Virus record (IMG/VR): IMGVR_UViG_3300042890_005556 | Source: a virus | Direction: 5' to 3' (one strand) | DNA: 64,000 nucleotides | In this document: positions 1 through 64,000 of the stretch, piece after piece | Layout: the number at the start of each line of letters is the position of its first letter | How positions within the stretch are numbered: position 1 is the first letter of the stretch | Made by a program: the position numbers and the translations under genes | The notes under the pieces: generated by a model | What the model saw: the letters and a program-made list of their open reading frames with translations, nothing else | What the model was told of the DNA's origin: nothing | Database searches by the model: none

Positions 1-597
1 AAATCAGATCAGACATTAAGCTATAATAAAATAAAAGAGTCACACGCCATCGTGTTAAACATGAGCCCAGATGGAACAGGTATAGGTATTTCCTGGGGCG
101 CTGGAACTGTGACCGTAAGTTATGTAAAATATGGCTTAGAAGTATATTCTTTCTGCTGGGTAGGCGCTGGAGATTGGATCGATACACAGGTAGCTATGAG
201 GCATGGATACGATCCAGATAATAGCAAGTTTAAAAGAAAATCAAAAGAAACGCCCACAACGGTAGCAAAGAGGAAACAGGAAATCGATCTGACTCCTAAT
301 TGTGTACAGAAGGATCGACTATCTCTGGATATAGAATTGCACTATGATGTCTTGATAAATCAAGTGATTGAAGGTATCATACAAGGATTCAATGAGAATG
401 AATCAGAGGCCAGAATTGAAGATGGTATAACAATCTATATGGCAGGTGGGACCAGCTGCCCTAAGGGGTTCAGTGAAAGAGTCAGAGATGCTTTTGCTCG
501 AAAATCACCGCCGTTTGATATTAAAGCTGTGAAACGACACGACAATCCGTTGTTTTGCGTAGCCGAGGGGTGCCTCAAAGCAAGCGAGATGTTCTGA
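1..597 (+). CDS. Actin/MreB-fold ATPase, volactin-like (5'-truncated by window edge)
   Basis: Frame is open from base 1. ESHAIV (connect-1), GIGISWGAGT (phosphate-2), GDWID, AGGTS (adenosine) and NPLFCVAEG (connect-2) are actin-fold motifs. Confidence 0.8.
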   Translation, partial: KSDQTLSYNKIKESHAIVLNMSPDGTGIGISWGAGTVTVSYVKYGLEVYSFCWVGAGDWIDTQVAMRHGYDPDNSKFKRKSKETPTTVAKRKQEIDLTPNCVQKDRLSLDIELHYDVLINQVIEGIIQGFNENESEARIEDGITIYMAGGTSCPKGFSERVRDAFARKSPPFDIKAVKRHDNPLFCVAEGCLKASEMF

Positions 598-1262
598 TGG
601 CAATTTACGAAATCATCTTTTCGGACGATAAGGTTGCAGCAGTTCGAATAGCAGGGGATTTGTACCTAATAAGGTTAGATCCCCTGCTTCCAGAAGTTTT
701 TGATAAAGATCTCAAAAAATTAATAGTCCCCGACATAGAGACATGGCTTAGCTACCACACGATGCTGCAGGTAAGTTATAAAAGTTTGATATCACAATGT
801 CTAGCTTTTCATAAAGGATTTACATCCAGCAGATATAACAGAAACAGGTCTGATAGCATACGGGACATAGTCAAGTCGACAATCATCAACATTTTTAGGA
901 CAGAGTTAGCCTCAAAATATGTAATAGACTATTGGATTGAATGCACGCCGAAAGCCAGGATATCCTCTAAGATCATTTCTCCCATAATGAAAAAAACCGA
1001 GTATCTTATAGACAAACTAGGCATACGGACATTCGAAGACTATGCAAATAGAATTAGGAAGATAGCAGAAGAGAATGCAGATCTAAACATTGTAGACAAA
1101 ATGTTTAAAAAGCTTAATTTGCAGACTAGAGAGCCATCTTATCCCAATACTGACAAATTAGATAGCATAGTTATCAGTAACGTTCTCGAACAGTACCAAT
1201 TAGATGATATGCCATTAGAAGCTATGCGATTAGTAATAGAATGTCAGAAGAAATTGTTGTAG
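597..1262 (+). CDS. Hypothetical protein
   Basis: ATG at 597 overlaps the upstream TGA; long ORF with no recognised motif. Confidence 0.7.
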   Translation: MAIYEIIFSDDKVAAVRIAGDLYLIRLDPLLPEVFDKDLKKLIVPDIETWLSYHTMLQVSYKSLISQCLAFHKGFTSSRYNRNRSDSIRDIVKSTIINIFRTELASKYVIDYWIECTPKARISSKIISPIMKKTEYLIDKLGIRTFEDYANRIRKIAEENADLNIVDKMFKKLNLQTREPSYPNTDKLDSIVISNVLEQYQLDDMPLEAMRLVIECQKKLL

Positions 1263-1286
1263 TATTGTAATAAGTCGGAGGAACCC

Positions 1287-1610
1287 ATGGAAAAAGAACG
1301 TATAGCTACTGAACTGCTCAAGATCTATAAGCAAATAGAAGACCTCAAGAAGCCACTTGAGGATTACAAAGACACTCTTCGCTCTTTGGCAAAAGGCGAT
1401 AACCTCGATATAATCATCGAACAGCTAGGCAAGGTAACGATCACCAAGCCCAGAGAGTCTACAGAGAAGACAGTTGTAGAACTGAACGTCTCAAAGATCG
1501 ACGCTAACAAAGAGCTCAAAAAGCTGCTGTTAGAAAAGGGCATGATTACAGAATCAACCGTCAAATCGCCAGCTGCGAAAGCATCAGTAAACATCAAGCC
1601 AAACGTCTAA
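1287..1610 (+). CDS. Hypothetical basic protein
   Basis: GGAGG RBS upstream; Lys/Glu-rich, 107 aa. Confidence 0.75.
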   Translation: MEKERIATELLKIYKQIEDLKKPLEDYKDTLRSLAKGDNLDIIIEQLGKVTITKPRESTEKTVVELNVSKIDANKELKKLLLEKGMITESTVKSPAAKASVNIKPNV

Positions 1611-1622
1611 GGAGTCAATATA

Positions 1623-2189
1623 TTGGGCACGACATACTGGAGAGCAGACCAAAAAGTCATGGGGTTCATAGAATCAGTCATGATGAAATACCACCACGAG
1701 CTCTGCCAACATAAAGTGAGTCTTGGCGTTCTATTCGCTATGTCCTCAGATGAGGAAAATCATGCATTAAAGCACCATGGCTACCCGGTAGCAGCATGTA
1801 TAAAAGTCGTGACTCTCAAAGACAGAATCACAAAAGGCTATGATGCCGAGCTGATGATCGATGCTGAATTTTGGAAAAGCAATAATGAGGAAAAGCGTGT
1901 AGCTTTGATCGATCATGAGCTCAGCCACATCGCCTTGAAACGCAAGAAGCCTGAGAAGCCCAAAAAAGGTCAACCACCCAGAGAGGAGCCTATTGACCCA
2001 CTTGGGGAAGTCATGTATGATGATATTGGTCGCCCCGCCTTAAAAACAGTCAAGGGCGACTATAATGTGGGTGATGGTTTCATGCGTGTGATCCAACGGC
2101 ACCAGACAGCATCTATTGAAACAGACAATATTAATGCGGCGATGGCATTAGTTGAGGAAGCCTTGAATTCTCAGCCTGTTGAGGCATGA
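1623..2189 (+). CDS. Putative phage metallopeptidase (HExxH)
   Basis: ALIDHELSH zincin motif preceded by ID..FW, typical of the phage metallopeptidase family; AAGGAG RBS with TTG start. Confidence 0.75.
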   Translation: MGTTYWRADQKVMGFIESVMMKYHHELCQHKVSLGVLFAMSSDEENHALKHHGYPVAACIKVVTLKDRITKGYDAELMIDAEFWKSNNEEKRVALIDHELSHIALKRKKPEKPKKGQPPREEPIDPLGEVMYDDIGRPALKTVKGDYNVGDGFMRVIQRHQTASIETDNINAAMALVEEALNSQPVEA

Positions 2190-2933
2190 GGATAGATCTT
2201 CGCTGTCTTCGATCCAAGTGACAGTCGAATCCCATCCTCGCTCCTTGAATCGCTGAATATACTTAAAATAGCCGTCAGACCAGAGAACGTAAGAATTCTC
2301 TGGTCTATACTTTGATAACGAAGCACAAAAGATCCCAGATCCGACACAAAAGAAATGCTTGACGTTTATTAGAGCTGCAATTGTTTCTCGTCGAGTGTTA
2401 AACCTGTGCAACCCTTCAACTGGTGGCTCCGACTTACTGCACCATAATATCCTTTTATTTTTAAATGCTCTAAGTACCATCATTATGTCTTGATCTTTTG
2501 ACCAGCTCTGCCCACTGTTGTACTCGCTCTCTATGGCAAGGTCGAATTTTTCATTTTCAGTGACTTTTAGCTCTGTTTTTGTCGGGATGAATACAGGTCT
2601 TCTATCGGTGATGTGTACTCTCATTATGCTCGATAATTTGTCTGGCACATCTAATAGGGAGAACATACCACTGTTATTTCTAAAATATGACCCTTGAGTG
2701 GCGTTGAAATACAAATCATATTTTAAGGCTTTGAACATCTTGACACCATCGTTTATACGGTTTATCTGAATAATATTATTGATGAATGGCAAGTTCAGAA
2801 ATGCGTCTGCGAATTTTTTGTGTACGGCTACATCGATGGCTGTGCCGTGTTTTTCGGATAGATCTCTAATGAATGGTGTGAGTAGGCAACAGTCTCCGAA
2901 TGATCCGTAGCTTTCTACTCCGATTTTCATCAT
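2148..2933 (-). CDS. GT9 (heptosyltransferase-like) glycosyltransferase
   Basis: N-terminal GSFGDCCLLTPFIRDL..K and later F.CVGSG motif. Confidence 0.6.
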   Translation of the reverse strand: MMKIGVESYGSFGDCCLLTPFIRDLSEKHGTAIDVAVHKKFADAFLNLPFINNIIQINRINDGVKMFKALKYDLYFNATQGSYFRNNSGMFSLLDVPDKLSSIMRVHITDRRPVFIPTKTELKVTENEKFDLAIESEYNSGQSWSKDQDIMMVLRAFKNKRILWCSKSEPPVEGLHRFNTRRETIAALINVKHFFCVGSGIFCASLSKYRPENSYVLWSDGYFKYIQRFKERGWDSTVTWIEDSEDLSSCLNRLRIQGFLN

Positions 2934-3024
2934 CGCACCATTGTGTCTAGGTTAATAATATCTTGTCGTTTATTTATATTTCTTGTAAAAAAATATTGTG
3001 CCTTTTCCTTTAACGGAGGTGTAA

Positions 3025-3906
3025 ATGGGTTTTCATTCGAACGATGATTTTGAACATCATAATATACTGGGCAATAAAGTAAGAAGAAATAAGACAACCA
3101 TTATAATTAATGAGGAAATTACCTCTAATAATTGGGAAAGGTGGTATCTGCTGCGATCAGATGCCCACCATGATAATGGTCATTGTCGACGCGATCTTGA
3201 AAAAGAGCACTTAGATGAAGCTAAAGCCAAGGATGCGATAATCTGTGACTTTGGTGACCTATTTTGCGTCATGCAGGGGAAATATGACCCTCGCAAAGAT
3301 GCAAGAGCATTAACTGAAGAGCAGCATGGCAGAGAGGACTATCTGAATTGCGTCTTAGAAGAGTCATACAAATTTTATAAGCCATACAAAGATAACTTCT
3401 TGATGCTTAGCCCCGGCAATCATGAAACCAACATATTGAAGAGATGCGGGGTCGATCTCACCAAGCTGTTATCAAAAGAACTTGATGCGTTTAACCAGAC
3501 GTATACTGGTTGGATAAAATTCATGTTTAAAAGACGTGGCTTTGTCGTGAGTAAGAATCTCTGGTATCACCACGGATATGGTGGCGGCGGGATGATGAGC
3601 TTTGGTACTCTATCAACAAGACGTCAGGCAAGTTACCTTCCAGATGCCGACATTATGGTTTCTGGCCACACGCATGATAGCTATTTTCTTGAAATGGCTA
3701 AAGAAAGACTTGACAAGAATGGCAAGATAGCCAGAAGCATCTTGACATCAATAAGAAGTCCTGGTTACAAAGATGAATCATCCTGTAAAGAGGGATGGGC
3801 AGCTGAAAGAGGCCATCCGCCGAAGCCATTGGGTGCTTGGTGGTTAAGATTTAAATATTCTGAATCTAAAGGGCTCAAATACACAGCTATCAAAGCCGGT
3901 GAATAA
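3025..3906 (+). CDS. Calcineurin-like metallophosphoesterase
   Basis: DAH, GDL, GNHE, HHG and GHTH motifs; GGAGG RBS; lies directly upstream of the Rad50-like gene. Confidence 0.85.
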   Translation: MGFHSNDDFEHHNILGNKVRRNKTTIIINEEITSNNWERWYLLRSDAHHDNGHCRRDLEKEHLDEAKAKDAIICDFGDLFCVMQGKYDPRKDARALTEEQHGREDYLNCVLEESYKFYKPYKDNFLMLSPGNHETNILKRCGVDLTKLLSKELDAFNQTYTGWIKFMFKRRGFVVSKNLWYHHGYGGGGMMSFGTLSTRRQASYLPDADIMVSGHTHDSYFLEMAKERLDKNGKIARSILTSIRSPGYKDESSCKEGWAAERGHPPKPLGAWWLRFKYSESKGLKYTAIKAGE

Positions 3907-3907
3907 T

Positions 3908-3942
3908 TGGGTTCTGCAGTATTATTAACTGCAGGAGACCCA
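3908..3942 (+). promoter_or_regulatory. Stem-loop occluding the Shine-Dalgarno of the gp46-like gene
   Basis: TGGGTTCTGCAGT-attatta-ACTGCAGGAGACCCA; AGGAG lies in the 3' arm and the ATG is at 3944. Confidence 0.55.
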
Positions 3943-3943
3943 C

Positions 3944-5728
3944 ATGCTAGAAATACAAAATGTAAGCTGGCGTAACTTTATGAGTTACGGCGAAGAAACA
4001 TCGAGCCTAGACCTGTCAGAGCTAGGGCAGGTTTTAATAACAGGCGAAATCGAAGACGAAACACAAGACGGTTTAAAGAAAAGCAACGGATCGGGAAAAT
4101 CAACCATCCCAAACGTCATCCTATGGGCATTATTCGGGCGCACAATGCACTCGGCTAATCCAGGGGATGCCGTGATAAACCATTTCATTGGCAAAGACTG
4201 CTGGGTTAAAATAACGTTAAAGAACGGCGATAGTATAACCAGAACACGAGGATTAAAAGGCCACAACGAGCTACTCTATACAAAGAATGGCGAAGAAAAC
4301 ACGCTCAGCACAAATAAAAACTTACAGCAATTATTAAATAAAGACTTACAGTTAGACTGGGAGTTATTCACAAGCTCAGCGTTCTTCACACAATATAGCA
4401 AATCATGGCTAGAAATGGCAGACAATAACAGGAAGAAAGCACTAGAGCGAATCCTGAGGGTCGATAGGTTTACATTCTACGCTACAGCTGCAAAATCAAG
4501 CGCAGAAAAAGTCGACGCTAAGCTGTCAAAAATTAATATCAAAATCGAAAGCGCTAAAGCCAGAATCGCCAAGGCCACCACACAAATCGAAAGAAACACA
4601 CAATTAAGAGATAATTTCGAAGGCAGCAAAACCGACAGAATACGATCAATACAAGCATCAGTAGACGTAAACCAGCAGAAAGCTGATGTTATAAAGATAC
4701 CAGACTTGGATAAAATAACACAGATTTGGGAGGTCTACACCAGAATTAATGATAAGATAGAAGCGATGAAGAATGACCAGAACGACATTCTTCGCAAGAC
4801 AAAGTTAGTTGAATCGACGATAAATGATTTAAAGTCCAAGGCAGCTTCGTGGAAAAACAAGAAAGGCAAGCAGTGCCTGTCTTGCATGCAAGACATAGAT
4901 GAAAGCCACATTCAGCAGCACATTGAGCCATTGATTACCCAACAAGCGACAGAAGAAGCCACCTTGAATGGCCTATTAGCGGAAAAAAGCAAATTAACGC
5001 AAAATATATCAGCCACGGAATCTAAACTCGCTGAACGAAAGCCAAAGGTAACACTAAGAGAAGCAAAATCGATAATTGATGAAAAAAATCAATTGCTAAA
5101 GTTAATAAACAGAGATCTAGAGCACATTACAAAGATAGAAAATGAGCAGAACCCGTACACGTCTAGCTTAGATGACTTAGAAAATTCGATAATAGAAGAC
5201 CAAACCATAATAATTGATTCAACACAAGAGAAAGAGCAACAAGAGTTACTGTATAGGCATTACACATATCTCAGTAAAGCATACTCAGAAAGAAATAAAA
5301 TTAAAAGCTATGTTTTTAAAGAGCATATCCCTTTCATTAACCAGAGACTGAACCACTATTTGGACATGCTGAATCTGGATATTAAGGTCAATTTAACTGA
5401 AAATCTGGGTTTAGACAGCAACATGTGGGGTTATGATTTTCAGTCTGGTGGAGAGAGGAAACGCACGGACGTAGCATTTATGCTCGCTGCCTTTGACTTT
5501 CATGAGGCGATGTACGGTAGGCAGTGCAATGTTTTGGTCTTAGATGAGGTAGATGGTCGTATGGATGATGATGGTATAGACGGGCTTATCGATATAATTA
5601 AGCAAGAATTATCAAGGAAGGCTGAAACGATCTTAATCATATCACATAGAAACCAAATGCATGATGTGTTTGATAAGGAAATTAAAGTGACTAAGTCTAA
5701 TAATTATTCCAAAATAAGGCAGATGTAA
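3944..5728 (+). CDS. Rad50/SbcC/T4 gp46-like recombination ATPase
   Basis: Walker A NGSGKST, Q-loop, coiled coil with CLSC zinc hook, SGGE signature, LVLDE Walker B, ISH H-loop. Confidence 0.95.
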   Translation: MLEIQNVSWRNFMSYGEETSSLDLSELGQVLITGEIEDETQDGLKKSNGSGKSTIPNVILWALFGRTMHSANPGDAVINHFIGKDCWVKITLKNGDSITRTRGLKGHNELLYTKNGEENTLSTNKNLQQLLNKDLQLDWELFTSSAFFTQYSKSWLEMADNNRKKALERILRVDRFTFYATAAKSSAEKVDAKLSKINIKIESAKARIAKATTQIERNTQLRDNFEGSKTDRIRSIQASVDVNQQKADVIKIPDLDKITQIWEVYTRINDKIEAMKNDQNDILRKTKLVESTINDLKSKAASWKNKKGKQCLSCMQDIDESHIQQHIEPLITQQATEEATLNGLLAEKSKLTQNISATESKLAERKPKVTLREAKSIIDEKNQLLKLINRDLEHITKIENEQNPYTSSLDDLENSIIEDQTIIIDSTQEKEQQELLYRHYTYLSKAYSERNKIKSYVFKEHIPFINQRLNHYLDMLNLDIKVNLTENLGLDSNMWGYDFQSGGERKRTDVAFMLAAFDFHEAMYGRQCNVLVLDEVDGRMDDDGIDGLIDIIKQELSRKAETILIISHRNQMHDVFDKEIKVTKSNNYSKIRQM

Positions 5729-5753
5729 AAATAAAGTAACTAGTGAGAAAAAT

Positions 5754-6296
5754 ATGGAATCTACAGACTTAGAAAAAATCAGACACGTTTCCAACACAGA
5801 TGTTGTTCGTAAACTCCTGATTAGATATTTTATTGACAAAGGGTTTGAGAACAGTTTTGATAGGCAAGTATATCCGTCTAATCTACAAGATATGACTGCA
5901 GTTATTCCGATATTATCAAGTAAAATAGAGATAGTCCCTCATTGCGTTGATATTGATACAGCATTGGGAAGAGCAGTCCTAGGTTGGAACCTATTCGTGT
6001 TAGGCGATCACAGAATGTATATCGGTGAGACATATCATAACAATTTACATGATTTGGCAAGACAAATCAAGAACGGTATGCTATCTAACACAGATCAGTT
6101 TGAAGGTCAAGCCACTCGGACGACGACTCCAAGAAAAATAATCACTTTTGTTTGTAGGGTCTTCGGTGACCATAAGTCTGGCTACATCGACCTTAGTCCA
6201 GCTAACAATGTTAAGCAGCCCGGCGACGCTTTTGTCGCTAAGCAAACTATGAATGCTGTGCCAGGCCAGTTCTTTGGGCGTTCTGGGTACGGTTAA
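5754..6296 (+). CDS. Hypothetical protein
   Basis: 180-aa ORF in operon orientation; no motif recognised. Confidence 0.75.
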   Translation: MESTDLEKIRHVSNTDVVRKLLIRYFIDKGFENSFDRQVYPSNLQDMTAVIPILSSKIEIVPHCVDIDTALGRAVLGWNLFVLGDHRMYIGETYHNNLHDLARQIKNGMLSNTDQFEGQATRTTTPRKIITFVCRVFGDHKSGYIDLSPANNVKQPGDAFVAKQTMNAVPGQFFGRSGYG

Positions 6297-6384
6297 ATAT
6301 CAAGAACGGATATTTTATCCTATCTTGTATATACCGAATACAAGCCAGCTTCGCAAGTACACCTCGTCATAGAAGATCAAAAAG

Positions 6385-7272
6385 ATGATCCATCCCGACA
6401 CGGGCTATCATTATATCCACGTCATAAGTGACTGCATGTCCTTCGTTGATGTATACAAAAGCTACCAAAACCTCGCTCAAGAAACGCCATATATGACCAC
6501 CATAAGTTTAAGAGATTTTAGAGATAACCACGCTGGTTTACTTAATAACCCGAACAACGTAATCATAATATGGCATGACGATAGACTCATCACAAAAGAT
6601 AGAAAATGCAAAGCGATAATACGCTATTCAGAAATGGTAACAGAAAACGAAAACATAGGTCATCAAAAAGAACTACTAGATGACTATAAAGCCCATATAG
6701 ATAACTATGACTACACAATAGTTCATTCAAAATCTGCAGAGAAACACATTAAAAACCTTACAGATAAAGTAGTATACCTGCCAGTTGGGTATGATCCCCT
6801 AGTGTACGGTACACCAGAATTCGACATTCCAAAAAAATTCGACCTCATAACATTTGGCTCGAACCTTGGTAGGAGAATTCAGATAAACGAAAACCTTAAA
6901 AAGCATTTCGGCGACAGGTTTCTAGAAACATCCTGCTGGGATACAGGTAGAAAACAGCTATTGGAACAAAGCAGAATCAACTTAATCATACCATGGTGCA
7001 AAAACCCATCCTTTCCGGCATTCAGGATGCTTCAGACACTAGGAACATCAGCAGCCATGTTGACAGAAAAAACGAACTCGCATCCAGCAAAGCAGAATAA
7101 ACACATTATTCAAATAACAGACTTTGATAACGAAACGCTTACAAACCAAGAGATAGAAAGCGCCCTAACCAAAGACCTTGTAGCTATTTCAAAAAAGGCC
7201 CACGAAGATCTTAGAACTTCCACCAGAGAAGTAATGGACAAACTCGTTAAATTAACAAAAAAACACCTATGA
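6385..7272 (+). CDS. GT-B glycosyltransferase (CgeB-like)
   Basis: YLPVGYDP..Y, KKFDLITFGS...RR, SRINL.I and R..QTLG...MLTE pattern. Confidence 0.65.
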   Translation: MIHPDTGYHYIHVISDCMSFVDVYKSYQNLAQETPYMTTISLRDFRDNHAGLLNNPNNVIIIWHDDRLITKDRKCKAIIRYSEMVTENENIGHQKELLDDYKAHIDNYDYTIVHSKSAEKHIKNLTDKVVYLPVGYDPLVYGTPEFDIPKKFDLITFGSNLGRRIQINENLKKHFGDRFLETSCWDTGRKQLLEQSRINLIIPWCKNPSFPAFRMLQTLGTSAAMLTEKTNSHPAKQNKHIIQITDFDNETLTNQEIESALTKDLVAISKKAHEDLRTSTREVMDKLVKLTKKHL

Positions 7273-7337
7273 CCGGCTCTCCACCAAACGGTAACTATAA
7301 TTAGCGCCTATATTCTTTGCATACAAATGGGAATGAT

Positions 7338-9182
7338 ATGATAAACATAGAATCAGATCCAATTGACTTGGATACTATCCTCAAAGCTTTCAAAGAACTA
7401 GCCAGTAATATAAACATTAATGATGACAGACAAAAATTAGAAGATGATGTGGTAATATTATGTCAGACTTTCAGAGCTATAAAAGTAACTGGTTATGAAG
7501 ACGGTGTAAGAGAAGCTTATCAAGAAGTATGCGAAAAATTAGCAGACACGATATGTGATAGCCGATTCGATTTTGATAGACATTTCTGCTTTAAAATGCA
7601 AGAGTATGGTAATGTCTTCTCGAATCTCGTAGCATCATGCGACCTAAAAAACACAGACAAGTATATCGAAAGATTAAGAAATGACGATCAAAAACACAGC
7701 ATTTACAAAAGACTGTTTCTAACATCGTCTAGAAACAAGCAGGAGTACATTAAAGAGGTAGCTGACCACTACCACACAGATATACCGCTATACAACAATT
7801 GGGCGTCTAATTTATTCCAAATAATATCATGCGGCCTTCTGAATATGCACGTAAGAGATAATTTAATATTCTTAAGCAATTACATAATTGCAAACGAGTT
7901 CAAATGGGCTGCAGCAATCGGCGACGTGTATAACCATTCAGCATACACAGATAACCCATTAGAAAGACGATTAAAGGAACATATAAACGACCAATGCAAA
8001 GAACTTTTTCATCCAGACTTTGTACCCATAAACAATAAGACTAAAAGAATAGGCATTTTTACAGAAAATTTTTTTCAAGGTCACAGCACCCACAGGACAG
8101 TGGCGAAATACATTCATGCTTTGGCTGATAGATACGAATTAATATTGCTGCACGGTGAACGATACAGGGTATTACCGCTGAACGTTAAATCCGATGAGAG
8201 AATATTCAAGGAAATTCATCAAATAAGCATTTTTGGGACTTACGATCCATTTGAAATGTCCATAGTTGGGCCACAGAATCTAAAGCTGGACATATTGATA
8301 TACCCAGACTGTGCATGCGACGCATTATCACTAATAATGGCAAATATGCGGCTTGCACCAGCGCAGATGGCTATGACAGGAATGCCCACTAGCACATTTA
8401 ATAGCGAAATAGATTACTTTATATCAGGCAGAGACGTAGAATGCCTTGAAAAAATCGATGACAATTATAACGAAAGAGTCGTTTGCTTGCCGGGTTTAGG
8501 GGCGATCCATACGAGACACACACCTATAAAAGAATTCACAAAGCCAGAACCCAAAGACGACATTCTAATTGGCGGCTCATGGGTATGCCCCAAAACGCAC
8601 CACTTTATGGCTTCCGCATTAGGTGAAGCGCTTAACAGAGTGAATAAAAAATGCACATTGAGAGTGTTCGCAGGGCTAGCTTGGTTTACAGCCAACAGAG
8701 TATACGTTCCATATATCGATGAACTTGGAAAATATTTCAACGACAACATCACTCTTAGTATTATTGAAGGTGCAGAAGGGCACAAATATAACGACTTGAT
8801 GGCAGAAGTAGATTTAGCTGTTGACAGTTACCCTTGGGGAGGTTCTAACACGGTCAGCGACTGTATCCAATTAAATAAACCAGTTGTAGTTTGGCAAGGC
8901 GACAAATGGTATAATAGAATCGGTCCAGCTATGTTAAGACGCATAGGTCTAGAGAGTCTAATAGCTAAAAACAGAACAGAATATATTGATAAGACTATCA
9001 GATTAGTGGAAGATGATGCTTGGAGAATAGAGCTAAGCGAGCTGATTAGCGAGCATAACAAATCGGGACTTGTGGACTCCGAAATCTACAATAGTCAGAA
9101 AGGTGTAGAAGCATTTTCTACATTTATAGATAACGTGATAAATGGTAACATACAACCAGGAAAAGAGCCGCTTTTATTGTGA
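7338..9182 (+). CDS. GT41 protein glycosyltransferase (HMW1C/SPINDLY/OGT-like catalytic domain)
   Basis: HSTHRT, LDILIYPD, MRLAPAQ...G.PTST..IDYFISG, LPGLG and DSYPWGGSNT motifs. Confidence 0.85.
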   Translation: MINIESDPIDLDTILKAFKELASNININDDRQKLEDDVVILCQTFRAIKVTGYEDGVREAYQEVCEKLADTICDSRFDFDRHFCFKMQEYGNVFSNLVASCDLKNTDKYIERLRNDDQKHSIYKRLFLTSSRNKQEYIKEVADHYHTDIPLYNNWASNLFQIISCGLLNMHVRDNLIFLSNYIIANEFKWAAAIGDVYNHSAYTDNPLERRLKEHINDQCKELFHPDFVPINNKTKRIGIFTENFFQGHSTHRTVAKYIHALADRYELILLHGERYRVLPLNVKSDERIFKEIHQISIFGTYDPFEMSIVGPQNLKLDILIYPDCACDALSLIMANMRLAPAQMAMTGMPTSTFNSEIDYFISGRDVECLEKIDDNYNERVVCLPGLGAIHTRHTPIKEFTKPEPKDDILIGGSWVCPKTHHFMASALGEALNRVNKKCTLRVFAGLAWFTANRVYVPYIDELGKYFNDNITLSIIEGAEGHKYNDLMAEVDLAVDSYPWGGSNTVSDCIQLNKPVVVWQGDKWYNRIGPAMLRRIGLESLIAKNRTEYIDKTIRLVEDDAWRIELSELISEHNKSGLVDSEIYNSQKGVEAFSTFIDNVINGNIQPGKEPLLL

Positions 9183-10060
9183 AAATACTTTTCATCGCAG
9201 ATCCAATAGAAAGCATAAAGAAATATAGTTTCATAAATGACTATATGAGAGATCTGCTATACCATGGATTATTAGAAACTGAAGATGTGGAAATAGAATG
9301 CACAAAACCAATTATACCAGCTCACAAACAGTATAAAAGCCAAATAAGCCCAGAGTTATTATGGGGAAAAGGATTTACAGCATCATTTCTTATAGACGAC
9401 GCGCCAAAAATAGCAGAAGACGTTGAAAATAAAATCAAAGACAAACATTATGATCTCATACTCTATGCTGATTCGAGAACATGTCTAGACTACTATAGAA
9501 TATGTAATGATGTTTATGATAGTGACCGAATTTTTATGGTTGATGGTCGTGATGATAACGAAGTGGCTAGTACCGCTGACAAGCATTTATATTTCAAACG
9601 GGAGCTGGTTGACGATAGCCGATGTGAACCTATTTCATTTGCGATCCCCGAGTCTAAAATCTTTTCTGATGATGTAATGAAAGCGATGCATATTGCTACG
9701 ATTATACCAGGAGACATGTCAACATACATTTTCGATACTGAGAGCAGTTACTATAATGACTATCAAATGTCTATGTTTGGATTAACCCGTAAGAAAATGG
9801 GCTGGGATTGCATGAGACATTATGAGATAATAGCTAATAGGTGTGTGCCTGTTTTTGCGGATATAGCTGAGTGCCCTAAAAAGACATTAGTAAACTTTCC
9901 TAAAGAGCTGTGTCTTGAAGCTTTGGATTTATATCATAACTTTAAAAATAATGATGCATGTCACGAGAGATATTTTAATATAGAGCTCCAGTTCATAAAT
10001 CATTTGATTAAGCATCAAACCACAAAAGCTTTGGCATCTTACGTGTTATCGTTTTCGTAA
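9179..10060 (+). CDS. Putative glycosyltransferase (exostosin-like C-terminus)
   Basis: YFKREL and IIPGD.STY.F..E..YY.DY..S.F..T.KK.GWDC.RHYEI...C.P pattern, seen in viral GT-like proteins. Confidence 0.55.
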   Translation: MKILFIADPIESIKKYSFINDYMRDLLYHGLLETEDVEIECTKPIIPAHKQYKSQISPELLWGKGFTASFLIDDAPKIAEDVENKIKDKHYDLILYADSRTCLDYYRICNDVYDSDRIFMVDGRDDNEVASTADKHLYFKRELVDDSRCEPISFAIPESKIFSDDVMKAMHIATIIPGDMSTYIFDTESSYYNDYQMSMFGLTRKKMGWDCMRHYEIIANRCVPVFADIAECPKKTLVNFPKELCLEALDLYHNFKNNDACHERYFNIELQFINHLIKHQTTKALASYVLSFS

Positions 10061-10806
10061 AATATGGCGTTTTGGGACGTATAGTCTATATCGCTGGCTA
10101 TGTCGACTAATATTTTTGGTCTTACTATGTCGGATTCTACATTAATATCTTTTAAATATGTTCGGAATATTGTTTCAGGGTGATATATCCCGCACATTCT
10201 GGTGTAGTATCCGAATGTTGGGAAAAGATTGCTATATTTGTCCATCAGTTCAGATGGTCCAAATGCAAACTGGTCGTTAATGCCTCCCATCCAATCTCTA
10301 TAGATCGGCACGTTTATTTTATGAAGATCATATTGGTCTAGCGGGCTCATTACCTTAATTTCTGAGTCATATCGCATACGGATTACGACGTCGAATTTCA
10401 TTGCGTTTTCGTTTTCGTAATATGATTTTAAAGCATTTGCTGCTCTGATTGAGTAGTGCATGCTTATTGGGCCTATGTTTGAGCCTATAGAGTGTAGGTT
10501 AATGTCTTCTACGCTGGTTATCTCTAAGAAATGCGGTAGCAGTTCCATTGTAACTTGATCGTAGTCTTCTATGGCTTGGTATATTGGGTTATAGAGCTGG
10601 GCTATTTGGTGTGTGTTGAGTTCTACGTTGGTCAGGTATTCGTGTTGCTTGTGTTTTGACCAGCTGTCTTCTATCAATCTGAGGGGGTTAATATTGTATG
10701 TGTGTAGGAATATTTTTGGATTGTAGTCTGAAAAATAGTCTTGTATGCTTTTTAGGCTGTTTTGGTAGTATTTTGTTGTGCCTGAGATGCAGATTGCTAT
10801 TTGCAT
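10039..10806 (-). CDS. Putative glycosyltransferase-like protein
   Basis: IAICISG, FDVVIRMRYD, GINDQFAFG and HPE motifs of a common viral GT-A-like family. Confidence 0.6.
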   Translation of the reverse strand: MQIAICISGTTKYYQNSLKSIQDYFSDYNPKIFLHTYNINPLRLIEDSWSKHKQHEYLTNVELNTHQIAQLYNPIYQAIEDYDQVTMELLPHFLEITSVEDINLHSIGSNIGPISMHYSIRAANALKSYYENENAMKFDVVIRMRYDSEIKVMSPLDQYDLHKINVPIYRDWMGGINDQFAFGPSELMDKYSNLFPTFGYYTRMCGIYHPETIFRTYLKDINVESDIVRPKILVDIASDIDYTSQNAIFYENDNT

Positions 10807-10818
10807 GTTTTGCCCTTT

Positions 10819-10862
10819 ATTATAAGTAAAGAGCCCTTTTGTGTGGGCTCTTTACTTATAAT
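10819..10862. terminator. Perfect 18-bp inverted repeat, likely terminator
   Basis: ATTATAAGTAAAGAGCCC-ttttgtgt-GGGCTCTTTACTTATAAT, immediately after the stop of the 10866-12155 gene. Confidence 0.7.
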
Positions 10863-10865
10863 TAT

Positions 10866-12155
10866 TCAGGGAGTGAGACCGTGTGATAGGCAGACTAGTT
10901 TTATTTGGTCTCTAAAGTCATTTACTGATCTTATGGTGATTCCAAAGAATTCGGCCATGTGGTTGATTTTTGGGTCACCAGCTCCAAATCTGTCGCTGAA
11001 TGATTCATATACTTCACCGTTTTGGATCAGTATATCGTAAACTTGTTGACAAAGTCCCTTTGGCAGGGATTTCCGTATGGTAGACAAAGCATCTTCGGCT
11101 TCTATTACTGAAACGTGATCTTCCAAGATCATTTTCTGGCCCTCAACAAAGCGGTGGCCTATCTGGTCTAGAGTAGAACCACCTTCGTCCTCGGTGACAC
11201 TTAGTTGATTGTCCAGAACAGTTACGTGTTCTGGGCGAATCACTACTGCTTCAAGCTCATCCTGACAAGAAGACTCATCCGTGATTTGGATAGATATCGT
11301 ATTGTTATCGATACCTAATAATACGCCATGTCTTATTGCTTTTTCTTTGATTTTAGAAAATTCAATAGAGAATTCTGGTGGCGTTTGCATTCCTAAAATA
11401 TGGAACGCATAGTGACTATCTTCCTTGGCACAATTGTAATCAATGTTCATCTGGGAGCATGTACTTGCTAGCTCTTCGGAGATGATGTAGTCTGGGCGAC
11501 CGCTGATCAATTGTGGTACCTTTTTATGTTCTTGGCGTTTGTTTTCTTTTAAGTGTTGTCTGAAGTAATTCCAGGCGAATTCACCAAAGAATTTCTTGAG
11601 CTGCTTTGGGTCGTTGACGATTGCTTCTGGGTTCTCATATTTTCTCTCGCCAGGGATTGGCTGTATTGGCGATATGATTTTTGATCCTGAGTACCCTTCT
11701 GCTAGAAGCAAGCGGTAGTCGTCGTAGTCAATGAATGTTTTTTCGGTGGTGAGGTTGCCTTTTTCGGCTATTTTGACTTTATTACAGCTAGGGCAACATA
11801 TGAGTTGCTGGTCTATGCTCTTGGCTTTACCTCTTTTTGTCAGATATTGTGTCTGCTGGCAACTTTCGCATTTAAATGTGTAGTCGCGGTGGTAAAAGAG
11901 GTTTATCACTCCGCGCCATATTGCTATCTGATATTCTAGCTCGGCTGCTGTAGAGTCGTCGGCGTAGTCTCCGCCAATTGTCACCCTGAATTGTTTCATT
12001 ATCTCTGCTCTATGTCTTACCATTTCTTTATGATTTGACACATATGTCACCATGTCATGCACTTTTTGTCGTTCGTCTTCTGAGATTTGCGACATGGTGA
12101 TGTTTACCAATGAGCCTCTGAGATATAGCTTTGGCATTTGACGAACAATCGGCAT
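10866..12155 (-). CDS. Sigma70-like factor with inserted Cys4 zinc module
   Basis: ELEYQIAIWRG (region 2.2-like), CESC...CPSC insert, FAWNYFRQ (2.3/2.4-like), C-terminal HTH NHMAEFFGITIRSV; GGAGG RBS. Confidence 0.55.
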   Translation of the reverse strand: MPIVRQMPKLYLRGSLVNITMSQISEDERQKVHDMVTYVSNHKEMVRHRAEIMKQFRVTIGGDYADDSTAAELEYQIAIWRGVINLFYHRDYTFKCESCQQTQYLTKRGKAKSIDQQLICCPSCNKVKIAEKGNLTTEKTFIDYDDYRLLLAEGYSGSKIISPIQPIPGERKYENPEAIVNDPKQLKKFFGEFAWNYFRQHLKENKRQEHKKVPQLISGRPDYIISEELASTCSQMNIDYNCAKEDSHYAFHILGMQTPPEFSIEFSKIKEKAIRHGVLLGIDNNTISIQITDESSCQDELEAVVIRPEHVTVLDNQLSVTEDEGGSTLDQIGHRFVEGQKMILEDHVSVIEAEDALSTIRKSLPKGLCQQVYDILIQNGEVYESFSDRFGAGDPKINHMAEFFGITIRSVNDFRDQIKLVCLSHGLTP

Positions 12156-12230
12156 TTGTTACCTCCATGGTTGTGTGATTACCACTGCCGTATTTTAGAA
12201 CAGACAATCCTTTTTGGCAGGAGATCCGCC

Positions 12231-12992
12231 ATGGCTCAGTATTGCGACACGAAGAAACTCGAAAAGGTCTGGTTTAACTGGCTTCTATCCAAATCAGCAC
12301 CCACGCTGGAGCCATACAGGAAAGCGGGTGTGTTGTGGACTAAAGCCATAGGTCTCGTCGATGTGAAGGGTGAGGTGATTGTCAAAGGTGGTAAGACCTT
12401 TAAAAGTCCTACACATCCTATCAGATCGCACTGTATCTTGTCAAGATATCCGTTCTTCTTTACCACTTTTAATGGTAAGCCACAAGAACTTGCGTCCCAA
12501 ATACATTATAACGAAGATGGTGATTATACGACAACCCCCATTGCACTTTCAGAGATAGAAATAGTAAAAACCAAGCCGGAAATAAAAGACATAGAACAAA
12601 TACTACTAAAAGATGGCTACATCCTAGATGCAGAAACAGGAAAAAGCTGGGAGTCCATGTTAATAGACATCAATAAAATGTGCCTCGGAATAGCATCTAA
12701 ATTCCATCAAAAAACAGCAGAAGAATTGAATGATTTAGCTAACGAAGCATTATTGCAAGTAGCTAACAAATTATCTACGGATAGGCTGGTATATACTCCC
12801 GGAAGGGCACCAGTATTCAATTTATTAACCACCACTATACATCGATGCATGTTTTCAATTATGAATAAAAGGAAAAATCAAAGAGAAGGGCTTAACAGAT
12901 TACTGCAGGACGCACAATCTGGGTCATTACCTCAAACTAACAGAAGCCTGAGACTCCAAACATTCACGACGAGAAAACATGAAAATCGTTAG
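12231..12992 (+). CDS. T4 gp55-like late sigma factor
   Basis: QYCDTKKL N-terminus and KMCLGIASKF, DLANEALLQ, APVFNLLTTTIHRC..S..NKRK parallel gp55 region-2 motifs; AGGAG RBS before ATG 12231. Confidence 0.6.
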   Translation: MAQYCDTKKLEKVWFNWLLSKSAPTLEPYRKAGVLWTKAIGLVDVKGEVIVKGGKTFKSPTHPIRSHCILSRYPFFFTTFNGKPQELASQIHYNEDGDYTTTPIALSEIEIVKTKPEIKDIEQILLKDGYILDAETGKSWESMLIDINKMCLGIASKFHQKTAEELNDLANEALLQVANKLSTDRLVYTPGRAPVFNLLTTTIHRCMFSIMNKRKNQREGLNRLLQDAQSGSLPQTNRSLRLQTFTTRKHENR

Positions 12993-13920
12993 TAACAAAC
13001 ACATTGTGCCAGCAGTAACAAAAAAACCAATAGACAATATTAAAATAGTTGTTAGTCCCCATAATAAAACTATAAGCACACTAAATGCTTATAATCAATC
13101 AGCCCATATGAAAGTAATCCCAGCACAAATAGCACCGCAGATCAAAAACAAAGCAGTCATTGATAAAAGCCTAGTAAAAAGAACTCAAAACCCAAATAAA
13201 CCAAAACCACCAGCATCGGTAACTTACGCTTCCGGCGAAGCACCAATCGAAAGCATACCAAAAATATACGGTATAAAAGACATAGGTAAAGGTAAGACAT
13301 TAGTAGTCATAGCAAACGGCCCAAGTATAAACGAAGTTGAATTGGAGAGGCTAAAAGACAAGCCAGGCATCGACACTCTATCAATAAACAGACCGGACCC
13401 ACGGGTCTGGCCAACCACATATTGGTCATTTTACGACCAATCACAGCTTGTGCGACACGAAGACCTGTATAATTATTATGAAGGCATAACCTTTCTAAGC
13501 ACAGCCATCAAGAGAGACAAGGCCAGAAGCATAAAGTTTAAAAATTTTGGCAAAAAGCAATTTAGCAGAGACTTAACAAAGGGATTATGTATAGGACGCA
13601 CAAGCTGCTATGCTGCTATGCAACTTGCTTTATGGATGGATTACGATAAGATATTCTTTTTTGGGGTTGATATGCACCCAGATGGTATTGACGGCAAGCT
13701 CCATTTCTACGGGACAAATCCCGACGTAGACCCTGATATTAGGAAAAAACGATTTAACTCAGAAGCAGAATACTTCGAATTTGCCGCAGATAACATGGAA
13801 TACCAAGAGAGAAAGAGATTTCACTTTTGTTCGTCTTACCTGACATGGCCCTTTAAATCGCGTTTCAATTACTTAGATCACAAGACTGCTATAGACGTGA
13901 TTTTAGGGTCAATGCTATGA
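12979..13920 (+). CDS. DUF115/Maf/GT42-like Rossmann protein with basic Pro-rich N-terminus
   Basis: VIANGPS, SINR and TS.YAAMQLA.WM.Y.KI.FFGVD motifs. Confidence 0.7.
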   Translation: MKIVSNKHIVPAVTKKPIDNIKIVVSPHNKTISTLNAYNQSAHMKVIPAQIAPQIKNKAVIDKSLVKRTQNPNKPKPPASVTYASGEAPIESIPKIYGIKDIGKGKTLVVIANGPSINEVELERLKDKPGIDTLSINRPDPRVWPTTYWSFYDQSQLVRHEDLYNYYEGITFLSTAIKRDKARSIKFKNFGKKQFSRDLTKGLCIGRTSCYAAMQLALWMDYDKIFFFGVDMHPDGIDGKLHFYGTNPDVDPDIRKKRFNSEAEYFEFAADNMEYQERKRFHFCSSYLTWPFKSRFNYLDHKTAIDVILGSML

Positions 13921-13944
13921 TTCAACCTAATGTATTATAAAACC

Positions 13945-14316
13945 ATGAGATACTACATAGCATCTAGTTTAGACAATGTTGCCAATGTTCGTAACGCCAT
14001 TATGAGGCTGACCGAAGCTGGGTTTAGTGTCACACATGATTGGACAAGACATGGCAGAATCACAGACCCATCACAGTATCAAGCCATTGGCGAAGCAGAG
14101 TACCAAGGCGTGATTGATGCAGATTTCATCGTGTTTTTTATGCCGACTAGGTATGGAAGCCATGTTGAATTCGGTATAGCACTAGCCTCTAACAAACCGA
14201 TTTATATGGTCACAAACGGCGTGGAATTTGAAGAAAAAACATTCTATCATCTACCATCCGTACATAGATACAGCGATTTAAATGAACTATTGCGCGAATG
14301 GGGAATAGACAAATGA
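13945..14316 (+). CDS. Nucleoside 2-deoxyribosyltransferase / dNMP N-glycosidase family protein
   Basis: YIASS (catalytic Tyr), E..GV..AD and GSHVEFG.A.A..KP (catalytic Glu). Alternative start at 13930. Confidence 0.8.
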   Translation: MRYYIASSLDNVANVRNAIMRLTEAGFSVTHDWTRHGRITDPSQYQAIGEAEYQGVIDADFIVFFMPTRYGSHVEFGIALASNKPIYMVTNGVEFEEKTFYHLPSVHRYSDLNELLREWGIDK

Positions 14317-15017
14317 GTGGAAGCGTATCAACTAAGCTCGAATTAGACGTAATGCAAGTCAATGAATTGCTTGAAGCAAGCGAGCTAATGTCCCAACATA
14401 CGCTACCAGCCATGGTCATACATTCTGGCTTGGCCCCAGACGCTTACGCAGCACGGATGAGAGTCAGAGGCAGGTACAAGATAATCATCCCTATTGATTG
14501 GCCAAAAGGCGAAAATTTTTCTAACTTGAAATTCAGGGGACTAAGCAAGCAAGCACTGGAAGCTGATGGGTTCGAGATAATGGTCACGCCAGGTAAGACC
14601 CTTCTAGATACAAAAAATGAGATCAACGTTCTGACTGAATTCATCAGAAACTTCCTGGGGGAATATGTGGAGGTTCGGTTTGTAATAGGCAATACTATTA
14701 AAACCGACGAGGAAATTGAAGTAATATGCAATGCCTTGTTAGGTATGAGAAACCCCACATTGTTGCGTAGCGATACTATCTTGAAAGTACAGCAAAATGT
14801 CATCAGCGCAGAGTCGCATCTAGCCTTTGTTAATAAGCTACGCGGCTTTGGTCTTCCCACACCTATAAAGCTATCGGGGAACATGAACAACCTGAAATCT
14901 ATCGCTTCAGCGCCAGCAGTTTTCAGGTATGCTGTCAATGTAACACAAGCCAAGAATATTATTCGAGAGATCTTGCAGCAGCCCAGTGAATTGAAGGAAA
15001 TCCTGTCCGACGTTTGA
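14313..15017 (+). CDS. DeoC (deoxyribose-phosphate aldolase)-like TIM barrel, divergent
   Basis: IDWPKG (cf. IGFPLG), ADGFEIMV, VRFVI, LRSDT (cf. IKTSTG), IKLSGN (cf. VKASGG); ATGA overlap with the upstream gene. Confidence 0.6.
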   Translation: MSGSVSTKLELDVMQVNELLEASELMSQHTLPAMVIHSGLAPDAYAARMRVRGRYKIIIPIDWPKGENFSNLKFRGLSKQALEADGFEIMVTPGKTLLDTKNEINVLTEFIRNFLGEYVEVRFVIGNTIKTDEEIEVICNALLGMRNPTLLRSDTILKVQQNVISAESHLAFVNKLRGFGLPTPIKLSGNMNNLKSIASAPAVFRYAVNVTQAKNIIREILQQPSELKEILSDV

Positions 15018-15027
15018 GAATGACAAT

Positions 15028-15417
15028 ATGATACACGATCATCTAATGGAAGCAATCAGGCAAGATGCCGACCTATTGACTAAATCCGATGCGTGGCTCG
15101 AAGAAGAGAAGAATTACTTCACAGAGCAGATGCGCAAATCCATAGAAGAGCTAAAACCCATCCTCTTAGCTATAGCTATAAAACAAAAATTGCAGCAGCA
15201 GAACATGGTGCCTAGGCAGAAGTTCATAAGAGGCAGCACAGGCCAGATAGAGAATGTTGTGATTGACTTCTGTAAGCTACCAGAAGCACTGAGAGATATG
15301 CTCAATAACGGCAGAGATACCTTAGATCAGTTGATAGCAGCTGGCAATATTGCCACATGGCAGATAGACGGGTATGACGTTAATACCTGCCTCCAAACGG
15401 CACCGAAAGGGATATAA
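15028..15417 (+). CDS. Hypothetical protein, translationally coupled to purZ
   Basis: TAATG stop/start overlap at 15415-15419. Confidence 0.7.
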   Translation: MIHDHLMEAIRQDADLLTKSDAWLEEEKNYFTEQMRKSIEELKPILLAIAIKQKLQQQNMVPRQKFIRGSTGQIENVVIDFCKLPEALRDMLNNGRDTLDQLIAAGNIATWQIDGYDVNTCLQTAPKGI

Positions 15418-16517
15418 TGCAAAACGGCAAGCTCAATATAGTCACAGACGGACAGCACGGTAGCACAGGCAAGGGTCTAATCAACGCATATCTAGCCGAT
15501 AAACACCGACCAGAAATACTCAGCACGACCAATATGGCCAACGCTGGCCACACCGCAGTCAACGAAAACGGCGAACCGTTCATAGCAAAAGCATTACCGT
15601 CATCAGCGGTCCTAAACAAATGGCGAGAGGGCTATAAACCGACAGTATTCGTAGGAGCTTCATCTGCTTTTGATCTGCAACAGCTACTAAAAGAATGGGA
15701 AGAATGCGACAAGCCATTCACACTAATCCATCAAAGAGCGGGTGTCATTACACAAGAGCAAAAAGAAAGAGAATCCGGAGCATCAGGCACAAAGCACGTT
15801 GCTAGCACCATGCAAGGATGTGGAGCATTTCTAGCAGATAAAGTCATGCGAAGAACAGATTTAAAACTCGCTAGAGATTATGAAGAGCTTCAACAATTCA
15901 TGGCCATCAAAGAAGCACATACATGGCTAAAGGCACAGCTCGAAAGCTACGGTACAATTCTCCATGAAGGAAGCCAAGGATTCAGCTTGGATATAAGCCA
16001 CGGTAGTCACTATCCAGAGTGTACAAGCCGCAGCACCACTGCTATTCAAAACCTTGCTGACCTTGGTCTTAACCACAAGCAAGTTGGTGATGTGTACGTG
16101 GTTTTCCGGCCATACCCGATCAGAGTCGGCAATGTCTATGAAAATGGGGTAGAAGTAGGCAACAGTGGTGGTTGTTATGGCGACAACCAAGAGACTACTT
16201 GGGAAGCAATAGCCGATGCTGCAGGTGCACCGCCAGAGATTAAAGCCAAGGAGCTTACAACTGTCACAAAGCGACTTCGAAGGGTCTTCACGTTTAGCAT
16301 GCAGCAAATCACCGAAGCTGCTGCAGCTAACGGTGCATCATATCTTGCGCTGAATTTTGCTAACTATATTGACTGGACTTGCTATGGCACCAACGACAAG
16401 GCAAAATTGTCAAGCAAGATTTGGGATTTCATTCATTCAGTACAAGAGCAAACAGGCGTCAAGGTGGGGCTTGTTGGTACGGGTCCTCAGATAAACCACG
16501 TAATTGACCTAAGATGA
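15417..16517 (+). CDS. purZ: PurZ, N6-succino-2-amino-2'-deoxyadenylate synthase (adenylosuccinate synthetase family)
   Basis: DGQHGSTGKG (Ser where PurA has the GDEGKG Asp), NMANAGHT, EGSQGFSL, YP.CTSR, RPYPIRVG, ELTTVTKRLRRVFTFS, and LNFANY in place of PurA's TKLD. Confidence 0.88.
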   Translation: MQNGKLNIVTDGQHGSTGKGLINAYLADKHRPEILSTTNMANAGHTAVNENGEPFIAKALPSSAVLNKWREGYKPTVFVGASSAFDLQQLLKEWEECDKPFTLIHQRAGVITQEQKERESGASGTKHVASTMQGCGAFLADKVMRRTDLKLARDYEELQQFMAIKEAHTWLKAQLESYGTILHEGSQGFSLDISHGSHYPECTSRSTTAIQNLADLGLNHKQVGDVYVVFRPYPIRVGNVYENGVEVGNSGGCYGDNQETTWEAIADAAGAPPEIKAKELTTVTKRLRRVFTFSMQQITEAAAANGASYLALNFANYIDWTCYGTNDKAKLSSKIWDFIHSVQEQTGVKVGLVGTGPQINHVIDLR

Positions 16518-17293
16518 TCAACCTATTCAAAGTCGCAATTTACACAGACGAAGCGGGGTCTACCCTCGCTTCGTCTAAGAGTATTATATCAGAATTAAAT
16601 ATTCCAAATGTCATTTTTAGAAACGTAGACAATAGGAATATTCTAAAATATGACGAAACTCGAATAAAGGCTGTCCTCAAAGAGTTCGAGGATTTTACCG
16701 TAGCTGGTCTGTCGACAGATATCAGAATAGATGATATGTTGTCAGATGATCAGATTTTCGATTTACGGAAGAAGATTTACCTTATTAAACCAGTATTTGT
16801 CAGATTCGGGTGGGCTGGAGAGAAATACTCTACGGAATTTATTGCTAGAATAATAGATATGAGTATAGAGAGCAATTTTATACCGGTTATTGAGTATGAG
16901 CATACGCATTTTAATTCTCCAAAAATCATAAAGGCACAGGACTGGGTCAACCTTTTGTCATTATCGAAGCGATTGAGAGTGAATTTTGATCCTGTTCAGT
17001 ATCTTATGCGGGTAAGAACTGATCCTATAGAGACGGTTTATGTTCCGCTTAGGAATCAAGTGAGCGTGATCGATGTAAGAGATTATAAGATTGGCGTTGG
17101 GGCTAAGACGATTGGTTACGGGTCTATTGATTGGGCTGCGTTGTTAAAGAGACTATATTCCGATAAATATAACGGTTGGTTGGCTATTAAGCCGTCTCTG
17201 GGTATCATGCATGGTGATACTCTTGGTAGAGAGATGGTTTTTTCCCATGCTTTCAGCAATTTCAAAGAAACATTGGAGGAAGCGTGTCAATAA
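16514..17293 (+). CDS. Xylose-isomerase/AP-endonuclease-2-like TIM barrel, divergent
   Basis: YTDEAG, R.V...NI, VNFDP, IDVRD and G.G.IDW..LL..L....YNGWLAI.P pattern; ATGA overlap with purZ. Confidence 0.7.
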   Translation: MINLFKVAIYTDEAGSTLASSKSIISELNIPNVIFRNVDNRNILKYDETRIKAVLKEFEDFTVAGLSTDIRIDDMLSDDQIFDLRKKIYLIKPVFVRFGWAGEKYSTEFIARIIDMSIESNFIPVIEYEHTHFNSPKIIKAQDWVNLLSLSKRLRVNFDPVQYLMRVRTDPIETVYVPLRNQVSVIDVRDYKIGVGAKTIGYGSIDWAALLKRLYSDKYNGWLAIKPSLGIMHGDTLGREMVFSHAFSNFKETLEEACQ

Positions 17294-17499
17294 ATCTTAA
17301 TGAGACGACAGCTGCTATTAGAAAAGCTGGAGCCGTCAATGTTCGCGTTGTCCCTATGAAGGGGCAAACAATCGATGGTGAGCACCAAATTGAGATTCAG
17401 AACGTGCCAGGGACTTGGCAGACTATTTTGACTGGTATTAAAAAACCTATGGCTGAGAGCATCGTGCGTGACGCCACAAACAGGGTATTGTTAGGATAA
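17284..17499 (+). CDS. Small hypothetical protein
   Basis: GGAGG RBS, GTG start, operon position. Confidence 0.65.
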   Translation: MSINLNETTAAIRKAGAVNVRVVPMKGQTIDGEHQIEIQNVPGTWQTILTGIKKPMAESIVRDATNRVLLG

Positions 17500-17503
17500 C
17501 CTA

Positions 17504-17926
17504 ATGGCTGGCTCAGACGTATTCGAAGTCGCACGCTACAAAATCGGAGATGTGGCGTGGTGGGTGAATTTAACAGCCAAGGATGACCCACAAGAAGTCC
17601 CTGAAAAAGACGAATGGATGAAAAAGCATCATCCTAAGGTCTTATTCGAACGCGGTTTATACAAGTCCCTGTGGAAGACGACTGCTGCTTTGCCTAAATT
17701 AGAGAAGACGGATTTTCTCAGTATAATGCATATATTGACGTGTGAGATGAAAATAAGCGAATTCATTGTCTCAAGTATCGCAAGAAGCAACGATACCGGC
17801 GAATTCTTTTATTCTAACTTAAACACCGAATGGCTTCCAGAGTCCAGCATGTTTGACACTAAAGAGGCAGCTGCGAAGGAAAGAAAAAGGATCATAGGGT
17901 TGGTGAAAAAATGGTGTGATTCTTAA
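17504..17926 (+). CDS. Hypothetical protein
   Basis: 140-aa ORF with AGGA RBS. Confidence 0.7.
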   Translation: MAGSDVFEVARYKIGDVAWWVNLTAKDDPQEVPEKDEWMKKHHPKVLFERGLYKSLWKTTAALPKLEKTDFLSIMHILTCEMKISEFIVSSIARSNDTGEFFYSNLNTEWLPESSMFDTKEAAAKERKRIIGLVKKWCDS

Positions 17927-17963
17927 CATTATTCAAAACTAAAGTATAAGAAGAGGACAAATC

Positions 17964-20900
17964 ATGGCAACAGATCCGTTTGCGAATATAGGTTTTAGGG
18001 AAAACTTCTCCCAAGCTTACTACACAGAAATAATTATAGCTAGGAATAAAAAAAGCATAAGATTTGCTTCTTCCACTCCTACAGTAACAAACAGCTACCG
18101 CCAACTGATGGGTGGTAATTTATACAGAGTAGCGGAGTTACTAAGTATAACAGGACCAAAACAGCCCGTAGCCATAGAAAATAAACTACAATATAAAAAA
18201 GACCAGCCATACTCACTCTATGATCAAGGCCAAATAAGCGACGAATTCAGAATACAAAACGTCGACCCTACCCTCTCGTTAGAGAACAGAGAAAGCTATT
18301 GGGCAAGAGTGAGTAGCCCATTAGGGAGAGAGTGGGCTGCCTACTACGCTGGAACAGATGCTAAAATAGGCTACCTCGCAAACTTCATAGACAGAAACTT
18401 AGATGACTTCACAGGCACTAATTTTGCAGGATTTGTATCTGGAACACTTAATAATGATAACGATAAGCCCAACCTATATGACACTGTTAAGATAGGAAAC
18501 ATATTCGGCTCCACAGTTCAAGGTAGCCAAACTGCATCTGTGTCTGTTGAGCCAGGCATGTACAAGAGCTTCATCTCGTGCAAAGTCACACAAGACACGA
18601 GATATTTTGACCCTACAGGCGCAGAAATAATCCAAACTGCTGAATCAGGTGATTTATTCGCCGACGAGTTCGTGTTAAACTTTTATATATTCCCAGGTTA
18701 TCACACATTTTATTATGGCTCTTGGAAGATAACAATCGAGCCGACTAATACGACAGGAACGCATAGGGTATTCATCCAGCATGCCAGATACTATACCTCT
18801 GCTGAATACAATATGCAGCCAATTGTGAGGAAATTTAGTGCAGACTTTGATTGGGATGGGACTTTAAGCGAGTTTAATCTTATAACTATTAAGTACCTGT
18901 TCACTCCAAGACCTCAGGGGAGTGCGTCGACTGGCACAATTAACATTGGTAATTCTACTAGTAAAGTTAGTCTATTTGTAAATGCTGTTCCTGTCTTCGC
19001 AAGTGGTAGTGATTCGATATGGCCCCCATCTTATCCAAAAGTCTACCGTGGTTCAAGCGGTGCGGGATTGCCTAGTTATACACAGAAACCATATATTGAC
19101 CTAAAGATGGCCCCAGATAACACGCCTGTCTTCATAGTATGGGATAATGCAGTACCTTTCGGGATCACAAAAAGCGAGTTTGCATTTATTCTTATAACTG
19201 ATAAGTTAGTGGATCTTAAAGGTCTTTATACTCACCTCATTAGATTCGAAAGGATAATGCCTAATCTCACAATTGAGACGACCCCTAACCCAGTTGTTCC
19301 TCCAACACCCCCAGTAGGCGGTATTACTTCGAAATTTTACAACAGGGCTACTTATAGTCTTGCCCCAGCGGTCTTGATGGAATTAAACAAGATACTCTTA
19401 GATTTCATGTTGTCCCAGCCAAATATTAGGATCTCTAGCGGGCCACTTGAATCAGATCCAATTCTTAATAGAATGCTAGCCGCCGCAAGCACCACCAAAA
19501 AATATTCATCAGCGATAGAATCTGACAAGAACGTTTTAGATCTCTTAAGAGAGCCAGTCTTGGTAGTAGATGATACGAATTCACTTCTACCATATATCTT
19601 GCTAGAATATGGACTGCCCAATGACAACGTCGGGCAACTACGAGTTAAAATAACAGAAATAAAATCACCAAATGTAATCGATGAAGTATCATCAGAAATT
19701 GAGCTACAGGGCTACGCAGAGTATATTATTAAAACCATTACCACAGACAGCTGGACAGCTGGCACGGTGACGTTGTCTACGAATTTCAGATTTTATGTCG
19801 ATGATAGTGGAATGTACGAGCCAAAATTAGATCCGTATATCGTCAACAATCCTAATCAGCTGACTCTTAATGAGTTTGGACAAGTATATGTTGAGAGTAT
19901 GCGCGTTACTTGGGCTTTTCCAAGGGACGTGAACAGTCCTTTTGTTATTCCAGATAGCTTTTTTACTAGGTATAACAGGGTGGTGGATGTAGTAACCCAG
20001 GAAGTTGAAATAGCGAAGCTCTTTGATACGGAGAGAGACTTATTACCAAATGGGTTGCCGGTCGATCTAAATATGTCTAATAAGCCGGGCACGACCCCTC
20101 CAATACCACCTAACCCTGGAACAACTCCAACACTATATTATAATCGAGCTGAATGGAGTGTACAGCCTGCTAAGGAAGCGGAAATAGAAGAAGTCCTAAA
20201 ACAATTCATGATTAGTAATCAAGTGATAACTAGCGCGGATTCGCGTTTTAGAAATATATTGAATACCGCTTTGTTGACTGATTATAGAGTGATCAGAACA
20301 TTCGAAATGTCATTAGGGTTTGGAGAACAGATTCTTGATGTAGTTGATACACCTCTTGCTACTAGTAGTAATGAAGTTGAAATATTTTATGCACCAACTG
20401 ATTCAACTTTTGTTGATCATTCAAAAACTAGCGGGGTGCAATTACGCGCCAGAATACCAATAAATGACCCTAATAGAAATAATTCTCAAATTGACCTATC
20501 TAGCACAGCTAAATTTACCTTCGACATACCAGCAAATTTCGACAGTCCATCTGGTGATCTGTCCGAATATGGTGCTGGGACCATTGAAATATTCGTAGAT
20601 TTTGTTTTGAGGCAGGCAGATGTTGCGAGACCGGATATCGGCAGTGCTAACCCTTATATCGTTGGGAATAACAACGAATTTATACTTAGCTCATCTTACA
20701 GATTGGGAGCGTTACGCGCTACTATTACTGCTGATATCGGTTTAGGTACTGATTTCATTGACGAGTTTGATATTAATTTAGAACCAATAAAACTCGATCA
20801 GTTCGGGGCTGGAACTTTAGTGGACATAACGCCTTTCATTACTGGTGGTGTTCCAGTTTCCATAAATATGTCAAATGCTCCAGGCACAGTCGGAATTGGT

Positions 20901-23900
20901 GTGCCAGGTGGTACACCATTACCGCCATCTGGTGGGTCATTATCACCATCCAAGAATTATACCGCAACATTCACCCTGGCAGACCAGCCATTTAAAATAT
21001 TCGAGATAGACAATTTAAAAGGGCTGTTAAATTTTTACAGTTTCCAAGACACTCTAAACTACACATTATATGATCTTCTTCTAACCCCATATTCTCAGAA
21101 AGTACCCATTTCGAGATACGCGTCTGACGTTTTCAAGCTAGCCCTAATCGAACAGGGTAAGATACCTGGACACCCATCAGATCAGACTGCAGGATTTTTA
21201 AAAGCGTATACTGCCTATTTTAATGACCAGGATTGTGTGCTACCGGAAGGCAGTCCGCTAGACCCCTCTTGCCAGGCATTGACCATTGAATATATCATAG
21301 CACCTAAAGAGACGAATAAGGTATTAACATTAGGCACAAATCTCCTGAAAATGGGCATGGTTATTAATCTAGGGTGTAATGGTGGTGCCAATTGCGTTGT
21401 TGTTAGCGGCAAACAGATTCCTAGAGTGAATGGTGTGCCTACGGCCCAGTTAAGTTATGATTTTACCATGGAGATGATAGTAACAGAAGACACATCAGGT
21501 GTGACGCCACCGACGAGTCCAAGTATAATCGTGACATATAATCTTTCAGGGCCCATAGCGCTCTGGGGTTTTTTAATAGGACAATACTCTCTTATTAATG
21601 TTTCTAGATACACTGGTGGTGCATACAATAAAGTCATAGCGTATGATGAAGCGACTATGAAATCAGGCACAAATTTTCTAGTAAAAGCTTTCGGCACCGA
21701 TTCACCACTATATGAAGCCGGTAACATAGCGCCAATTAAATTGTCTGCTAGAGGGAAGAGGCTTTGGGGTTCCGATCCGGACGATTTTACTAATGACTAC
21801 ACACAAATCGACTTTTTTGTGACAGCTTACATAGACACAAGATTTACAAAAACACTAACTGGCTCGTTAATTAGTGACCTAGATGCTCCCAATACAACAC
21901 GAGCAGCAATAGTTTATGTGATAGAGCCTGTAACCGTACCATTTCCAAGATTCGACGGCACGATAGTTCCCTCTAAAAAATTACCAACAGTTACCTATAC
22001 TGATTACACTAATGTATTAATGACCAAGCGTTTTCCCTCTGACGGCGGAGACGGCGGAGACGGCGGAGACGGCGGAGATACGACGGTCAAGAAGTACAAC
22101 GGTAAATGGAATTTGGGTCCAGATTTCATTAGAGCTATAGAAAACACATACATCGAATTTCTGCAAGTACCCACATTTAATTGGCGACTTGACAATGTGG
22201 CGTCAAAGGGCTTAGGAAGCTATGATAAGCTTTTGTGGGAATTAGTAAGTGGAGGTGTCAATCCAATCGTCAATAACTGGCAGACTGCCGGATACCCAAC
22301 TGGAGTTGGTCTGCAAAGACCAATAGACTCTAGATCCGTCCAATATTGGATGGAAGACGTATTAAAATACAACGGCGTCGGAACCGGACCGACCGGAGCA
22401 CCAGTCACACTAGCTTACTCATCCAGCTTCCAAGGATCTAATTTAAAATTAACAGTTTATATGAATATAGCAGTTAGAGACATAAGATTAGAAGCTGAAA
22501 AGTCAACTAGTGTAACATTGGACATCTCTAACATAATAGGCGAGTTGTCTGAAGGTGGAATAAATAAAACCTATCTGTTTGCGAATAGAAGTACTTCATT
22601 TACCATATTAGTAGACGTATACGAAGCGATGCAAACATTCAGTGCTCCGCAAGAAATGATGCTCGCACAGACAGTTCCCGACAGTTACATCTGGCAGCCA
22701 CCCAAATACATTATAGTAAACAGTGACAGCCTCAAATACAATGATGGCCTAAACGACGTATACTACTTCAGAGACGGCTACCAAACCGCTCTAAGACAGA
22801 CCTACTCATTCGTTGGCACAAGAACATCACAAAACGACGTAATAGCAACATATAGGCACGGCGATGCCAGCTCATACGACCCAGAAACTACAAACTACGA
22901 CGTAGTGGTTGGCGGCTTCGACTTGGTATACCATAAAGGCACACCCAACACTCTAACTTTACTACCGATCGAAATAATAGAGTCTAAAACCAAAAAGAAA
23001 TTTGTGTGCTTTGGCAGCATCAGAGAAGTAGGAAATATATTAAACGCCTCAATAAAATCAAACGTTGTGATGACATTCATAACAGATAACGGATCGACAT
23101 CCGACACAGACGGAGCATACTGGGTATACGACAATACCTGGAAAGAGTGGTCACATACAATTCCGATCAATACCGGCGATGAGCTAAACTTATACTGCTA
23201 CAGCTGTCTCACTAATCAGGTTGGTACGCTAGAAACCAACATCAATATAATCACCAAATTCAACGTTAAACCAACTCCCAATAACCCACCGCCATCAGTA
23301 GATCCCACCGAAATATTCCCAGCAGAATTTTCTTACGACCAATTAATCCAAAAAGTACCGGCACTACCAGTTGTATACCCCCCAGGCTTCCCAAATCCAT
23401 CAGTATATCGGTTTGAATACCCTAAAACGATGGCAGTAAAGGCCAAAAGCTCAACAGATACATATGAGTTCTTTCTAGAATCTATTGACAGCACACAACG
23501 CATTGCTACTTATAAGCTGTATGAATTCGTGAACAACGAACTGACGGTAGGTGGTTTTACTGTAGAATACACACCACACGTATCATTCAAGCTAAGTAAA
23601 GTAGACGTGTACTCAGCAGATTTAGATAGAGATTTTGAATGCTTTGGAGTAATACACATAATCTATGACAATGACGGTGCATTATTGTCGGCTGATACGT
23701 GGGAAATAATACCCACATTTGAAGACCCTAATGATTTCGCTAACTGGTATTTGACTGTCGTACAAGACCCGTTGACTGGTGGTAACCATTTTAACACTTA
23801 TTGCAACGATGGCACAAATTTTAAATGCTCAGCAAATAACTTGAAATTCGTGATGCGTATAGACGCGAATTTTAAGCATTATGCTCCAGAACCTCCAGCA

Positions 23901-26900
23901 ATCATTGTCGCTCCACCCGTATCAGGTCCGCCAATACCATTGCCCATATACAGCACCGGTTATAACGTTGCTTCAGACAGGCAGATTGCATTCATTGGTG
24001 AGCCTGATAGTAACTGGAAAATCACCAGTTTTATTACGGGTCCAGAAACTGCTCCTACACATTATTGGAAACTAAATAATGGCTTAACTGATAGTGTGGG
24101 TGACTTACCATTTGTAGCACATCCAGCTATGAGAGTTGAACAGGGACAAAGCCGACCGCGATTCGCACGCATCGCAGATTTCACCTACGGGGTGGGTGCT
24201 GTTTGGTCGAATATACAGACGCAAACGACTCCTGAGAATGCTATTTATCCTAATAATCCTGGAGTAGTCAGTGGCAGTACTACTATAGGAAAAGGCATAG
24301 AACACGGTTTATATGCTTATGTGGCTTCACAGACCTCAAACCGAATTTTGGATTCAAATGCTTGGACGATAACTGGATGGCTAAAAATGCCTATTAAACC
24401 ATATGTCGCCAATATAGACAATGCTGGCGGCATATTAGAAGAAATGGTATTTAGTATTTCCCCATTCACACCTTTGCCACTTCAGCCCCCATCAGTAACC
24501 AGTTCATATGTCTTTGGTCCTGAACTCATTGTCGGTAGTGCCCCTAGGATATCAGTTTATGTGATCTACGCTTTTAGAGACTCAACACCTGCTGAGGTGT
24601 ATGGTGAAAGATTCTTTAAGAAAGCCGGCCATATTTATGTTTATTTTAAATCAACCCGCACCAGCGAACCGACTTACGCAGGAAAAGAGACTGGGCTGAA
24701 TGCAGTATTAGTAGATGAGGCTGGTGACATCATCTATAGGGATTTATTAACAGGAGACATAGCGTCTGAAGAGGGTACTACATCAAGAGCCTGTAATTTC
24801 CTTGAAATACCTGGACCAGATCTAATAAGAGCGAATGTCTGGTCATTTATATCAATAAAAAAACAAGAAGCATTTGATGACAGGCTGATAATAAGTATAA
24901 ATGGCCGAGATTACACAGCGATATTTCAGTCTGCCATCGTCACAGATGAGCTGTTAAAGAAAGTTAATTTCATCCAGGCAATGGCCCCGCTAGACGATTT
25001 AAGAACATACGACTCAGAGCTCTCAGACTTAGAATTAAAACTGATATCGCGAGTCGGTAGCGCAGAAGGCGGGGTAGTACCACGAGAATACAGCCCCGGT
25101 GGAGTGGTATCAGGGGTCATATCAAGCCAAGTTTTTGCTTACGACCACTTTAACCCTTCAGAAGAGATCCAGCCATACTGGTGGCCAGCCGGATATACCT
25201 CTGGTAGCACCATCGTGCCAGATCGCACAAACCTCTACCAACAATACAATGCAAGATGGGTGTCGCCACCGCCTAAGCTGGGCATTGACGCATCACCAGT
25301 AGCAAAATCCTTCCATTACGCCACCGAATTTGATCTTACAGGTATTACTCTCAATACAGTCAAGATATCGTTTCTATGCTCTGGTGACGATAGAATAGTT
25401 GATATAATTGTTAACGGCACGAGCACAGGCTATAACAACATCTCAGAGATCGGCGGGCTGCCAGCTACTAATACGACAGCATATGACAACTTAAGGTACA
25501 GGAACCTATGGGACGTGAAGCTACCGACCGGTAGTGGCCATCTCTTCGTTCAAACAATTAATACGATCGATATAGTGGTAGAAAACCAAGCTATCACAGA
25601 TCTTTCAGTGGCTACTAACCCAACTGGGTTATACGTGTACGTTTACGAGAAGACCGGTGTTCCATTACCCATACTGGAAGACCCAAGAGCAATCATTTTA
25701 GACATAGTCGATACTGGCCACAATAAGATATTGAATCAACCAATACCTATAGGTTCGTCAGATAGCAATTGGGTGATAGAAAAAGTAGAAAGATCAGAAA
25801 CCGCTCCTTCTCACTATTGGAAGTTTAATAATAGCCTAAATGATCTTGCTCCAGCTGTTGGCTCAACACCATTACCATTTGCGCAATACCTGGTACAGTC
25901 TACTTTTAAAGCTGGTGTGGTAGTCGGTAATGCTGGAAATCCGCAAAACACCGGGGTAGTTCAGAACGCAGTATTTCCTTTTATTCCTGGTTCACCAACT
26001 TCTGAATATGGCAAGCACATCCTTGTTATATCTGAAGGAGGTACAAATAGTAAGCTCATTAATTCATCAGTAGGCTGGACGATTACCGGCTGGATTAAAA
26101 TTCCATTATACGATGGATCAATACCGTCACTCGCGGAATTAACAACAATATCTGCTATTTCTCTTGACGTCTTTGCTGCTAACACGCCTACCATGAAGTT
26201 TAAGTTTTGTTACTTTGGTGCTGGCAATAGAAAAACAGGAGCTCTCTATTTAGACTTTACTTATGGCGAATTGGATAGTAACAGAGCTATGACAATACCT
26301 GACCAATCCACCAACTTCATCGAGATAATACCGAATCAAGGGGCGTTCTCTCAGAACGAATGGGTTTTCTTTTCAATACGCAGAACTCCACGGACTACCG
26401 CTCCTTCTGGAGCTATATCTGATGGCACAATAATATTAACAATCAACGGTATTGATTACACTATTAAAGAACCATATATCCCAGGAGCCAGCTCGACTTT
26501 CGACACTATGAGCTGGATTGATTTTAGTTGCCCGGCAGATGATCTAAGAATATACGGAAATAAGGTACTGTCTAACTCTGAACTTAAATTCATTTCCAAA
26601 TACGATTTCACATCAATTATACCCGGTGAAAATGACCACGCCACTGCGGAAGGTGTACCGAGAGAATACTTGAACACATACATTACCGCGCCTTCCCCCG
26701 TCTTCGCCTACGATTACGTAAACCAATACAGCCCAGCACAACCATACTGGTGGCCACAAGCAGTTCCCAACCAAGCCTCACTCTACGGAGAATACAAAGC
26801 ACGATGGGTATCGCCACCATCAACCACAGGCATTAACATAAGCAGATTAGAAAACACAGGATTCCACTACTATAAAACAACATTCAACCTAGCGAATATC

Positions 26901-29900
26901 GACCTAGAAACAGTAAAAATATCATTCCTCTGCTCTGGTGACGACCAAATATCCGACATAATAGTCAACGGAAAAAGCACAGGCTACAACAATCTATCGC
27001 AAGTAGGAGGGCTGCCAGGGAGCGACTCAGCATACCAAAATTCAAGATTCCGAAACCTATGGGATGTAAAACTGCCAGTAGGAAAAACACACCTTTACGT
27101 TCAAACAATCAACACGCTCACCATAGTAGTACAGAATAAAAACCTAGAAGACACAATAGCAATATCAAATCCAACAGGATTATACGTGCACTTCTACGAG
27201 AAAAAAGGAATCCCAGTCCCTGCACAGCCAATAATCGACCCAATATTATTCACAATCAGCCAACAACTATATAAAGACCCGACAGTAATACCAATAGACC
27301 CAGAACCAATAGTCTTGCCCAAGCCAGCACCACGCCCAGTAGACTTAACAAGATCCAGTAAATGTCTGGAACTAGCAGCCTACAGCTACTTCGCGCTTGG
27401 ACCAGTCAACACCACCAAATTAACCACATTTAACAGAGCGTCAAACATATGGGCATTCGCAACGACAAATAAGCCCAACGCCTTTGGACAAAATAGAAAC
27501 AGATATGGATTCACTACGTCAGATGCAGTATGGGTAAGGCCAACCACAGAGCCAAATACCTGCAAATACCAGCTAAATTGCAGAGACACACAATCAGCAA
27601 CGATGGCTAAAAACAACGTAATATACCGCACAATCACAGCGCCAGCTGATACCTGGATCACAATAGGCTGGAGACAAGAAACCCCACTGCCCGGCTTCAG
27701 ACTAGCCGGTGATACGGTGGGAATAAAGGTAGCCACAGTCATAAAATCAGCGGTAGGTCCTGACCACATAAAAGTGACCACAGACACGCAGACCGTATTC
27801 GGAATGCCAACAAAGCGTGTAATACCACCATGCTACACTGCGGTCGCTGAATACAATAAGACAATTGTCAGTATAGAAATCATAATCTATTCTACAGGCA
27901 TAGTTTACGAAAACTTCATAGACGACATAGTCATCGAATACGGACCAGGGTACTGCGACGAAATAAATTGCATTGATACATTCACCGGCACTGACGCTAT
28001 CCTGAAATATACCGGAATGTCTCGTGAATTGGTATCAAAAGACAGCACTGAAGCTAAACTTATCCAGTACGGCCCGACAGAACTTAACTTTGGATCACGC
28101 TACTACATTAACGCTGGTGTCACTGCATCCCAGACTATAGAGCTTGGCGGATTCCTAAATAAAAACGCCAAAGTGAGCATATCAATATCGGGGTACAGCG
28201 CTACTAAAACAAACGGCGTAACCGTAAGATTAGAGACATTTGATGAAAACATGCAACCACTCGAATTATTCACTGAAAACCTAGGAGTAACGAATCCTGG
28301 CAGCTTCTACACGACAGATACATTCGACAATGCAAGCCAAGTAAACCTGTTAACCACCAGCAAATTCGTGCTGGGACAAGCTGCCAGAATTATAAAAGTG
28401 CTGGTCACGTCACAGCTCAATAAGTTCTACCTTGGCTTCATTGATGTCTGTACAGACCAAGACGTGACATTTATAAAAACACCGCCAACACTTGATTGCA
28501 AAGGCAATGTTAATAAGCTTCGAGTGCTGCTGAATGTAAATGGTGTTCCACGTGAAGAAGTGAACATCTTCCAAGCTTTCTGCCGATACACGGTACTGAC
28601 CAACACTACCTACAGAACACAGCAAATCGTTGAAACCACTTCGACTGCTGATGGAAGAACCGGCACAGCGCTTCCAACTAAATGCGATGATGCAGCACTC
28701 TGCAATTATTGGAAGCAACAGGGTGTGAATGACACGGTGGATCAGTTGATTCTGACAAGGACCATCACAGATAACGACGCTGCTGTCGACATATCAAGAA
28801 TAGCATCTGGCTCTTATAACCTTCTGACAGGTATTGATAACTGGATATGGGCATCACCACTTAATAGAGGTTTTGGTCCAGACCAGTATATTTTGCAATT
28901 CCCAGATACACAGAATAAAGTCGCAGAAGACAATTATGTAGAATCACTTGAAATATTCCTATCTGCCAATAGAGCCCAAGTGAGCAACGCAACATGCTTG
29001 CCAGCCATAGGTTTAGCATACAAATTCGCAGATTTCATCACAGTTAGCTCTACTTCGGCAATTCTACCAATTAGCATACCAAAATTGAATGTAGAGAATC
29101 CAACCACTCTACGATTCGACAGAGTATCACTGAATAAGATTGGAAGCATAACGACAGCTAACTATGTTCTTGCGAGAAGAACATGTAGTGATAAATTCGT
29201 CTTAACCGGAGGATTCACAGTAGAGCATCATCCAGAAAATGGCGAGTATTTCGTCATCAAAGCATACGACTGGTCTAAGTCACCAAACACTCTGCTAGGA
29301 GTAGTTGACAGCTGCCGTAACATCCTTGATTACAGCACGCTCTTCACCTTAGGATCACTAACGACAGCCAATAATCTTGCTGCGAATGACACCACCAGGA
29401 CCGCATTCTTCTTTAAACCAACTAATAACGCTTATTCCAGCACTGGCCCGAATAACACACAATTCTTTGAGTTGTTGGTCCCACAGTCCTCACAATTCGA
29501 CATATTCTCAGCCAACAACAATACTAACAGTGTGCCAGTTACATTAGTAATTGATAAAGCTAATGTCCAGAGCTATGAGATATCTGCTACATTTACTTGG
29601 GACAATACTTCTGGTGAGATAATAACAGATCTTACGGGAGAAAGCGATTGCAAAGACCCGGCAGACGCGATATCAGTAACAATCGAATACATCAACGCTG
29701 TTGGTGCAAAGAAGAGGTTCACCAGAGAAATACCTTTAACAGAATTGAATACCATAGAAGAGACAAATACAGAAGACTGGAACGCGCTACGGGCATTCGG
29801 TAATGGGCTTAAAGGTGATTACGCGACATGGGCATCCACAAAGTTTGAGCTCGATAAGCCGTATGGAGGCGGGTTGGATCAATGTCTTCCACCGTTCATA

Positions 29901-31763
29901 CCACCTGAATTCAGAGCCACATGTACAAACCTGTTTGGAACATTACTACAAAATAGCATCATAGGGAAATACATCCCTTTCTGTACGCCAGAAGTAATAG
30001 TAACTGAGACGACACAGGGCGTGTCACAAAATGAAATCCAATCGATCATCGTACCAATATCAACAGGCGGTTTTTATACTTTAACCTTCGACTATAACGG
30101 TTCATACTCTGTCGAAGTGCCATACAACGCTGATGCTGCCGGTCTAAGAGCAAGCCTCGCTGGCCTACCCAATATCGGCACGACGAGCAACGTCTCTGTC
30201 AGCGGCAGCGGCTCAACCAGCGTTCCATTTATCATCGAATTCACTGGTGACCTGGCTCTAAAAGAGTTGCCACTCTTCATCGGTAACACCGAATCACTGA
30301 GCAGCATCGCATCAGGAACTGTCATAGTACTGACGACCGGTTCTACCTCGGAACGTCAAAGAATCATAAATTCAGCGTCCACAAGATCACCACTGATACT
30401 TTCATTTGATAGCTTCGTGACCGGAAGCATACCATACAATGCGTCTCTAAACGCATTTCAAGGAGCTCTCTCACTCATACCGTCACTCGGCTCACAAGTA
30501 TCAGTTAGCGGTAACACAGTCGACAGAGATTCGGCTTTCACTGGACCATACGATGTCGATTTCACGGGTGGTCTCGCTGGCCAATCCCAACCAGCGTTGA
30601 CACCGCTAGTAGTTGGTTATAGCCAAGAGCTGCTGTGGTCCGGCGCAACAGGTGTTAACAGCAAACAGCTAATTAGAATTTCAGCGACTTCAGGGACGTT
30701 CACTATTACCATATACGACACAGTTAATGGAGCACAATTAAGCGCCACGACTGCTCCTATAAGCTACGATGCGTCTGACATCATCGTCAGCAACTACATA
30801 GCGGCGGCTGCTAACTTCATAACTGTTGCAGACATGATCGTTACAAAGCTACCCTCCACTTCAGATACCACTCTTCATGAATGGACCATCGAATTTGTCG
30901 GAAGTTTCGCTAAAGTGCCGGTGCAAAAACTGGTCTTAAACACTGGGCTGCTGGTAAAACAGGATCAATTGTCAATCACAAGGAACCAGACCGGTTTTAG
31001 TGTCAGTGAAAAACAAAGGCTATCATTAAAGTTCGTTACCGGTGGTTATTACTATCTGCAAGTAACCGTGGGACTAGAGACTTTAATAACGGCAGCTATT
31101 CCATTCGACGCAACTGATGTACGATTGGAACAGGAATTGTCAGCTTTAAGCTTCTTCTCATCCGGCGACGTGGCTGTCAGAAGAACCCCTCTACAGCTTG
31201 ACGAGCAGAAGGCTTATATCATTACGTTTAGAAACTCATTTGGCGACTTGCCGATGATCAGGCCAATATACGACGGTTTTCTTATTTGCGACCCAACGAT
31301 TCAGATTGCTGGCCCGCCATATGATTACAAGGTGCCAATCTGCGAGACTGACCCATTGTCTCTTGCAGGATATAAAGACTTCTGTTACCCTGGACCGAAT
31401 GATGGTGCTTCACCATTACCTGATTGCTGCGATCTGAGCAGAACTGGTGATAATACGATTGATGTCATTCAGTATCAACGTGAACTGTATAATCCTGATA
31501 CTCGGCTCAATGGCAAGGTGGTTACGGTTAGACAGCTTGCAGCTATGAGAAGGCTGGCGGAGCACGATTTTTCTGTGTATTCTAGGGATTTCACTACTAG
31601 TTCCATCACGCCTATCTCTTATGATGCTGTGATTAGATCTGGGCTGAGTCTGCTGTTCGTCGAGAAGACCGTAGATACCTCCGCTGGCTTAGGCCAGATT
31701 GTGGGTCATCTATCATCATCTCAAGAGCTGCTGCCAACCAGAGTCTTATGGAATCTCAAATAA
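17964..31763 (+). CDS. Giant (4599 aa) virion structural/adhesion protein with LamG and jelly-roll domains and C-terminal NExQ repeats
   Basis: Uninterrupted 13.8-kb ORF; two LamG-like units (HYWK.NN, WTITGW.K, DDLR.Y...LS..E); Pro-rich linkers; four NEIQ/GG.F.L.F/I.YNA repeats. Confidence 0.8.
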   Translation: MATDPFANIGFRENFSQAYYTEIIIARNKKSIRFASSTPTVTNSYRQLMGGNLYRVAELLSITGPKQPVAIENKLQYKKDQPYSLYDQGQISDEFRIQNVDPTLSLENRESYWARVSSPLGREWAAYYAGTDAKIGYLANFIDRNLDDFTGTNFAGFVSGTLNNDNDKPNLYDTVKIGNIFGSTVQGSQTASVSVEPGMYKSFISCKVTQDTRYFDPTGAEIIQTAESGDLFADEFVLNFYIFPGYHTFYYGSWKITIEPTNTTGTHRVFIQHARYYTSAEYNMQPIVRKFSADFDWDGTLSEFNLITIKYLFTPRPQGSASTGTINIGNSTSKVSLFVNAVPVFASGSDSIWPPSYPKVYRGSSGAGLPSYTQKPYIDLKMAPDNTPVFIVWDNAVPFGITKSEFAFILITDKLVDLKGLYTHLIRFERIMPNLTIETTPNPVVPPTPPVGGITSKFYNRATYSLAPAVLMELNKILLDFMLSQPNIRISSGPLESDPILNRMLAAASTTKKYSSAIESDKNVLDLLREPVLVVDDTNSLLPYILLEYGLPNDNVGQLRVKITEIKSPNVIDEVSSEIELQGYAEYIIKTITTDSWTAGTVTLSTNFRFYVDDSGMYEPKLDPYIVNNPNQLTLNEFGQVYVESMRVTWAFPRDVNSPFVIPDSFFTRYNRVVDVVTQEVEIAKLFDTERDLLPNGLPVDLNMSNKPGTTPPIPPNPGTTPTLYYNRAEWSVQPAKEAEIEEVLKQFMISNQVITSADSRFRNILNTALLTDYRVIRTFEMSLGFGEQILDVVDTPLATSSNEVEIFYAPTDSTFVDHSKTSGVQLRARIPINDPNRNNSQIDLSSTAKFTFDIPANFDSPSGDLSEYGAGTIEIFVDFVLRQADVARPDIGSANPYIVGNNNEFILSSSYRLGALRATITADIGLGTDFIDEFDINLEPIKLDQFGAGTLVDITPFITGGVPVSINMSNAPGTVGIGVPGGTPLPPSGGSLSPSKNYTATFTLADQPFKIFEIDNLKGLLNFYSFQDTLNYTLYDLLLTPYSQKVPISRYASDVFKLALIEQGKIPGHPSDQTAGFLKAYTAYFNDQDCVLPEGSPLDPSCQALTIEYIIAPKETNKVLTLGTNLLKMGMVINLGCNGGANCVVVSGKQIPRVNGVPTAQLSYDFTMEMIVTEDTSGVTPPTSPSIIVTYNLSGPIALWGFLIGQYSLINVSRYTGGAYNKVIAYDEATMKSGTNFLVKAFGTDSPLYEAGNIAPIKLSARGKRLWGSDPDDFTNDYTQIDFFVTAYIDTRFTKTLTGSLISDLDAPNTTRAAIVYVIEPVTVPFPRFDGTIVPSKKLPTVTYTDYTNVLMTKRFPSDGGDGGDGGDGGDTTVKKYNGKWNLGPDFIRAIENTYIEFLQVPTFNWRLDNVASKGLGSYDKLLWELVSGGVNPIVNNWQTAGYPTGVGLQRPIDSRSVQYWMEDVLKYNGVGTGPTGAPVTLAYSSSFQGSNLKLTVYMNIAVRDIRLEAEKSTSVTLDISNIIGELSEGGINKTYLFANRSTSFTILVDVYEAMQTFSAPQEMMLAQTVPDSYIWQPPKYIIVNSDSLKYNDGLNDVYYFRDGYQTALRQTYSFVGTRTSQNDVIATYRHGDASSYDPETTNYDVVVGGFDLVYHKGTPNTLTLLPIEIIESKTKKKFVCFGSIREVGNILNASIKSNVVMTFITDNGSTSDTDGAYWVYDNTWKEWSHTIPINTGDELNLYCYSCLTNQVGTLETNINIITKFNVKPTPNNPPPSVDPTEIFPAEFSYDQLIQKVPALPVVYPPGFPNPSVYRFEYPKTMAVKAKSSTDTYEFFLESIDSTQRIATYKLYEFVNNELTVGGFTVEYTPHVSFKLSKVDVYSADLDRDFECFGVIHIIYDNDGALLSADTWEIIPTFEDPNDFANWYLTVVQDPLTGGNHFNTYCNDGTNFKCSANNLKFVMRIDANFKHYAPEPPAIIVAPPVSGPPIPLPIYSTGYNVASDRQIAFIGEPDSNWKITSFITGPETAPTHYWKLNNGLTDSVGDLPFVAHPAMRVEQGQSRPRFARIADFTYGVGAVWSNIQTQTTPENAIYPNNPGVVSGSTTIGKGIEHGLYAYVASQTSNRILDSNAWTITGWLKMPIKPYVANIDNAGGILEEMVFSISPFTPLPLQPPSVTSSYVFGPELIVGSAPRISVYVIYAFRDSTPAEVYGERFFKKAGHIYVYFKSTRTSEPTYAGKETGLNAVLVDEAGDIIYRDLLTGDIASEEGTTSRACNFLEIPGPDLIRANVWSFISIKKQEAFDDRLIISINGRDYTAIFQSAIVTDELLKKVNFIQAMAPLDDLRTYDSELSDLELKLISRVGSAEGGVVPREYSPGGVVSGVISSQVFAYDHFNPSEEIQPYWWPAGYTSGSTIVPDRTNLYQQYNARWVSPPPKLGIDASPVAKSFHYATEFDLTGITLNTVKISFLCSGDDRIVDIIVNGTSTGYNNISEIGGLPATNTTAYDNLRYRNLWDVKLPTGSGHLFVQTINTIDIVVENQAITDLSVATNPTGLYVYVYEKTGVPLPILEDPRAIILDIVDTGHNKILNQPIPIGSSDSNWVIEKVERSETAPSHYWKFNNSLNDLAPAVGSTPLPFAQYLVQSTFKAGVVVGNAGNPQNTGVVQNAVFPFIPGSPTSEYGKHILVISEGGTNSKLINSSVGWTITGWIKIPLYDGSIPSLAELTTISAISLDVFAANTPTMKFKFCYFGAGNRKTGALYLDFTYGELDSNRAMTIPDQSTNFIEIIPNQGAFSQNEWVFFSIRRTPRTTAPSGAISDGTIILTINGIDYTIKEPYIPGASSTFDTMSWIDFSCPADDLRIYGNKVLSNSELKFISKYDFTSIIPGENDHATAEGVPREYLNTYITAPSPVFAYDYVNQYSPAQPYWWPQAVPNQASLYGEYKARWVSPPSTTGINISRLENTGFHYYKTTFNLANIDLETVKISFLCSGDDQISDIIVNGKSTGYNNLSQVGGLPGSDSAYQNSRFRNLWDVKLPVGKTHLYVQTINTLTIVVQNKNLEDTIAISNPTGLYVHFYEKKGIPVPAQPIIDPILFTISQQLYKDPTVIPIDPEPIVLPKPAPRPVDLTRSSKCLELAAYSYFALGPVNTTKLTTFNRASNIWAFATTNKPNAFGQNRNRYGFTTSDAVWVRPTTEPNTCKYQLNCRDTQSATMAKNNVIYRTITAPADTWITIGWRQETPLPGFRLAGDTVGIKVATVIKSAVGPDHIKVTTDTQTVFGMPTKRVIPPCYTAVAEYNKTIVSIEIIIYSTGIVYENFIDDIVIEYGPGYCDEINCIDTFTGTDAILKYTGMSRELVSKDSTEAKLIQYGPTELNFGSRYYINAGVTASQTIELGGFLNKNAKVSISISGYSATKTNGVTVRLETFDENMQPLELFTENLGVTNPGSFYTTDTFDNASQVNLLTTSKFVLGQAARIIKVLVTSQLNKFYLGFIDVCTDQDVTFIKTPPTLDCKGNVNKLRVLLNVNGVPREEVNIFQAFCRYTVLTNTTYRTQQIVETTSTADGRTGTALPTKCDDAALCNYWKQQGVNDTVDQLILTRTITDNDAAVDISRIASGSYNLLTGIDNWIWASPLNRGFGPDQYILQFPDTQNKVAEDNYVESLEIFLSANRAQVSNATCLPAIGLAYKFADFITVSSTSAILPISIPKLNVENPTTLRFDRVSLNKIGSITTANYVLARRTCSDKFVLTGGFTVEHHPENGEYFVIKAYDWSKSPNTLLGVVDSCRNILDYSTLFTLGSLTTANNLAANDTTRTAFFFKPTNNAYSSTGPNNTQFFELLVPQSSQFDIFSANNNTNSVPVTLVIDKANVQSYEISATFTWDNTSGEIITDLTGESDCKDPADAISVTIEYINAVGAKKRFTREIPLTELNTIEETNTEDWNALRAFGNGLKGDYATWASTKFELDKPYGGGLDQCLPPFIPPEFRATCTNLFGTLLQNSIIGKYIPFCTPEVIVTETTQGVSQNEIQSIIVPISTGGFYTLTFDYNGSYSVEVPYNADAAGLRASLAGLPNIGTTSNVSVSGSGSTSVPFIIEFTGDLALKELPLFIGNTESLSSIASGTVIVLTTGSTSERQRIINSASTRSPLILSFDSFVTGSIPYNASLNAFQGALSLIPSLGSQVSVSGNTVDRDSAFTGPYDVDFTGGLAGQSQPALTPLVVGYSQELLWSGATGVNSKQLIRISATSGTFTITIYDTVNGAQLSATTAPISYDASDIIVSNYIAAAANFITVADMIVTKLPSTSDTTLHEWTIEFVGSFAKVPVQKLVLNTGLLVKQDQLSITRNQTGFSVSEKQRLSLKFVTGGYYYLQVTVGLETLITAAIPFDATDVRLEQELSALSFFSSGDVAVRRTPLQLDEQKAYIITFRNSFGDLPMIRPIYDGFLICDPTIQIAGPPYDYKVPICETDPLSLAGYKDFCYPGPNDGASPLPDCCDLSRTGDNTIDVIQYQRELYNPDTRLNGKVVTVRQLAAMRRLAEHDFSVYSRDFTTSSITPISYDAVIRSGLSLLFVEKTVDTSAGLGQIVGHLSSSQELLPTRVLWNLK
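19338..20890 (+). repeat. Tandem duplicated ~260-aa module within the giant protein
   Basis: YNRATYS...FM.SQ...PYIV.N.N...GLPVDLNMSNKPG repeated as YNRAEWS...FM.SN...PYIVGNNN...GVPVSINMSNAPG. Confidence 0.65.
22041..22076 (+). repeat. (GACGGCGGA)x4 minisatellite encoding a DGG linker
   Basis: Exact 9-nt tandem repeat. Confidence 0.95.
23946..27215 (+). repeat. Tandem duplicated LamG + jelly-roll module (about 23946-25663 and 25701-27215)
   Basis: Both copies share DSNW, ETAP.HYWK, QPYWWP, ARWVSPP, ISFLCSGDD.I.DIIVNG.STGYNN, RNLWDVKLP and NPTGLYV. Confidence 0.85.
30030..31260 (+). repeat. Four ~100-aa NExQ-type beta repeats
   Basis: NEIQ/SERQ/NSKQ/SEKQ, each followed by (I/V)x(Y/F)(N/D)A and I.F.G-like motifs. 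Confidence 0.7.
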
Positions 31764-32329
31764 TATTCGGAACGTGTAATGTCCAATATGATGGTAGAGC
31801 TACGAGCACACTTATTGATGGGAAGTACCTCATCATCATTAAGAGTGATGGTAGCCTCATAATTCATGATAGTAAGATGCTAAAGCCTAAGAACTATATA
31901 GGCCCAAAGGCTAGAATCTCTATGGTCGGCAATCAGATTATTGCTGAGTGTAAGAAGGAGAAGATTATTATAAATCTGTTAGAAGCTGAAAGCTTGCATT
32001 TAGCTGGCTGGGAAAATAAGAATATTGAGTTGACACGAACTGAGTTTGAGTTGCGTGATAAGCTCACTGAGAATATTGAATGGTACTTGGGCGTTGTGCC
32101 GGTTAAGGTGGAGAAGGAGTTTAAGACGAAGTATGGTGTTATTGATCTTTTGGTGGTGGATGATTGTGAGGTTACGCATATTATTGAGGTGAAGAGGGAT
32201 AAGGCTTCTGTTTCTGCTTGTTCTCAGCTTTATAGGTATTATCAGAATCTAGGTGCTGCTAGGGTGATGGGTTATATTGCTTCGCCTAGGATCACTGAAA
32301 GTGCTATGATGTTTTTGGAGGAGTATGGG

Positions 32330-34033
<1,704 letters not shown>

Positions 34034-34048
34034 ATTAGGAGTAAGTCC

Positions 34049-34408
34049 ATGGCAGACAGTTGGATGTTAATCAGCTACGGTAATTTTGAGAAAACTAAAA
34101 AACTATTTAGCTATGACAGGTTTGGAATCCATACCCTGCCAATATTCGAAGATGCTATGATCGCCGACGAATTTATGAAAAATTTGTCTGAGCTATACCG
34201 CAAGGAAAAGAAGTTCACGCTGAACTACTGCGAAAGTAAGAAAAAACTCATCGATATCATAGACCTAATAACCATAGTGACATACGACCTAGACCAAATA
34301 ATAATAGACCCATCTTCTGCGAACGAGAGTACGCCAGAAAGATTTTCCATCGGAGAGAAAGTCTATAAGATCCAAGACTTCAAAGAATTACTTCTTCAAA
34401 AGTCTTAA
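34049..34408 (+). CDS. Hypothetical protein
   Basis: AGGAG RBS before ATG 34049. Confidence 0.65.
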   Translation: MADSWMLISYGNFEKTKKLFSYDRFGIHTLPIFEDAMIADEFMKNLSELYRKEKKFTLNYCESKKKLIDIIDLITIVTYDLDQIIIDPSSANESTPERFSIGEKVYKIQDFKELLLQKS

Positions 34409-34422
34409 AATCATCAGAGCAC

Positions 34423-35370
34423 TCAAAATAAGACATCGTCCTTGGCTGCTGGCCACTTTCCGTTCGCTGTGGAAAAGAAATGGCTGTTTTCGAACCATCT
34501 AACTTTGATGGTTTGATAAAAAGATGTATAGGAAATGGCAAATCCGTTCTTGTGTTGGATAATTGACGGATACGAGCCATATGAGTCAAGCCCCGCAAAA
34601 TGCAAGTAATTTTTAGAACCAGTGAAGACACCGACGGAAAGGTCTTTACGTCGTATCCCAGTGGTATTGTTGTAAACGTACAGAAGACAATTCATATAAT
34701 AAAGAACAGCAATGCTGCTATTATTATTAGGAATGCTTGTGTTGCTGGACACATTACCAGCATGTAGTTTACTGTACAGATTACTAGATTTAAAATTTCG
34801 TGTTAAAGCGTTGATCTCACCATCATACCAAATAGCCGGCTGGATCTCGCAAGATCCAAAACGCTTGGATTCAGAGTAGTCAAAGCCATTGCCAGTGTAC
34901 AGAACACACTCTCCAGAAAACTCATCATACAGCGGCAAAATCGTCTTGCCGTCGTGCGTTATTGGTGAGCACCTGCCAAGAAGATGAAGCTGACTATCTG
35001 CAATTTTAACCGGTTCAGAGCATTTTAGAGAGTCAGTATCTTCTATCTTTCTGACGAATAGATCACAGAAAGCCCATTTCATAACAGGTCTGGTAATGAA
35101 CGGATGGGCCACGAACTTAGAGTACAAGATATAACAATCACCTAGCGAATCTTTATACAATACTGGATTACCAGTACCATCTTCAAATTCGACGCTGGCT
35201 TTGTCGTTTGTTAAAATTACTCTTTGATTGTCTGAGCATTCATATTCACATGTATAGAAGGCGACTAGAAGTTTATCATCTATCGAAAGCAATGTTGAGC
35301 AATGATTAAATACTTCACAGCTGTATAAGCTTGTGGTTTCACCTAAAATATACTTTAGAGATTTTCTCAT
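34423..35370 (-). CDS. BNR/sialidase-like beta-propeller protein
   Basis: HCSTL, GNPVL, ILPLYDE, IQPAI, IPNNNSSI, R..LS and SYPSII motifs of the BNR_2 family. Confidence 0.75.
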   Translation of the reverse strand: MRKSLKYILGETTSLYSCEVFNHCSTLLSIDDKLLVAFYTCEYECSDNQRVILTNDKASVEFEDGTGNPVLYKDSLGDCYILYSKFVAHPFITRPVMKWAFCDLFVRKIEDTDSLKCSEPVKIADSQLHLLGRCSPITHDGKTILPLYDEFSGECVLYTGNGFDYSESKRFGSCEIQPAIWYDGEINALTRNFKSSNLYSKLHAGNVSSNTSIPNNNSSIAVLYYMNCLLYVYNNTTGIRRKDLSVGVFTGSKNYLHFAGLDSYGSYPSIIQHKNGFAISYTSFYQTIKVRWFENSHFFSTANGKWPAAKDDVLF

Positions 35371-35381
35371 AGGATTGAACC

Positions 35382-35774
35382 ATGGCTATTGATGTCAAAG
35401 CTTTAAGCAGTTGGGTTAGGCAATTAAGGCATAGAGCCAAAAAGCACAATTTATATAACGATTTAACAATCCAAGAGATACAAACTGTCATAATAGAATA
35501 TAAGAATATGTGTTGTCTGTGTGAAAATGTTTCTGAAGTATTAGATATGGCGTACCCCCTACGTAATGGTGCTCCTAATGTCCAAGCGAATGTCTTGCCA
35601 CTGTGCAAACAATGTAAAAAGACTAAAGGTAATGATGATTTGACTGCAATGTACACTTCTGGTGTTATAGATAGGGATAAATTTTTAACTATTATAAAGT
35701 CTTGTTTTGGTTTTAATCATGGCGATGTATTAAGGATACATGTGCGTACTTTGAGTGGTCATATTGACGATTGA
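35382..35774 (+). CDS. HNH-like zinc-finger protein, probably catalytically dead
   Basis: CCLC...LDMAYPL..G.PN...N.LPLCKQCKKTKG; the catalytic His position holds Met. Confidence 0.65.
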   Translation: MAIDVKALSSWVRQLRHRAKKHNLYNDLTIQEIQTVIIEYKNMCCLCENVSEVLDMAYPLRNGAPNVQANVLPLCKQCKKTKGNDDLTAMYTSGVIDRDKFLTIIKSCFGFNHGDVLRIHVRTLSGHIDD

Positions 35775-35809
35775 TTGGATCATTTGCCATATAGTCAAGG
35801 AGGAAAACC

Positions 35810-36535
35810 ATGAGTAATACAGGTGGTCGTGCGATATACGGTGTGAATGATAATATCCGGATTTTAGAGCTAGATGGCTCTGTAAGTCGAGATGTATACG
35901 TTGTAGATCAAGACCGTTCCGATAGGAAGGGACATCTACGATTAATACATAAGAATTCCGGACTTGCAAAGAAAGTCCATCACCGAAGGATTCTCACTAA
36001 TTATGACGATGACATGGCGGTCGTGCTTGAGAATGGTAATAAATTCTATGCCTTGTGCCCGAAATGCGGCAAAACCGAAGAAATACTGCCAACACGAGAT
36101 GACATAACATGCCCACAATGTGGACAGTTCTCATTGTACTGGTTGAGCACCAAGCCCGATTTGGGAGTCTACCAGACAAAAACCCTGAACGAAAGAAAGC
36201 CGAAGAAAGAAATGGCTAAAAATAATAAAGTAGACATAACACAGTTACTGACATTAGAAGAATGTGAATTATGGTCGAAAACAGTAGCGTTCGATCATGA
36301 GAGAATAGACGCTAGAGCGTTCGTTCTCATTTACACGGCTGAGAATACAAGAAAGTACTGTTTTAACACCTATGATGGTATGCTTGGTAAAAAATCGAAA
36401 CTATACATAGAGGAATTCATATCAAACGCCAGCATAGATGGTATTAGTCACGTGCCTTGGTTCAGTATTTCAGAAATTGAGGCAGTCAGAAAGAAGCTAG
36501 CGAAGTCTGGGTACGCCATACACAAGGAGGTATAG
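35810..36535 (+). CDS. Zinc-ribbon-containing hypothetical protein
   Basis: CPKCG...CPQCG; GGAGG RBS. Confidence 0.75.
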   Translation: MSNTGGRAIYGVNDNIRILELDGSVSRDVYVVDQDRSDRKGHLRLIHKNSGLAKKVHHRRILTNYDDDMAVVLENGNKFYALCPKCGKTEEILPTRDDITCPQCGQFSLYWLSTKPDLGVYQTKTLNERKPKKEMAKNNKVDITQLLTLEECELWSKTVAFDHERIDARAFVLIYTAENTRKYCFNTYDGMLGKKSKLYIEEFISNASIDGISHVPWFSISEIEAVRKKLAKSGYAIHKEV

Positions 36536-36721
36536 ATGTTAGTGCTTGCAAGAAAATTGAACCAGAAGATCATCATAGACGACCACACTGTAGTAACTAT
36601 AGTGAAGATCGGGAAGGATTATGTTCGTCTCGGCATCGAGGCACCTGATCAAGTAAAAATATTCAGAGAAGAGATATATCCTTCTGAGGCAAATGATGGC
36701 GGAAAACCAAGCAGCGCATAA
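36536..36721 (+). CDS. csrA: Carbon storage regulator CsrA
   Basis: MLVLARK.NQ.III....V.....VRLGIEAP..V.I.REEI. Confidence 0.92.
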   Translation: MLVLARKLNQKIIIDDHTVVTIVKIGKDYVRLGIEAPDQVKIFREEIYPSEANDGGKPSSA

Positions 36722-36950
36722 CTTATATGTTTTGCGTAAAATGATAAGAGCACTGCAAGAACCGGCCAGAACTGCCATCTTTGAACAGATAGAGCTAATG
36801 ATTGATTCCATAGCAGACCAAGAACGAACATTCCACGCTAAAATATCGTCAGATATGCACGACATACAAGTTCTATTGTCTGCTATGCAATTTGATCTAG
36901 AGTCCACTAAAAAAGAACGTGACAAATATAGAGCCATGCTAGGAGAATAA
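36693..36950 (+). CDS. Small coiled-coil hypothetical protein
   Basis: Fills the gap between csrA and fcl; helical composition. Confidence 0.6.
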   Translation: MMAENQAAHNLYVLRKMIRALQEPARTAIFEQIELMIDSIADQERTFHAKISSDMHDIQVLLSAMQFDLESTKKERDKYRAMLGE

Positions 36951-36952
36951 TC

Positions 36953-37930
36953 ATGGATCTGCGTGATAAAAAAGTGCTGATTACAGGCGGAAAAGGTTTT
37001 TTAGGTACTCACGTTGCAGATGAAATAAAGCGACTTGGGTTACACATCGAAGACCTCGACCAAAACATTGTTAACGCAGCAAAACCAGGCACAGCGTATG
37101 TTTTTAAGTCAGAAACAGCAGACCTCACCAGCATCGAACAGACATACTGGCTATTTAAAAAAATAAGACCAGATGTAGTCATCCATCTGGCAGCTGCAGT
37201 CGGTGGCATCAAAGCAAATAGCAAAGCCCCAGGAACATTCTTCTACAAGAATATGACTATGGGTATGAATGTCATAGAGGCATGCAGAATTTACAAAACA
37301 AGTAAACTGGCTATAATAGGAACAGTCTGCAGCTATCCCAAATGGACACCAACGCCGTTCAAAGAGATAGACCTATGGAATGGCTACCCAGAAGAAACGA
37401 ACGCACCATACGGAATAGCCAAAAAAGCTCTATTCGTACAAGCAGACGCATATAAAAAAGAATACGGCATGGACTCAATATGTCTACTACCCGTAAACCT
37501 GTATGGTCCCCACGACAACTTCGACCTAGAAACATCACACGTAATACCAGCACTCATCAAAAAAATGTATGATGCTAAAAAATATGACATGCCGAAAATG
37601 GAATGCTGGGGTTCAGGATCAGCATCAAGAGAATTCCTCTATGTTAAAGATGCCGCAGCAGCCATTGTGAAAGCAGTGACATTCTACAATAAAACCGAGC
37701 CAGTCAACATAGGGACAGGACAAGAAATCACCATTGCTGACCTAGCGAACAAAATAAAAGAATATACTCGCTATAGAGGCGAGATAGTATGGAGAAATGA
37801 CGACATAGATGGACAAAAAAGACGCTGCCTCGACACCACCAAAGCCGCCGAAGAGTTCGGTTTTACTGCCAGAACAACCCTCGACGAAGGACTCAAAGAA
37901 ACCATTAAATGGTATGACCAAAACAATTAA
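36953..37930 (+). CDS. fcl: GDP-L-fucose synthase
   Basis: TGGKGFLG, HLAAAVGGI.AN, GTVCSYP, YGIAK, PVNLYGP.DNF...SHVIPALI.K and WG.G..SREFLY. Confidence 0.93.
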   Translation: MDLRDKKVLITGGKGFLGTHVADEIKRLGLHIEDLDQNIVNAAKPGTAYVFKSETADLTSIEQTYWLFKKIRPDVVIHLAAAVGGIKANSKAPGTFFYKNMTMGMNVIEACRIYKTSKLAIIGTVCSYPKWTPTPFKEIDLWNGYPEETNAPYGIAKKALFVQADAYKKEYGMDSICLLPVNLYGPHDNFDLETSHVIPALIKKMYDAKKYDMPKMECWGSGSASREFLYVKDAAAAIVKAVTFYNKTEPVNIGTGQEITIADLANKIKEYTRYRGEIVWRNDDIDGQKRRCLDTTKAAEEFGFTARTTLDEGLKETIKWYDQNN

Positions 37931-38339
37931 CATAGAGATAAGCCCAGGCGAGCTAATCGACAGATACTCAATCGTGCTAATCAAACGAGAAATGATTTGG
38001 GACGAGGATAAGCAAAATAGCATCCAAATAGAATTAACCAGATTAAAAACAACATTTGAAGCACTTAACATATCAGACCGCGACATTCACCTTATAAACC
38101 TGTATAAGGTGAACAGAGCCATATGGGACAAAGAAGAAGACATAAGAGAGATACACAGAAACTCAGCCATAGAATCCATATGGTGGTCGAATAAAAATAA
38201 GCGAATAAGAGCTGGAGAGATAGGTATAGCAATAGCCATACTTAATGACCAAAGGTGTTCCATAAAACGAGAGATTAACCGAAGTTGCGGATACGCAGTC
38301 TTAGAAGAAAAAAGCCACATGACGACGGAAAACGAATGA
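37914..38339 (+). CDS. DUF6165-like protein
   Basis: IS.GELID..SI..IK, L..VN..IWD.E..IR, ND.R..IK..IN...G....EEK. Confidence 0.65.
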   Translation: MTKTINIEISPGELIDRYSIVLIKREMIWDEDKQNSIQIELTRLKTTFEALNISDRDIHLINLYKVNRAIWDKEEDIREIHRNSAIESIWWSNKNKRIRAGEIGIAIAILNDQRCSIKREINRSCGYAVLEEKSHMTTENE

Positions 38340-38566
38340 CACAAGACTTCAAACAAACAGTAAACAGCGGGCAACCGTTTAAACTTAAAACAATCCATAT
38401 GACAACAATGTCGATATACTACCTAAAATATGACGGAACAGACTATACGCTAGAGAGCGAAAATGACAAATTAAGCGTAGAACGTATTAAATTCATATCA
38501 GACGAAAACGTCTCATTACACCTGAGTAACGGCAGAGAAGATACCTTCATCATAATAGGGGCTTGA
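38336..38566 (+). CDS. Small hypothetical protein
   Basis: ATGA overlap with the upstream stop. Confidence 0.55.
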   Translation: MTQDFKQTVNSGQPFKLKTIHMTTMSIYYLKYDGTDYTLESENDKLSVERIKFISDENVSLHLSNGREDTFIIIGA

Positions 38567-38567
38567 A

Positions 38568-39377
38568 ATGGGCAAACTGGTACAGCCAAAAGTCTACCAC
38601 GTTGGGTACACAGAAGTAGACACAGATACCATACTAGAATATCTTAAAGATAGCGGGAATCTAGACTTCTATGAAAGCATCAAAGAAGCCAAAGCGATTG
38701 GAATAAGTAACGCAGAAGTACTTTGCAGCCTCTACGCTAAACTCTGTTATAAGAGCCTTACATTAGGGCAAAACCAAAACATAACAAGAGTGAGAGACAT
38801 CAAAGACAACCTCATAGGTTGTTTTCATACAGGTCACGGAAGCATATTCGAGCATATTAACTTTAATTTTATAATCACAGATTGTAGCAGAATATTCACA
38901 CACGAATTGATAAGACATAGGCCAGGTATGGCTTATTCACAAAATAGCGGGCGATATATTAGAATAGACGAAATTGATATAGTATTTGATCCAATCTTAG
39001 AGCCAGTAAAAGACGACGTAGAAGAAATAATCGAATATCTAGAACACAAGTACAGAATAATGGAGCAAAAGCTAGACTTGAATAATATCAAGGACTTTGC
39101 TACTAAAAAAGAAATGACATCCGCATTACGAAGACTTGCACCAAATGGTCAATCTAACGAAATAGGGGTTACAGCAAACCTCAGATCCCTCCGCCATATT
39201 ATCATGCTTAGGACCAGCAGGCATGCTGAATGGGAGATAAGAGTAATATTCGAACAGATCTATAACATAATGAAGAGCAAATACCCGTTGATGTTTGCTG
39301 ACGCGAAAGAAGAGATCGTTAAGGGAATCATAGAAGTCACCGGAATGAGGATGCAGCCTTATGAAAATAGTATTTGA
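38568..39377 (+). CDS. thyX: FAD-dependent thymidylate synthase
   Basis: GH.SIFEH, R.FTHELIRHR, SQ.SGRY and NLR..RH...LR...HAEWEIR. Confidence 0.95.
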   Translation: MGKLVQPKVYHVGYTEVDTDTILEYLKDSGNLDFYESIKEAKAIGISNAEVLCSLYAKLCYKSLTLGQNQNITRVRDIKDNLIGCFHTGHGSIFEHINFNFIITDCSRIFTHELIRHRPGMAYSQNSGRYIRIDEIDIVFDPILEPVKDDVEEIIEYLEHKYRIMEQKLDLNNIKDFATKKEMTSALRRLAPNGQSNEIGVTANLRSLRHIIMLRTSRHAEWEIRVIFEQIYNIMKSKYPLMFADAKEEIVKGIIEVTGMRMQPYENSI

Positions 39378-39909
39378 ACGCCTACCAAGAAACAACAACC
39401 CAATACCGAGCTACGCGACGCAAGGGAGCGCAGCTTTTGATCTAAGCACATGCCTTAGAAGATCCTGCAGACAATTTCTGGCAGGAAGGGGTACTATCAA
39501 TTTCAGATGTACTACAGACGGCGGAAGGCGTGATAGCGATGAAGAAGGCAACTTAAGAGAGATAGGAAATTGTGATATCCCGGTGTTAAGGATTAACCCA
39601 GGTGAAATAATTCTAATACCGACTGGATTCAAGACCTCTTTCGTAAACGCCGTATTGAAGATATTTGTGAGATCTTCAATCAGCTTGGATGGTCTTCAGC
39701 TAGCCAATAATGTCGGTATCATAGATTCAGACTATAGGGGTGAATTGTTCTTAGCATTTAAGAATACCAGTGATAAAGTGAAAAACATATCTGATAACTA
39801 CAGGATGGCACAAGGTATTCTTGAACCGCTTGAACAGTGCATCATAGAAGAAGGTACCGTCGACATTACTGTCAGAGGTGCTGGTGGGTTTGGTTCCACT
39901 AACGAATAA
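39361..39909 (+). CDS. dut: Trimeric dUTPase with an insertion
   Basis: AAFDL, RSS, GIIDSDYRGE, RMAQ and RGAGGFGST motifs. Confidence 0.92.
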   Translation: MKIVFERLPRNNNPIPSYATQGSAAFDLSTCLRRSCRQFLAGRGTINFRCTTDGGRRDSDEEGNLREIGNCDIPVLRINPGEIILIPTGFKTSFVNAVLKIFVRSSISLDGLQLANNVGIIDSDYRGELFLAFKNTSDKVKNISDNYRMAQGILEPLEQCIIEEGTVDITVRGAGGFGSTNE

Positions 39910-39917
39910 AAATTCCG

Positions 39918-39948
39918 AGCGCAAACAGCCAGAAAGCTTGTTTGCGCT
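39918..39948 (+). terminator. Hairpin after dut
   Basis: AGCGCAAACA...TGTTTGCGCT 10-bp stem; no clear U-tract. Confidence 0.45.
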
Positions 39949-40040
39949 AATTACGATTCAATGAACGCCCATCTTGATTAAGACTAAATATACAATGTCT
40001 AGGATAACTCACTACGTTATTTTAAGATTGATAAACCATT

Positions 40041-40379
40041 ATGGACAGTAAAATAATCGAACTCAAAAAATGTCTAAACCACGCTATAGGACATATTGAA
40101 CATAATTTTTACAACTTCGCTATAGATGGCCTGAAAGACGCTTTGCTAAAAATCGACGCTCTACAAGAAAAAAGAGAGCGTAACGTTATTTCAGAAGAAT
40201 ACTATACGGCAATAATGGCAATTATAACAGAAAAATATGGATCAGACGGTCTCGAAGCTTTTTGCCTTGGTACATTCCTGATATCTAAGGGACGGGGAGG
40301 TAAGCATGACTTATCAAGCGAAATAAAAAAGCTGCTCTGTTCGCAACCAGAAGATGAAAACACAAACACAGGACACTAA
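40041..40379 (+). CDS. Hypothetical protein
   Basis: 112-aa ORF preceded by TAAATATAC motif. Confidence 0.65.
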   Translation: MDSKIIELKKCLNHAIGHIEHNFYNFAIDGLKDALLKIDALQEKRERNVISEEYYTAIMAIITEKYGSDGLEAFCLGTFLISKGRGGKHDLSSEIKKLLCSQPEDENTNTGH

Positions 40380-41082
40380 CGTGGCAAGAAAAAGAAGCGT
40401 AAAGCCAACAGCCAGAGTAGCAAGATCAACCCGGACACAGCAACAGCCAAAACCAATATTTAAAACAGTTAAACCAAAAACAGTAGGTCAAGCAGCATAT
40501 TTTAAAGCATTAAAAGAGAGCGTAGTAACGTTCGGTGTAGGCCCAGCAGGCTCAGGAAAAACATATCTAGCAGTTGCACAAGCAGCTGAATCGCTATTCA
40601 AAGGCGAAACCAAGAAGATAATACTGGTAAGACCAGCCGTAGAAGCTGGCGAGCATTTAGGATTCCTGCCAGGCGACATGGCAGAAAAAATCAACCCATA
40701 TCTTAGACCACTGTTAGACGCTTTAAACGATATTATAGATCCCAAAGTGATCCAAGAGATGATGGCGTCAGATATAATAGAAATTGCACCGCTCGCTTTC
40801 ATGCGTGGTAGAACATTAAACGATGCGACTATCATACTTGATGAGGCACAAAACGCAACCAAAGAACAGATCAAAATGTTCCTAACTAGAATTGGCCAAA
40901 ATTCTAGGGTTATCGTGACGGGAGACCCGACCCAAAATGATCTCCCATTCGATAAGCAGAGCGGATTAATAGACGCTATGCAAAGGACATCGCACATCAA
41001 AGGCATAAGCATAATTAAACTCGAAAAGACAGATATTGTCCGGCATCCAATAGTCCAAGAAATCGTCGAAGCCTACTACTGA
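40354..41082 (+). CDS. phoH: PhoH-family ATPase
   Basis: GPAGSGKT, RPAVEAGE.LGFLPG, PLAFMRGRT, ILDEAQN, GD..Q.D and DIVRHP. Confidence 0.95.
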   Translation: MKTQTQDTNVARKRSVKPTARVARSTRTQQQPKPIFKTVKPKTVGQAAYFKALKESVVTFGVGPAGSGKTYLAVAQAAESLFKGETKKIILVRPAVEAGEHLGFLPGDMAEKINPYLRPLLDALNDIIDPKVIQEMMASDIIEIAPLAFMRGRTLNDATIILDEAQNATKEQIKMFLTRIGQNSRVIVTGDPTQNDLPFDKQSGLIDAMQRTSHIKGISIIKLEKTDIVRHPIVQEIVEAYY

Positions 41083-41858
41083 TGCTAACGATATGCTCAT
41101 TCGAAGCAAACAGTTACCAATTATGGCAAGTAGAGCTACTCTATAAAACATTCATGCTTAACCAAAGCGGAAATTTTATGGGAGTAGCTCATAACGACGG
41201 AAACGACATACAAGCACACTGCTTCCCAATATACTGGACAAAAAACAACTACAAGTATTTCAACCAGGATAATTATTCACCATATAATAAAATAGCAGGC
41301 ATCAAAGAATTTCTTCTGGATGTTCCAGGCCCACCAAATGAAACAATAATGTTAATAGACCCAGACTGCATAATACTGAAAGACATAAACATATTACTAA
41401 GACCAAGAACGTTATTAACAAATTATTATTCATACATGCATATTAATGACACCATAAAAAACCATATAGATGGCATATCAGACGTAGAAGATTTTCCAGC
41501 TGTTGGAATACCATATATCATGAGAAGAATAGATTTACTAACAATAATCGACAGATGGTTTGAATTATGTGTGAAAATACGAGAAAGGTCAAAGGACTGG
41601 ATAGTAGAAATGTGGGCGTTCAGCATAGCAATACAGGAATCAGAAATGAAAGTGATAACGGAAGACTATGTAGGTTTTTCAAATTCAGATAGCAATCCGC
41701 CGCATATAATTCACTATTGCAATGAGATACAGAACTTAGATGACAAAGACATATGGTCAAAAAGATATTTCGTAAGAGGTGGGTATCCAGATCCAAAAGA
41801 AGCTAAAACCCACTGTGGGAGAATAATGCTAGAGACCTTACACCTATTAATGAAATGA
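41082..41858 (+). CDS. HPAT/SERGT-like (GT95/GT96-like) peptide O-glycosyltransferase
   Basis: Y..WQ..LLY.TF, D.Y.PYNK, IDPDC, G.PY, W..EMW.FSIA and IIHYC, as in plant Hyp-arabinosyl/Ser-galactosyltransferases. Confidence 0.7.
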   Translation: MLTICSFEANSYQLWQVELLYKTFMLNQSGNFMGVAHNDGNDIQAHCFPIYWTKNNYKYFNQDNYSPYNKIAGIKEFLLDVPGPPNETIMLIDPDCIILKDINILLRPRTLLTNYYSYMHINDTIKNHIDGISDVEDFPAVGIPYIMRRIDLLTIIDRWFELCVKIRERSKDWIVEMWAFSIAIQESEMKVITEDYVGFSNSDSNPPHIIHYCNEIQNLDDKDIWSKRYFVRGGYPDPKEAKTHCGRIMLETLHLLMK

Positions 41859-42272
41859 TCAAGGCTTGTGCCAATTACCATTCTCATCCATATAACCAGA
41901 CTTGCTCCAATATAGATGACCGAACAGGAGCCCAAAGCCAAAAGGAAACCAAGTGTGGCTCATACTAAATTGCCATAAAAAATAGCCGATAAAACTATGA
42001 GAGAAAACCATCGCAGAGACAGTCTGAATAATGATTAATAATACTAATACCTCAAATACTATCTTCACAAATGGTGTGAGCCTATTCTTATCAAGGTAGA
42101 AATGGCCCATAACAGTCCCAAGCAGTGCTGGCAATAGCGGGACTCTCGCAGATTGCTCCCAGATGTACAAGCTTACAGTCTGTCCATTCACGAGATAGAC
42201 GTATAAGTCATATATTCCCAATAAGGATATGAAAGCGATCACCACGAACGGTGTAAAATTTTGATATTTCAT
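41859..42272 (-). CDS. Small integral membrane protein with internal duplication
   Basis: Four hydrophobic segments; W..S....P...G...GH.Y occurs twice. Confidence 0.7.
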   Translation of the reverse strand: MKYQNFTPFVVIAFISLLGIYDLYVYLVNGQTVSLYIWEQSARVPLLPALLGTVMGHFYLDKNRLTPFVKIVFEVLVLLIIIQTVSAMVFSHSFIGYFLWQFSMSHTWFPFGFGLLFGHLYWSKSGYMDENGNWHKP

Positions 42273-42304
42273 ATAATATCATCCTGTTCGGTTGCATTAG
42301 GGAA

Positions 42305-43570
42305 TTAGAAGGCATACCCGTTATCAGTTATGATCTGGACCGCTACGGGGCTTATCAGCTTGTGCTTGCCGTACGGCGACCCATTTCTTGACCTTACATA
42401 CTCTTTGGTATTAAGGCCAAGTGTCTCCATAATGCCTATAAATTCTTTATTCTTTAACCTTAACATCATAGCCGCCTCAGTTAAGGTATACCAAACATTG
42501 TAGCCACGCGATGGTGCCTCACGTTCTACTGTATGCTTGGGTGTTTCATATGATTTAAATCCTTCGACAAGTAATTTAGCTGCATTTTCTTCGAAATACT
42601 TTACTGTTCCAATTTGGATATATTGGACGTTCTGGTATTGAGATATCAAACCACGCAGTGTGGTAGTCTTGATATCCAGTCTTCCAGCCAGAGTGGCTAC
42701 CGTATAGTAACCATCTGGAGGGCCTGATTCTTTAGATTCTAAAAAAGTCTCTATAAAATCTTCACTGATGTATGAGGAGATCCGGCTGCTTGATAATTTC
42801 ACACAAATTGATTCATCGTCTTTAATCTCTCTAGCTGCAATAATCTGATGTACGCGTTGTCTGGAAACGCATAACCGCAACGCCGATTCTGCAGCACTGA
42901 TGAAACCCACACTACGCATATAATCATCCAGAATCTGCTTGTGTCGTATCGACTTTGGCACATGCGGCACGCCATCAATGTGCTTAACATCTGTGCGAAG
43001 TCCAATAAATTGCATAAAATCTGGGGTAATAAACTTATCATCTAAAAAATCAGATATTGGCTGTAATTTTAAAACCTTCTTATAGCTCTTTTTATCGCGA
43101 GCTACTTCATGGTATTTTTCTAGTATCTCATTTGCTAGCTCTGGAGAAAACATGACTCTATAAAATCGTCGTTTTTTGCTACCTATTTTTAGAGCACGGT
43201 CATAGAAACCGTATTTGTAGATGAATGCGTATAATGTAGGGCTAACGATGTCTAGCTTTTTACAGAGCTGTGAAGCACTCAAGAAGTCATTAGGGATGAC
43301 GTAATTAGACGATTTAAGTCGATCCATGCCTTCCTGGCTTATAAAGATCTTGCGTCTTTTGCTGTTTGGAGCGTACTGTTGCCTGGTGTATAGAGCGTCT
43401 GGCAGCTTTATTACATTATTGAGAACTGTGCTTATGGTACAGGATAGTATCTTAGCAGCTTGTTTTAACGTATAATAATCAGTTGGGGCTTCATACTCTG
43501 CGTTTTCATTTTTCATTTTGATTGTCGAGAATATCTGACTGTATTTGTTTAGGATCATTCTGCTCTTCAT
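42305..43570 (-). CDS. Multi-HTH (MerR/Xis-like) DNA-binding protein
   Basis: About five Y(T/S)...A...L......L wHTH units (YYTLKQAAKIL, LSASQLCKKL, ISAAESALRL, YYTVATLAGRL, YTLTEAAMML). Confidence 0.7.
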   Translation of the reverse strand: MKSRMILNKYSQIFSTIKMKNENAEYEAPTDYYTLKQAAKILSCTISTVLNNVIKLPDALYTRQQYAPNSKRRKIFISQEGMDRLKSSNYVIPNDFLSASQLCKKLDIVSPTLYAFIYKYGFYDRALKIGSKKRRFYRVMFSPELANEILEKYHEVARDKKSYKKVLKLQPISDFLDDKFITPDFMQFIGLRTDVKHIDGVPHVPKSIRHKQILDDYMRSVGFISAAESALRLCVSRQRVHQIIAAREIKDDESICVKLSSSRISSYISEDFIETFLESKESGPPDGYYTVATLAGRLDIKTTTLRGLISQYQNVQYIQIGTVKYFEENAAKLLVEGFKSYETPKHTVEREAPSRGYNVWYTLTEAAMMLRLKNKEFIGIMETLGLNTKEYVRSRNGSPYGKHKLISPVAVQIITDNGYAF

Positions 43571-43760
43571 AAGTACCCTCTGTTATATTCGCGGCTATAG
43601 TATCTGGATCGCCTGAGGTATTGTGGCATATTTCGCCATTGTTCTCAATATACGGACAATGCCTGCACCCGCAGGCACAGCAATATCCTCTGCTGATCAA
43701 ATACTCACTAGTGAATACTCGGTACCCATTTTCATAATAAAAATCAGTCATTATAAGCAC
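43506..43760 (-). CDS. DUF5522-like Cys-rich protein
   Basis: DFYYENG..VFT..Y...RGYCC.CGCRHCPY. Confidence 0.75.
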   Translation of the reverse strand: MLIMTDFYYENGYRVFTSEYLISRGYCCACGCRHCPYIENNGEICHNTSGDPDTIAANITEGTYEEQNDPKQIQSDILDNQNEK

Positions 43761-44259
43761 CGCTCATTACATTGTCCAAATGCAACGCATAGACCAAGTC
43801 AACAAGACCTGGAGGCAGATCAGACACGTCAAAAGACGATAGACTTTTATATCCTTTTGTTGGGGGTATAACTGTATAAGCGTTTCGAATGTTTATGAAT
43901 ATACCGAGCTGATCATTTAGACACTTCAGCCTTAACTGATCATAAGGCAGGTCATCAAATCTATTCGGATAGTTGAAGAGCAGATGCTCTGAATTCTTCC
44001 CTTTGTAATAGACTGTGTTAAGATCATAAATTTTAATAATATTTCTTAATTGATTCATGCCAGCTTTTGTCACAGCCCGCATCTCAATTAAGCTCTTGCC
44101 TATAGGCAAGGCTAGTTTGCTATCATCAAATATTTCGCCATTATTACTATAGTAATAATGTTTCTTATCATTTATAATAAGCGGCGAGTAGCCAGCAGCT
44201 TTGGTAGTCTCAGCAGCCTCTTTGAGGCTTTTGGAGGTAATCGCATCAATTAAACTCAT
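43744..44259 (-). CDS. Hypothetical protein
   Basis: GGAGGGAG RBS before ATG at 44259. Confidence 0.6.
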   Translation of the reverse strand: MSLIDAITSKSLKEAAETTKAAGYSPLIINDKKHYYYSNNGEIFDDSKLALPIGKSLIEMRAVTKAGMNQLRNIIKIYDLNTVYYKGKNSEHLLFNYPNRFDDLPYDQLRLKCLNDQLGIFINIRNAYTVIPPTKGYKSLSSFDVSDLPPGLVDLVYALHLDNVMSGAYND

Positions 44260-44339
44260 TTTGTTCAAACTCCCTCCACATAAAAATTTTACCAACATTG
44301 AAAGCTTATAATAGTATATTATTAGCAAGTAGATACAAT

Positions 44340-44561
44340 ATGAGCCAAAATGATCTCCCGAAAATAAGGATGAATAGCCTATGCAATATCAAGAAGCATC
44401 TAACCGAATACCATAAACTACTTTTAGACATCGAAAAAGATAAAGCAATCCAGAAAAAGCTCAAAACAAATGATGGATTTGAACTTCTAGAGATCACACA
44501 TCTTATAGAACTCATAACACAAATAGAGGAGAAAAATAATGCGAATAATGTGGTTTTCTAA
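44340..44561 (+). CDS. Small hypothetical protein
   Basis: Short ORF preceding the GT4 gene. Confidence 0.5.
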   Translation: MSQNDLPKIRMNSLCNIKKHLTEYHKLLLDIEKDKAIQKKLKTNDGFELLEITHLIELITQIEEKNNANNVVF

Positions 44562-45651
44562 CGCACCCTGGCTTAATACCGGCTATGGCAGACAAACGAG
44601 GTTTATGATCCAACGCCTGAAACAAGCGGGCCATGAAATCGCGTGTCTAGCATACTCTGGCCTAGAGAATGGATCATTATATCATGAAGGGATACTTTGC
44701 CTACCTAGAAAACATTATTTGTATGGCCAAGATTCTATAGCTGAGCATTGTGTCAACTGGGGAGCAGAGGTCTTAATATCCCTAACAGACGTCTGGGCTA
44801 TGAACCCAGAGACATTTAAAGATCACGTCAAATGGATACCATGGTATCCAGTAGACCACGACCCAATGCCAAACCCGGTAAAAGAGAAATTATCCATCGC
44901 CACAAAAAGAATAGCGATGTCTGAATACGGGAGAGCTAAAACTCAAGAAGCCGGTTTAGATTGTGATTTTATACCACACGGAATAGACACCACCATTTAT
45001 AGACCAAAAGACAAGACAGAAGCAAGGAAAACTCTAGGATTACCAAACGATTCGTTTATTGTTGGGACTGTGGCGATGAATAAGGGAAATCCGAGTCGTA
45101 AAAACATAGTCGAGCTCCTGACGGCTTTTAGGGATTTTAACAGATTATATAAAGACTCGATATATGTTCTGCATACTAATCTAACCGGCCCAGCAGATGA
45201 CTCTATTAATATACCAGATCTAGTAAATTTCTTAGGACTAGAGATGGGTAAAAATGTGTATGCTTGCAATCAATATTATAATTCAATCGGAATACCAGAC
45301 GGCTATATGGCAGATTTTTATAACGCAATGGATGTGCATTTGCTAGTGTCAATGGGTGAAGGTTTTGGTATTCCGATAATAGAGGCGCAAGCTTGTGAGT
45401 GCCCTGTGATCGTTGGGGATTGGACAGCCATGAGCGAACTTTGCCACGCCGGAAGAAAAATCAGCAAAGACGACGCACAAGAATGGTACACCCCGCTAGG
45501 GTCTTACCAATATAAGCCAAATACCGGCGCAATTACTAAGGCAATGTGCCTAGAATACGAATCGCCAACGAAAACCGATGGTGTACACGACGTGATAGAT
45601 AGTCTATTCAATATAGACAAGGTAGCGGCTTCTTTTATAAATGCATTGTGA
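44539..45651 (+). CDS. GT4 glycosyltransferase
   Basis: MRIMW.S..P...TGYG, IPHGID...Y, RKN and EGFGIPIIEAQAC..PVI. Confidence 0.92.
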   Translation: MRIMWFSNAPWLNTGYGRQTRFMIQRLKQAGHEIACLAYSGLENGSLYHEGILCLPRKHYLYGQDSIAEHCVNWGAEVLISLTDVWAMNPETFKDHVKWIPWYPVDHDPMPNPVKEKLSIATKRIAMSEYGRAKTQEAGLDCDFIPHGIDTTIYRPKDKTEARKTLGLPNDSFIVGTVAMNKGNPSRKNIVELLTAFRDFNRLYKDSIYVLHTNLTGPADDSINIPDLVNFLGLEMGKNVYACNQYYNSIGIPDGYMADFYNAMDVHLLVSMGEGFGIPIIEAQACECPVIVGDWTAMSELCHAGRKISKDDAQEWYTPLGSYQYKPNTGAITKAMCLEYESPTKTDGVHDVIDSLFNIDKVAASFINAL

Positions 45652-45677
45652 TAAATATAGGTAAAGGGGAGGCTAAG

Positions 45678-46139
45678 ATGGCATACTTAACGTTCAAGCC
45701 TGCTGGTACAGACGGCACACAGATTGCCGCATATTTCACTGTAAGATTCACTATCGCCCCTCAAGGTGATAAATTTAGAATGACCGCTGGTTATAGACTC
45801 CAGAACCAGCTGTACACTGTAGTGACAGATTCTGACACTATTGAAGCTGCAAAAGCATCAGCTGAAAAAGTAGTCATGGCTTCTTTTAGTTTAAAGCCTA
45901 AACCAGATGTTCCAGACAACAGTAATAGTGTAAGACAGGCAGCTATCTTGAGATGGACTGAAGCACAAAGGATATACGTCAGTTTAACGACTAGCCTTGT
46001 GCGAGTGCCTAAGCCAGAGCTTGATGATTTCATCAAGGACCCAAATTACGTCTGGCCTTACATGAATACAGCACCTGATGGCGGGAACGCCCGGCCAGGT
46101 GGTGGTGGCGGCACAATTATTCCTCCGAGACCGATATGA
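45678..46139 (+). CDS. Hypothetical protein with Gly/Pro tail
   Basis: GGAGG RBS; TAAATATA upstream. Confidence 0.7.
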   Translation: MAYLTFKPAGTDGTQIAAYFTVRFTIAPQGDKFRMTAGYRLQNQLYTVVTDSDTIEAAKASAEKVVMASFSLKPKPDVPDNSNSVRQAAILRWTEAQRIYVSLTTSLVRVPKPELDDFIKDPNYVWPYMNTAPDGGNARPGGGGGTIIPPRPI

Positions 46140-46633
46140 TTAAATTCTATGGTGATGTAATCCCAAAAGATATGTTGTATCATATCAACTCTGAGATGAT
46201 CAGAGCAGAAAGATACAACATTTTAAATTATGAAGCAGACACGGATAGCAGATATGGCGCATCTCTAGGCGTTGGCAATCTGCCAGAATCAGATCGAGCA
46301 TTCGAAATACTGACACCGCTAATAGAGAGAGACTACGGCCCAGTAACAAGAGAAAACTCGTATTCTCGAATATACTATAATGGAGGAAAGCTCCACAGAC
46401 ATATAGATCGTGAAAGTCTACATATAACATTATCATTATGCACATATTCAGACATTGATTTTGAATGGCCCCTGATGGTGGAGGAGGGTGAACAGCTACA
46501 TGCCGTGGTGACACCGCCTGGATCCGCCGCTGCGATACTAGGTACAGAATATTATCACTATCGTCCTAATTTAATCTGCAAAAATGGCCAGAAAGTAATA
46601 CAAGTTTTTTACCACTGGAAATTTAATGAATAA
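46136..46633 (+). CDS. 2OG-Fe(II) oxygenase-like protein
   Basis: YSRIY..G..L..HIDR (HxD), W.L, G...HYR (distal His), QVF.HW. Confidence 0.75.
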   Translation: MIKFYGDVIPKDMLYHINSEMIRAERYNILNYEADTDSRYGASLGVGNLPESDRAFEILTPLIERDYGPVTRENSYSRIYYNGGKLHRHIDRESLHITLSLCTYSDIDFEWPLMVEEGEQLHAVVTPPGSAAAILGTEYYHYRPNLICKNGQKVIQVFYHWKFNE

Positions 46634-46901
46634 AGAGCCTGATGCAATAATACTTTTAGACGCTGGTAGAACGCTAGCAGCTGCATTAGAGTGCAAATGC
46701 GAAGAATGCCTAGATCTAATGTTAACGGTTGATATAGAATTCATAAAAGTCAGCACTAGATACGCACAGCTAGCCAAAAGAAATCCTGGTTTAATGTTTA
46801 AAATCTTGGTAGAAGAATGGGACAAAGACAGGATATTAGAGGAATTACCAATGCTCTATATGAAAAAAGAACCATCAACAGGCAAAGAATTCTCGAAATG
46901 A
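46626..46901 (+). CDS. Small hypothetical protein (CxCxxC)
   Basis: Overlaps the upstream stop. Confidence 0.55.
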   Translation: MNKEPDAIILLDAGRTLAAALECKCEECLDLMLTVDIEFIKVSTRYAQLAKRNPGLMFKILVEEWDKDRILEELPMLYMKKEPSTGKEFSK

Positions 46902-47572
46902 ATTAAATCGACAGTTTTACCCGGTAACCATTTTTTAAACACATACGCCTTAGAAGGTTCCCCAAGAAAAGCTGCCCACCATGCAAACGTGCTGTTCGAA
47001 CATATAATTCTATCGAAACTAGAAATAAAGAAAAAATCGCTCTTAACATCTTCCGAGACTATAATAGCATCAAAGTCTCGGAAATAGTCCAAATAGTCTT
47101 GTTCTAGCGGAGACATGACAATATACAGCTTGTCGAATGACTCCTGTCGTAATATATCAATATACCAGCTAGGGTGAATTCTATGGCCAAGCCCATAATC
47201 ATCGCACCGCACATGCATCACTATATCTTTAGTATTCTTCTCTAGCTTAGGTAATTCGAAGAATGATTTTATTCTATCTCTGTGCTGATTATACCGCTTT
47301 GATTGCTGGAAATATCCTGCAAAAAACACAGCACCATCGAGCTTTAAATTAAATAGGCTGTCTACATTTCTATCATCAATACATCTCATCGGATCTTGCA
47401 CGCATGTGCCAGATTGGGGTTCTGTCGCTTTAATTATATCGTCATGGTTCCATGCAGTCATTAGCTGAAGACCATGGTCTTCAGCATACATTCTACCTAG
47501 GGCATACTGAAACAGGTTGTTGCCAAATCTCCCGAGGAATCCAATATGCACGCCCATTTTTTGTCCCATCAA
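46856..47572 (-). CDS. GT11 alpha-1,2-fucosyltransferase
   Basis: GRFGN.LFQYA, GYFQ, MHVR.DDY and NSTFAWWAAFL. Confidence 0.9.
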   Translation of the reverse strand: MMGQKMGVHIGFLGRFGNNLFQYALGRMYAEDHGLQLMTAWNHDDIIKATEPQSGTCVQDPMRCIDDRNVDSLFNLKLDGAVFFAGYFQQSKRYNQHRDRIKSFFELPKLEKNTKDIVMHVRCDDYGLGHRIHPSWYIDILRQESFDKLYIVMSPLEQDYLDYFRDFDAIIVSEDVKSDFFFISSFDRIICSNSTFAWWAAFLGEPSKAYVFKKWLPGKTVDLIHFENSLPVDGSFFI

Positions 47573-48117
47573 GTCAGCTTTATAGACACGTTTTCTGGTA
47601 TTATTCCAATATCCACCAAATCATCTTTAATTACCTGCATCGCTGATTCAGGTGTCTCTGATGTTATTAGACAATACCTCGTGAGCAGTGCTTTAAAAGC
47701 AGCTAGTATTAGCTCGTCTGATTCGACGGTTACATGTCTCTCAAGAGCTTTTTCAGTTAAGACTTTTGAGACAGATTCAACGATACCACTAGGGCTATCT
47801 TGCCAAAGCACATCTGTCCCTATCTCGTCCATCAATGATTTTAATCTTGAATGTGCCTCTTTGCGTTTTTCTGAATTACCCGTATTAAAATCTTTTGGGA
47901 GCTTTAACGTGGATGCTTCCAGAAGTTTCTCAAGCAATAAGCCTTCGAATTCTTTCACAGCTGCGACGATTGTGGCGTATTCGGGCTGTATCGTTTTGAT
48001 ACTGCTAGTCCATCCTGGTTTAACAGTGACGATATAAGTGCCTTCATCATAAGCAGAAAAAACCATCTCTTCAGCAATAGGTACGTATCTTCGACCGTGT
48101 TTTCTGTAGTAAGTCAT
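47569..48117 (-). CDS. Hypothetical protein
   Basis: AAGGAG RBS; YYRKHGRRYVPI start, a type seen in phage proteins. Confidence 0.7.
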   Translation of the reverse strand: MTYYRKHGRRYVPIAEEMVFSAYDEGTYIVTVKPGWTSSIKTIQPEYATIVAAVKEFEGLLLEKLLEASTLKLPKDFNTGNSEKRKEAHSRLKSLMDEIGTDVLWQDSPSGIVESVSKVLTEKALERHVTVESDELILAAFKALLTRYCLITSETPESAMQVIKDDLVDIGIIPENVSIKLT

Positions 48118-48152
48118 ATAGTCTCCTTGTCAAATAAAATACAGAGGCAATT

Positions 48153-48419
48153 ATGGAAATACACGAATTAAAATCAATCATCGAAAAAGTAAAACATGCT
48201 GAAAAAAGCGAAGAGCCGTTCGTCTTTTTAGAAGCATATAAAGAATTCGAAAAGACAATAACCATAGACAATGTAGAAAAATTAATTAAGACGATAGACA
48301 TATTGATAAACTCAACGAATAGATACGAAGAACTTTTAAGAGCATCAATACAAGCCTTGGAAATCAATACCGAGATACTAGAATGTGCTCTGGAAATGAT
48401 AAAAAAATCCAAAGCATAA
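48153..48419 (+). CDS. Hypothetical helical protein
   Basis: GAGG RBS. Confidence 0.6.
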   Translation: MEIHELKSIIEKVKHAEKSEEPFVFLEAYKEFEKTITIDNVEKLIKTIDILINSTNRYEELLRASIQALEINTEILECALEMIKKSKA

Positions 48420-48946
48420 AAGCAGTATGCTTTGTGGCTCATCCAGACGACTGTATAATTTACGCAAAGCCGTTTCTCGACGCAACGCCATATATCGAAT
48501 GGTCCATACTATATCTAACATACAGTAAAAGCCACCCAAGGAGTCTAGAAGTATCCAAATATTGGAAGCACAGGACTTACCATCTCGAACAGCCAGACCT
48601 GGCTTTAGAGTATTTCACAAGTAAAACATCCATATCTGAGCTACTAATCGCTGATCTTGCAAGGCCATATTTTCAAGACACCAGTCTCATATTGACGCAC
48701 GGCAGCGAAGGCGAATATGGACACATACATCATAAATTAGTGTATAGCGTGTGTAAGACTATGCCGATCCCAAAAGTATTCTTTAGTAACGAAGGCTTGA
48801 TTTTAGCAAACAGGAAAATTGATACTAGCTATTTGCCAATTCATAGAAATGCCATCATCAAGTATTATAATCCTGTGCGTATGTATGATATAAGTGACGA
48901 AGCCAGGTCAATCATAATAGAGGCTAAGAAAAATGATACTAGATAA
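48383..48946 (+). CDS. PIG-L/LmbE-like N-deacetylase
   Basis: VAHPDD and TH...GEYGH.HH motifs. Confidence 0.8.
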   Translation: MCSGNDKKIQSIKAVCFVAHPDDCIIYAKPFLDATPYIEWSILYLTYSKSHPRSLEVSKYWKHRTYHLEQPDLALEYFTSKTSISELLIADLARPYFQDTSLILTHGSEGEYGHIHHKLVYSVCKTMPIPKVFFSNEGLILANRKIDTSYLPIHRNAIIKYYNPVRMYDISDEARSIIIEAKKNDTR

Positions 48947-49436
48947 CTCAACCGTCCTATACATATACCCCAAACGCAAGTTAGCCGAGGGGTATTATGA
49001 AACGTATGGTGAAACATGCGGTTGTCGAGTGGTAGGGATGGTGAATGAACTCAAGTACAAAATCCGCAAGTGCAGACTGGATGAATTTGTTAGAAGATGC
49101 TCAGCATATAGCATCAATTATGATGATTTTAACATCGCTACTGATTACAGTTCACTCAAGGAGCATGTTACTAAGAAAGAATTATCGCAGAAGGCTATTA
49201 GCACATTTGCTGAGAAAATGGCAACAATGTGCGAGTTCGATCTGCGGAGGGTGATATCCGCTTTAGAAAGCGGGCAGTTCGAGATGACCATCACGCCGCC
49301 GGTTTTAAAAATGGGGTCGTCATTAGCTAATGTTCAGCAGGCTCCTAATTACACCCAATATTTGGGTAGTATGCCGATGTCTTCTGAGACTGCTTCTGCC
49401 AATGATGAATTATATCAAAGACCACAGACGTGTTAA
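48933..49436 (+). CDS. Hypothetical protein
   Basis: GAGG RBS; overlaps the upstream stop. Confidence 0.65.
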   Translation: MILDNSTVLYIYPKRKLAEGYYETYGETCGCRVVGMVNELKYKIRKCRLDEFVRRCSAYSINYDDFNIATDYSSLKEHVTKKELSQKAISTFAEKMATMCEFDLRRVISALESGQFEMTITPPVLKMGSSLANVQQAPNYTQYLGSMPMSSETASANDELYQRPQTC

Positions 49437-49440
49437 AGAA

Positions 49441-49572
49441 TGTAGATTAAAGTGCTGTACTAACTAGCTCCAATACTAACATAATGGGGCGCGGTTGGGC
49501 GCAGGCTGTTACTCTTTAATCTGCATTTTAGAAGCCCAACCGCTCTCCCACATCGGTTGGGCTTCTTTTTTT
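49441..49572 (+). ncRNA. Candidate structured RNA with alternative terminator/antiterminator pairing
   Basis: Rod 49441-49525 with G-U pairs; 13-bp terminator stem 49530-49566 plus U-run; GCGGTTGGGC (49491-49500) can alternatively pair with 49534-49543. Confidence 0.5.
49530..49572 (+). terminator. Rho-independent terminator
   Basis: AGAAGCCCAACCG-11 nt loop-CGGTTGGGCTTCT-TTTTTT. Confidence 0.85.
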
Positions 49573-49867
49573 AGCAGTCCCATTTTTTCAGAGCACGGCA
49601 GATGGCCTTATCAGGGTCTTGTCTGCAGTCGATATTATGCATTTTCTTTTGTCCGCCCATCCTGGCGCAGAACGATTTGCGGCGTTTTGCCTTTTTGGGC
49701 GATTTTTTGGCTGCTTTACTAGATACAGGTGGTTTTAGGTTATGCCCTTTACTATTATAATGAGCACGGCCTTTGGAGTTCAAGCCACCTTCAGGGTTCT
49801 GAAAAGCTTTCTTGACACCCTCAAATATGTCTTCAAGGATGATTTCTACACGATCATCAAACAGCAT
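49571..49867 (-). CDS. Small basic protein of the T4-like-phage DUF6321-type family
   Basis: NPEGGLN.KGR..YN, NLKPPV, RRKSFCARM.G, AL.KW.C; AAGGAG RBS; acidic leader ending ILE/IFE. Confidence 0.75.
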   Translation of the reverse strand: MLFDDRVEIILEDIFEGVKKAFQNPEGGLNSKGRAHYNSKGHNLKPPVSSKAAKKSPKKAKRRKSFCARMGGQKKMHNIDCRQDPDKAICRALKKWDC

Positions 49868-50119
49868 GCGATTCTCCTTCAGATCAATCGAATAGTAGAG
49901 ACTTGTTATAATGGAGTCTGTTCTCTGCCAGAGGCAGCCAAAAACCAAAATGTAAATGGTCAAATTCGCGGGAGACTTCATCTAAAATATTCAAGAGCAT
50001 CACAATGTCTGTCATGACCATCTCCAATAATAGAGCAATGTTTAAAATATTTTAACCTTAAAATGTAAATATACGCAACGCATTCCCTTACTATCACTGC
50101 AGCTGTAGGAGATCAAAAC

Positions 50120-50425
50120 ATGGCTATCATTGCTTCAACCCCCGTAACAGCCCCAACATCTAATAGTCTAGTCTATGACAAATGGATGGTTGTAAAGATC
50201 GTAAGTAACATTGGTATCACCAAGGCACCTCTAGTAGTGACGCTACAAAGAGCAGCAGAAACTCCAACCGGATGGGTTCTAATGCCAGTCCAATCAAGAG
50301 ACGCTCAAAAAACCTTTAACGTCGACATCTACAAAGAGATGTTAAATACACCAGAACTAAAAACAGCCGTCGATGCAATTACCGCAGCGGTCGTAGCTTT
50401 TGGCACAAAGCAAAACCTCCTGTGA
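50120..50425 (+). CDS. Hypothetical protein
   Basis: AGGAG RBS; GTAAATATAC upstream. Confidence 0.75.
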   Translation: MAIIASTPVTAPTSNSLVYDKWMVVKIVSNIGITKAPLVVTLQRAAETPTGWVLMPVQSRDAQKTFNVDIYKEMLNTPELKTAVDAITAAVVAFGTKQNLL

Positions 50426-50432
50426 TTTAATC

Positions 50433-50487
50433 ATCCCCAAGGGCTACGTCACAAAGGCAGTGCCTGCCTGGATGTACTCGTGGGGAT
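50433..50487 (+). other. Long imperfect intergenic hairpin
   Basis: Nested helices ATCCCCA/TGGGGAT, TACGTC/GATGTA and AGGCAG/CTGCCT. Confidence 0.45.
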
Positions 50488-50514
50488 TATACTTATAATC
50501 TAGTAGAGACTGAA

Positions 50515-50715
50515 ATGAAGCCAGACTCTGTAAAAGCTAGCCCAGAAATAGTCATCCAGACTTTAGAAGAAGCCATAATATTAGCTGACAAAGCATTCTG
50601 TCAATTATACAATGAACACAATGATAATCAAATAGAAGAAGACGTAGAGGTATGGATAAATCAAGTGCTTGAAAGAAAACTCAAGCAGAATGAAGAATCA
50701 CGTCGGAATCTTTAA
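50515..50715 (+). CDS. Small acidic hypothetical protein
   Basis: 66-aa ORF. Confidence 0.5.
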   Translation: MKPDSVKASPEIVIQTLEEAIILADKAFCQLYNEHNDNQIEEDVEVWINQVLERKLKQNEESRRNL

Positions 50716-51312
50716 AAACACCGATTGCCTGCCCTCAACGATCTTCTTATATCCCAAATCCAGAAGTTTAGGCATTAATAGCCTGCCCTTACCGCCCTCA
50801 TAACAATCAGTATCATCAATACCGACCATATTAATGTTCGATAATTTAGATTCAGCAGCTTCAAAAGCCTCCAAGTGCTTTTCAGCATAAGGTATATGTG
50901 CGACAGCATCCCAAGCATCAAGATACAGAAAGTCTATAGATCCATCAAAGGACTTTAAAAATTCAATCCCGTCACGGTGATAAAAATGTAAATCATCACG
51001 TTGAGGAAGATACATCTCATTCAGCTCAATATCAACAGAATGCACCACGCAATCAGTCTCATACCAATGGTGTGTTGAATGACCATCATTACAACAGGTA
51101 TTAGTGTCGCCAACATCATGAAGATGATGGCAAAGTGGAGCCCTAGAAGACCCTATCTCCACGATTGTTCTGAAATTAAAATAATTAATTACAGATCTTT
51201 GTAATATCAGTGACTCGTAAGGCACTTTTCTTTTGCTTAAATCACCATCCGTGATGTAAACAACTGGTAAGTTTTTGCCCCACTCGAGAATGCCTTGTAA
51301 TGCACAGCTCAT
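50698..51312 (-). CDS. Class I SAM-dependent methyltransferase (Methyltransf_24-like)
   Basis: IVEIGS.R, DGHST, SVDI, DGIEFL, IDFLYLD, IDD and GKG motifs. Confidence 0.8.
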   Translation of the reverse strand: MSCALQGILEWGKNLPVVYITDGDLSKRKVPYESLILQRSVINYFNFRTIVEIGSSRAPLCHHLHDVGDTNTCCNDGHSTHHWYETDCVVHSVDIELNEMYLPQRDDLHFYHRDGIEFLKSFDGSIDFLYLDAWDAVAHIPYAEKHLEAFEAAESKLSNINMVGIDDTDCYEGGKGRLLMPKLLDLGYKKIVEGRQSVFLKIPT

Positions 51313-51361
51313 ATATTTCTCCCAGCTTACATACACTTCAAATCTACAACAGGAGATACAG

Positions 51362-52180
51362 ATGAAACTGAACAATATACATGAAGCACTTGATACCAAG
51401 ACCCTTGGTTTAGGCGACACGAAGACTTATGTCATACCATCCAAAGACTACGACGACAAAAGATACGTCTACGCCAAAAGAGATGATAAAACCCAAAACA
51501 TGTATGCTGTGTTCTTCTCACCAGCTGAAATAACACACTCAACACCATACATAGCAGAAATAGTTAAAGTAAACCCGACAAGGGTCTACTCAATAGAATT
51601 AGTAACAGCACCTATAGATGACACTGCAAGAGATATCATGGACTACCCATGGTCATACTCAAAAACAGGAGCAGGCAACGCACCATCCGTATACAGATTC
51701 CTCATGTCATCTGTACAAGATTTCTTTTTAAATAAGATGAAGCCAGCGATAGTAAAATTCCATGGTTATACACCAGACATGAACCTAATATACGATATAG
51801 TTATGAAAAAATTCAGCGAAAAGTATAAAGACACAACATACGTCCCGTACTACAAAGATCTCTTTATAAACATGCAAACGGTAGAAAAAATCCAAAACCA
51901 AGAAGTCAAGAATGATATCCTTAATATTACTGGTATAGCTGGAGAACAATATAATAGAATGATCAGCAGATCAATGGCCGACAAAGACGAAGAAAGAACT
52001 GAAAGAAGAGATAGAAACAGCCCCGGAAAATACAGACCTATAGATTCCAGCAATGATACCAAGCCAAATGACTCAATCATGCCAAATGACTCAATCATGC
52101 CAAAGATTCAAGCTCTCGACCCAAAAAAGCGGAATAGTTCTTCCACCGACCCACAGAGGAAGCGTATAACGGCTTTCTGA
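51362..52180 (+). CDS. Paralog family member 1 (divergent), class A leader
   Basis: MKLNNIHE; KTGAGN..VY..LM..V.DFF; F.GYT.DM..IY. Confidence 0.8.
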   Translation: MKLNNIHEALDTKTLGLGDTKTYVIPSKDYDDKRYVYAKRDDKTQNMYAVFFSPAEITHSTPYIAEIVKVNPTRVYSIELVTAPIDDTARDIMDYPWSYSKTGAGNAPSVYRFLMSSVQDFFLNKMKPAIVKFHGYTPDMNLIYDIVMKKFSEKYKDTTYVPYYKDLFINMQTVEKIQNQEVKNDILNITGIAGEQYNRMISRSMADKDEERTERRDRNSPGKYRPIDSSNDTKPNDSIMPNDSIMPKIQALDPKKRNSSSTDPQRKRITAF

Positions 52181-53375
52181 CCTGTGATAAGCTAGCGGTT
52201 CTAACATTGCTTTTAGCCTTATGAAAATCTAGGCACGAAGACTCAAATCCTACGCCCACAAAATCAAGCAAAGCCGATACAGTATCCTCAAAACCATCTA
52301 TTAAATCCTCGTACGATAAATCAAACCAACTAATACCAATATTTTCCCAATGTTTAACTATTCTATCGAAATTTCGGAACTTGTTAGATATATTGCCAAA
52401 GTTGTTGGCCCATCTTATGACTGCAAAATTAGTCTGCCAGCAAGACAATGCAACGTCTCTCTTGTCCCTTCTGCAAAGAATAATCTTAGACTTAGGAAAT
52501 AAGATCTTTATGAACCCTACCATATTCACATTGTCAGGTAGCTTATCGACAAAATGTACACCATCTACATTTTCAGTATATTTCAGATATAGCTCAGAGC
52601 ATCTGGCTATATCAATATCATTGAATTCTTTCAATGTAGTAAAAGGCTTTGAAGATAAACTCCTAAAAATATTATAGATATGTGATAGTTCTCCACCACT
52701 CCCAATATGACTATGAGATGATAATATTTTTTCGACCAATGTCGTGCCGCTTCTCGGTAAACCAACCACGAATATCGGTCTAGTTGTACTATGACCAGCA
52801 AATTGAGATATGAACCTATTCGTATAGTTATTGACTGTTAGATTGGCTTCTATATCAGTTAATTTGGGATTATAGTCAGACTTTACATCATTGGCCTTTA
52901 CAAAATGATAATATGCTCTATCATATTGTGCAGATTTGTCAAACGAACAACCTAGTGCATAGTGCAGTATGTGATTAGGATTTTTTGATAATAATGACAA
53001 GCATGTTTTAATATCTTTCGGATCAAGCCTGGAGTGCGATGATTTCAGAAAGTATAGTGATTGCTCTTCCGGATATTGGGACTGTACTTCCTCTAGCGTA
53101 GCGTTAGCTTCTGGGTTGCCGGTCTCGTAGTATAATGATATTCTGCCGATTAGAGCGTTTAGGTTAGACGGTTCAGATGCAAGTGATAGATCATAGTGGT
53201 ATTGAGCTGATTCATGTTCACCCATTTCTTGATGATTTTTTGCTATCAGGCAGTTTAGTCTTGAGTCATCTGGATGTGCTTGTTTTGCTTTTTCTAGATA
53301 TTTTATTGCTTTTCTATAGTTGCGGTTTGTCTGTAATTGCTCTGCGGCATCAAGCATGTTGTTGAATTGATTCAT
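52095..53375 (-). CDS. TPR-repeat sulfotransferase
   Basis: N-terminal TPRs; PIFVVGLPRSGTTLVE, DKLPDN and RTAS..QVRKP.Y..S.GRW. Confidence 0.92.
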   Translation of the reverse strand: MNQFNNMLDAAEQLQTNRNYRKAIKYLEKAKQAHPDDSRLNCLIAKNHQEMGEHESAQYHYDLSLASEPSNLNALIGRISLYYETGNPEANATLEEVQSQYPEEQSLYFLKSSHSRLDPKDIKTCLSLLSKNPNHILHYALGCSFDKSAQYDRAYYHFVKANDVKSDYNPKLTDIEANLTVNNYTNRFISQFAGHSTTRPIFVVGLPRSGTTLVEKILSSHSHIGSGGELSHIYNIFRSLSSKPFTTLKEFNDIDIARCSELYLKYTENVDGVHFVDKLPDNVNMVGFIKILFPKSKIILCRRDKRDVALSCWQTNFAVIRWANNFGNISNKFRNFDRIVKHWENIGISWFDLSYEDLIDGFEDTVSALLDFVGVGFESSCLDFHKAKSNVRTASLSQVRKPLYASSVGRWKNYSAFLGRELESLA

Positions 53376-53417
53376 GCATTTATTTAGCTTATTAAACATA
53401 CATTATAGGAGATAGAG

Positions 53418-54266
53418 ATGAAGCTTTACAATATCATGGGCGGTGTTTTGTCAGAATGTACTAGTGTTGCTGTCACGATACAAAATAAAATCATATTAGC
53501 GAAAAACAGAGACAGAACATATTATCCAAAGCTTAAAATAATCAGAGAAATGATCAACGATATAGAGACATGTTATATGTATGATGTCGATACAGATTAT
53601 AGTGAAGGCATGAACGAAAAAGGCATAGGCATTGTCAACACCACATTGCAAGGCAAAGAAGATGAAAAAGAGACAAAGACAGTATCAAAGCACAAAAAGT
53701 TAAGTGCCGACGGTCACAAAATCAGAACAGCTCTTGGCATGACGGATGTAGATGAGATTATTAAGACGCTTGACTTATACAAAAGAGGACTTGGTGGGCA
53801 TACGACGATAGGCCACAAATCTGGCTACGTGAGCATCGAGAAATTAAGGATGGGCAAGCCGCACATCACAAAATATGATAAAAACGACATAATAGTAAGA
53901 ACTAACCATGGGATATTCTACCCTGATCAGGGCTACCAGCAAGGGTTAGACAGAGAATCAAGCTTGTCAAGAGCATTCCATGCTACGGCGGACGCCAAAG
54001 AAGCGACAACTCCGGAAGAATTGCTAGAATTGATGCGTACCCACAATGAGCCAGGTTTCTTAGAACCATATAGGACAAATTATAAAGTCTGGACCAGCAG
54101 CCAAATTTTATTAAATCTCACCGATCTTGAATTGACGCTTGTTATAGATGAGAACGCTAAGTTTCTTGGTGTTGAGGATAGGCTACCCAAGAATTACACA
54201 CCAAAAATAGACATAAACTTGTATGAATCTAAGATCTACATTGACACCAAGCCGATAAAGAAATGA
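53418..54266 (+). CDS. Ntn hydrolase (C45/choloylglycine-hydrolase-like) with short leader
   Basis: LSE|CTSV, LAKNRDR, EGMNEKG.GIVN and VRTNH. Confidence 0.8.
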   Translation: MKLYNIMGGVLSECTSVAVTIQNKIILAKNRDRTYYPKLKIIREMINDIETCYMYDVDTDYSEGMNEKGIGIVNTTLQGKEDEKETKTVSKHKKLSADGHKIRTALGMTDVDEIIKTLDLYKRGLGGHTTIGHKSGYVSIEKLRMGKPHITKYDKNDIIVRTNHGIFYPDQGYQQGLDRESSLSRAFHATADAKEATTPEELLELMRTHNEPGFLEPYRTNYKVWTSSQILLNLTDLELTLVIDENAKFLGVEDRLPKNYTPKIDINLYESKIYIDTKPIKK

Positions 54267-54399
54267 AATATAAGAAACCAATTATCGTGATGATATCTGT
54301 CATTGTATTACAGATACTATTCGGGTGGGACCCGAAGTTCACTTTAATCAACATAATTTGGTTATTGCTGTAGTAAAAATACTTATAGGAGATAAAAAC

Positions 54400-55032
54400 A
54401 TGAGACTGTCAGTAATATCAGAAGTAGCTGACCCAAGATCTACAAATATGGATGGAATAGAAATAAGTAAACATGATCCAGACATAACTTATTCTTTTAC
54501 AGACCCAAGATCACCAGACTTACTTTATAGTGTCATATTTGAAGCAGCAGAAATTGGGTACCAAAATTGCCCGCATTACAATGATATTAGACAAGTCACA
54601 AACGAAAACTCATATAAGTTAGACCTAACAGTAGCAAAAGACGGTTCACCAAACTGGTCGTTCGATAAAACCGGTAGAGGGAATTTTGCTTTTGTATACG
54701 GTAAGCTAATGACATGCGTTATTGACTTCTTAATAACAAGAGATGTGGAAGCACCATTCATAGTATTTTCTGGTTTCAGTAAAGACATGGAACTCATTTA
54801 TAAGAGATTAATGGATCGGTTAAATAACGAATACCCAGATTATACATATTACCCATATAGTGATGGCCTTTACATTTCATCTAGAGCTATCGAAAAGATA
54901 GAAGATGAGGACATCAAAGATGAAATCTTTGAGGCTATAAGTTCCCATTCTAGGGAAAGAGATGAAAGACACAAAATGATCAGAAAAGAGAAACAAGAAA
55001 AAAACCCGCGCAGTCGTGGCAACGTTTTATAA
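54400..55032 (+). CDS. Paralog family member 2, class A leader
   Basis: MRLSVISEVADP; KTGRGNFAFVYGKLMTCVIDF; FSGFSKDME. Confidence 0.85.
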   Translation: MRLSVISEVADPRSTNMDGIEISKHDPDITYSFTDPRSPDLLYSVIFEAAEIGYQNCPHYNDIRQVTNENSYKLDLTVAKDGSPNWSFDKTGRGNFAFVYGKLMTCVIDFLITRDVEAPFIVFSGFSKDMELIYKRLMDRLNNEYPDYTYYPYSDGLYISSRAIEKIEDEDIKDEIFEAISSHSRERDERHKMIRKEKQEKNPRSRGNVL

Positions 55033-55041
55033 GGGAAAATC

Positions 55042-55674
55042 ATGAAAATCTCGACGATAAACGAAGTGGCAAACCCAAGCGACACCGAGCTTGGAGACAT
55101 GGAAGTGGGAGTAGAAGACGGTGATTTTTTATATAAGTTCATTGACCCAAGGCATGATGATGTCATTTATAGAGTCGCATTCATGAAAGAAAGCACGCCA
55201 CACGGTCTGACATACAGCAGAGAAATATTAGCAGTCAATCCAGGCAAAACAATCAGCATAGGTCTTACTCACCAGAAAATCAATGAAACTGGCTTCGAAC
55301 GCCATTCTAAGACAGGTAAAGGAAATTTTGCTTTCATTTACAGCAAGCTAATGGCTTGTGTTATTGACTATTTTGCTACTAGAGACAATAACCCGCCGTT
55401 TGTGACGTTTTCTGGCTACACTAAGGATATGGATAGTGTATATGAAAAAATCATGGAGAGATTAAACAAGAAATATCCCAGCAAGGCTTATTTTCCATAT
55501 AGCGGTGGTGTTTACGTTTCATCTGACACTGTTTATAATATCGAAGACCAAGGTGTTAAGATGGGCATTCTAAATAAGATTAGCAAACAGTCTGGCCTCA
55601 ATAAAGCTGAGATCGAGCGCATCAAGGCAGTCAAGAGAAGCAGAGATCAAGATTTTCAAGGCAATTATTTCTGA
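55042..55674 (+). CDS. Paralog family member 3, class A leader
   Basis: MKISTINEVANP; KTGKGNFAFIYSKLMACVIDYF. Confidence 0.85.
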   Translation: MKISTINEVANPSDTELGDMEVGVEDGDFLYKFIDPRHDDVIYRVAFMKESTPHGLTYSREILAVNPGKTISIGLTHQKINETGFERHSKTGKGNFAFIYSKLMACVIDYFATRDNNPPFVTFSGYTKDMDSVYEKIMERLNKKYPSKAYFPYSGGVYVSSDTVYNIEDQGVKMGILNKISKQSGLNKAEIERIKAVKRSRDQDFQGNYF

Positions 55675-55705
55675 AAATATACAGTGAAAACTCTGGGAGA
55701 CATTC

Positions 55706-56683
55706 ATGAGCATCGATCCGCGCATAATTGCTAGGCTTATAACCGAAGATCCAGATCATTTTAATGAAGTATATGCTAGGCATCTCATTAATGAGATCGT
55801 AGACCCTGGTAATACTGATCTCGGAGACATAGAAGTAGAAGAGGAGGATCGTCATGGGTCTCTCAACACTACGTATACGTTCAGCGATCCAAGGCATAAA
55901 TATATGCAATATGGCGATAGTTACGATATGGGCTATATTGTGAGTTTTAAATCCAGATTGGTAGGTTCTGATCAAGATTATCAGAATGTCGGGCAGGGCT
56001 TCGAGGAACAGATTCCACTTGGCGCACGGGTCGTTAATATAGATTTAGAAAGCACCGCTCAAGGGTATAGCAAAACCAAGAAGGGCAATTTCGCCTTTGT
56101 TTACAGCAGATTGATGACCTGTGTGGTAGACTACTTCCACAATAAAGGCAACGATCCAATGTTTGTGCAATTTAAAGGGTATTCTAAAGATATGGATAGT
56201 GTCTATCTTAAAATCATGGATAGGCTGGCCAAGAAATACCCTGATAGAGGATACTATCCATTTAAATATGGAGCGTTCATCTTAAAATCTGCTGTAAGCA
56301 ATATCGAAGATGACACTGTCAAAATGCGATTATTGGATGCTATAGAAAACCAATCTAAACTGTTAAAATCCGGAATCGCTGATTATAAAAGTGAAAAAAG
56401 AAGAATTGCTGCGGCACGTGGAAATGAATACAATGCCGATGAGGACGATGAAGATGATGATTATGATGATGACTATGTAGTAACACCAGAAGAGCAGGCA
56501 GCAAGGCTGAGGGGGCTGCTTAGTATGATGCCGCCAGTGCCGGGTTCACCGCATGAACGCATGGCTCTCAGCATTTTACCACCTGAACCGGGCTCTGCCC
56601 ACGAACAGTTCTTGCTAAATTACCGACCAGTTCCTGGTTCTGCCCATGAGCAATGGCTAAACAGCCGCCAACAAAGCAGATAA
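55706..56683 (+). CDS. Paralog family member 4, class B leader
   Basis: MSIDPRIIARLITEDPDHFN; KT.KGNFAFVYSRLMTCVVDYF; acidic tract; three P.PGS.HE repeats. Confidence 0.85.
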   Translation: MSIDPRIIARLITEDPDHFNEVYARHLINEIVDPGNTDLGDIEVEEEDRHGSLNTTYTFSDPRHKYMQYGDSYDMGYIVSFKSRLVGSDQDYQNVGQGFEEQIPLGARVVNIDLESTAQGYSKTKKGNFAFVYSRLMTCVVDYFHNKGNDPMFVQFKGYSKDMDSVYLKIMDRLAKKYPDRGYYPFKYGAFILKSAVSNIEDDTVKMRLLDAIENQSKLLKSGIADYKSEKRRIAAARGNEYNADEDDEDDDYDDDYVVTPEEQAARLRGLLSMMPPVPGSPHERMALSILPPEPGSAHEQFLLNYRPVPGSAHEQWLNSRQQSR

Positions 56684-56704
56684 AACACCAAACGGAGCCC
56701 TCTC

Positions 56705-57610
56705 ATGAGTATCGACCCGCGCATAATCGCAAAGCTAATAACCGAAGATCCTAATCATTTTAATGAAGCATATGAGAAAAAGCTTCTTAATGAGATTTTA
56801 GACCCAGGCAACACTGATCTTGGTGATATTGAAGTAAGAGAAATGGGTCCACGTACTATATATAATTTCAGCGATCCGAGGCACGATGCTGACTATATAG
56901 TAGAATTTCACACAAAACGGTATTATAACCATTACGACGTGAATGGCCTCGACAATGCGCAAGTAGTCGATATAGTATTAAAAATCGATGATTATAATCG
57001 CTTTGCAGCGACTGGTAAAGGCAACTTCGCTTTTGTCTATAGCAGATTAATGACCTGCGTCGTTGATTACTTCCACACTAGAGGTAACGATCAAGAATTA
57101 GTACAATTTAGTGGATATTCGACTGATATGGACAGCGTCTACAATAAAATCATAGACAGACTAGCTAAGAAATACCCTGACAGAGTTTATTACCCATATA
57201 GGAAAAGCATGTACATCTCAAAGTCCACTATCGATAATATCGAAGATGACGACGCGAAAATGCAAATCCTACAAGCTATCGATAATCAAACTAAGATGCT
57301 CAAATCCGAAATCTCATCTTATAAAAGCGCTAAAAGACAAAGCGCCAGGGACAGGAGAGAACAACCAGCGGCACCGAGATGGAATTACGATAGCAGCATC
57401 CAAGACAATAATGATGATCCTCAAGCTTCAGTGGGTGAATATTCCGGTTTTGATGACCCGATTTCTGGTGAACCATTATCGATGTATGAAATCCAGAATC
57501 CATTATATCATCCAGAAACAGGTGAAGAAATCGGAACAAACGAAGAATTCGAAGCAGCAATAGAATGGTACCGATCACGGATGAATGTTAGCAGAGAGCA
57601 AAGACGATGA
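56705..57610 (+). CDS. Paralog family member 5, class B leader
   Basis: MSIDPRIIAKLITEDPNHFN; TGKGNFAFVYSRLMTCVVDYF. Confidence 0.85.
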   Translation: MSIDPRIIAKLITEDPNHFNEAYEKKLLNEILDPGNTDLGDIEVREMGPRTIYNFSDPRHDADYIVEFHTKRYYNHYDVNGLDNAQVVDIVLKIDDYNRFAATGKGNFAFVYSRLMTCVVDYFHTRGNDQELVQFSGYSTDMDSVYNKIIDRLAKKYPDRVYYPYRKSMYISKSTIDNIEDDDAKMQILQAIDNQTKMLKSEISSYKSAKRQSARDRREQPAAPRWNYDSSIQDNNDDPQASVGEYSGFDDPISGEPLSMYEIQNPLYHPETGEEIGTNEEFEAAIEWYRSRMNVSREQRR

Positions 57611-57855
57611 ACCACTTTACAGAAGAACAAGAACAAAAACTCACTCAATGCGGTTGGACCAAACATACCAACCCCGGATCAATCCATTGGGAAAAAAGTC
57701 AAAATAATGGGCGATTTATTATTACCACCAGAGATATAGGTGGCAGAGTATGGTTCATCTATGATTTTGACTGCCCTGGCCTGTTCGAAGATTTCTACCC
57801 GACCAAGACATTCACCAAGGTAGAAGCCCTGCTAAAATTCATTGAAAAAGAATAA
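57607..57855 (+). CDS. Small hypothetical protein
   Basis: ATGA overlap with the upstream stop. Confidence 0.65.
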   Translation: MNHFTEEQEQKLTQCGWTKHTNPGSIHWEKSQNNGRFIITTRDIGGRVWFIYDFDCPGLFEDFYPTKTFTKVEALLKFIEKE

Positions 57856-57895
57856 TCGGGTAAATTTATAAAGTAACCAATTTTTGGAGATACCA

Positions 57896-58525
57896 ATGAA
57901 CGTCGACCCTCGTATTATTGCCGATATGATGACTGAAGATCCAGATCATTTCAACATTCTCAATGAGGATAGCTTCGTGAGGCTATACGATTTGGGTAGA
58001 AGTTTAGATTATGAACTTAGAGAGAAAGGCGTGGGAACCCCTGTTTATATGCTTGCTATACAGAAATACATGAACAGCCATCAGACTGAAATTGACGAGT
58101 TAGCTGGCCGCATAACTAATATAAATGATTTAAAAAAGTTTATCGATTCAGCTGCTACAAAGGGTAAAATTCCTAGCCTGATAGAGATTCAGGAAAGGCT
58201 TGCAGAAAGAGAAGCATACAATCGTGGACAGGGGCAGGCGACTCAAGCTCAGCAGCCCCAAGCTCAGCCCGGCAATTTTACCAAACGCAGCGCATTCATG
58301 GTAAGACTGGTGGTGCTGGCAAATCCTGGTGTTCAAATACCAGAAACAGCCGAAGGATATAATCAAATGGGTCGTAGCGCCGGATTCCTCAAATACACCA
58401 CCCAAAACTCCTCATGGGTCACCTTAATATCTAACAACCAATTCCAAGAAATGCTGAAAGACGTGCGCCAAGAATTACGGGAGCAAATTGTCACTGAACT
58501 AGCCCGCTACGTCTCAAGATCATAA
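57896..58525 (+). CDS. Hypothetical protein with class B leader on an unrelated body
   Basis: MNVDPRIIADMMTEDPDHFNILNE; GGAG RBS. Confidence 0.8.
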   Translation: MNVDPRIIADMMTEDPDHFNILNEDSFVRLYDLGRSLDYELREKGVGTPVYMLAIQKYMNSHQTEIDELAGRITNINDLKKFIDSAATKGKIPSLIEIQERLAEREAYNRGQGQATQAQQPQAQPGNFTKRSAFMVRLVVLANPGVQIPETAEGYNQMGRSAGFLKYTTQNSSWVTLISNNQFQEMLKDVRQELREQIVTELARYVSRS

Positions 58526-59095
58526 TCACAGAGATCTGGGACCGCCTGGTCTTGGTGGCATCGGTCTGGCCGGTGGTCTCACCGGAGACATATCACGCGG
58601 ATCAATGGGTCTAATAGGTGGGCTGGGCTGAACAGGCATTGGACCAGGGTCAACAGCCGGTGTGGTAGGCTTAGGCTGGTGTGGGCCGGGTCTACTAGGA
58701 GCCGGATACTTGCTACTCAGCCACTCCTTATTCTGCTGAATCCAAACGCCCATCTTATTAGAATAGACTTCCATATCCTTGTGATACTTAACAAGATCAA
58801 TATTATATTGCACCATAGCTAATTGATACGCTTCAAATGCCTTATCAGTGTTCTCTTTAATACCATATGCTAAAATAACATTGGCGTTACACCAAGTCTT
58901 AGCATCTGCTAAACTACTAAATGAGTTTCTAAGACTAAATGGCACTGGTCCGATGCTTGTAGTTAGCATCGCAATCCACTCTTGTGACGCAATTGTGCCA
59001 TCTGTAGGGACAATTGTTGCAGAAATTTCTTTATATTTCTGCTGCATTGAGCCATCTTGATTTACTATCCATGGTTCGAGTGGCAACATTTTCAC
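58526..59095 (-). CDS. Hypothetical protein with Pro-rich C-terminus
   Basis: Helical middle region, Pro/Arg-rich tail. Confidence 0.7.
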   Translation of the reverse strand: MKMLPLEPWIVNQDGSMQQKYKEISATIVPTDGTIASQEWIAMLTTSIGPVPFSLRNSFSSLADAKTWCNANVILAYGIKENTDKAFEAYQLAMVQYNIDLVKYHKDMEVYSNKMGVWIQQNKEWLSSKYPAPSRPGPHQPKPTTPAVDPGPMPVQPSPPIRPIDPRDMSPVRPPARPMPPRPGGPRSL

Positions 59096-59147
59096 AACCC
59101 TTTTGTAATAGTTTAGTAGAGCCAGTTATATCTACGATATATTTATA

Positions 59148-59783
59148 TCAAAAAATGTTGCCACGATTAAACTCGCTTCTCTCGCGCTTCATCTTCTTAT
59201 ACATCTTGAGCTTTTCCTCACGATCAGTTGTTCCATTTTTAATTATATGAAATATCTCAGCTTTGACCTTCTCATCATCTATCTTATTAATCACCTTTGC
59301 AGAAATGTAGAGATCATCAGTGTACGGGTAAAACGAGAACTCAGGATACTCACTGTTCAAACGATCCATAATTCTCTTATAAACCAACTCCATATCTTTA
59401 GTATAGCCAGAAAACATCACAAACGGAGCCTCAGTTCCCCTTGTCAGAAAGAAATCTATAACACACGACATGAGCTTACCATACACAAATCCAAAATTCC
59501 CGGCCCCGGTCTTATCAAAAGACCAGAACGGCGTACCGTCCTTAATGACCTGCAGATCTAATTTATAGGAGCTTGAGCTCTTATCGGCGGCCTTCACAAT
59601 TTGATCATAGTAGGGACAATAGGTATGAATACCGATTGCCTCAAACACGACATTGTATGAATATTGAGGAAATTTCGGGTCACTAAATGTATACGTCATG
59701 CCATCGCCGTTTGAGTTTGCTTCGACCCCATCCATACTTGACATTCTCGGATTTGCGACTTCTGATATGACCGATAACTTCAT
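59148..59783 (-). CDS. Paralog family member 6, class A leader
   Basis: MKLSVISEVANP; KTGAGNFGFVYGKLMSCVIDFF. Confidence 0.85.
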   Translation of the reverse strand: MKLSVISEVANPRMSSMDGVEANSNGDGMTYTFSDPKFPQYSYNVVFEAIGIHTYCPYYDQIVKAADKSSSSYKLDLQVIKDGTPFWSFDKTGAGNFGFVYGKLMSCVIDFFLTRGTEAPFVMFSGYTKDMELVYKRIMDRLNSEYPEFSFYPYTDDLYISAKVINKIDDEKVKAEIFHIIKNGTTDREEKLKMYKKMKRERSEFNRGNIF

Positions 59784-59808
59784 GGCTAGCTCCCCTTTAT
59801 GGTATATT

Positions 59809-60486
59809 TTAATAGATTTCGCCAAGATCCTGAGGGTTTCGAGCTCTCTTGAGTTCTTTTATTTTTTTAAGTTTATTAGCCTGTCTTAAGCCTTGAGTGT
59901 TATCAAGAGCCATCTTCCGATAAGCAACGTCTCTTATGTTATCGATAGCACTTAATGAGACATAGATATGGTTAAGATGATCGGGGAGTTGCTCAGGCTC
60001 ATAGGGACGCATAGCCATTGATGGGTACTCAGCATTAAGGCGATCCATTATCCTTTTATAAACCAGCTCCATATCTTTAGTATAGCCAGAAAACTGCATG
60101 AACAGCACTTTGGTGCCTCTCGTAACAAAGAAATCTACAGCACACGCCATTAACTTCCCGTATACAAAACCAAAGTTCCCTTTTCCTGTTTTATCGAATG
60201 GGCGGCTGTCTTCACTGGCGTCGGATACATCTTCTGATTTAAGGACCAACGTGTACGAAACTCTGTCTTTATTATACATTTTAAGGTGGATGTAGGCAGG
60301 GTCAGACCCTAGTCTATAATCCAGGAAATTATGTGATTTCATAAAGGAGACACTGTAGAGTGTATCTGGGAAGTTGGGATCTTTGAATTCATAGAGGACG
60401 CTGCCTGTGCCTTGTTCTGACACGTCAACTCCATCCATATTTGATAATTTAGGATTAGCTACTTCTGATATGACTGATAGTTTCAT
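59809..60486 (-). CDS. Paralog family member 7, class A leader
   Basis: MKLSVISEVANP; KTGKGNFGFVYGKLMACAVDFF. Confidence 0.85.
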   Translation of the reverse strand: MKLSVISEVANPKLSNMDGVDVSEQGTGSVLYEFKDPNFPDTLYSVSFMKSHNFLDYRLGSDPAYIHLKMYNKDRVSYTLVLKSEDVSDASEDSRPFDKTGKGNFGFVYGKLMACAVDFFVTRGTKVLFMQFSGYTKDMELVYKRIMDRLNAEYPSMAMRPYEPEQLPDHLNHIYVSLSAIDNIRDVAYRKMALDNTQGLRQANKLKKIKELKRARNPQDLGEIY

Positions 60487-60542
60487 TTTAGATCCCCTTA
60501 TGGTATTTTTTCCAGCTAGAAATACCTCCCGTACATAAGCTC

Positions 60543-61421
60543 ATGAGACACATATCAAACGATTACAACGACCTGATACACCCCGACGACTACCTACTAG
60601 ACACCGACCTGCTCGAAAAACTAATCAAAGCAAACGACCGAATAAACCTAACCCCAAAAACATCAGAAATAAAAATACTCGCCAAAGTCAGAACCCGCTC
60701 CAACCAAACCAGAGAATCACTCAACAGAATCCAAACAGCACTCACCCCCTGCCAATTCACAGACTGGCTAAAATATCGCAAAATAAACCAAACCCACAAC
60801 ATCCACAGCATCGACTTCACCAAACTAAAAATAACCGACCTATACGACTATTACATATGCCCAGACGACGTATATCTTGACCGCTACGGCGACAGACCAG
60901 TAATAGGACCAGTCTTCCCTGACTATAGAAACGGCAACCTCGCCGGAATCTGCATAAGAAACCTAAGCGATGAAAAAGAATACGCAGCTGACGTCAAATA
61001 CACCTTCAGCAACTTTGGCTGGTACCTCTACGGCTATGACGACTATAACTCGAACGACCCGATCCATATAGTCGAAGGAGTATTCGACGCCATAGCTCTA
61101 AGAGCATACGGTCACAACGCAATAGCAATAGGATGCAGCACCCCATCCCCCATGCAACTAGCCATGCTCCTACACAAATTCAAAAACCTAAGCATGTGCC
61201 TAGATAACGACCTAGCCGGACACATCGGAGCCCTAAGATGCAAACTCATGCTCAACATACCCATCTACACAATTGTCGGTTATAAAGACATAGCGCAATG
61301 CTGGGAAGCAGAACAACAACTCGAACTCGCCGAGCTAACCATATCTGACCTCAAAATACTCGTCTCAGAATACTCTAAACATGCCTATGACGATAACCGT
61401 GACCTCCGTTACAACATATGA
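60543..61421 (+). CDS. DnaG-like TOPRIM primase domain protein
   Basis: LYG, IVEGVFDAIAL and CLDNDLAG motifs. Confidence 0.8.
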   Translation: MRHISNDYNDLIHPDDYLLDTDLLEKLIKANDRINLTPKTSEIKILAKVRTRSNQTRESLNRIQTALTPCQFTDWLKYRKINQTHNIHSIDFTKLKITDLYDYYICPDDVYLDRYGDRPVIGPVFPDYRNGNLAGICIRNLSDEKEYAADVKYTFSNFGWYLYGYDDYNSNDPIHIVEGVFDAIALRAYGHNAIAIGCSTPSPMQLAMLLHKFKNLSMCLDNDLAGHIGALRCKLMLNIPIYTIVGYKDIAQCWEAEQQLELAELTISDLKILVSEYSKHAYDDNRDLRYNI

Positions 61422-61458
61422 GAAAATATAACTTATAACCTCTTCTGGAGAATCAGAA

Positions 61459-62268
61459 ATGTCTGTAGACGTACGTTTTATCGCCGAATTCATGACCGAA
61501 GACATCGATATTTTTAATGATACTGTCTTATTAGAAGACGCTGTCCCCGACATCACCCGCCGCGAATTTCTAAAAAAAGTAATGGGCTATACCACGGCTG
61601 TTGCAATACAAAACCCAGCGGCCTTACTACAGAAAATCGCCACAGGGCAAGCAACGGGCGCAGCAATGGTCGCAGTCCGCAAAACACTAGCCAACATGTC
61701 AAATGAAGAATTATCAGGAACCCCCGAAGAGTTATGGCTCCCATACATTTCAACTAGTAGACTGGCGCAGTTCAGATCTGAACACCCAGAACATTTCGAT
61801 CGCGAAGTACTCCACAAGTTCTATACCCTCTGTGAATACGTAAACAGTGGACGCGCCACAATTCCAGGCACAGCAGAAAGAATGATGAGCTTAATGAAAG
61901 CTCGCGCTAGCGCAAATCCAACAGCTATCTTAAACGGTGCGTTTTCAAATACTGGCATGTGGACAGATGGAAGCAACCCATTCTTATTTGGTGACACTGA
62001 TATGAACCACGTCATCAAAACAGCCAAAAGATACGGCATAAACCTAGACACTGATATAGTGAAGTCATTCTACGAGGATCTCGCCAAACAGGAAGCCGAG
62101 CGAAAAGCGGAAGAAGAAGCCGAACGGGAAGAAATGCGAACTGCCGACAAAGACCAATGGGCCGCAACAGTCCAAGGCGGAATCGACCCAGACGACGAAT
62201 ACGGCGCACAACGCTACAAAGACCGCCAATTCGAAAATAGAAACCGGTCTAAAAAAGTCATATTCTAA
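61459..62268 (+). CDS. Hypothetical protein with class B leader followed by a twin-arginine motif
   Basis: MSVDVRFIAEFMTEDIDIFND..LLE|DAVPDITRREFLK. Confidence 0.8.
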   Translation: MSVDVRFIAEFMTEDIDIFNDTVLLEDAVPDITRREFLKKVMGYTTAVAIQNPAALLQKIATGQATGAAMVAVRKTLANMSNEELSGTPEELWLPYISTSRLAQFRSEHPEHFDREVLHKFYTLCEYVNSGRATIPGTAERMMSLMKARASANPTAILNGAFSNTGMWTDGSNPFLFGDTDMNHVIKTAKRYGINLDTDIVKSFYEDLAKQEAERKAEEEAEREEMRTADKDQWAATVQGGIDPDDEYGAQRYKDRQFENRNRSKKVIF

Positions 62269-62277
62269 AAAACGCCT

Positions 62278-62475
62278 ATGCAATGCTCACGATGCAAAAA
62301 AGAAGTCGCCAAAGCCTTTGCGGTTGAATCAAAGGCTCTTTGCATCAATTGTTTGACAAATGAAGAGATGAACGAACTAGTCAAACGACTAGATGATTTT
62401 TGGAAGCAAAAATCTTGCCTACTTGAATCAATTAACCACCAAACACAACACGCATCTCAGGCGGCAACGCCTTAA
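62278..62475 (+). CDS. Small CxxC-CxxC zinc-finger protein
   Basis: CSRC...CINC. Confidence 0.5.
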   Translation: MQCSRCKKEVAKAFAVESKALCINCLTNEEMNELVKRLDDFWKQKSCLLESINHQTQHASQAATP

Positions 62476-62821
62476 TATTCACCAACCTAGCAGGGATCGA
62501 CTTCAACCCAGAATCAATAGCCTTATTCGCACGGTGATTGCCATCCAAAACATACCTAAACACACCATCATCATCAACCACAATAATAATAGGGTACCTC
62601 ACATCCGCAACACCCAACCTACCTGACTCAATACCACCACTAGACTTCCTAATAATAATCTCCTCCAACTTACCCACAGGAACATCAACAACAGGAAGAT
62701 CACCAATAACATCCAAAAGCTGAGCCAACGTCACACGCCTCCCATCATCCAACTCCCAAGCAGTCGAACCAAAATCCTCAACCAAAATCCTATAACCATC
62801 AGTAAAACAATGAACCCTCAT
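62432..62821 (-). CDS. ParB/Srx N-terminal-like domain protein
   Basis: AD..YPIIIV...VLDGNHR..KA motif. Confidence 0.75.
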   Translation of the reverse strand: MRVHCFTDGYRILVEDFGSTAWELDDGRRVTLAQLLDVIGDLPVVDVPVGKLEEIIIRKSSGGIESGRLGVADVRYPIIIVVDDDGVFRYVLDGNHRANKAIDSGLKSIPARLVNIKALPPEMRVVFGG

Positions 62822-62883
62822 ATCCCATACCCCCAAAAGTCACACAAGCTCAATATACAATAAATTTAACCACAAAGCGACAA

Positions 62884-63393
62884 TCAACCCCTACTAGAAA
62901 CCGGACTCCCATCAAAAACCAAAAACGGCGAATTCATAGACCACTCACCCTCACCCCAATTACCAGCACCATCCACATGCTGAAAATTAAACCGACGCTG
63001 CAAAAACTCAGCCAACTTACCATTCACCACCTCACACCCCATAAAAAGATCACCATCATAAGCACCCTTTAAAGAAAAATACTCACCAATAGCAGCCTTA
63101 ATTAACTTAGGACCAATCAAAAAACTCCTATACAACGGAGCCACAACAATATCAACACTAAAAACATGACCATAAGACTCATCATCAGAACTAGACACCT
63201 TACCCCAAACACACCCCACAGGCTTATCCCCCAAAAAAGCAACAAAAAGCAACTCAGAATCCCTACTAACATAAATCTCATCACTCGTAAAATCACCACA
63301 AGCCTTATACACTAACCCATCCTCATCATCATCAGAACTATAATAAACCACCCGAACATCACTAACAGACTCACATATAAAAGACAACCTCAT
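62884..63393 (-). CDS. GNAT acetyltransferase with class A leader
   Basis: MRLSFICE; VGCV, DIVVAP.YR...IG..LI and L..FL.R.F motifs. Confidence 0.75.
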   Translation of the reverse strand: MRLSFICESVSDVRVVYYSSDDDEDGLVYKACGDFTSDEIYVSRDSELLFVAFLGDKPVGCVWGKVSSSDDESYGHVFSVDIVVAPLYRSFLIGPKLIKAAIGEYFSLKGAYDGDLFMGCEVVNGKLAEFLQRRFNFQHVDGAGNWGEGEWSMNSPFLVFDGSPVSSRG

Positions 63394-63419
63394 ACCCCAC
63401 CCCCAATAGTCAACCAGTC

Positions 63420-64000
63420 AACACAAGCACATTATAAAATAAATTTCACCGTAAACGACAACCAAGACCACCCGAAAAACCCCGCACACGGAAAATACTG
63501 GCGAACAGCGGGACGGGGGACCCACCAATGAAAAACAATATACGTATGCCTCCCCCCGAAAAATAACCGACCAACGCGCACCCCGACCGCACCCGAACAC
63601 CGAACAACCTGAGCGTCCGCACACGGAAAAGTTTACGAAAGAAACAAACGGGGGACCCGCCTAAAAAACACAATATACGTATACCTCGCCCGAACGACCT
63701 AACCACCCGAACGGACGAACGGTTGAACAACCTTAACGGAGGAACGGACGAACGGACTAACAACCGAACAATATAACAATAATAACGGGGAAAAAGACGA
63801 TAAGAAATCCCGCACGCAGAAAATATTGGCGAACAGGGAAACAAATCTGAGGGGGCCGGAAGGGGGTATATACCCGCCCCGACCCATACTCATATACCCC
63901 CCTGTGGCATTATACCCCCCCTCCCTCAAATTGACGGGGCGGGCCGCGCCTGCCACAGGAGGACGGCGGGGGGGCCGGGCGCCGGGGGGCGCGGGCCGGG
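63420..64000. repeat. Non-coding repeat-rich, GC-rich region (possible replication origin or genome end)
   Basis: Direct repeats at 63481/63617/63809, 63513/63648 and 63709/63742; GGGGGTATAT/ATATACCCCC inverted repeat. Confidence 0.6.

Follow-up and report, generated by a model that had tools for sequence, protein, structure and literature searches.

Described routes to Z-DNA and the present locus

Described Z phages, which replace adenine with 2-aminoadenine (Z) in their DNA, follow a published split, in which PurZ0 goes with DutZ and DmtZ and PurZ goes with DatZ and MazZ, mostly in phages of 40-80 kb with a family A polymerase. DmtZ is an NDT-family dAMP hydrolase and Z-transferase of PurZ0 phages (NAR 2026, PMC12884076), and a second enzyme, NDT-M2, comes from dZ-enriched viromes, uses nucleosides as its substrates and is found together with DatZ and PolA (bioRxiv 10.1101/2025.10.22.683976). 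The locus considered here lies within 64,000 nt of IMGVR_UViG_3300042890_005556 (the window), from an uncultured freshwater jumbo phage, and is known here from sequence alone. Deglycosylation of dAMP, or a base swap to Z, by an NDT-family enzyme had been called undescribed in the sequence-only reading, but both publications report it; the adenine-removal chemistry is known, and novelty is confined to the set of genes brought together and to its occurrence in a jumbo phage.

Compared with the PurZ of phiVC8 (PDB 6FM1, 6FKO) and S-2L (7ODX) and with NF038379, the window synthetase is 33% identical and matches at the Ser14, Ile234, Thr262 and Asn294-Phe295-x-Asn297-Tyr298 positions, but it has Arg at the Arg303 position and a sub-cut-off score, no datZ, mazZ or dpoZ lies beside its gene, and the genome, which encodes a DnaE replicase, exceeds theirs in size by a factor of about nine. 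The DutZ/DmtZ route of phages Wayne and Ghobes (PMC12884076) is alike in its NDT gene near purZ, the lack of datZ, the Tyr and Glu of the catalytic site, a Trp-Thr motif present in both and a dUTPase elsewhere in the genome, whereas the window system has an ATP-type PurZ rather than PurZ0, another NDT subfamily, an unlinked dUTPase and no DpoZ. NDT-M2, compared by description only, is likewise a PF05014 enzyme tied to Z phages. The closest cultured-phage protein, the PurZ-like enzyme of Bacillus phage vB_BpsS-140 (40%), also scores below the PurZ cut-off, yet it has Lys at the Arg303 position and Ala for Thr262, and its phage has no NDT profile match. A literature search turned up no report of PurZ from a jumbo phage and none on Z in vB_BpsS-140 DNA. 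The reading that we favor, at a probability of roughly 0.4, is that this jumbo phage would combine a PurZ-type Z-precursor pathway with an NDT helper, convergent with the DutZ/DmtZ route.

A conserved gene block in jumbo phages

The five co-oriented genes and three stop/start overlaps, at 14313 (ATGA), 15417 (TAATG) and 16514 (ATGA), were confirmed from the ORF coordinates and overlap letters, and the earlier gene labels held as folds (NDT, DERA, PurZ-like, TIM barrel) by Pfam/NCBIfam scores and predicted structures (Table 1). Purifying selection was found in all five (dN/dS 0.04-0.18). They do not form a bounded unit, as had been supposed, but the middle of a longer co-oriented core block: the run begins upstream of the NDT gene with a sigma-like gene and then the WaaZ/MptE-like gene ending at 13920, and continues past 17293 through 17284-17499, which overlaps the TIM barrel gene by 10 nt, and 17504-17926. 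Conservation of the flanking genes, the sigma-like and small ones included, matches that of the five. A promoter/terminator scan of the locus gave a result near chance level.

Table 1. Features of the block and of the dUTPase region (window coordinates)
Feature	Position	Strand	Length	Basis and selection
WaaZ/MptE-like putative glycosyltransferase, heads block	12979-13920	+		
NDT-superfamily (d)NMP N-glycosidase/transferase (putative)	13945-14316	+	123 aa	PF05014, predicted fold; dN/dS 0.18
DERA (DeoC)-fold TIM barrel, ORF2	14313-15017	+	234 aa	predicted fold; dN/dS 0.04
ORF3, conserved protein without assigned function	15028-15417	+	129 aa	dN/dS 0.04
PurZ-type adenylosuccinate-synthetase paralogue	15417-16517	+	366 aa	NF038379, residues; dN/dS 0.04
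Xylose-isomerase-like (AP_endonuc_2) TIM barrel	16514-17293	+	259 aa	PF01261; dN/dS 0.06
Conserved gene downstream of TIM barrel gene, same core block	17284-17499	+	71 aa	
Second conserved downstream gene, same core block	17504-17926	+	140 aa	
ThyX	38568-39377			
dUTPase adjoining ThyX	39361-39909	+		

Complete relatives are Planctomycete-like, measure 354-408 kb, carry DnaE and have a low G+C of 34-51%. The NDT gene precedes the DeoC-like gene in 7/7 complete genomes with the block, two of which use a different NDT family, and the NDT and DERA-fold genes adjoin in nearly all loci. The purZ slot is occupied by three PurZ lineages, and in the two others the Arg303 position is Lys or Leu, as in characterized PurZ, which suggests that they do the same job as the Arg286 lineage of the window. 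The lineages sharing this slot and the NDT gene preceding the DeoC-like gene favor the Z pathway with an NDT helper. Against it, purZ lies 170-190 kb from the NDT and DeoC-like genes in complete genomes G009 and G010, two loci (L063 and L065) carry the block without NDT while the DeoC-like gene persists, and the NDT profile finds nothing in a complete 100-kb phage that carries the same PurZ. Moreover, all genomes with the block carry purZ, and the co-occurrence is inseparable from shared ancestry. A conserved neighborhood is supported, but 13 of 36 PurZ loci have none of the block neighbors; together with the detachment of purZ in two complete genomes, this makes a dedicated Z operon doubtful.

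The PurZ-type synthetase

The synthetase scored 234 bits with NF038379 against a cut-off of 300 (phiVC8 PurZ, 397; Ghobes, 346). A PurZ-type active site was supported, with all base- and donor-specificity residues matching: Ser16, His45, Ile235, Thr281 and Asn313-Phe314-x-Asn316-Tyr317, the last providing the Asn-Phe-x-Asn/Gln-Tyr pattern of the ATP pocket (NFxNY, residues 313-317). Ser16, at the PurA Asp13 position, is Ser in 120/121 relatives, and Ile235 and Thr281 are conserved in 121/121. In a tree with long branches and with archaeal PurA left out, the clade falls within the PurZ side, bracketed by confirmed Z phages (95/86). From specificity residues and tree position, we infer an ATP-type PurZ. 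The phage occurs in sequence runs from about 18 freshwater studies, and its PurZ has more than 120 close relatives. A scan of genome contigs by single-protein patterns, which have low reach, did not detect this PurZ in any cellular genome.

Position 286 is where the enzyme departs from its characterized counterparts. Arg286 occupies the position of PurA Arg303, a residue that contacts the substrate 2′-OH, and is Arg in 121/121 relatives, whereas Lys or Leu is found there in characterized PurZ and PurZ0; it could permit a ribonucleotide substrate, which counts against the favored reading. The enzyme may therefore represent a PurZ sister branch without a Z genome, acting on GMP or another ribonucleotide or making a minor modified purine, while the DNA keeps adenine. 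This alternative, which we consider unlikely, draws on the invariant Arg, the sub-cut-off score, the lack of known helper genes, the G+C of 34-51% and the adenine-type methyltransferases of relatives; it is opposed by the wholly PurZ-type specificity residues, by the presence, following Val237, of the inserted loop that is reported to crowd C2′ in PurZ, and by the Lys/Leu-type PurZ genes that replace the synthetase gene in place.

An NDT-family glycosidase distinct from DmtZ

The NDT protein scored 27 bits with PF05014 (cut-off 28.8), and its AF2 model matched NDT/DNPH1 at Z 14-15, with NDTs and DNPH1 ranking above BcmB and MilB by predicted fold. Tyr4, Glu52, His73 and the nucleophile Glu75 are invariant in the phage NDT family, and the superfamily hallmark, the fold with a Tyr/acid/Glu triad, is present as Tyr4, Glu52 and Glu75. 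An intact NDT-family glycosidase site, with its predicted chemistry, is well supported by these residues. The best sequence matches among solved structures were the CMP glycosidases BcmB, BlsM and MilB, which share a Gly-x-His-x-Glu motif with the NDT protein and, like DNPH1, its fold and nucleophile Glu. Unlike the CMP glycosidases, it has Tyr for Phe at the sugar-selecting position and no MilB cytosine-binding Pro-Phe-Arg; the N-terminal Phe-led motif ending in Pro-Phe-x that marks the MilB/BcmB/BlsM group is replaced by an invariant Tyr4 without Pro-Phe, which argues against a ribo-CMP substrate.

Identity with DmtZ was rejected: Asn77 is replaced by Glu52, Asp12 is unconserved (Asp10 in the window copy, variable in the family) and Pro57 has no equivalent. 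An hhalign comparison of the family with DmtZ gave only 36% probability, and the family profile had no match in Wayne or Ghobes. Nor does the DmtZ gene context (a PurZ0 partner with DutZ adjoining or fused) apply, as the PurZ is ATP-type and the dUTPase lies 22 kb away. By sequence, the protein belongs to a subfamily other than DmtZ. A fusion with MazG occurs in one protein of this NDT family, resembling the DmtZ-DutZ fusion; this, and the published precedent, speak for an NDT helper, while the difference from DmtZ and the CMP-glycosidase matches speak against it.

The same matches bear on a second reading, which we regard as a serious possibility: PurZ would make Z nucleotides next to unrelated core-block neighbors, namely the NDT, DeoC-like and TIM barrel genes. 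The NDT would then trim a pyrimidine or damaged nucleotide or clear CMP from the adjacent WaaZ-like transferase, with adenine excluded by another unrecognized enzyme or only partly. In keeping with it, the transferase gene stays with the NDT and DeoC-like genes where purZ moves away, the flanking sigma-like and small genes are conserved like the five, the block acquires dCMP deaminase-like or dUTPase-like genes in sister phages, and PurZ enzymes of this clade are accompanied elsewhere by different helpers (in G011 a YfbR-like HD gene, at the L085 enzyme an adjacent dUTPase). It sits less well with the invariant Tyr4 where the MilB motif starts with Phe, with the fold ranking and with the finding of no alternative dATP-removing enzyme in complete block genomes.

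DERA-fold and second TIM barrel proteins

The DERA identity of ORF2 is visible by predicted fold only, the model being a DERA-type TIM barrel with DERA as its six best matches (Z 19-21) at 10-16% identity. ORF2 had no Pfam match, including Pfam DeoC, and its family none by hhalign against E. coli DeoC or in Pfam and PDB profile searches; an Atlas search gave no match for ORF2 or ORF3. The fold, the Lys201 equivalent (Lys186) and the acid at Asp102 (Glu88) are retained, but the Schiff-base Lys167 is Arg152 in 47/47 family members and Lys137 is the invariant Arg122. DERA is intolerant of losing the Schiff-base lysine, and ORF2 is probably a non-aldolase rather than a classic DERA. With an invariant Arg in place of that lysine, ORF2 is unlikely to dispose of the released sugar phosphate through DeoC chemistry; binding of the sugar phosphate is conceivable. 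The second TIM barrel protein scored 29.8 bits with PF01261 (cut-off 31.1), has an altered metal site and evolves fast; both proteins are conserved but have lost the catalytic residues of their classic counterparts. ORF3 lies directly 5′ of purZ in most block loci.

The original full model, a dedicated five-gene Z operon whose DeoC-like protein breaks down or handles deoxyribose 5-phosphate, is very improbable. The overlapping, nearly always adjoining NDT and DERA-fold genes, both under purifying selection, and the retained Lys186 and Glu88 agree with it; the loss of Lys167, the DeoC-like genes without an adjacent NDT (L063, L065) or far from purZ (G009, G010), and the absence of ORF3 and the TIM barrel gene from several relatives do not.

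Canonical Z genes, dUTPase and restriction sites

As first noted, neither DatZ nor MazZ has a relative in the window, as judged by phmmer searches using the phiVC8 and S-2L reference proteins. The search for datZ and dpoZ beyond it covered complete relatives at 55-59% PurZ identity, and the genome-wide absence claims rest on these: no DatZ was found by HD_3 in G001, G012 and G013 or by a YfbR-like search in G007-G010, and no DpoZ in G001 and G007-G010. The canonical cluster (purZ-datZ-mazZ/DUF550-dpoZ), with datZ and dpoZ in the genome, is missing from the complete relatives, in line with the favored reading. A MazG gene occurs in only one of them. The sole HD gene of G001 was rejected as DatZ, being YhaM/HDIG-like, and a DUF5664 search had no match anywhere, controls likewise negative, and so carries no weight.

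The window also contains a dUTPase, on which the sequence-only reading was silent. It is of the same family as DutZ, is without the DutZ short loop and showed no feature diagnostic of the dATP/dGTP preference of DutZ; the short loop was itself rejected as a marker, as it occurs in the ordinary phage phiCbK. A DutZ role for this dUTPase, as the source of dAMP and dGMP, is possible but unsupported.

Palindromic hexamers carrying a single A on each strand are avoided in 21/118 cases here, less often than in three ordinary phages whose hosts are GC-rich (32/67) and nearer to the level of Z phages (7/84), while avoidance of GC-only sites is alike across the groups. This proxy leans weakly Z-like and is confounded by host. 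Two observations count against a Z genome: the strong avoidance of GGATCC, given that Z blocks BamHI at least in part, and the N6/N4 or Dam-type methyltransferase genes of relatives.

Proposed pathway and its implications

In the favored pathway, PurZ would join aspartate to dGMP using ATP, as its specificity residues and tree position suggest, and host PurB and kinases would complete dZTP, as they do in other Z phages. A phage dUTPase or an unrecognized pyrophosphohydrolase might supply dAMP and dGMP; this step is a guess, and no source of either was identified, which weighs against the scheme. The NDT enzyme would cut a dNMP to the free base through Glu75, with Tyr4 favoring deoxyribose and adenine as the base being a guess, and would lower the adenine deoxynucleotide pool in place of DatZ. 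The phage DnaE, not DpoZ, would then copy DNA from the skewed pool, much as the unselective S-2L polymerase does. The DeoC-fold and second TIM barrel proteins would be dispensable to this scheme.

The sequence-only interpretation therefore survives in its PurZ site, the absence of datZ and dpoZ in relatives, the conserved neighborhood and the intact NDT site, and gives way on novelty, DeoC disposal and the dedicated operon. A bolder form, in which a widespread 350-410 kb DnaE freshwater jumbo lineage has a fully Z-substituted genome, an ATP-type PurZ, an independently recruited NDT dAMP glycosidase, no DatZ, MazZ or DpoZ, and a non-catalytic DERA-fold deoxyribose-phosphate sensor or scaffold, is doubtful; it would add a third helper set for Z-DNA and carry Z genomes into phages several times the size of those in the publications consulted. 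If the favored reading is true, the pairing of an ATP-type PurZ and a separately acquired NDT enzyme in DnaE jumbo phages would break the published split and mean that NDT enzymes were recruited twice. A family C replicase would then copy hundreds of kilobases of Z-DNA, in a lineage that is common in fresh water.

Conserved PurZ-type synthetase in a jumbo-phage lineage

Analysis of the window and its relatives shows the PurZ-type gene to be genuine and conserved, in a lineage of jumbo phages that is without the usual helpers of 2-aminoadenine (Z) genomes. The five ORFs and three stop/start overlaps described in the sequence-only reading were borne out, with concordant gene calls on other assemblies. 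The best profile match of the synthetase was NF038379 (234 bits, under the cut-off of 300), and alignment with phiVC8, S-2L, Wayne, Ghobes, and E. coli PurA identified Ser16, Ile235, Thr281, and an ATP-type Asn-Phe-x-Asn-Tyr pocket, positions tied by the literature to the use of dGMP and ATP. The specificity residues are invariant or nearly so across 121 relatives. In a tree built without archaeal PurA and containing long branches, the jumbo clade joins phiVC8 and S-2L to the exclusion of PurZ0 (support 95/86) and is thus bracketed by confirmed Z phages.

The synthetase retains Arg at the position of E. coli PurA Arg303, a residue that touches the 2'-OH. A search by the DeoC-like gene turned up five loci whose ORF3-TIM slot is occupied by other PurZ lineages, which have Lys or Leu at this position. 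Three distinct PurZ lineages in total occupy the slot in otherwise syntenic phages, a replacement in place that suggests one shared function for the replacing lineages and the jumbo-clade synthetase and weakens the objection from the retained Arg. Against a relative with a 96% identical PurZ, the NDT had a dN/dS of 0.18, partly due to an altered C-terminus, and the other four genes, ORF2 (DeoC-like), ORF3, purZ, and TIM, had values of 0.04-0.06.

The window DNA belongs to a freshwater phage present in sequencing runs from about 18 studies. Its relatives have genomes of 354-408 kb and carry a small PolA-like protein, along with a piece that we take, from our own sequence reading, to be DnaE-like. 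The sole host clue is a Planctomycete-type pilin-like N-terminus in one gene of two relatives.

Features of the window and of related loci
Feature	Location	Observation
Sigma-factor-like genes	window 10866-12992	two, divergent, conserved, at head of block; zinc-ribbon insert in one
WaaZ/MptE-like protein	window 12979-13920	weakly like CstII sialyltransferase; homologue kept in all block loci whose contig extends that far, except L064
NDT	window 13945-14316 (+)	123 aa
DeoC-like (ORF2)	window 14313-15017 (+)	234 aa
ORF3	window 15028-15417 (+)	129 aa
purZ	window 15417-16517 (+)	366 aa
TIM gene	window 16514-17293 (+)	259 aa
Long ORF	window 17964-31763	4,599 aa, repeated domains; probably tail/adhesion protein; length very variable among relatives
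Paralogous genes	window 54325-60486	at least 6, 210-325 aa; several share one short leader at start
Other PurZ lineages in ORF3-TIM slot	L194:9478-10662, L207:9569-10804, L209, L210, L208:9223-10494	
Second, bacterial-type PurA-like gene	L212:1483-2688, L213, L214 (G012-G014)	beside vWA-like gene, in phages also with PurZ; PurA Asp kept in 2/3
Interrupted or far longer purZ frames	L068:5995-7601, L084:2869-6507, L087:6001-8256	probably intein or intron insertions
YfbR-like HD protein	L091:1384-2121 (G011)	Tyr-Ser-Ser at DatZ Trp20-Ile22 position
Family A polymerase domain	G001:254863-256044 (L045); also G007-G010	conserved, 380-440 aa, catalytic Asp residues present; Asp at steric-gate Glu, motif B altered; not DpoZ
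Small gene after purZ	L066:7095-7415, L069:7589-7879	may resemble DUF6378

Linkage of the five genes

The five genes had been read as one Z-base operon, a reading that is doubtful. Among 36 PurZ loci, some of them near duplicates, neighbors within 6 kb were the DeoC-like gene (23/36), the WaaZ-like transferase (22/36), a sigma-like gene (20/36), the 71-aa gene (20/36), NDT and TIM (17/36 each), and ORF3 (16/36), but 13 of the 36 had none of them. A different NDT family occurs in three more loci, and in one further locus the NDT itself lies about 12 kb off. In the complete genomes G009 and G010, purZ lies 170-190 kb from the cluster of sigma, transferase, NDT, DeoC-like, and 71-aa genes, and ORF3 and the TIM gene are absent; the block in L063/L065 is without NDT, and the NDT profile had no match in a complete 100-kb phage carrying the same PurZ. 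These distributions thus place the five genes as part of a lineage core block. Since no block genome without purZ was found, linkage is inseparable from shared ancestry. The WaaZ/MptE-like gene is bound to the DeoC-like gene more tightly than purZ is, and in the L066 and L069 phages the block is not adjacent to purZ.

Helpers and site avoidance

Among the relatives' genomes, no DatZ was detected in G001, G012, and G013 (HD_3 search) or in G007-G010 (YfbR-like search), no DatZ or MazZ in G001 and G007-G010 by phmmer and small profiles from the phiVC8 and S-2L proteins, and no DpoZ in the same five genomes with three query sequences; one MazG, in G009 only, lay above the cut-off. All genomes examined for helpers have dUTPases, none with a diagnostic DutZ feature. 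The family A polymerase domain could be relevant to primer filling or base choice. Another jumbo phage with a PurZ of this clade, G011, is without the block; it encodes a full-length PolA and a YfbR-like HD protein, whose Tyr-Ser-Ser pattern has been reported for dZ-enriched contigs.

As a proxy for Z, six-base palindrome avoidance was scored by A per strand in five complete genomes, from which some palindromes are nearly missing. Strongly avoided sites were 18/37 (GC-only), 21/118 (one A), and 1/120 (two A), against 12/24, 32/67, and 10/65 in three ordinary phages of GC-rich hosts and, at low counts, 16/27, 7/84, and 5/46 in four confirmed Z phages. The one-A class lies nearer the Z phages (Fisher p 4e-5 versus ordinary, 0.06 versus Z; genomes and sites are non-independent and hosts differ). 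Several of the same one-A sites are also avoided by the Z phage Wayne, so their avoidance is no argument against Z, while GGATCC avoidance and adenine-type methyltransferases count mildly against it. Overall, palindrome avoidance leans weakly toward a Z genome. G011 has no six-base palindrome avoidance whatever, and in the 408-kb genome G007 (L092-L111) GCGC is near absent (2 observed versus 486 expected).

The two barrels and the NDT

The ORF2 model has a DERA fold (pLDDT 91), its six best structural matches all being DeoC (Z 19-21, next 15). In an alignment with three true DeoC proteins, Lys167 corresponds to Arg152, Lys137 to Arg122, and Asp102 to Glu88, while Lys201 is kept as Lys186, and all four ORF2 residues are invariant in 47 homologues. 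DERA does not tolerate loss of Lys167, which makes classic aldol cleavage unlikely judging by these residues. The proposed DeoC-like step therefore fails its key residue test as regards disposal of the sugar phosphate, while binding of a phosphorylated sugar is possible. The TIM gene encodes a xylose-isomerase-like barrel (17-32% identity to relatives), in which the putative His ligand position is Asp and the last putative Glu ligand is Lys.

For 13945-14316, structural modeling makes the predicted NDT fold certain (pLDDT 95; Z 14-15 versus NDTs and DNPH1), and Tyr4, Glu52, His73, and Glu75 are conserved in a large family, which counts 5,745 proteins at a threshold of E 0.001. The best PDB sequence matches are CMP glycosidases; Tyr4 would point to a deoxy substrate. 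Adenine removal or base swapping by an NDT had been proposed as undescribed, but the chemistry is already known: DmtZ, present in 85/98 PurZ0 phages, acts as a dAMP hydrolase and also as a transferase that moves deoxyribose 5-phosphate onto Z (PMC12884076), and a dA-preferring NDT comes from dZ-enriched viromes (bioRxiv 10.1101/2025.10.22.683976). Identity with DmtZ itself was rejected by residues (Glu for Asn77, a variable Asp12 position, Pro57 absent), by profile (36% probability; zero matches in Wayne or Ghobes), and by genomic context. Elsewhere, P0257 (Logan ERR3697022) fuses MazG to a member of the window protein's NDT family, with a 385-aa gene upstream, following the same logic as DmtZ-DutZ. 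Z-DNA and a dA preference of the NDT are candidate features of these phages, in which the NDT beside PurZ could fill the DmtZ role by convergence.

Follow-up and report, generated by a model that had tools for sequence, protein, structure and literature searches.

The purZ-like gene and its operon

The window, i.e. the whole stretch of 64,000 nucleotides of viral DNA analysed here, carries on its plus strand a purZ-like gene for a short enzyme of the adenylosuccinate synthetase family (15417..16517), as judged from motifs, profiles, a tree and an AF2 model. The frame is open throughout and encodes 366 aa. An earlier sequence-only reading had singled out the motifs GSTGKG, TTVTK..RRVF and LNFANY, and all three are present in this intact frame (GSTGKG at aa 15-20, TTVTKRLRRVF at aa 281-291 and LNFANY at aa 312-317). 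A Shine-Dalgarno-like GAAAGGGA can be read ahead of the gene, and its start codon overlaps the stop of the preceding ORF as TAATG (both within 15405..15419, plus strand). At its end, the stop codon overlaps the start of the next gene in an ATGA (16514..16517, plus strand), by which purZ is predicted to be translationally coupled with that gene.

The ORF coupled to the purZ start is small and conserved (15028..15417, plus strand, 129 aa; homologs in nine of 14 relatives) and matched no family in Pfam, PHROG or the atlas. It is preceded by another conserved plus-strand ORF, here called TIM1 (14298..15017), which is colinear in relatives. No match to TIM1 was obtained in Pfam, PHROG, NCBIfam, PDB sequences, a PDB profile search or the atlas, the DeoC Pfam model failed to detect it, and tblastn found nothing similar in deposited phages. 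TIM1 overlaps by 19 nt with a gene of the NDT (nucleoside 2-deoxyribosyltransferase/dNMP N-glycosidase-like) superfamily (13930..14316, plus strand). The match of the latter to Pfam PF05014 (E 6e-6) lies below the cut-off; a PF05014 match recurs in all five large relatives. The NDT-like protein had no tblastn match in deposited phages, and its BLAST comparison with DmtZ, which in PurZ0 phages acts as dAMP hydrolase and transferase (PMC12884076), revealed no significant similarity (E 0.11). A dA-preferring NDT has been described from dZ-enriched aquatic contigs (metaGPA preprint, bioRxiv 10.1101/2025.10.22.683976), and the two sources connect NDT-family enzymes with dZ independently of each other. 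We consider the window gene a candidate for a dA-purging enzyme, with no demonstrable orthology to DmtZ.

Downstream of purZ lies TIM2 (16514..17293, plus strand), a xylose-isomerase-like sugar(-phosphate) isomerase/epimerase barrel (Pfam PF01261, E 6e-7), colinear with purZ in relatives. The top Foldseek matches of its AF2 model (pLDDT 88.7) were UlaE, ketose 3-epimerases and Art22, with TM of about 0.7. Two small conserved ORFs (17284-17499 and 17504-17926, plus strand; no family matches in Pfam or PHROG) end the colinear block. At its other end, also on the plus strand, are two conserved ORFs, one with no family named (12138-12992) and one MptE/DUF115- and WaaZ-like (12979-13920), whose sequence suggests that it probably encodes a glycosyltransferase-type protein. 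Both belong to the colinear block; their link to purZ is putative at most. The block order, i.e. 12138, MptE-like, NDT-like, TIM1, small ORF, purZ, TIM2 and two small ORFs, is kept strictly in 14 relatives. Elsewhere, the window encodes SbcCD-like nuclease subunits, PhoH, ThyX with an adjoining dUTPase, primase, glycosyltransferases and a 4,599-aa ORF.

Family, discriminating residues and phylogeny

The window protein was matched by Pfam PF00709 (E 3e-29), by PHROG 1211 ('2-aminooxy adenylosuccinate synthetase', E 4e-61) and, best of all families, by the NCBIfam PurZ model NF038379 (E 2e-69). Given these E-values, the motifs in the ORF are not there by chance. When solved structures were searched with phmmer, short PurA of P. 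horikoshii (1e-41) and PurZ of S-2L and phiVC8 (both 1e-40) were nearly equal in score, and PurZ0 (7vf6, 1e-18) and E. coli PurA (1e-11) were farther. On NF038379, the protein reached 234.2 bits against a cut-off of 300, with phiVC8 (397 bits), S-2L (350) and Wayne PurZ0 (367) as controls; by this curated HMM criterion, its sequence does not qualify as a recognised PurZ. It also fell below the curated PurA cut-offs (212 vs 368 on NF003295, 124 vs 396 on TIGR00184). Its AF2 model (pLDDT 96, pTM 0.94) superposes equally on archaeal PurA, PurZ and PurZ0 (TM 0.81-0.84), so the fold cannot tell PurZ from PurA.

Individual residues were compared in an alignment of 121 sequences, which included E. 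coli PurA, haloarchaeal long PurA and 16 short archaeal PurAs (550-588 bits on NF003295, GDEGKG in all), together with PurZ of phiVC8 and S-2L and PurZ0 of Wayne and Ghobes. A genome scan with the pattern [QM]xGSEGKGK gave Ser-type genes only; PurA outgroups were taken from a separate genome search and the E. coli record. Roles of the residues in the S-2L and phiVC8 pockets are as published (PMC8342488; bioRxiv 10.1101/2025.10.22.683976). At the P-loop site, Ser16 of the window corresponds to S23 of S-2L and S14 of phiVC8; PurZ0 and cellular Ser-type proteins also have Ser there, and PurA has Asp. In the 2-amino pocket, Thr281 corresponds to T273 (S-2L) and T262 (phiVC8), PurZ0 and cellular Ser-types have Thr (a few cellular ones Ser), and PurA has Gly. 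All 19 PurAs sampled possess Asp (PurA Asp13) and Gly at these respective sites. The donor-base motif reads N313-F314-A315-N316-Y317 in the window, N-F-A-Q-Y in S-2L and N-F-C-N-Y in phiVC8 (N294-F295-C296-N297-Y298, matching the window at four of five positions), as opposed to T-K-L-D in E. coli PurA and T-G-x-D in archaeal PurA; PurZ0 and cellular Ser-types retain the Asp. The alignment agrees with what the sequence-only reading had stated of both enzymes: E. coli PurA displays the Asp of GDEGKG and TKLD, and PurZ of S-2L and phiVC8 display Ser and N-F-x-N/Q-Y. In the alignment, every site of the window protein that discriminates PurZ from PurA reads as PurZ. The same residues recur in the 120 closest clusters, with Ser in 118 of 118 readable cases, Thr in 120 of 120 and NF[A/V]NY in 110 of 110 readable cases. 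Some clade members contain inteins, which suggests that the gene is under strong selection.

Two insertions after the I-R-V-G loop are common to the window protein, phiVC8 and S-2L and absent in PurZ0, cellular Ser-types and PurA. In PurZ, the insertion after the R-V loop lies on the deoxyribose side of the pocket (PMC8342488; bioRxiv 10.1101/2025.10.22.683976). Along with these insertions, the window protein shares with the enzymes of Vibrio phage phiVC8 and cyanophage S-2L (PDB 6FM1, 6FKO, 7ODX; 33-35% identity, fold TM 0.81-0.82) the P-loop D-x-Q-x-G-S-T-G-K-G and the Thr in T-T-V-T-K. It differs from them in longer insertions around aa 239-278 and in His14, which replaces the aromatic F12/Y21 of PurZ (within the clade, mostly Trp is found there). 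Furthermore, Arg286 occupies the position of PurA R303, which makes deoxyribose selectivity uncertain.

Trees were constructed from a quick 121-row and a careful 68-row alignment (LG+C20+F+G4 PMSF, UFBoot/SH-aLRT), both rooted on long PurA. Short archaeal PurAs formed their own clade (99/94), and all Ser-type proteins formed one clade (100/99) apart from the GDEGKG PurAs, with cellular GSEGKG forms and PurZ0 as its basal members. The canonical PurZ groups including phiVC8 and S-2L constitute, together with a 23-row clade, a 36-row clade (96/95) from which PurZ0 is excluded. The 23-row clade (100/98) comprises jumbo-phage sequences and a GSSGKG sister group; here the window protein pairs with the sequence P0003 (99/98), in a distinct subclade outside the phiVC8/S-2L group. 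This subclade spans more than 120 metagenomic clusters, several of them on contigs of 150-408 kb. A phylogeny with PurA, PurZ and PurZ0 had been proposed as a check of the PurZ signature, and in it the window protein indeed groups with characterised PurZ (96/95), apart from PurA and PurZ0. The name PurZ itself holds in part: the residues and the tree speak for it, whereas the separate subclade and the score below the curated cut-off do not. Sequence comparison thus identifies the window protein as a PurZ in the broad sense, from a previously uncharacterised subclade. Since it is placed between PurZ0 and PurZ, it is bracketed by lineages that use dGMP and Asp.

Three other groups of proteins resemble the window protein to various degrees. 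PurZ0 of Arthrobacter phage Wayne and Gordonia phage Ghobes (7VF6; accompanied by DutZ, DmtZ and DUF5664) is likewise a Ser-type short synthetase, with an NDT-superfamily gene alongside and a dUTPase-family gene elsewhere in the genome, as in the window. However, it is only 26-29% identical, carries GSEAKG, still has the Asp that specifies guanine and does not fall within the window's clade; moreover, DUF5664 is absent from the window, and the NDT-like protein there is not significantly similar to DmtZ. Short archaeal PurA (P. horikoshii PH0438, PDB 2D7U/5K7X, NF003295) has the same short architecture and the same fold, but contains GDEGKG, a Gly in place of Thr281 and a T-G-x-D GTP pocket. 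The best match among deposited phages, 'purA' of Bacillus phage vB_BpsS-140 (MH884512; 39.7% identity), shares the Ser, the N-F-A-N-Y and a long insertion, but has a GSEGKG P-loop and falls into a different clade (100/98) outside the 36-row PurZ group. vB_BpsS-140 is a 55-kb siphovirus, and its 'purA' is uncharacterised.

Phage genomes and Z-related helper genes

Megablast of positions 1-20000 of the window against deposited phages returned no match at the DNA level. PurZ homologs 54-62% identical to that of the window were found at 13 IMG/VR loci, on contigs of 30-356 kb, one of which (G001) is a complete genome of 355,825 bp with terminal repeats. Among the 120 closest protein clusters, 12 were on contigs larger than 100 kb, with a maximum of 408 kb. 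A homolog was present in 201 deposited phage records, every one below 60% identity, and the Ser-type carriers among the 100 deposited phage records listed were all 83 kb or smaller. The sequence-only reading had placed the gene in a T4-like jumbo phage, much larger than the characterised Z phages. The size is corroborated by the relatives, and so is the contrast with the smaller phages, the largest Ser-type carrier among the deposited records listed being 83 kb. The T4-like affiliation, on the other hand, found no support: the best cultured matches to the SbcC/gp46-like protein are only 27% identical and belong to SPO1-like and Staphylococcus phages, and the relatives possess a split DnaE polymerase. 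By sequence, the subclade is characteristic of uncultured freshwater phages of 150-400 kb, and the gene is conserved across a whole clade of very large phages.

In the DNA of some phages, A is replaced by 2-aminoadenine, the "Z" base. The known Z tool-kit consists of PurZ or PurZ0, a dATP-clearing enzyme and usually a selective PolA. In G001 and four partial relatives, nothing was found with the Pfam models of MazG (PF03819), YfbR-like HD/DatZ (PF12917) or DUF550 (PF04447), although the same models detected authentic DatZ (E 1e-14 and 7e-12) and MazZ (E 2e-11). Similarly, phmmer with DatZ, MazZ, DUF5664, DmtZ and DpoZ references gave nothing in the window, in G001 or at the 13 loci. The Z-cluster arrangement, with datZ and mazZ/DUF550 beside purZ, is absent from the window, the 13 loci and the complete G001. 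From these searches of the window, G001 and the 13 loci for DatZ, MazG, DUF550, DUF5664 and DpoZ, it follows that no known way to exclude dATP is present there. The genomes of the window's clade (150-400 kb, with split DnaE and no datZ or mazZ alongside) thus differ from those of PurZ phages, which are 38-67 kb and contain PolA or PrimPol. Inspection of the phage DNA polymerase, suggested earlier as a further check, showed a split DnaE of a generic type in the relatives. The sole HD protein of G001 was examined as a possible DatZ and rejected, being YhaM/HDIG-like.

A PurB-like lyase is encoded by the closest IMG/VR relative (G004, PurZ 62% identical; 349 aa, TIGR00928 E 7e-82), which fits succino-adduct chemistry; no PurB-type lyase was found in the 64 kb of the window or in G001. 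As for other nucleotide genes in G001, ribonucleotide reductase had no clear match, and neither guanylate kinase nor TGT/DpdA was found. A 7-deazaguanine route was rejected, as the QueC model gave only weak PP-loop matches in addition to the missing TGT/DpdA.

A model for Z synthesis and its alternatives

The model that we propose assumes a functional PurZ-type enzyme (succino-amino-deoxyadenylate synthase) which feeds Z into DNA from within a non-canonical operon. We regard this explanation as a whole as probable. The substrates, the roles of the neighbours and the arrival of Z in DNA are what we infer from the genes described above. According to the model, the enzyme would phosphorylate the O6 of dGMP with ATP or dATP, the donors published for PurZ (PMC8342488), after which L-aspartate would displace the phosphate to give dSMP. 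A PurB-type lyase, which most members would take from the host and at least one relative encodes itself, would then release dZMP, host kinases would convert it to dZTP, and the split DnaE of the phage would insert Z opposite T. The dGMP may come straight from the breakdown of host DNA, in which case MazZ would be unnecessary. An obvious candidate to remove dA, as the monophosphate (dAMP) or as the nucleoside, is the NDT-like enzyme, and the two barrel proteins might handle the sugar phosphate thus freed. For the PurZ chemistry of the window enzyme, predicted from its sequence, our confidence is good; for a substantial content of Z in virion DNA, we see only somewhat better than even prospects. 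The survey in PMC12884076 orders the donors of PurZ0 and PurZ as 'ATP and GTP', which conflicts with PMC8342488 and with the residue pattern and was set aside.

The sequence-only reading had left open whether A would be replaced partly or wholly. With neither a dATPase nor a selective polymerase, the idea of partial substitution has to be taken seriously: a true PurZ could produce mixed A/Z DNA, either partially or conditionally, or dZTP could mainly blunt restriction at some sites. Both the lack of DatZ, MazZ, DUF550, DUF5664 and DpoZ in the window, G001 and the 13 loci and the generic DnaE of the relatives are in line with this, as is the report that in E. coli less A was replaced with purZ alone than with the full Z-cluster (PMC8342488). 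However, a conserved NDT-family gene stands in the same operon in every relative, other Z systems have enzymes of this family that deplete dA species (PMC12884076; metaGPA preprint), and the natural Z phages measured to date have all been reported as fully substituted (PMC13128860). We hold partial substitution to be unlikely, while giving it more weight than the alternatives that follow. One of these is that the PurZ fold serves another job, acting on GMP, dIMP or another 6-oxopurine nucleotide, or that its product is further processed by the barrel enzymes. The low curated score, the separate subclade, the deviating His14 and Arg286, and the conserved neighbours TIM1 (of no family) and TIM2 (sugar-isomerase-like) could all be accommodated in this way. 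Yet all residues in contact with the guanine 2-amino group, with the aspartate or with the ATP adenine are those of PurZ and show no variation within the clade, the bracketing PurZ0 and PurZ lineages both use dGMP, and the lack of DpdA/TGT leaves no 7-deazaguanine route, which renders such a job improbable.

The remaining two alternatives concern the identity of the enzyme. That it is of the PurZ0 type, with a guanine nucleotide as phosphate donor, might be suspected from the NDT-family and dUTPase-family genes in the window's genome, both of which are helpers in PurZ0 phages. But the dUTPase adjoins ThyX, as in an ordinary dTMP route, and PurZ0 itself has GSEAKG and keeps the base-motif Asp where the window has GSTGKG and Asn316; it is also excluded from the window's clade (96/95) and is far more distant in phmmer (1e-18 to 7vf6 vs 1e-40 to PurZ). 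We hence deem it very improbable. We give still less credence, next to none, to an ordinary PurA that would boost AMP synthesis from IMP as an auxiliary metabolic gene. P. horikoshii PurA does score as well as PurZ in both sequence and fold, but the window enzyme has Ser for Asp13, Thr for Gly and N-F-A-N for T-K-L-D, and lies outside the GDEGKG PurA clades (100/99), whereas a genuine phage PurA, in the 735-kb LR756503.1, retains GDEGKG.

Returning to the proposed PurZ pathway, what the sequences delineate is a real, conserved and new PurZ subclade in giant phages whose helper genes are not the canonical ones. In its most far-reaching form, the model envisages a freshwater phage lineage of 150-400 kb with fully ZTGC genomes and a third Z pathway, assembled independently, in which an NDT-family glycosidase would destroy dAMP or dA, two novel barrel enzymes would drain the deoxyribose phosphate, a new PurZ subfamily would convert dGMP from host DNA, and a split, C-family DnaE would copy Z-DNA with neither dATPase nor Z-selective PolA. 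This extended version is speculative, and we find it rather doubtful. To our knowledge, Z-DNA has been demonstrated in small sipho- and podoviruses only, and the present clade may harbour it in genomes that exceed the largest ones known so far by a factor of about five. If so, the size range of non-canonical genomes would grow about five-fold, these being by far the largest known; a third evolutionary solution for excluding adenine would be at hand, and the new enzymes (the NDT variant and the two barrels) could be used for making Z-DNA. If, on the contrary, Z is absent, then the PurZ signature residues alone over-predict Z genomes, which would bear on the more than 2000 viruses predicted by homology to be Z phages (PMC13128860).

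PurZ in jumbo or huge phages did not come up in our full-text search of the literature. The NAR 2026 survey, based on NCBI viruses, where the window's clade is absent, recognised only PurZ and PurZ0 (PMC12884076). In giant lake phages with a DnaE-type polymerase and none of the known helpers, PurZ of a distinct, abundant subclade is fixed. The module occurs in lake and freshwater metagenomes from about 18 studies (2017-2025). RNA evidence is negligible, a metatranscriptome run (X20) having yielded four 151-nt contigs at a depth of 2, none of which covers purZ. One run contained a 95-99% similar strain at a contig depth of about 100.

Inteins and accessory genes in relatives of the window

Several members of the jumbo-phage PurZ clade were considerably longer than the window's 366-aa protein. 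Five homologs (P0122, P0123, P0127, P0133 and P0135), sharing 42-62% identity with the window's PurZ, reached 750-1,200 aa owing to insertions, one or two per protein, that contain homing endonucleases of the LAGLIDADG type. Three of these five (P0123, P0133 and P0135) also gave matches to intein splicing domains. It appears that purZ inteins have not been described before.

The relative whose PurZ is closest to that of the window (G004) also encodes a PurB-like adenylosuccinate lyase (L160:1288-2337, minus strand; TIGR00928, E 7e-82), located about 113 kb from purZ. This lyase is only 349 aa long and therefore apparently devoid of the C-terminal domain. A short family-A polymerase-like ORF of about 400 aa, whose match to the PolA domain is confined to the C-terminal half, was present in four of the five relatives (G001 and G002-G004). 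In the complete genome G001 (L157:1465-2643, minus strand), it is separated from purZ by 8 kb; no counterpart was detected within the 64-kb window.

PurA-like genes of other phages and prokaryotes

The 735-kb uncultured megaphage LR756503.1 (L045) encodes a true PurA of the long type with GDEGKG, in contrast to the Ser-type gene of the window, in which Ser replaces the P-loop Asp. The gene annotated as purA in Bacillus phage vB_BpsS-140 (L018:11956-13077) is of the Ser type, combining the P-loop GSEGKG with the adenine-type N-F-A-N-Y motif. Its product scored under both curated cut-offs and formed a clade of its own, outside PurZ and PurZ0. This phage also encodes adk and dut. It may harbour a further, uncharacterised Z-type system.

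Ser-type short PurA-like genes were also found in prokaryote genomes, at 392 loci (L046-L125 among them) confirmed by the pattern [QM]xGSEGKGK, which selects the Ser-type P-loop. The genomes included those of Acidobacteriota, Binatia, DPANN archaea and others. These genes, which may belong to prophages or encode cellular enzymes, retain the guanine-specifying Asp and occupy a basal position in the tree. In the four archaeal genomes searched (G007-G010; one of Halobacteriota and three of DPANN), the Ser-type gene was the sole PF00709 homolog found.

Other genes of the window

ThyX (PF02511, E 5e-37) and an overlapping dUTPase are encoded at 38568-39909 on the plus strand. The dUTPase is extended at its N terminus by about 75-100 aa and has weak similarity (E 5e-9) to DutZ, the PurZ0 helper, of Gordonia phage Ghobes; despite this similarity, its position points to the ordinary route to dTMP.

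The purZ block is followed immediately downstream by a single ORF of 4,599 aa (17964-31763, plus strand) with long internally repeated segments; partial homologs of this ORF follow the block in several relatives. Next comes a NucS/EndoMS-like endonuclease (31748-32383, plus strand), in which the N-terminal domain and the C-terminal one were both recognised (E about 1e-14); cellular homologs cleave mismatched DNA. Finally, several sugar-related genes, for GT41-like (7317-9182), NAD-dependent epimerase/dehydratase (36953-37930), HPAT-like arabinosyltransferase (41082-41858) and GT1-family glycosyltransferase (44539-45651) proteins, may serve glycosylation of virion proteins or DNA.

Follow-up and report, generated by a model that had tools for sequence, protein, structure and literature searches.

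Seven paralogous genes between positions 51,362 and 60,486 of the window (the whole 64,000-nucleotide stretch of viral DNA analyzed) probably encode virion-packaged, protease-processed internal head proteins of an uncultured T4-superfamily jumbo phage from a lake. Each newly made protein would carry a short propeptide at its N-terminus, MKLxxIxE in one form and the longer, two-part MSIDPRIIAxLITE...L(I/L)NE in the other, that acts like the T4 capsid targeting sequence and directs its protein to the scaffolding core inside the prohead. Cleavage after (I/L)xE by a gp21-type prohead protease would then remove the propeptide, and the mature domain of 23-34 kDa would stay in the head with the DNA and probably leave with it at infection.

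The seven paralogs and the wider family

The core of the paralogs aligns over its whole length, with pairwise identities of 22-56% and with T..GN...Y..LM....D, F.G...DM...Y and Y..P as invariant residues. In a search of the window ORFs with a family HMM, the paralogs scored E values of 1e-46 to 9e-64 and the next best ORF only E = 1, which puts the copy number at exactly seven, distributed over both strands as follows:

p1: 51362..52180, plus strand; 272 aa, leader MKLNNIHE, basic tail with an NDSIMP repeat, ortholog dN/dS 0.15-0.18
p2: 54400..55032, plus strand; 210 aa, leader MRLSVISE
p3: 55042..55674, plus strand; 210 aa, leader MKISTINE, dN/dS 0.12-0.24
p4: 55706..56683, plus strand; 325 aa, two-part leader MSIDPRIIARLITE...LINE, dN/dS 0.09-0.14
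p5: 56705..57610, plus strand; 301 aa, two-part leader MSIDPRIIAKLITE...LLNE, acidic tail, dN/dS 0.11-0.14
p6: 59148..59783, minus strand; 211 aa, leader MKLSVISE, the protein used for the structure model
p7: 59809..60486, minus strand; 225 aa, leader MKLSVISE, dN/dS 0.08-0.12

Two starts in the ORF list were artefacts of upstream TTG/GTG codons; the conserved ATGs lie at 51362, 54400 and, for the minus-strand gene, 59783. The alignment, HMM and invariant residues confirm what an earlier note on this DNA had claimed, seven genes on both strands with a conserved core motif, and the variable flanks it described are real as well, as seen in the p4 tail (an acidic tract and three P(V/E)PGS(P/A)HE repeats) and in the repeat-bearing tail of p1.

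Purifying selection was found in six of the seven paralogs (dN/dS 0.08-0.25), and the decay that the same note had named beforehand as grounds for giving up its reading was not seen. Copies nonetheless differ between strains: p1 is deleted in one sister strain, leaving an in-frame remnant, and p2 is missing from sister contigs L003 and L006. The locus gains, loses and recombines copies between near-identical strains, much as the hyperplastic internal-protein loci of T-even phages do.

This turnover bears on a reading that we consider rather unlikely, in which the proteins are packaged but are bulk internal head components and not effectors, comparable to the inner-body or ejection-protein paralogs of phiKZ and SPN3US, and serve to organize or buffer the packed DNA or the scaffold core, with a non-catalytic domain whose GNAT-like fold is inert. 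Single copies that are dispensable and turn over between strains fit accessory rather than architectural roles, and the mature paralogs are not uniformly basic (pI 4.8-8.9), which gives them no uniform DNA-binding charge. On the other side, abundant paralog families whose members share a propeptide are known from the heads of giant phages (PMC5694885), and the phiKZ/SPN3US head paralogs (pfam12699 family A, gp53/gp54) are likewise multi-copy and diverged, with identical N-terminal propeptides cut after Glu and a copy number that differs between phages (PMC5694885). They belong to a different fold family and a different phage lineage than the window family, their protease motif is A/S-x-E in place of I/L-x-E, and pfam12699 matched neither the seven paralogs nor 85 members of the wider family.

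This wider family comprises 100 metagenomic clusters and is known only from phages. It has no direct match to a Pfam or PHROG model, and the Pfam DUF6934 model (PF22028) matched none of the seven paralogs at E <= 1 and none of the 85 members at E <= 0.01. The connection to DUF6934 comes through a bridge profile that includes gp483 of phage Atu_ph07 and units of P0104, and whose proteins match or approach DUF6934 (54.2 bits for P0104 and 28.1 bits for gp483, against a cut-off of 27). Profile-profile comparison aligned it to the family over 123 columns with 98.3% probability and E 1.3e-14. In addition, DUF6934 is found on 20% of the members of a neighbouring ESM Atlas cluster. On these profile comparisons, the window family is a divergent DUF6934 branch outside the reach of the Pfam model. 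In the literature reached by full-text search, where the match was a Flavobacterium genome report, no function is assigned to DUF6934.

Searches of 50,697 GenBank phages returned nothing, either by tblastn with a window paralog, P0036 and P0019 or by megablast with the 40-64 kb region, and IMG/VR scans with queries A2 and A4 returned no relatives; an exact 40-mer taken from the window was likewise absent from IMG/VR. RaK2, CBB and LIMEstone1 had no DUF6934 match, and RaK2 and CBB also had no match to the family profile. Two large proteins, P0063 (3301 aa) and P0079 (2201 aa), were rejected as members, as their scores were sums of 6-10 bit matches to one beta-hairpin in repeat proteins; a sequence profile search of the PDB gave gp32 as its sole result, by chance.

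The leader as a candidate protease site

Nearly every family member has at its N-terminus a short disordered leader whose last residues are (I/L)xE, the cleavage motif of the T4 prohead protease gp21 and a putative cleavage site here. Of 85 members clustered at 50% identity, 84 have the leader Glu and 75 have I or L at P3, two residues ahead of it; in 45 the Glu is exactly residue 8. The motif is present in all seven window copies. In the p6 model, residues 1-10 have a pLDDT of 48 versus 89.5 overall, indicating that the leader is disordered. Since conservation extends beyond the Glu to (V/L/A)FD.P, the motif could be no more than the structural start of the domain.

The leader of p6 serves as an example in the following list, and the same leaders also occur on other proteins of the window:

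59760..59783, minus strand; example of a class A leader (putative propeptide and protease site) in p6, 8 codons ending I-S-E; the corresponding 24 bases open p1, p2, p3 and p7
53418..54266, plus strand; Ntn-hydrolase/AAT-family protein outside the family (Pfam PF03417, E 1.7e-6), with Cys directly after the leader L-S-E
57896..58525, plus strand; protein outside the family with the two-part class B leader MNVDPRIIADMMTE...ILNE, no family match
61459..62268, plus strand; protein outside the family with the two-part class B leader MSVDVRFIAEFMTE...LLE, no family match
62884..63393, minus strand; canonical GNAT acetyltransferase with the class A leader MRLSFICE (Acetyltransf_1, 28.7 bits, over the cut-off)

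Class A leaders are thus carried by an Ntn hydrolase and a canonical GNAT, of which only the 10-residue leader aligns to the family, and class B leaders by two proteins of no known family. Tandem multi-unit forms show the sequence (I/L)xE-VFD at each junction after the first unit, with 3 units in P0019, about 5 in P0104, 2 in P0061 and 2 in Atu_ph07 gp483. A search for longer fused forms, itself weak as evidence, found none. No gene for a gp21-like protease lies within the window. The sequence AAAATA(C/T) is found upstream of five leader genes and is a candidate shared promoter, yet it occurs 38 times across the window.

The closest parallel to these leaders is in T4, where Alt (MELITE-LFD) is cleaved at ITE-6 (PMC5694885); its N-terminus closely matches the family consensus xLIxE-VFD. 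T4 ipII and ipIII share one common leader ending IAE, and the T4 set (IPI, IPII, IPIII and Alt) resembles the window family in placing a short (I/L)xE leader on otherwise unrelated proteins encoded by clustered, variable genes. The likeness ends with the leader (8 residues align), and the mature domain of the window family is larger than the T4 internal proteins and not uniformly basic as those are. Comparison of the N-terminal domains of T4 Alt and the ValKK3 Alt-like protein with the family was not significant (E 0.06-0.18), with only the leader aligning. A BFVD match to a Citrobacter phage ADP-ribosylase had an E value of 0.04.

Homologs in cultured phages

ESI-MS/MS on virions of the Agrobacterium jumbo phage Atu_ph07 identified two homologs, gp482 (AUZ95241) by 9 peptides and gp483 (AUZ95242) by 16. 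They are related to the window family at E 2.4e-5 by hhalign and E 7e-4 by Foldseek against BFVD and form part of the bridge profile, and like the window family they are adjacent paralogs in which LxE-LFD opens each unit, here in a RaK2-related jumbo phage. Their units are compact (about 145 aa), without the long C-terminal helix and tails of the window family; gp483 is a two-unit fusion, and gp482 has a different N-terminal domain. Both proteins peak in gel slice 12, which holds proteins of 12.8-16.4 kDa, while their predicted masses are 31.7 and 33.7 kDa, a half-size position that was read from a summary table without peptide maps. Cuts at the motif in this pair would give predicted products of 16.3 and 16.9 kDa, and of about 15 and 16.1 kDa. 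Atu_ph07 also encodes a protease of the T4 gp21 type (Peptidase_S77, E 2.4e-22). A third homolog, EST35_0349 (MHLFE-LFD...) of the jumbo phage PA5oct, is annotated as a structural protein by ESI-MS/MS; a second PA5oct match was rejected as a member because it runs antisense to genes already annotated there and has a stop codon within it.

The KVP40-like Vibrio phage ValKK3 (ORF145-147, ORF203, ORF276) has six DUF6934-like places in one T4-like genome, three of them in tandem and two with the same leader MKFSEYQNELTE-AF(D/N)R. These members are annotated as hypothetical only and are known here from genes alone, several have extra C-terminal domains, and ORF276 scores 38.5 bits against the family HMM. 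ORF202 has a weak DUF6934 match of 15.7 bits.

The earlier note had proposed a set of injected effectors, and the T4-like capsid-targeting and protease leaders, together with the homologs in virions, speak for the packaging part of that proposal alone. Mass spectrometry on whole virions places the homologs in virions and does not locate them within the particle, which leaves room for proteins of the tail, whiskers or capsid surface in place of the head interior. We regard such a location as highly improbable, as T4 confines cleavage after (I/L)xE to the head, the leader matches that of head-packaged T4 Alt, and in ValKK3 the 'prohead protease inhibitor' gene and the major capsid gene are three and five genes away from one member. 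In its favor, gp482/483 have a tail-fibre gene at a distance of about 7 kb, and Atu_ph07 and its relatives bear elaborate tail appendages (PMC6102473).

The mature domain and what packaging would mean

The predicted structure of p6 matched 167 PDB chains at Z >= 5, with GNATs making up nearly all of the best 50 of the 167. The best match had Z 6.3 over 122 residues at rmsd 3.5, GNATs ranged over Z 5-6.3, below 8, and Foldseek against GNATs gave an E value of only 0.01. In comparison with human Naa60 (5hgz), EctA (6sk1), TacT (7f36) and phage Mu Mom (8bv8), the predicted topology of the C-terminal half is GNAT-like, with a strand, glycine-rich loop, helix, strand, helix and strands, whereas the N-terminal half, in place of the GNAT helices alpha1-alpha2, shows three strands and a single short helix. 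The Q/RxxGxG/A motif (motif A, before helix alpha3) is absent, the loop reading (K)TGxGN in the window subfamily, and GNAT HMMs (Acetyltransf models) matched neither the seven paralogs nor the 85 members. The mature domain is, from model and profile comparisons, a distant GNAT-like relative of DUF6934, and its GNAT resemblance is only moderate. The GNAT/DUF6934 likeness seen in the earlier note therefore survives in the GNAT-dominated fold search and the profile-profile link, and not as a match of the seven to either model.

The TGxGN loop and two invariant tyrosines fall at the GNAT acyl-CoA site in the model, which makes a ligand-binding or acyl-transfer role conceivable, if doubtful. The loop is not conserved across the wider family, where only N96, V100, Y101, F124 and Y135 are kept; this, the missing GNAT model match and the long charged C-terminal helix with its K/R-rich end in the p6 model would suit bulk head components. 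Fusions of structural look-alikes with deaminase, zeta-toxin and ParB/Srx domains speak against that reading.

The proteins could instead be cytoplasmic GNAT-like enzymes that are never packaged, in which xIxE-VFD only opens the domain as a structural or catalytic element and its Glu could act as a general base. The conservation running past the Glu, the GNATs dominating the fold search and the frequent use of a Glu base and a Tyr acid by GNAT enzymes agree with this. We nevertheless find it very unlikely: the leader is disordered in an otherwise confident model, the same 8-10 residues open unrelated folds, the spacing between Met1 and the Glu is constant in most members, and three homologs from two cultured phages were found in virions.

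If the proteins are indeed packaged internal head proteins, a broader reading can be framed, which we hold to be speculative and quite unlikely as a whole. T4-superfamily and jumbo phages would deliver GNAT-like enzymes through the capsid, and the DUF6934-like domain would represent this widespread, previously unrecognized class. The enzymes would be synthesized singly or as polyproteins and freed by the prohead protease at dedicated (I/L)xE-(V/L/A)FD sites. Once injected, they would acylate host or defence targets, a different one for each paralog, and the N-terminal domain of T4 Alt could count among the distant members of the class.

A host cell first encounters a phage through its packaged and injected proteins, and those of T4 include anti-restriction and host-takeover factors; to our knowledge, few such families have been defined outside T4 and the phiKZ group. 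If the packaging reading is true, a leader ending in (I/L)xE followed by (V/L/A)FD would provide a sequence rule for packaged cargo in uncultured jumbo phages, and in T4-like and RaK2-like phages the leader could be used to tag proteins for packaging. Tandem-unit "polyproteins" processed by the prohead protease would be an unusual arrangement among tailed phages. Packaging would also supply the first biological context for the orphan DUF6934 and about a hundred metagenomic clusters.

Seven paralogs and their wider family

Alignment confirmed the set of seven paralogs with a conserved core that had been proposed from the sequence alone, and the variable tails described there were also found. 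The proteins, numbered p1 to p7 in coordinate order, are encoded as follows.

Paralogs in the window sharing the common core, by alignment
51362-52180, + strand, p1
54400-55032, + strand, p2
55042-55674, + strand, p3
55706-56683, + strand, p4
56705-57610, + strand, p5
59148-59783, - strand, p6
59809-60486, - strand, p7

Within the core, T..GN...Y..LM....D, F.G...DM...Y and Y..P are invariant; pairwise identities range from 22 to 56%, with p2/p6 and p4/p5 as the closest pairs. A family HMM recovered p1-p7 from the window ORFs at E 1e-46 to 9e-64, and no eighth copy was found, as no other ORF scored better than E = 1. None of the seven matched Pfam or PHROGs, and BLAST-level searches of GenBank phages and IMG/VR returned no relatives. 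Profile searching of 1.84 billion representative proteins yielded 100 relatives at E <= 1e-3 (66 at E <= 1e-10). Two giant repeat proteins among the profile matches were rejected as artefacts, their scores being sums of weak matches.

After clustering at 50% identity, 85 members were aligned, none of which matches a Pfam or PHROG family. With residues numbered as in the 59148-59783 protein, all 85 have Y101 and Y135, and at least 90% keep E8, Y31, Y43, N96, V100 and F124. In some relatives (P0019, P0061 and P0104), between two and five units are fused in tandem.

Predicted fold and the link to DUF6934

AlphaFold modelling of p6 with the 85-sequence alignment gave a pLDDT of 89.5 and a pTM of 0.84; poor definition was confined to residues 1-10 (pLDDT 48) and to about 15 residues at the C-terminal end. 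The matches listed from structure searches with this model were almost all GNAT acetyltransferases, and Z was at least 5 for 167 of Foldseek's 1000 top-ranked chains. The best structural match was Naa60 (Z 6.3, rmsd 3.5 over 122 aligned residues), and phage Mu Mom scored Z 5.5; no PDB chain reached Z >= 8, and Foldseek against the PDB gave no better than E 0.01. GNATs, to which the core was likened in the earlier note, thus dominate the fold matches; in the predicted model the likeness is one of topology only. The (K)TGxGN loop, conserved among the seven, lies before the long helix 97-114 of the model. GNATs bind the CoA pyrophosphate at the position matching this loop. The (K)TGxGN loop does not read as the GNAT motif Q/RxxGxG/A, and it is not conserved in the wider family. 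Any enzymatic role would be a prediction, as would the different target for each copy suggested in the earlier note, and we consider an active acyltransferase unlikely; in a rival reading, the proteins would be a bulk head component without catalysis.

Matches to predicted viral structures were stronger, with 17 at E <= 1e-3 and TM about 0.45-0.56. These include two adjacent proteins of phage Atu_ph07 (AUZ95241 and AUZ95242), and others are large phage proteins in which deaminase, zeta-toxin or ParB/Srx domains are present as well. P0104 scored 54.2 bits, the Atu_ph07 homolog gp483 28.1 and P0019 21 with the Pfam model of DUF6934 (PF22028; cut-off 27 bits). A bridge alignment, built from units of cultured phages and DUF6934-positive proteins, matched the window family with 98.3% probability (E 1.3e-14, 123 columns, the leader within them). 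The suggested DUF6934 relationship thus holds at the superfamily level, although p1-p7 fail the Pfam model itself. In the ESM Atlas, a window-family protein adjoins viral clusters, one of which has DUF6934 on 20% of its members. A full-text search found no published function for DUF6934; its one match was a Flavobacterium genome report.

A DUF6934-like expansion is also present in ValKK3, a KVP40-like Vibrio phage, at six places, three of them in tandem (ORF145-147).

DUF6934-like expansion in ValKK3
L027:1565-3815
L028:1354-3899

The leader MKFSEYQNELTE is common to ORF145 and ORF147, with a variant form, MKFSEYQRLNE, on ORF146. ORF203 is flanked by an Alt-like ADP-ribosyltransferase and a DNA ligase, and the N-terminus of the ValKK3 Alt-like protein gives a weak DUF6934 match (15.7 bits).

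The N-terminal leader and homologs in virions

The leader glutamate is present in 84 of the 85 family members, 75 of which have I/L two residues upstream, and it is residue 8 exactly in 45. The short class A leader reads MKLxxIxE; p4 and p5 carry the longer, two-part class B leader with two (I/L)xE sites, in which the pattern M.[IV]D[PV]R[IF]IA..[MI]TE is followed by the second (I/L)xE about 8-16 residues on. Leaders are also found on proteins outside the family, including two unrelated neighbours of no recognised family.

Proteins outside the family with leaders
53418-54266, + strand, Ntn-hydrolase/AAT-family protein (PF03417, E 1.7e-6) with short leader MKLYNIMGGVLSE
57896-58525, + strand, unrelated neighbour with class B leader
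61459-62268, + strand, unrelated neighbour with class B leader
62884-63393, - strand, canonical GNAT acetyltransferase (Acetyltransf_1, 28.7 bits) with class A leader MRLSFICE

In the 53418-54266 protein, a Cys directly follows the L-S-E of the leader; a cut after the leader Glu would bare this N-terminal nucleophile, so that a prohead protease could activate the Ntn hydrolase. The alignment of the canonical GNAT to the family is limited to 10 leader residues, and it may represent a second, unrelated acetyltransferase-fold protein that could be packaged.

Inside the leader-gene locus, a TPR and sulfotransferase protein (52095-53399, - strand; Sulfotransfer_3 E 3e-29) is itself without a leader. 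A DUF6321 protein (49571-49981, - strand; E 1.2e-20) has, from an internal Met, the leader-like N-terminus MLFDDRVEIILE, ending in I-L-E. Five leader-bearing genes have the sequence AAAATA(C/T) 20-35 bases upstream (at 54376, 55674, 59810(-), 60509(-) and 61423), in each case with a strong GGAG-type ribosome site after it; because there are 38 occurrences in the window, a shared promoter would be a tentative reading.

The leader motif recurs at unit junctions in every multi-unit relative, as QINE|VFDRPS in P0019, INE|VFD in P0104, NLTE|LFDT in gp483 and NLTE|AFDRPS in ValKK3 ORF276. In T4, internal head proteins enter the prohead core via a capsid targeting sequence, and the prohead protease gp21 cleaves off the propeptides, with the Alt cut site at ITE-6 (PMC5694885; PMC3012670). 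In the T4 record, Alt begins MELITELFD, and ipII and ipIII have the common leader MKTYQEFIAE. The Alt site closely matches the family consensus on both sides of the cut; the Alt N-terminal domain, a candidate relative, has no significant sequence kinship with the family.

Two further rival readings are that the family proteins are cytoplasmic enzymes whose N-terminal motif is structural, or that they are virion proteins located outside the head. In the Atu_ph07 virion proteome, gp482 (31.68 kDa) was detected with 9 peptides and 36.7% coverage and gp483 (33.72 kDa) with 16 peptides and 55.8% coverage, both peaking in gel slice 12 (PMC6102473, Supplementary Table S5). Slice 12 is also the peak for predicted 12.8-16.4 kDa proteins, and most proteins of 25-35 kDa peak in slices 7-8 (PMC6102473). 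Numbers were assigned to accessions by anchoring on gp472 and gp492, together with computed masses. The predicted motif-cut products are 16.3 and 16.9 kDa for gp483 and about 15 and 16.1 kDa for gp482, and the gel positions, as read from a summary table, are consistent with proteolytic processing. Atu_ph07 encodes a Peptidase_S77 (gp21-type) protease (E 2.4e-22). The PA5oct homolog EST35_0349 (141 aa), which begins MHLFE|LFD and aligns to the family by hhalign at E 2.4e-5, is annotated as a structural protein detected by ESI-MS/MS. On the proposed reading, the window proteins would be cleaved, located in the head and ejected.

Selection and turnover at the locus

Orthologs of the paralogs in related strains (metagenome contigs L001-L008) have 90-99% protein identity. 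Pairwise dN/dS between orthologs was 0.08-0.25 in six of the paralogs; the remaining one has the same protein sequence in the sister contigs. The p6 protein is 100% identical in L001-L003, where its neighbours differ by 5-10%; a recent sweep could account for this, as could gene conversion. Judged from these comparisons, the paralog genes appear functional and the locus plastic, as gene content varies among strains that are otherwise 90-98% identical.

Loci of whole-gene strain differences
L003:12966-13133, - strand
L003:9340-10734
L004:558-1977
L001:3156-3560

In L003, p1 is deleted, leaving an in-frame remnant of its first four codons fused to its tail. Both L003 and L006 lack p2, and in L006 the ortholog P0002 (L006:4554-5183) combines the p2 leader MRLSVISEVADP with the body of p3, as would result from recombination between paralogs via their shared, conserved 5' ends. 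Upstream of p2/p3, L003 and L004 have an insert of two genes (255 aa and 162-165 aa), and in L001 the Toprim/class-B block 60511-62881 is exchanged for other sequence. Read as head-packaged internal proteins, the family and its plastic locus have parallels both in T-even internal-protein loci and in the paralogous head proteins of phiKZ and SPN3US (PMC5694885).

Both internal proteins targeted by a leader and paralog families of the head have precedents. We found no earlier description of this domain family, its (I/L)xE|(V/L/A)FD start or its polyprotein forms; what is new is a DUF6934-like, GNAT-like domain family with this fixed start and with polyprotein forms. The best-supported reading is that these are internal proteins, packaged in the head and processed by protease, encoded at a plastic locus of leader genes, with packaging and leader removal being somewhat probable.
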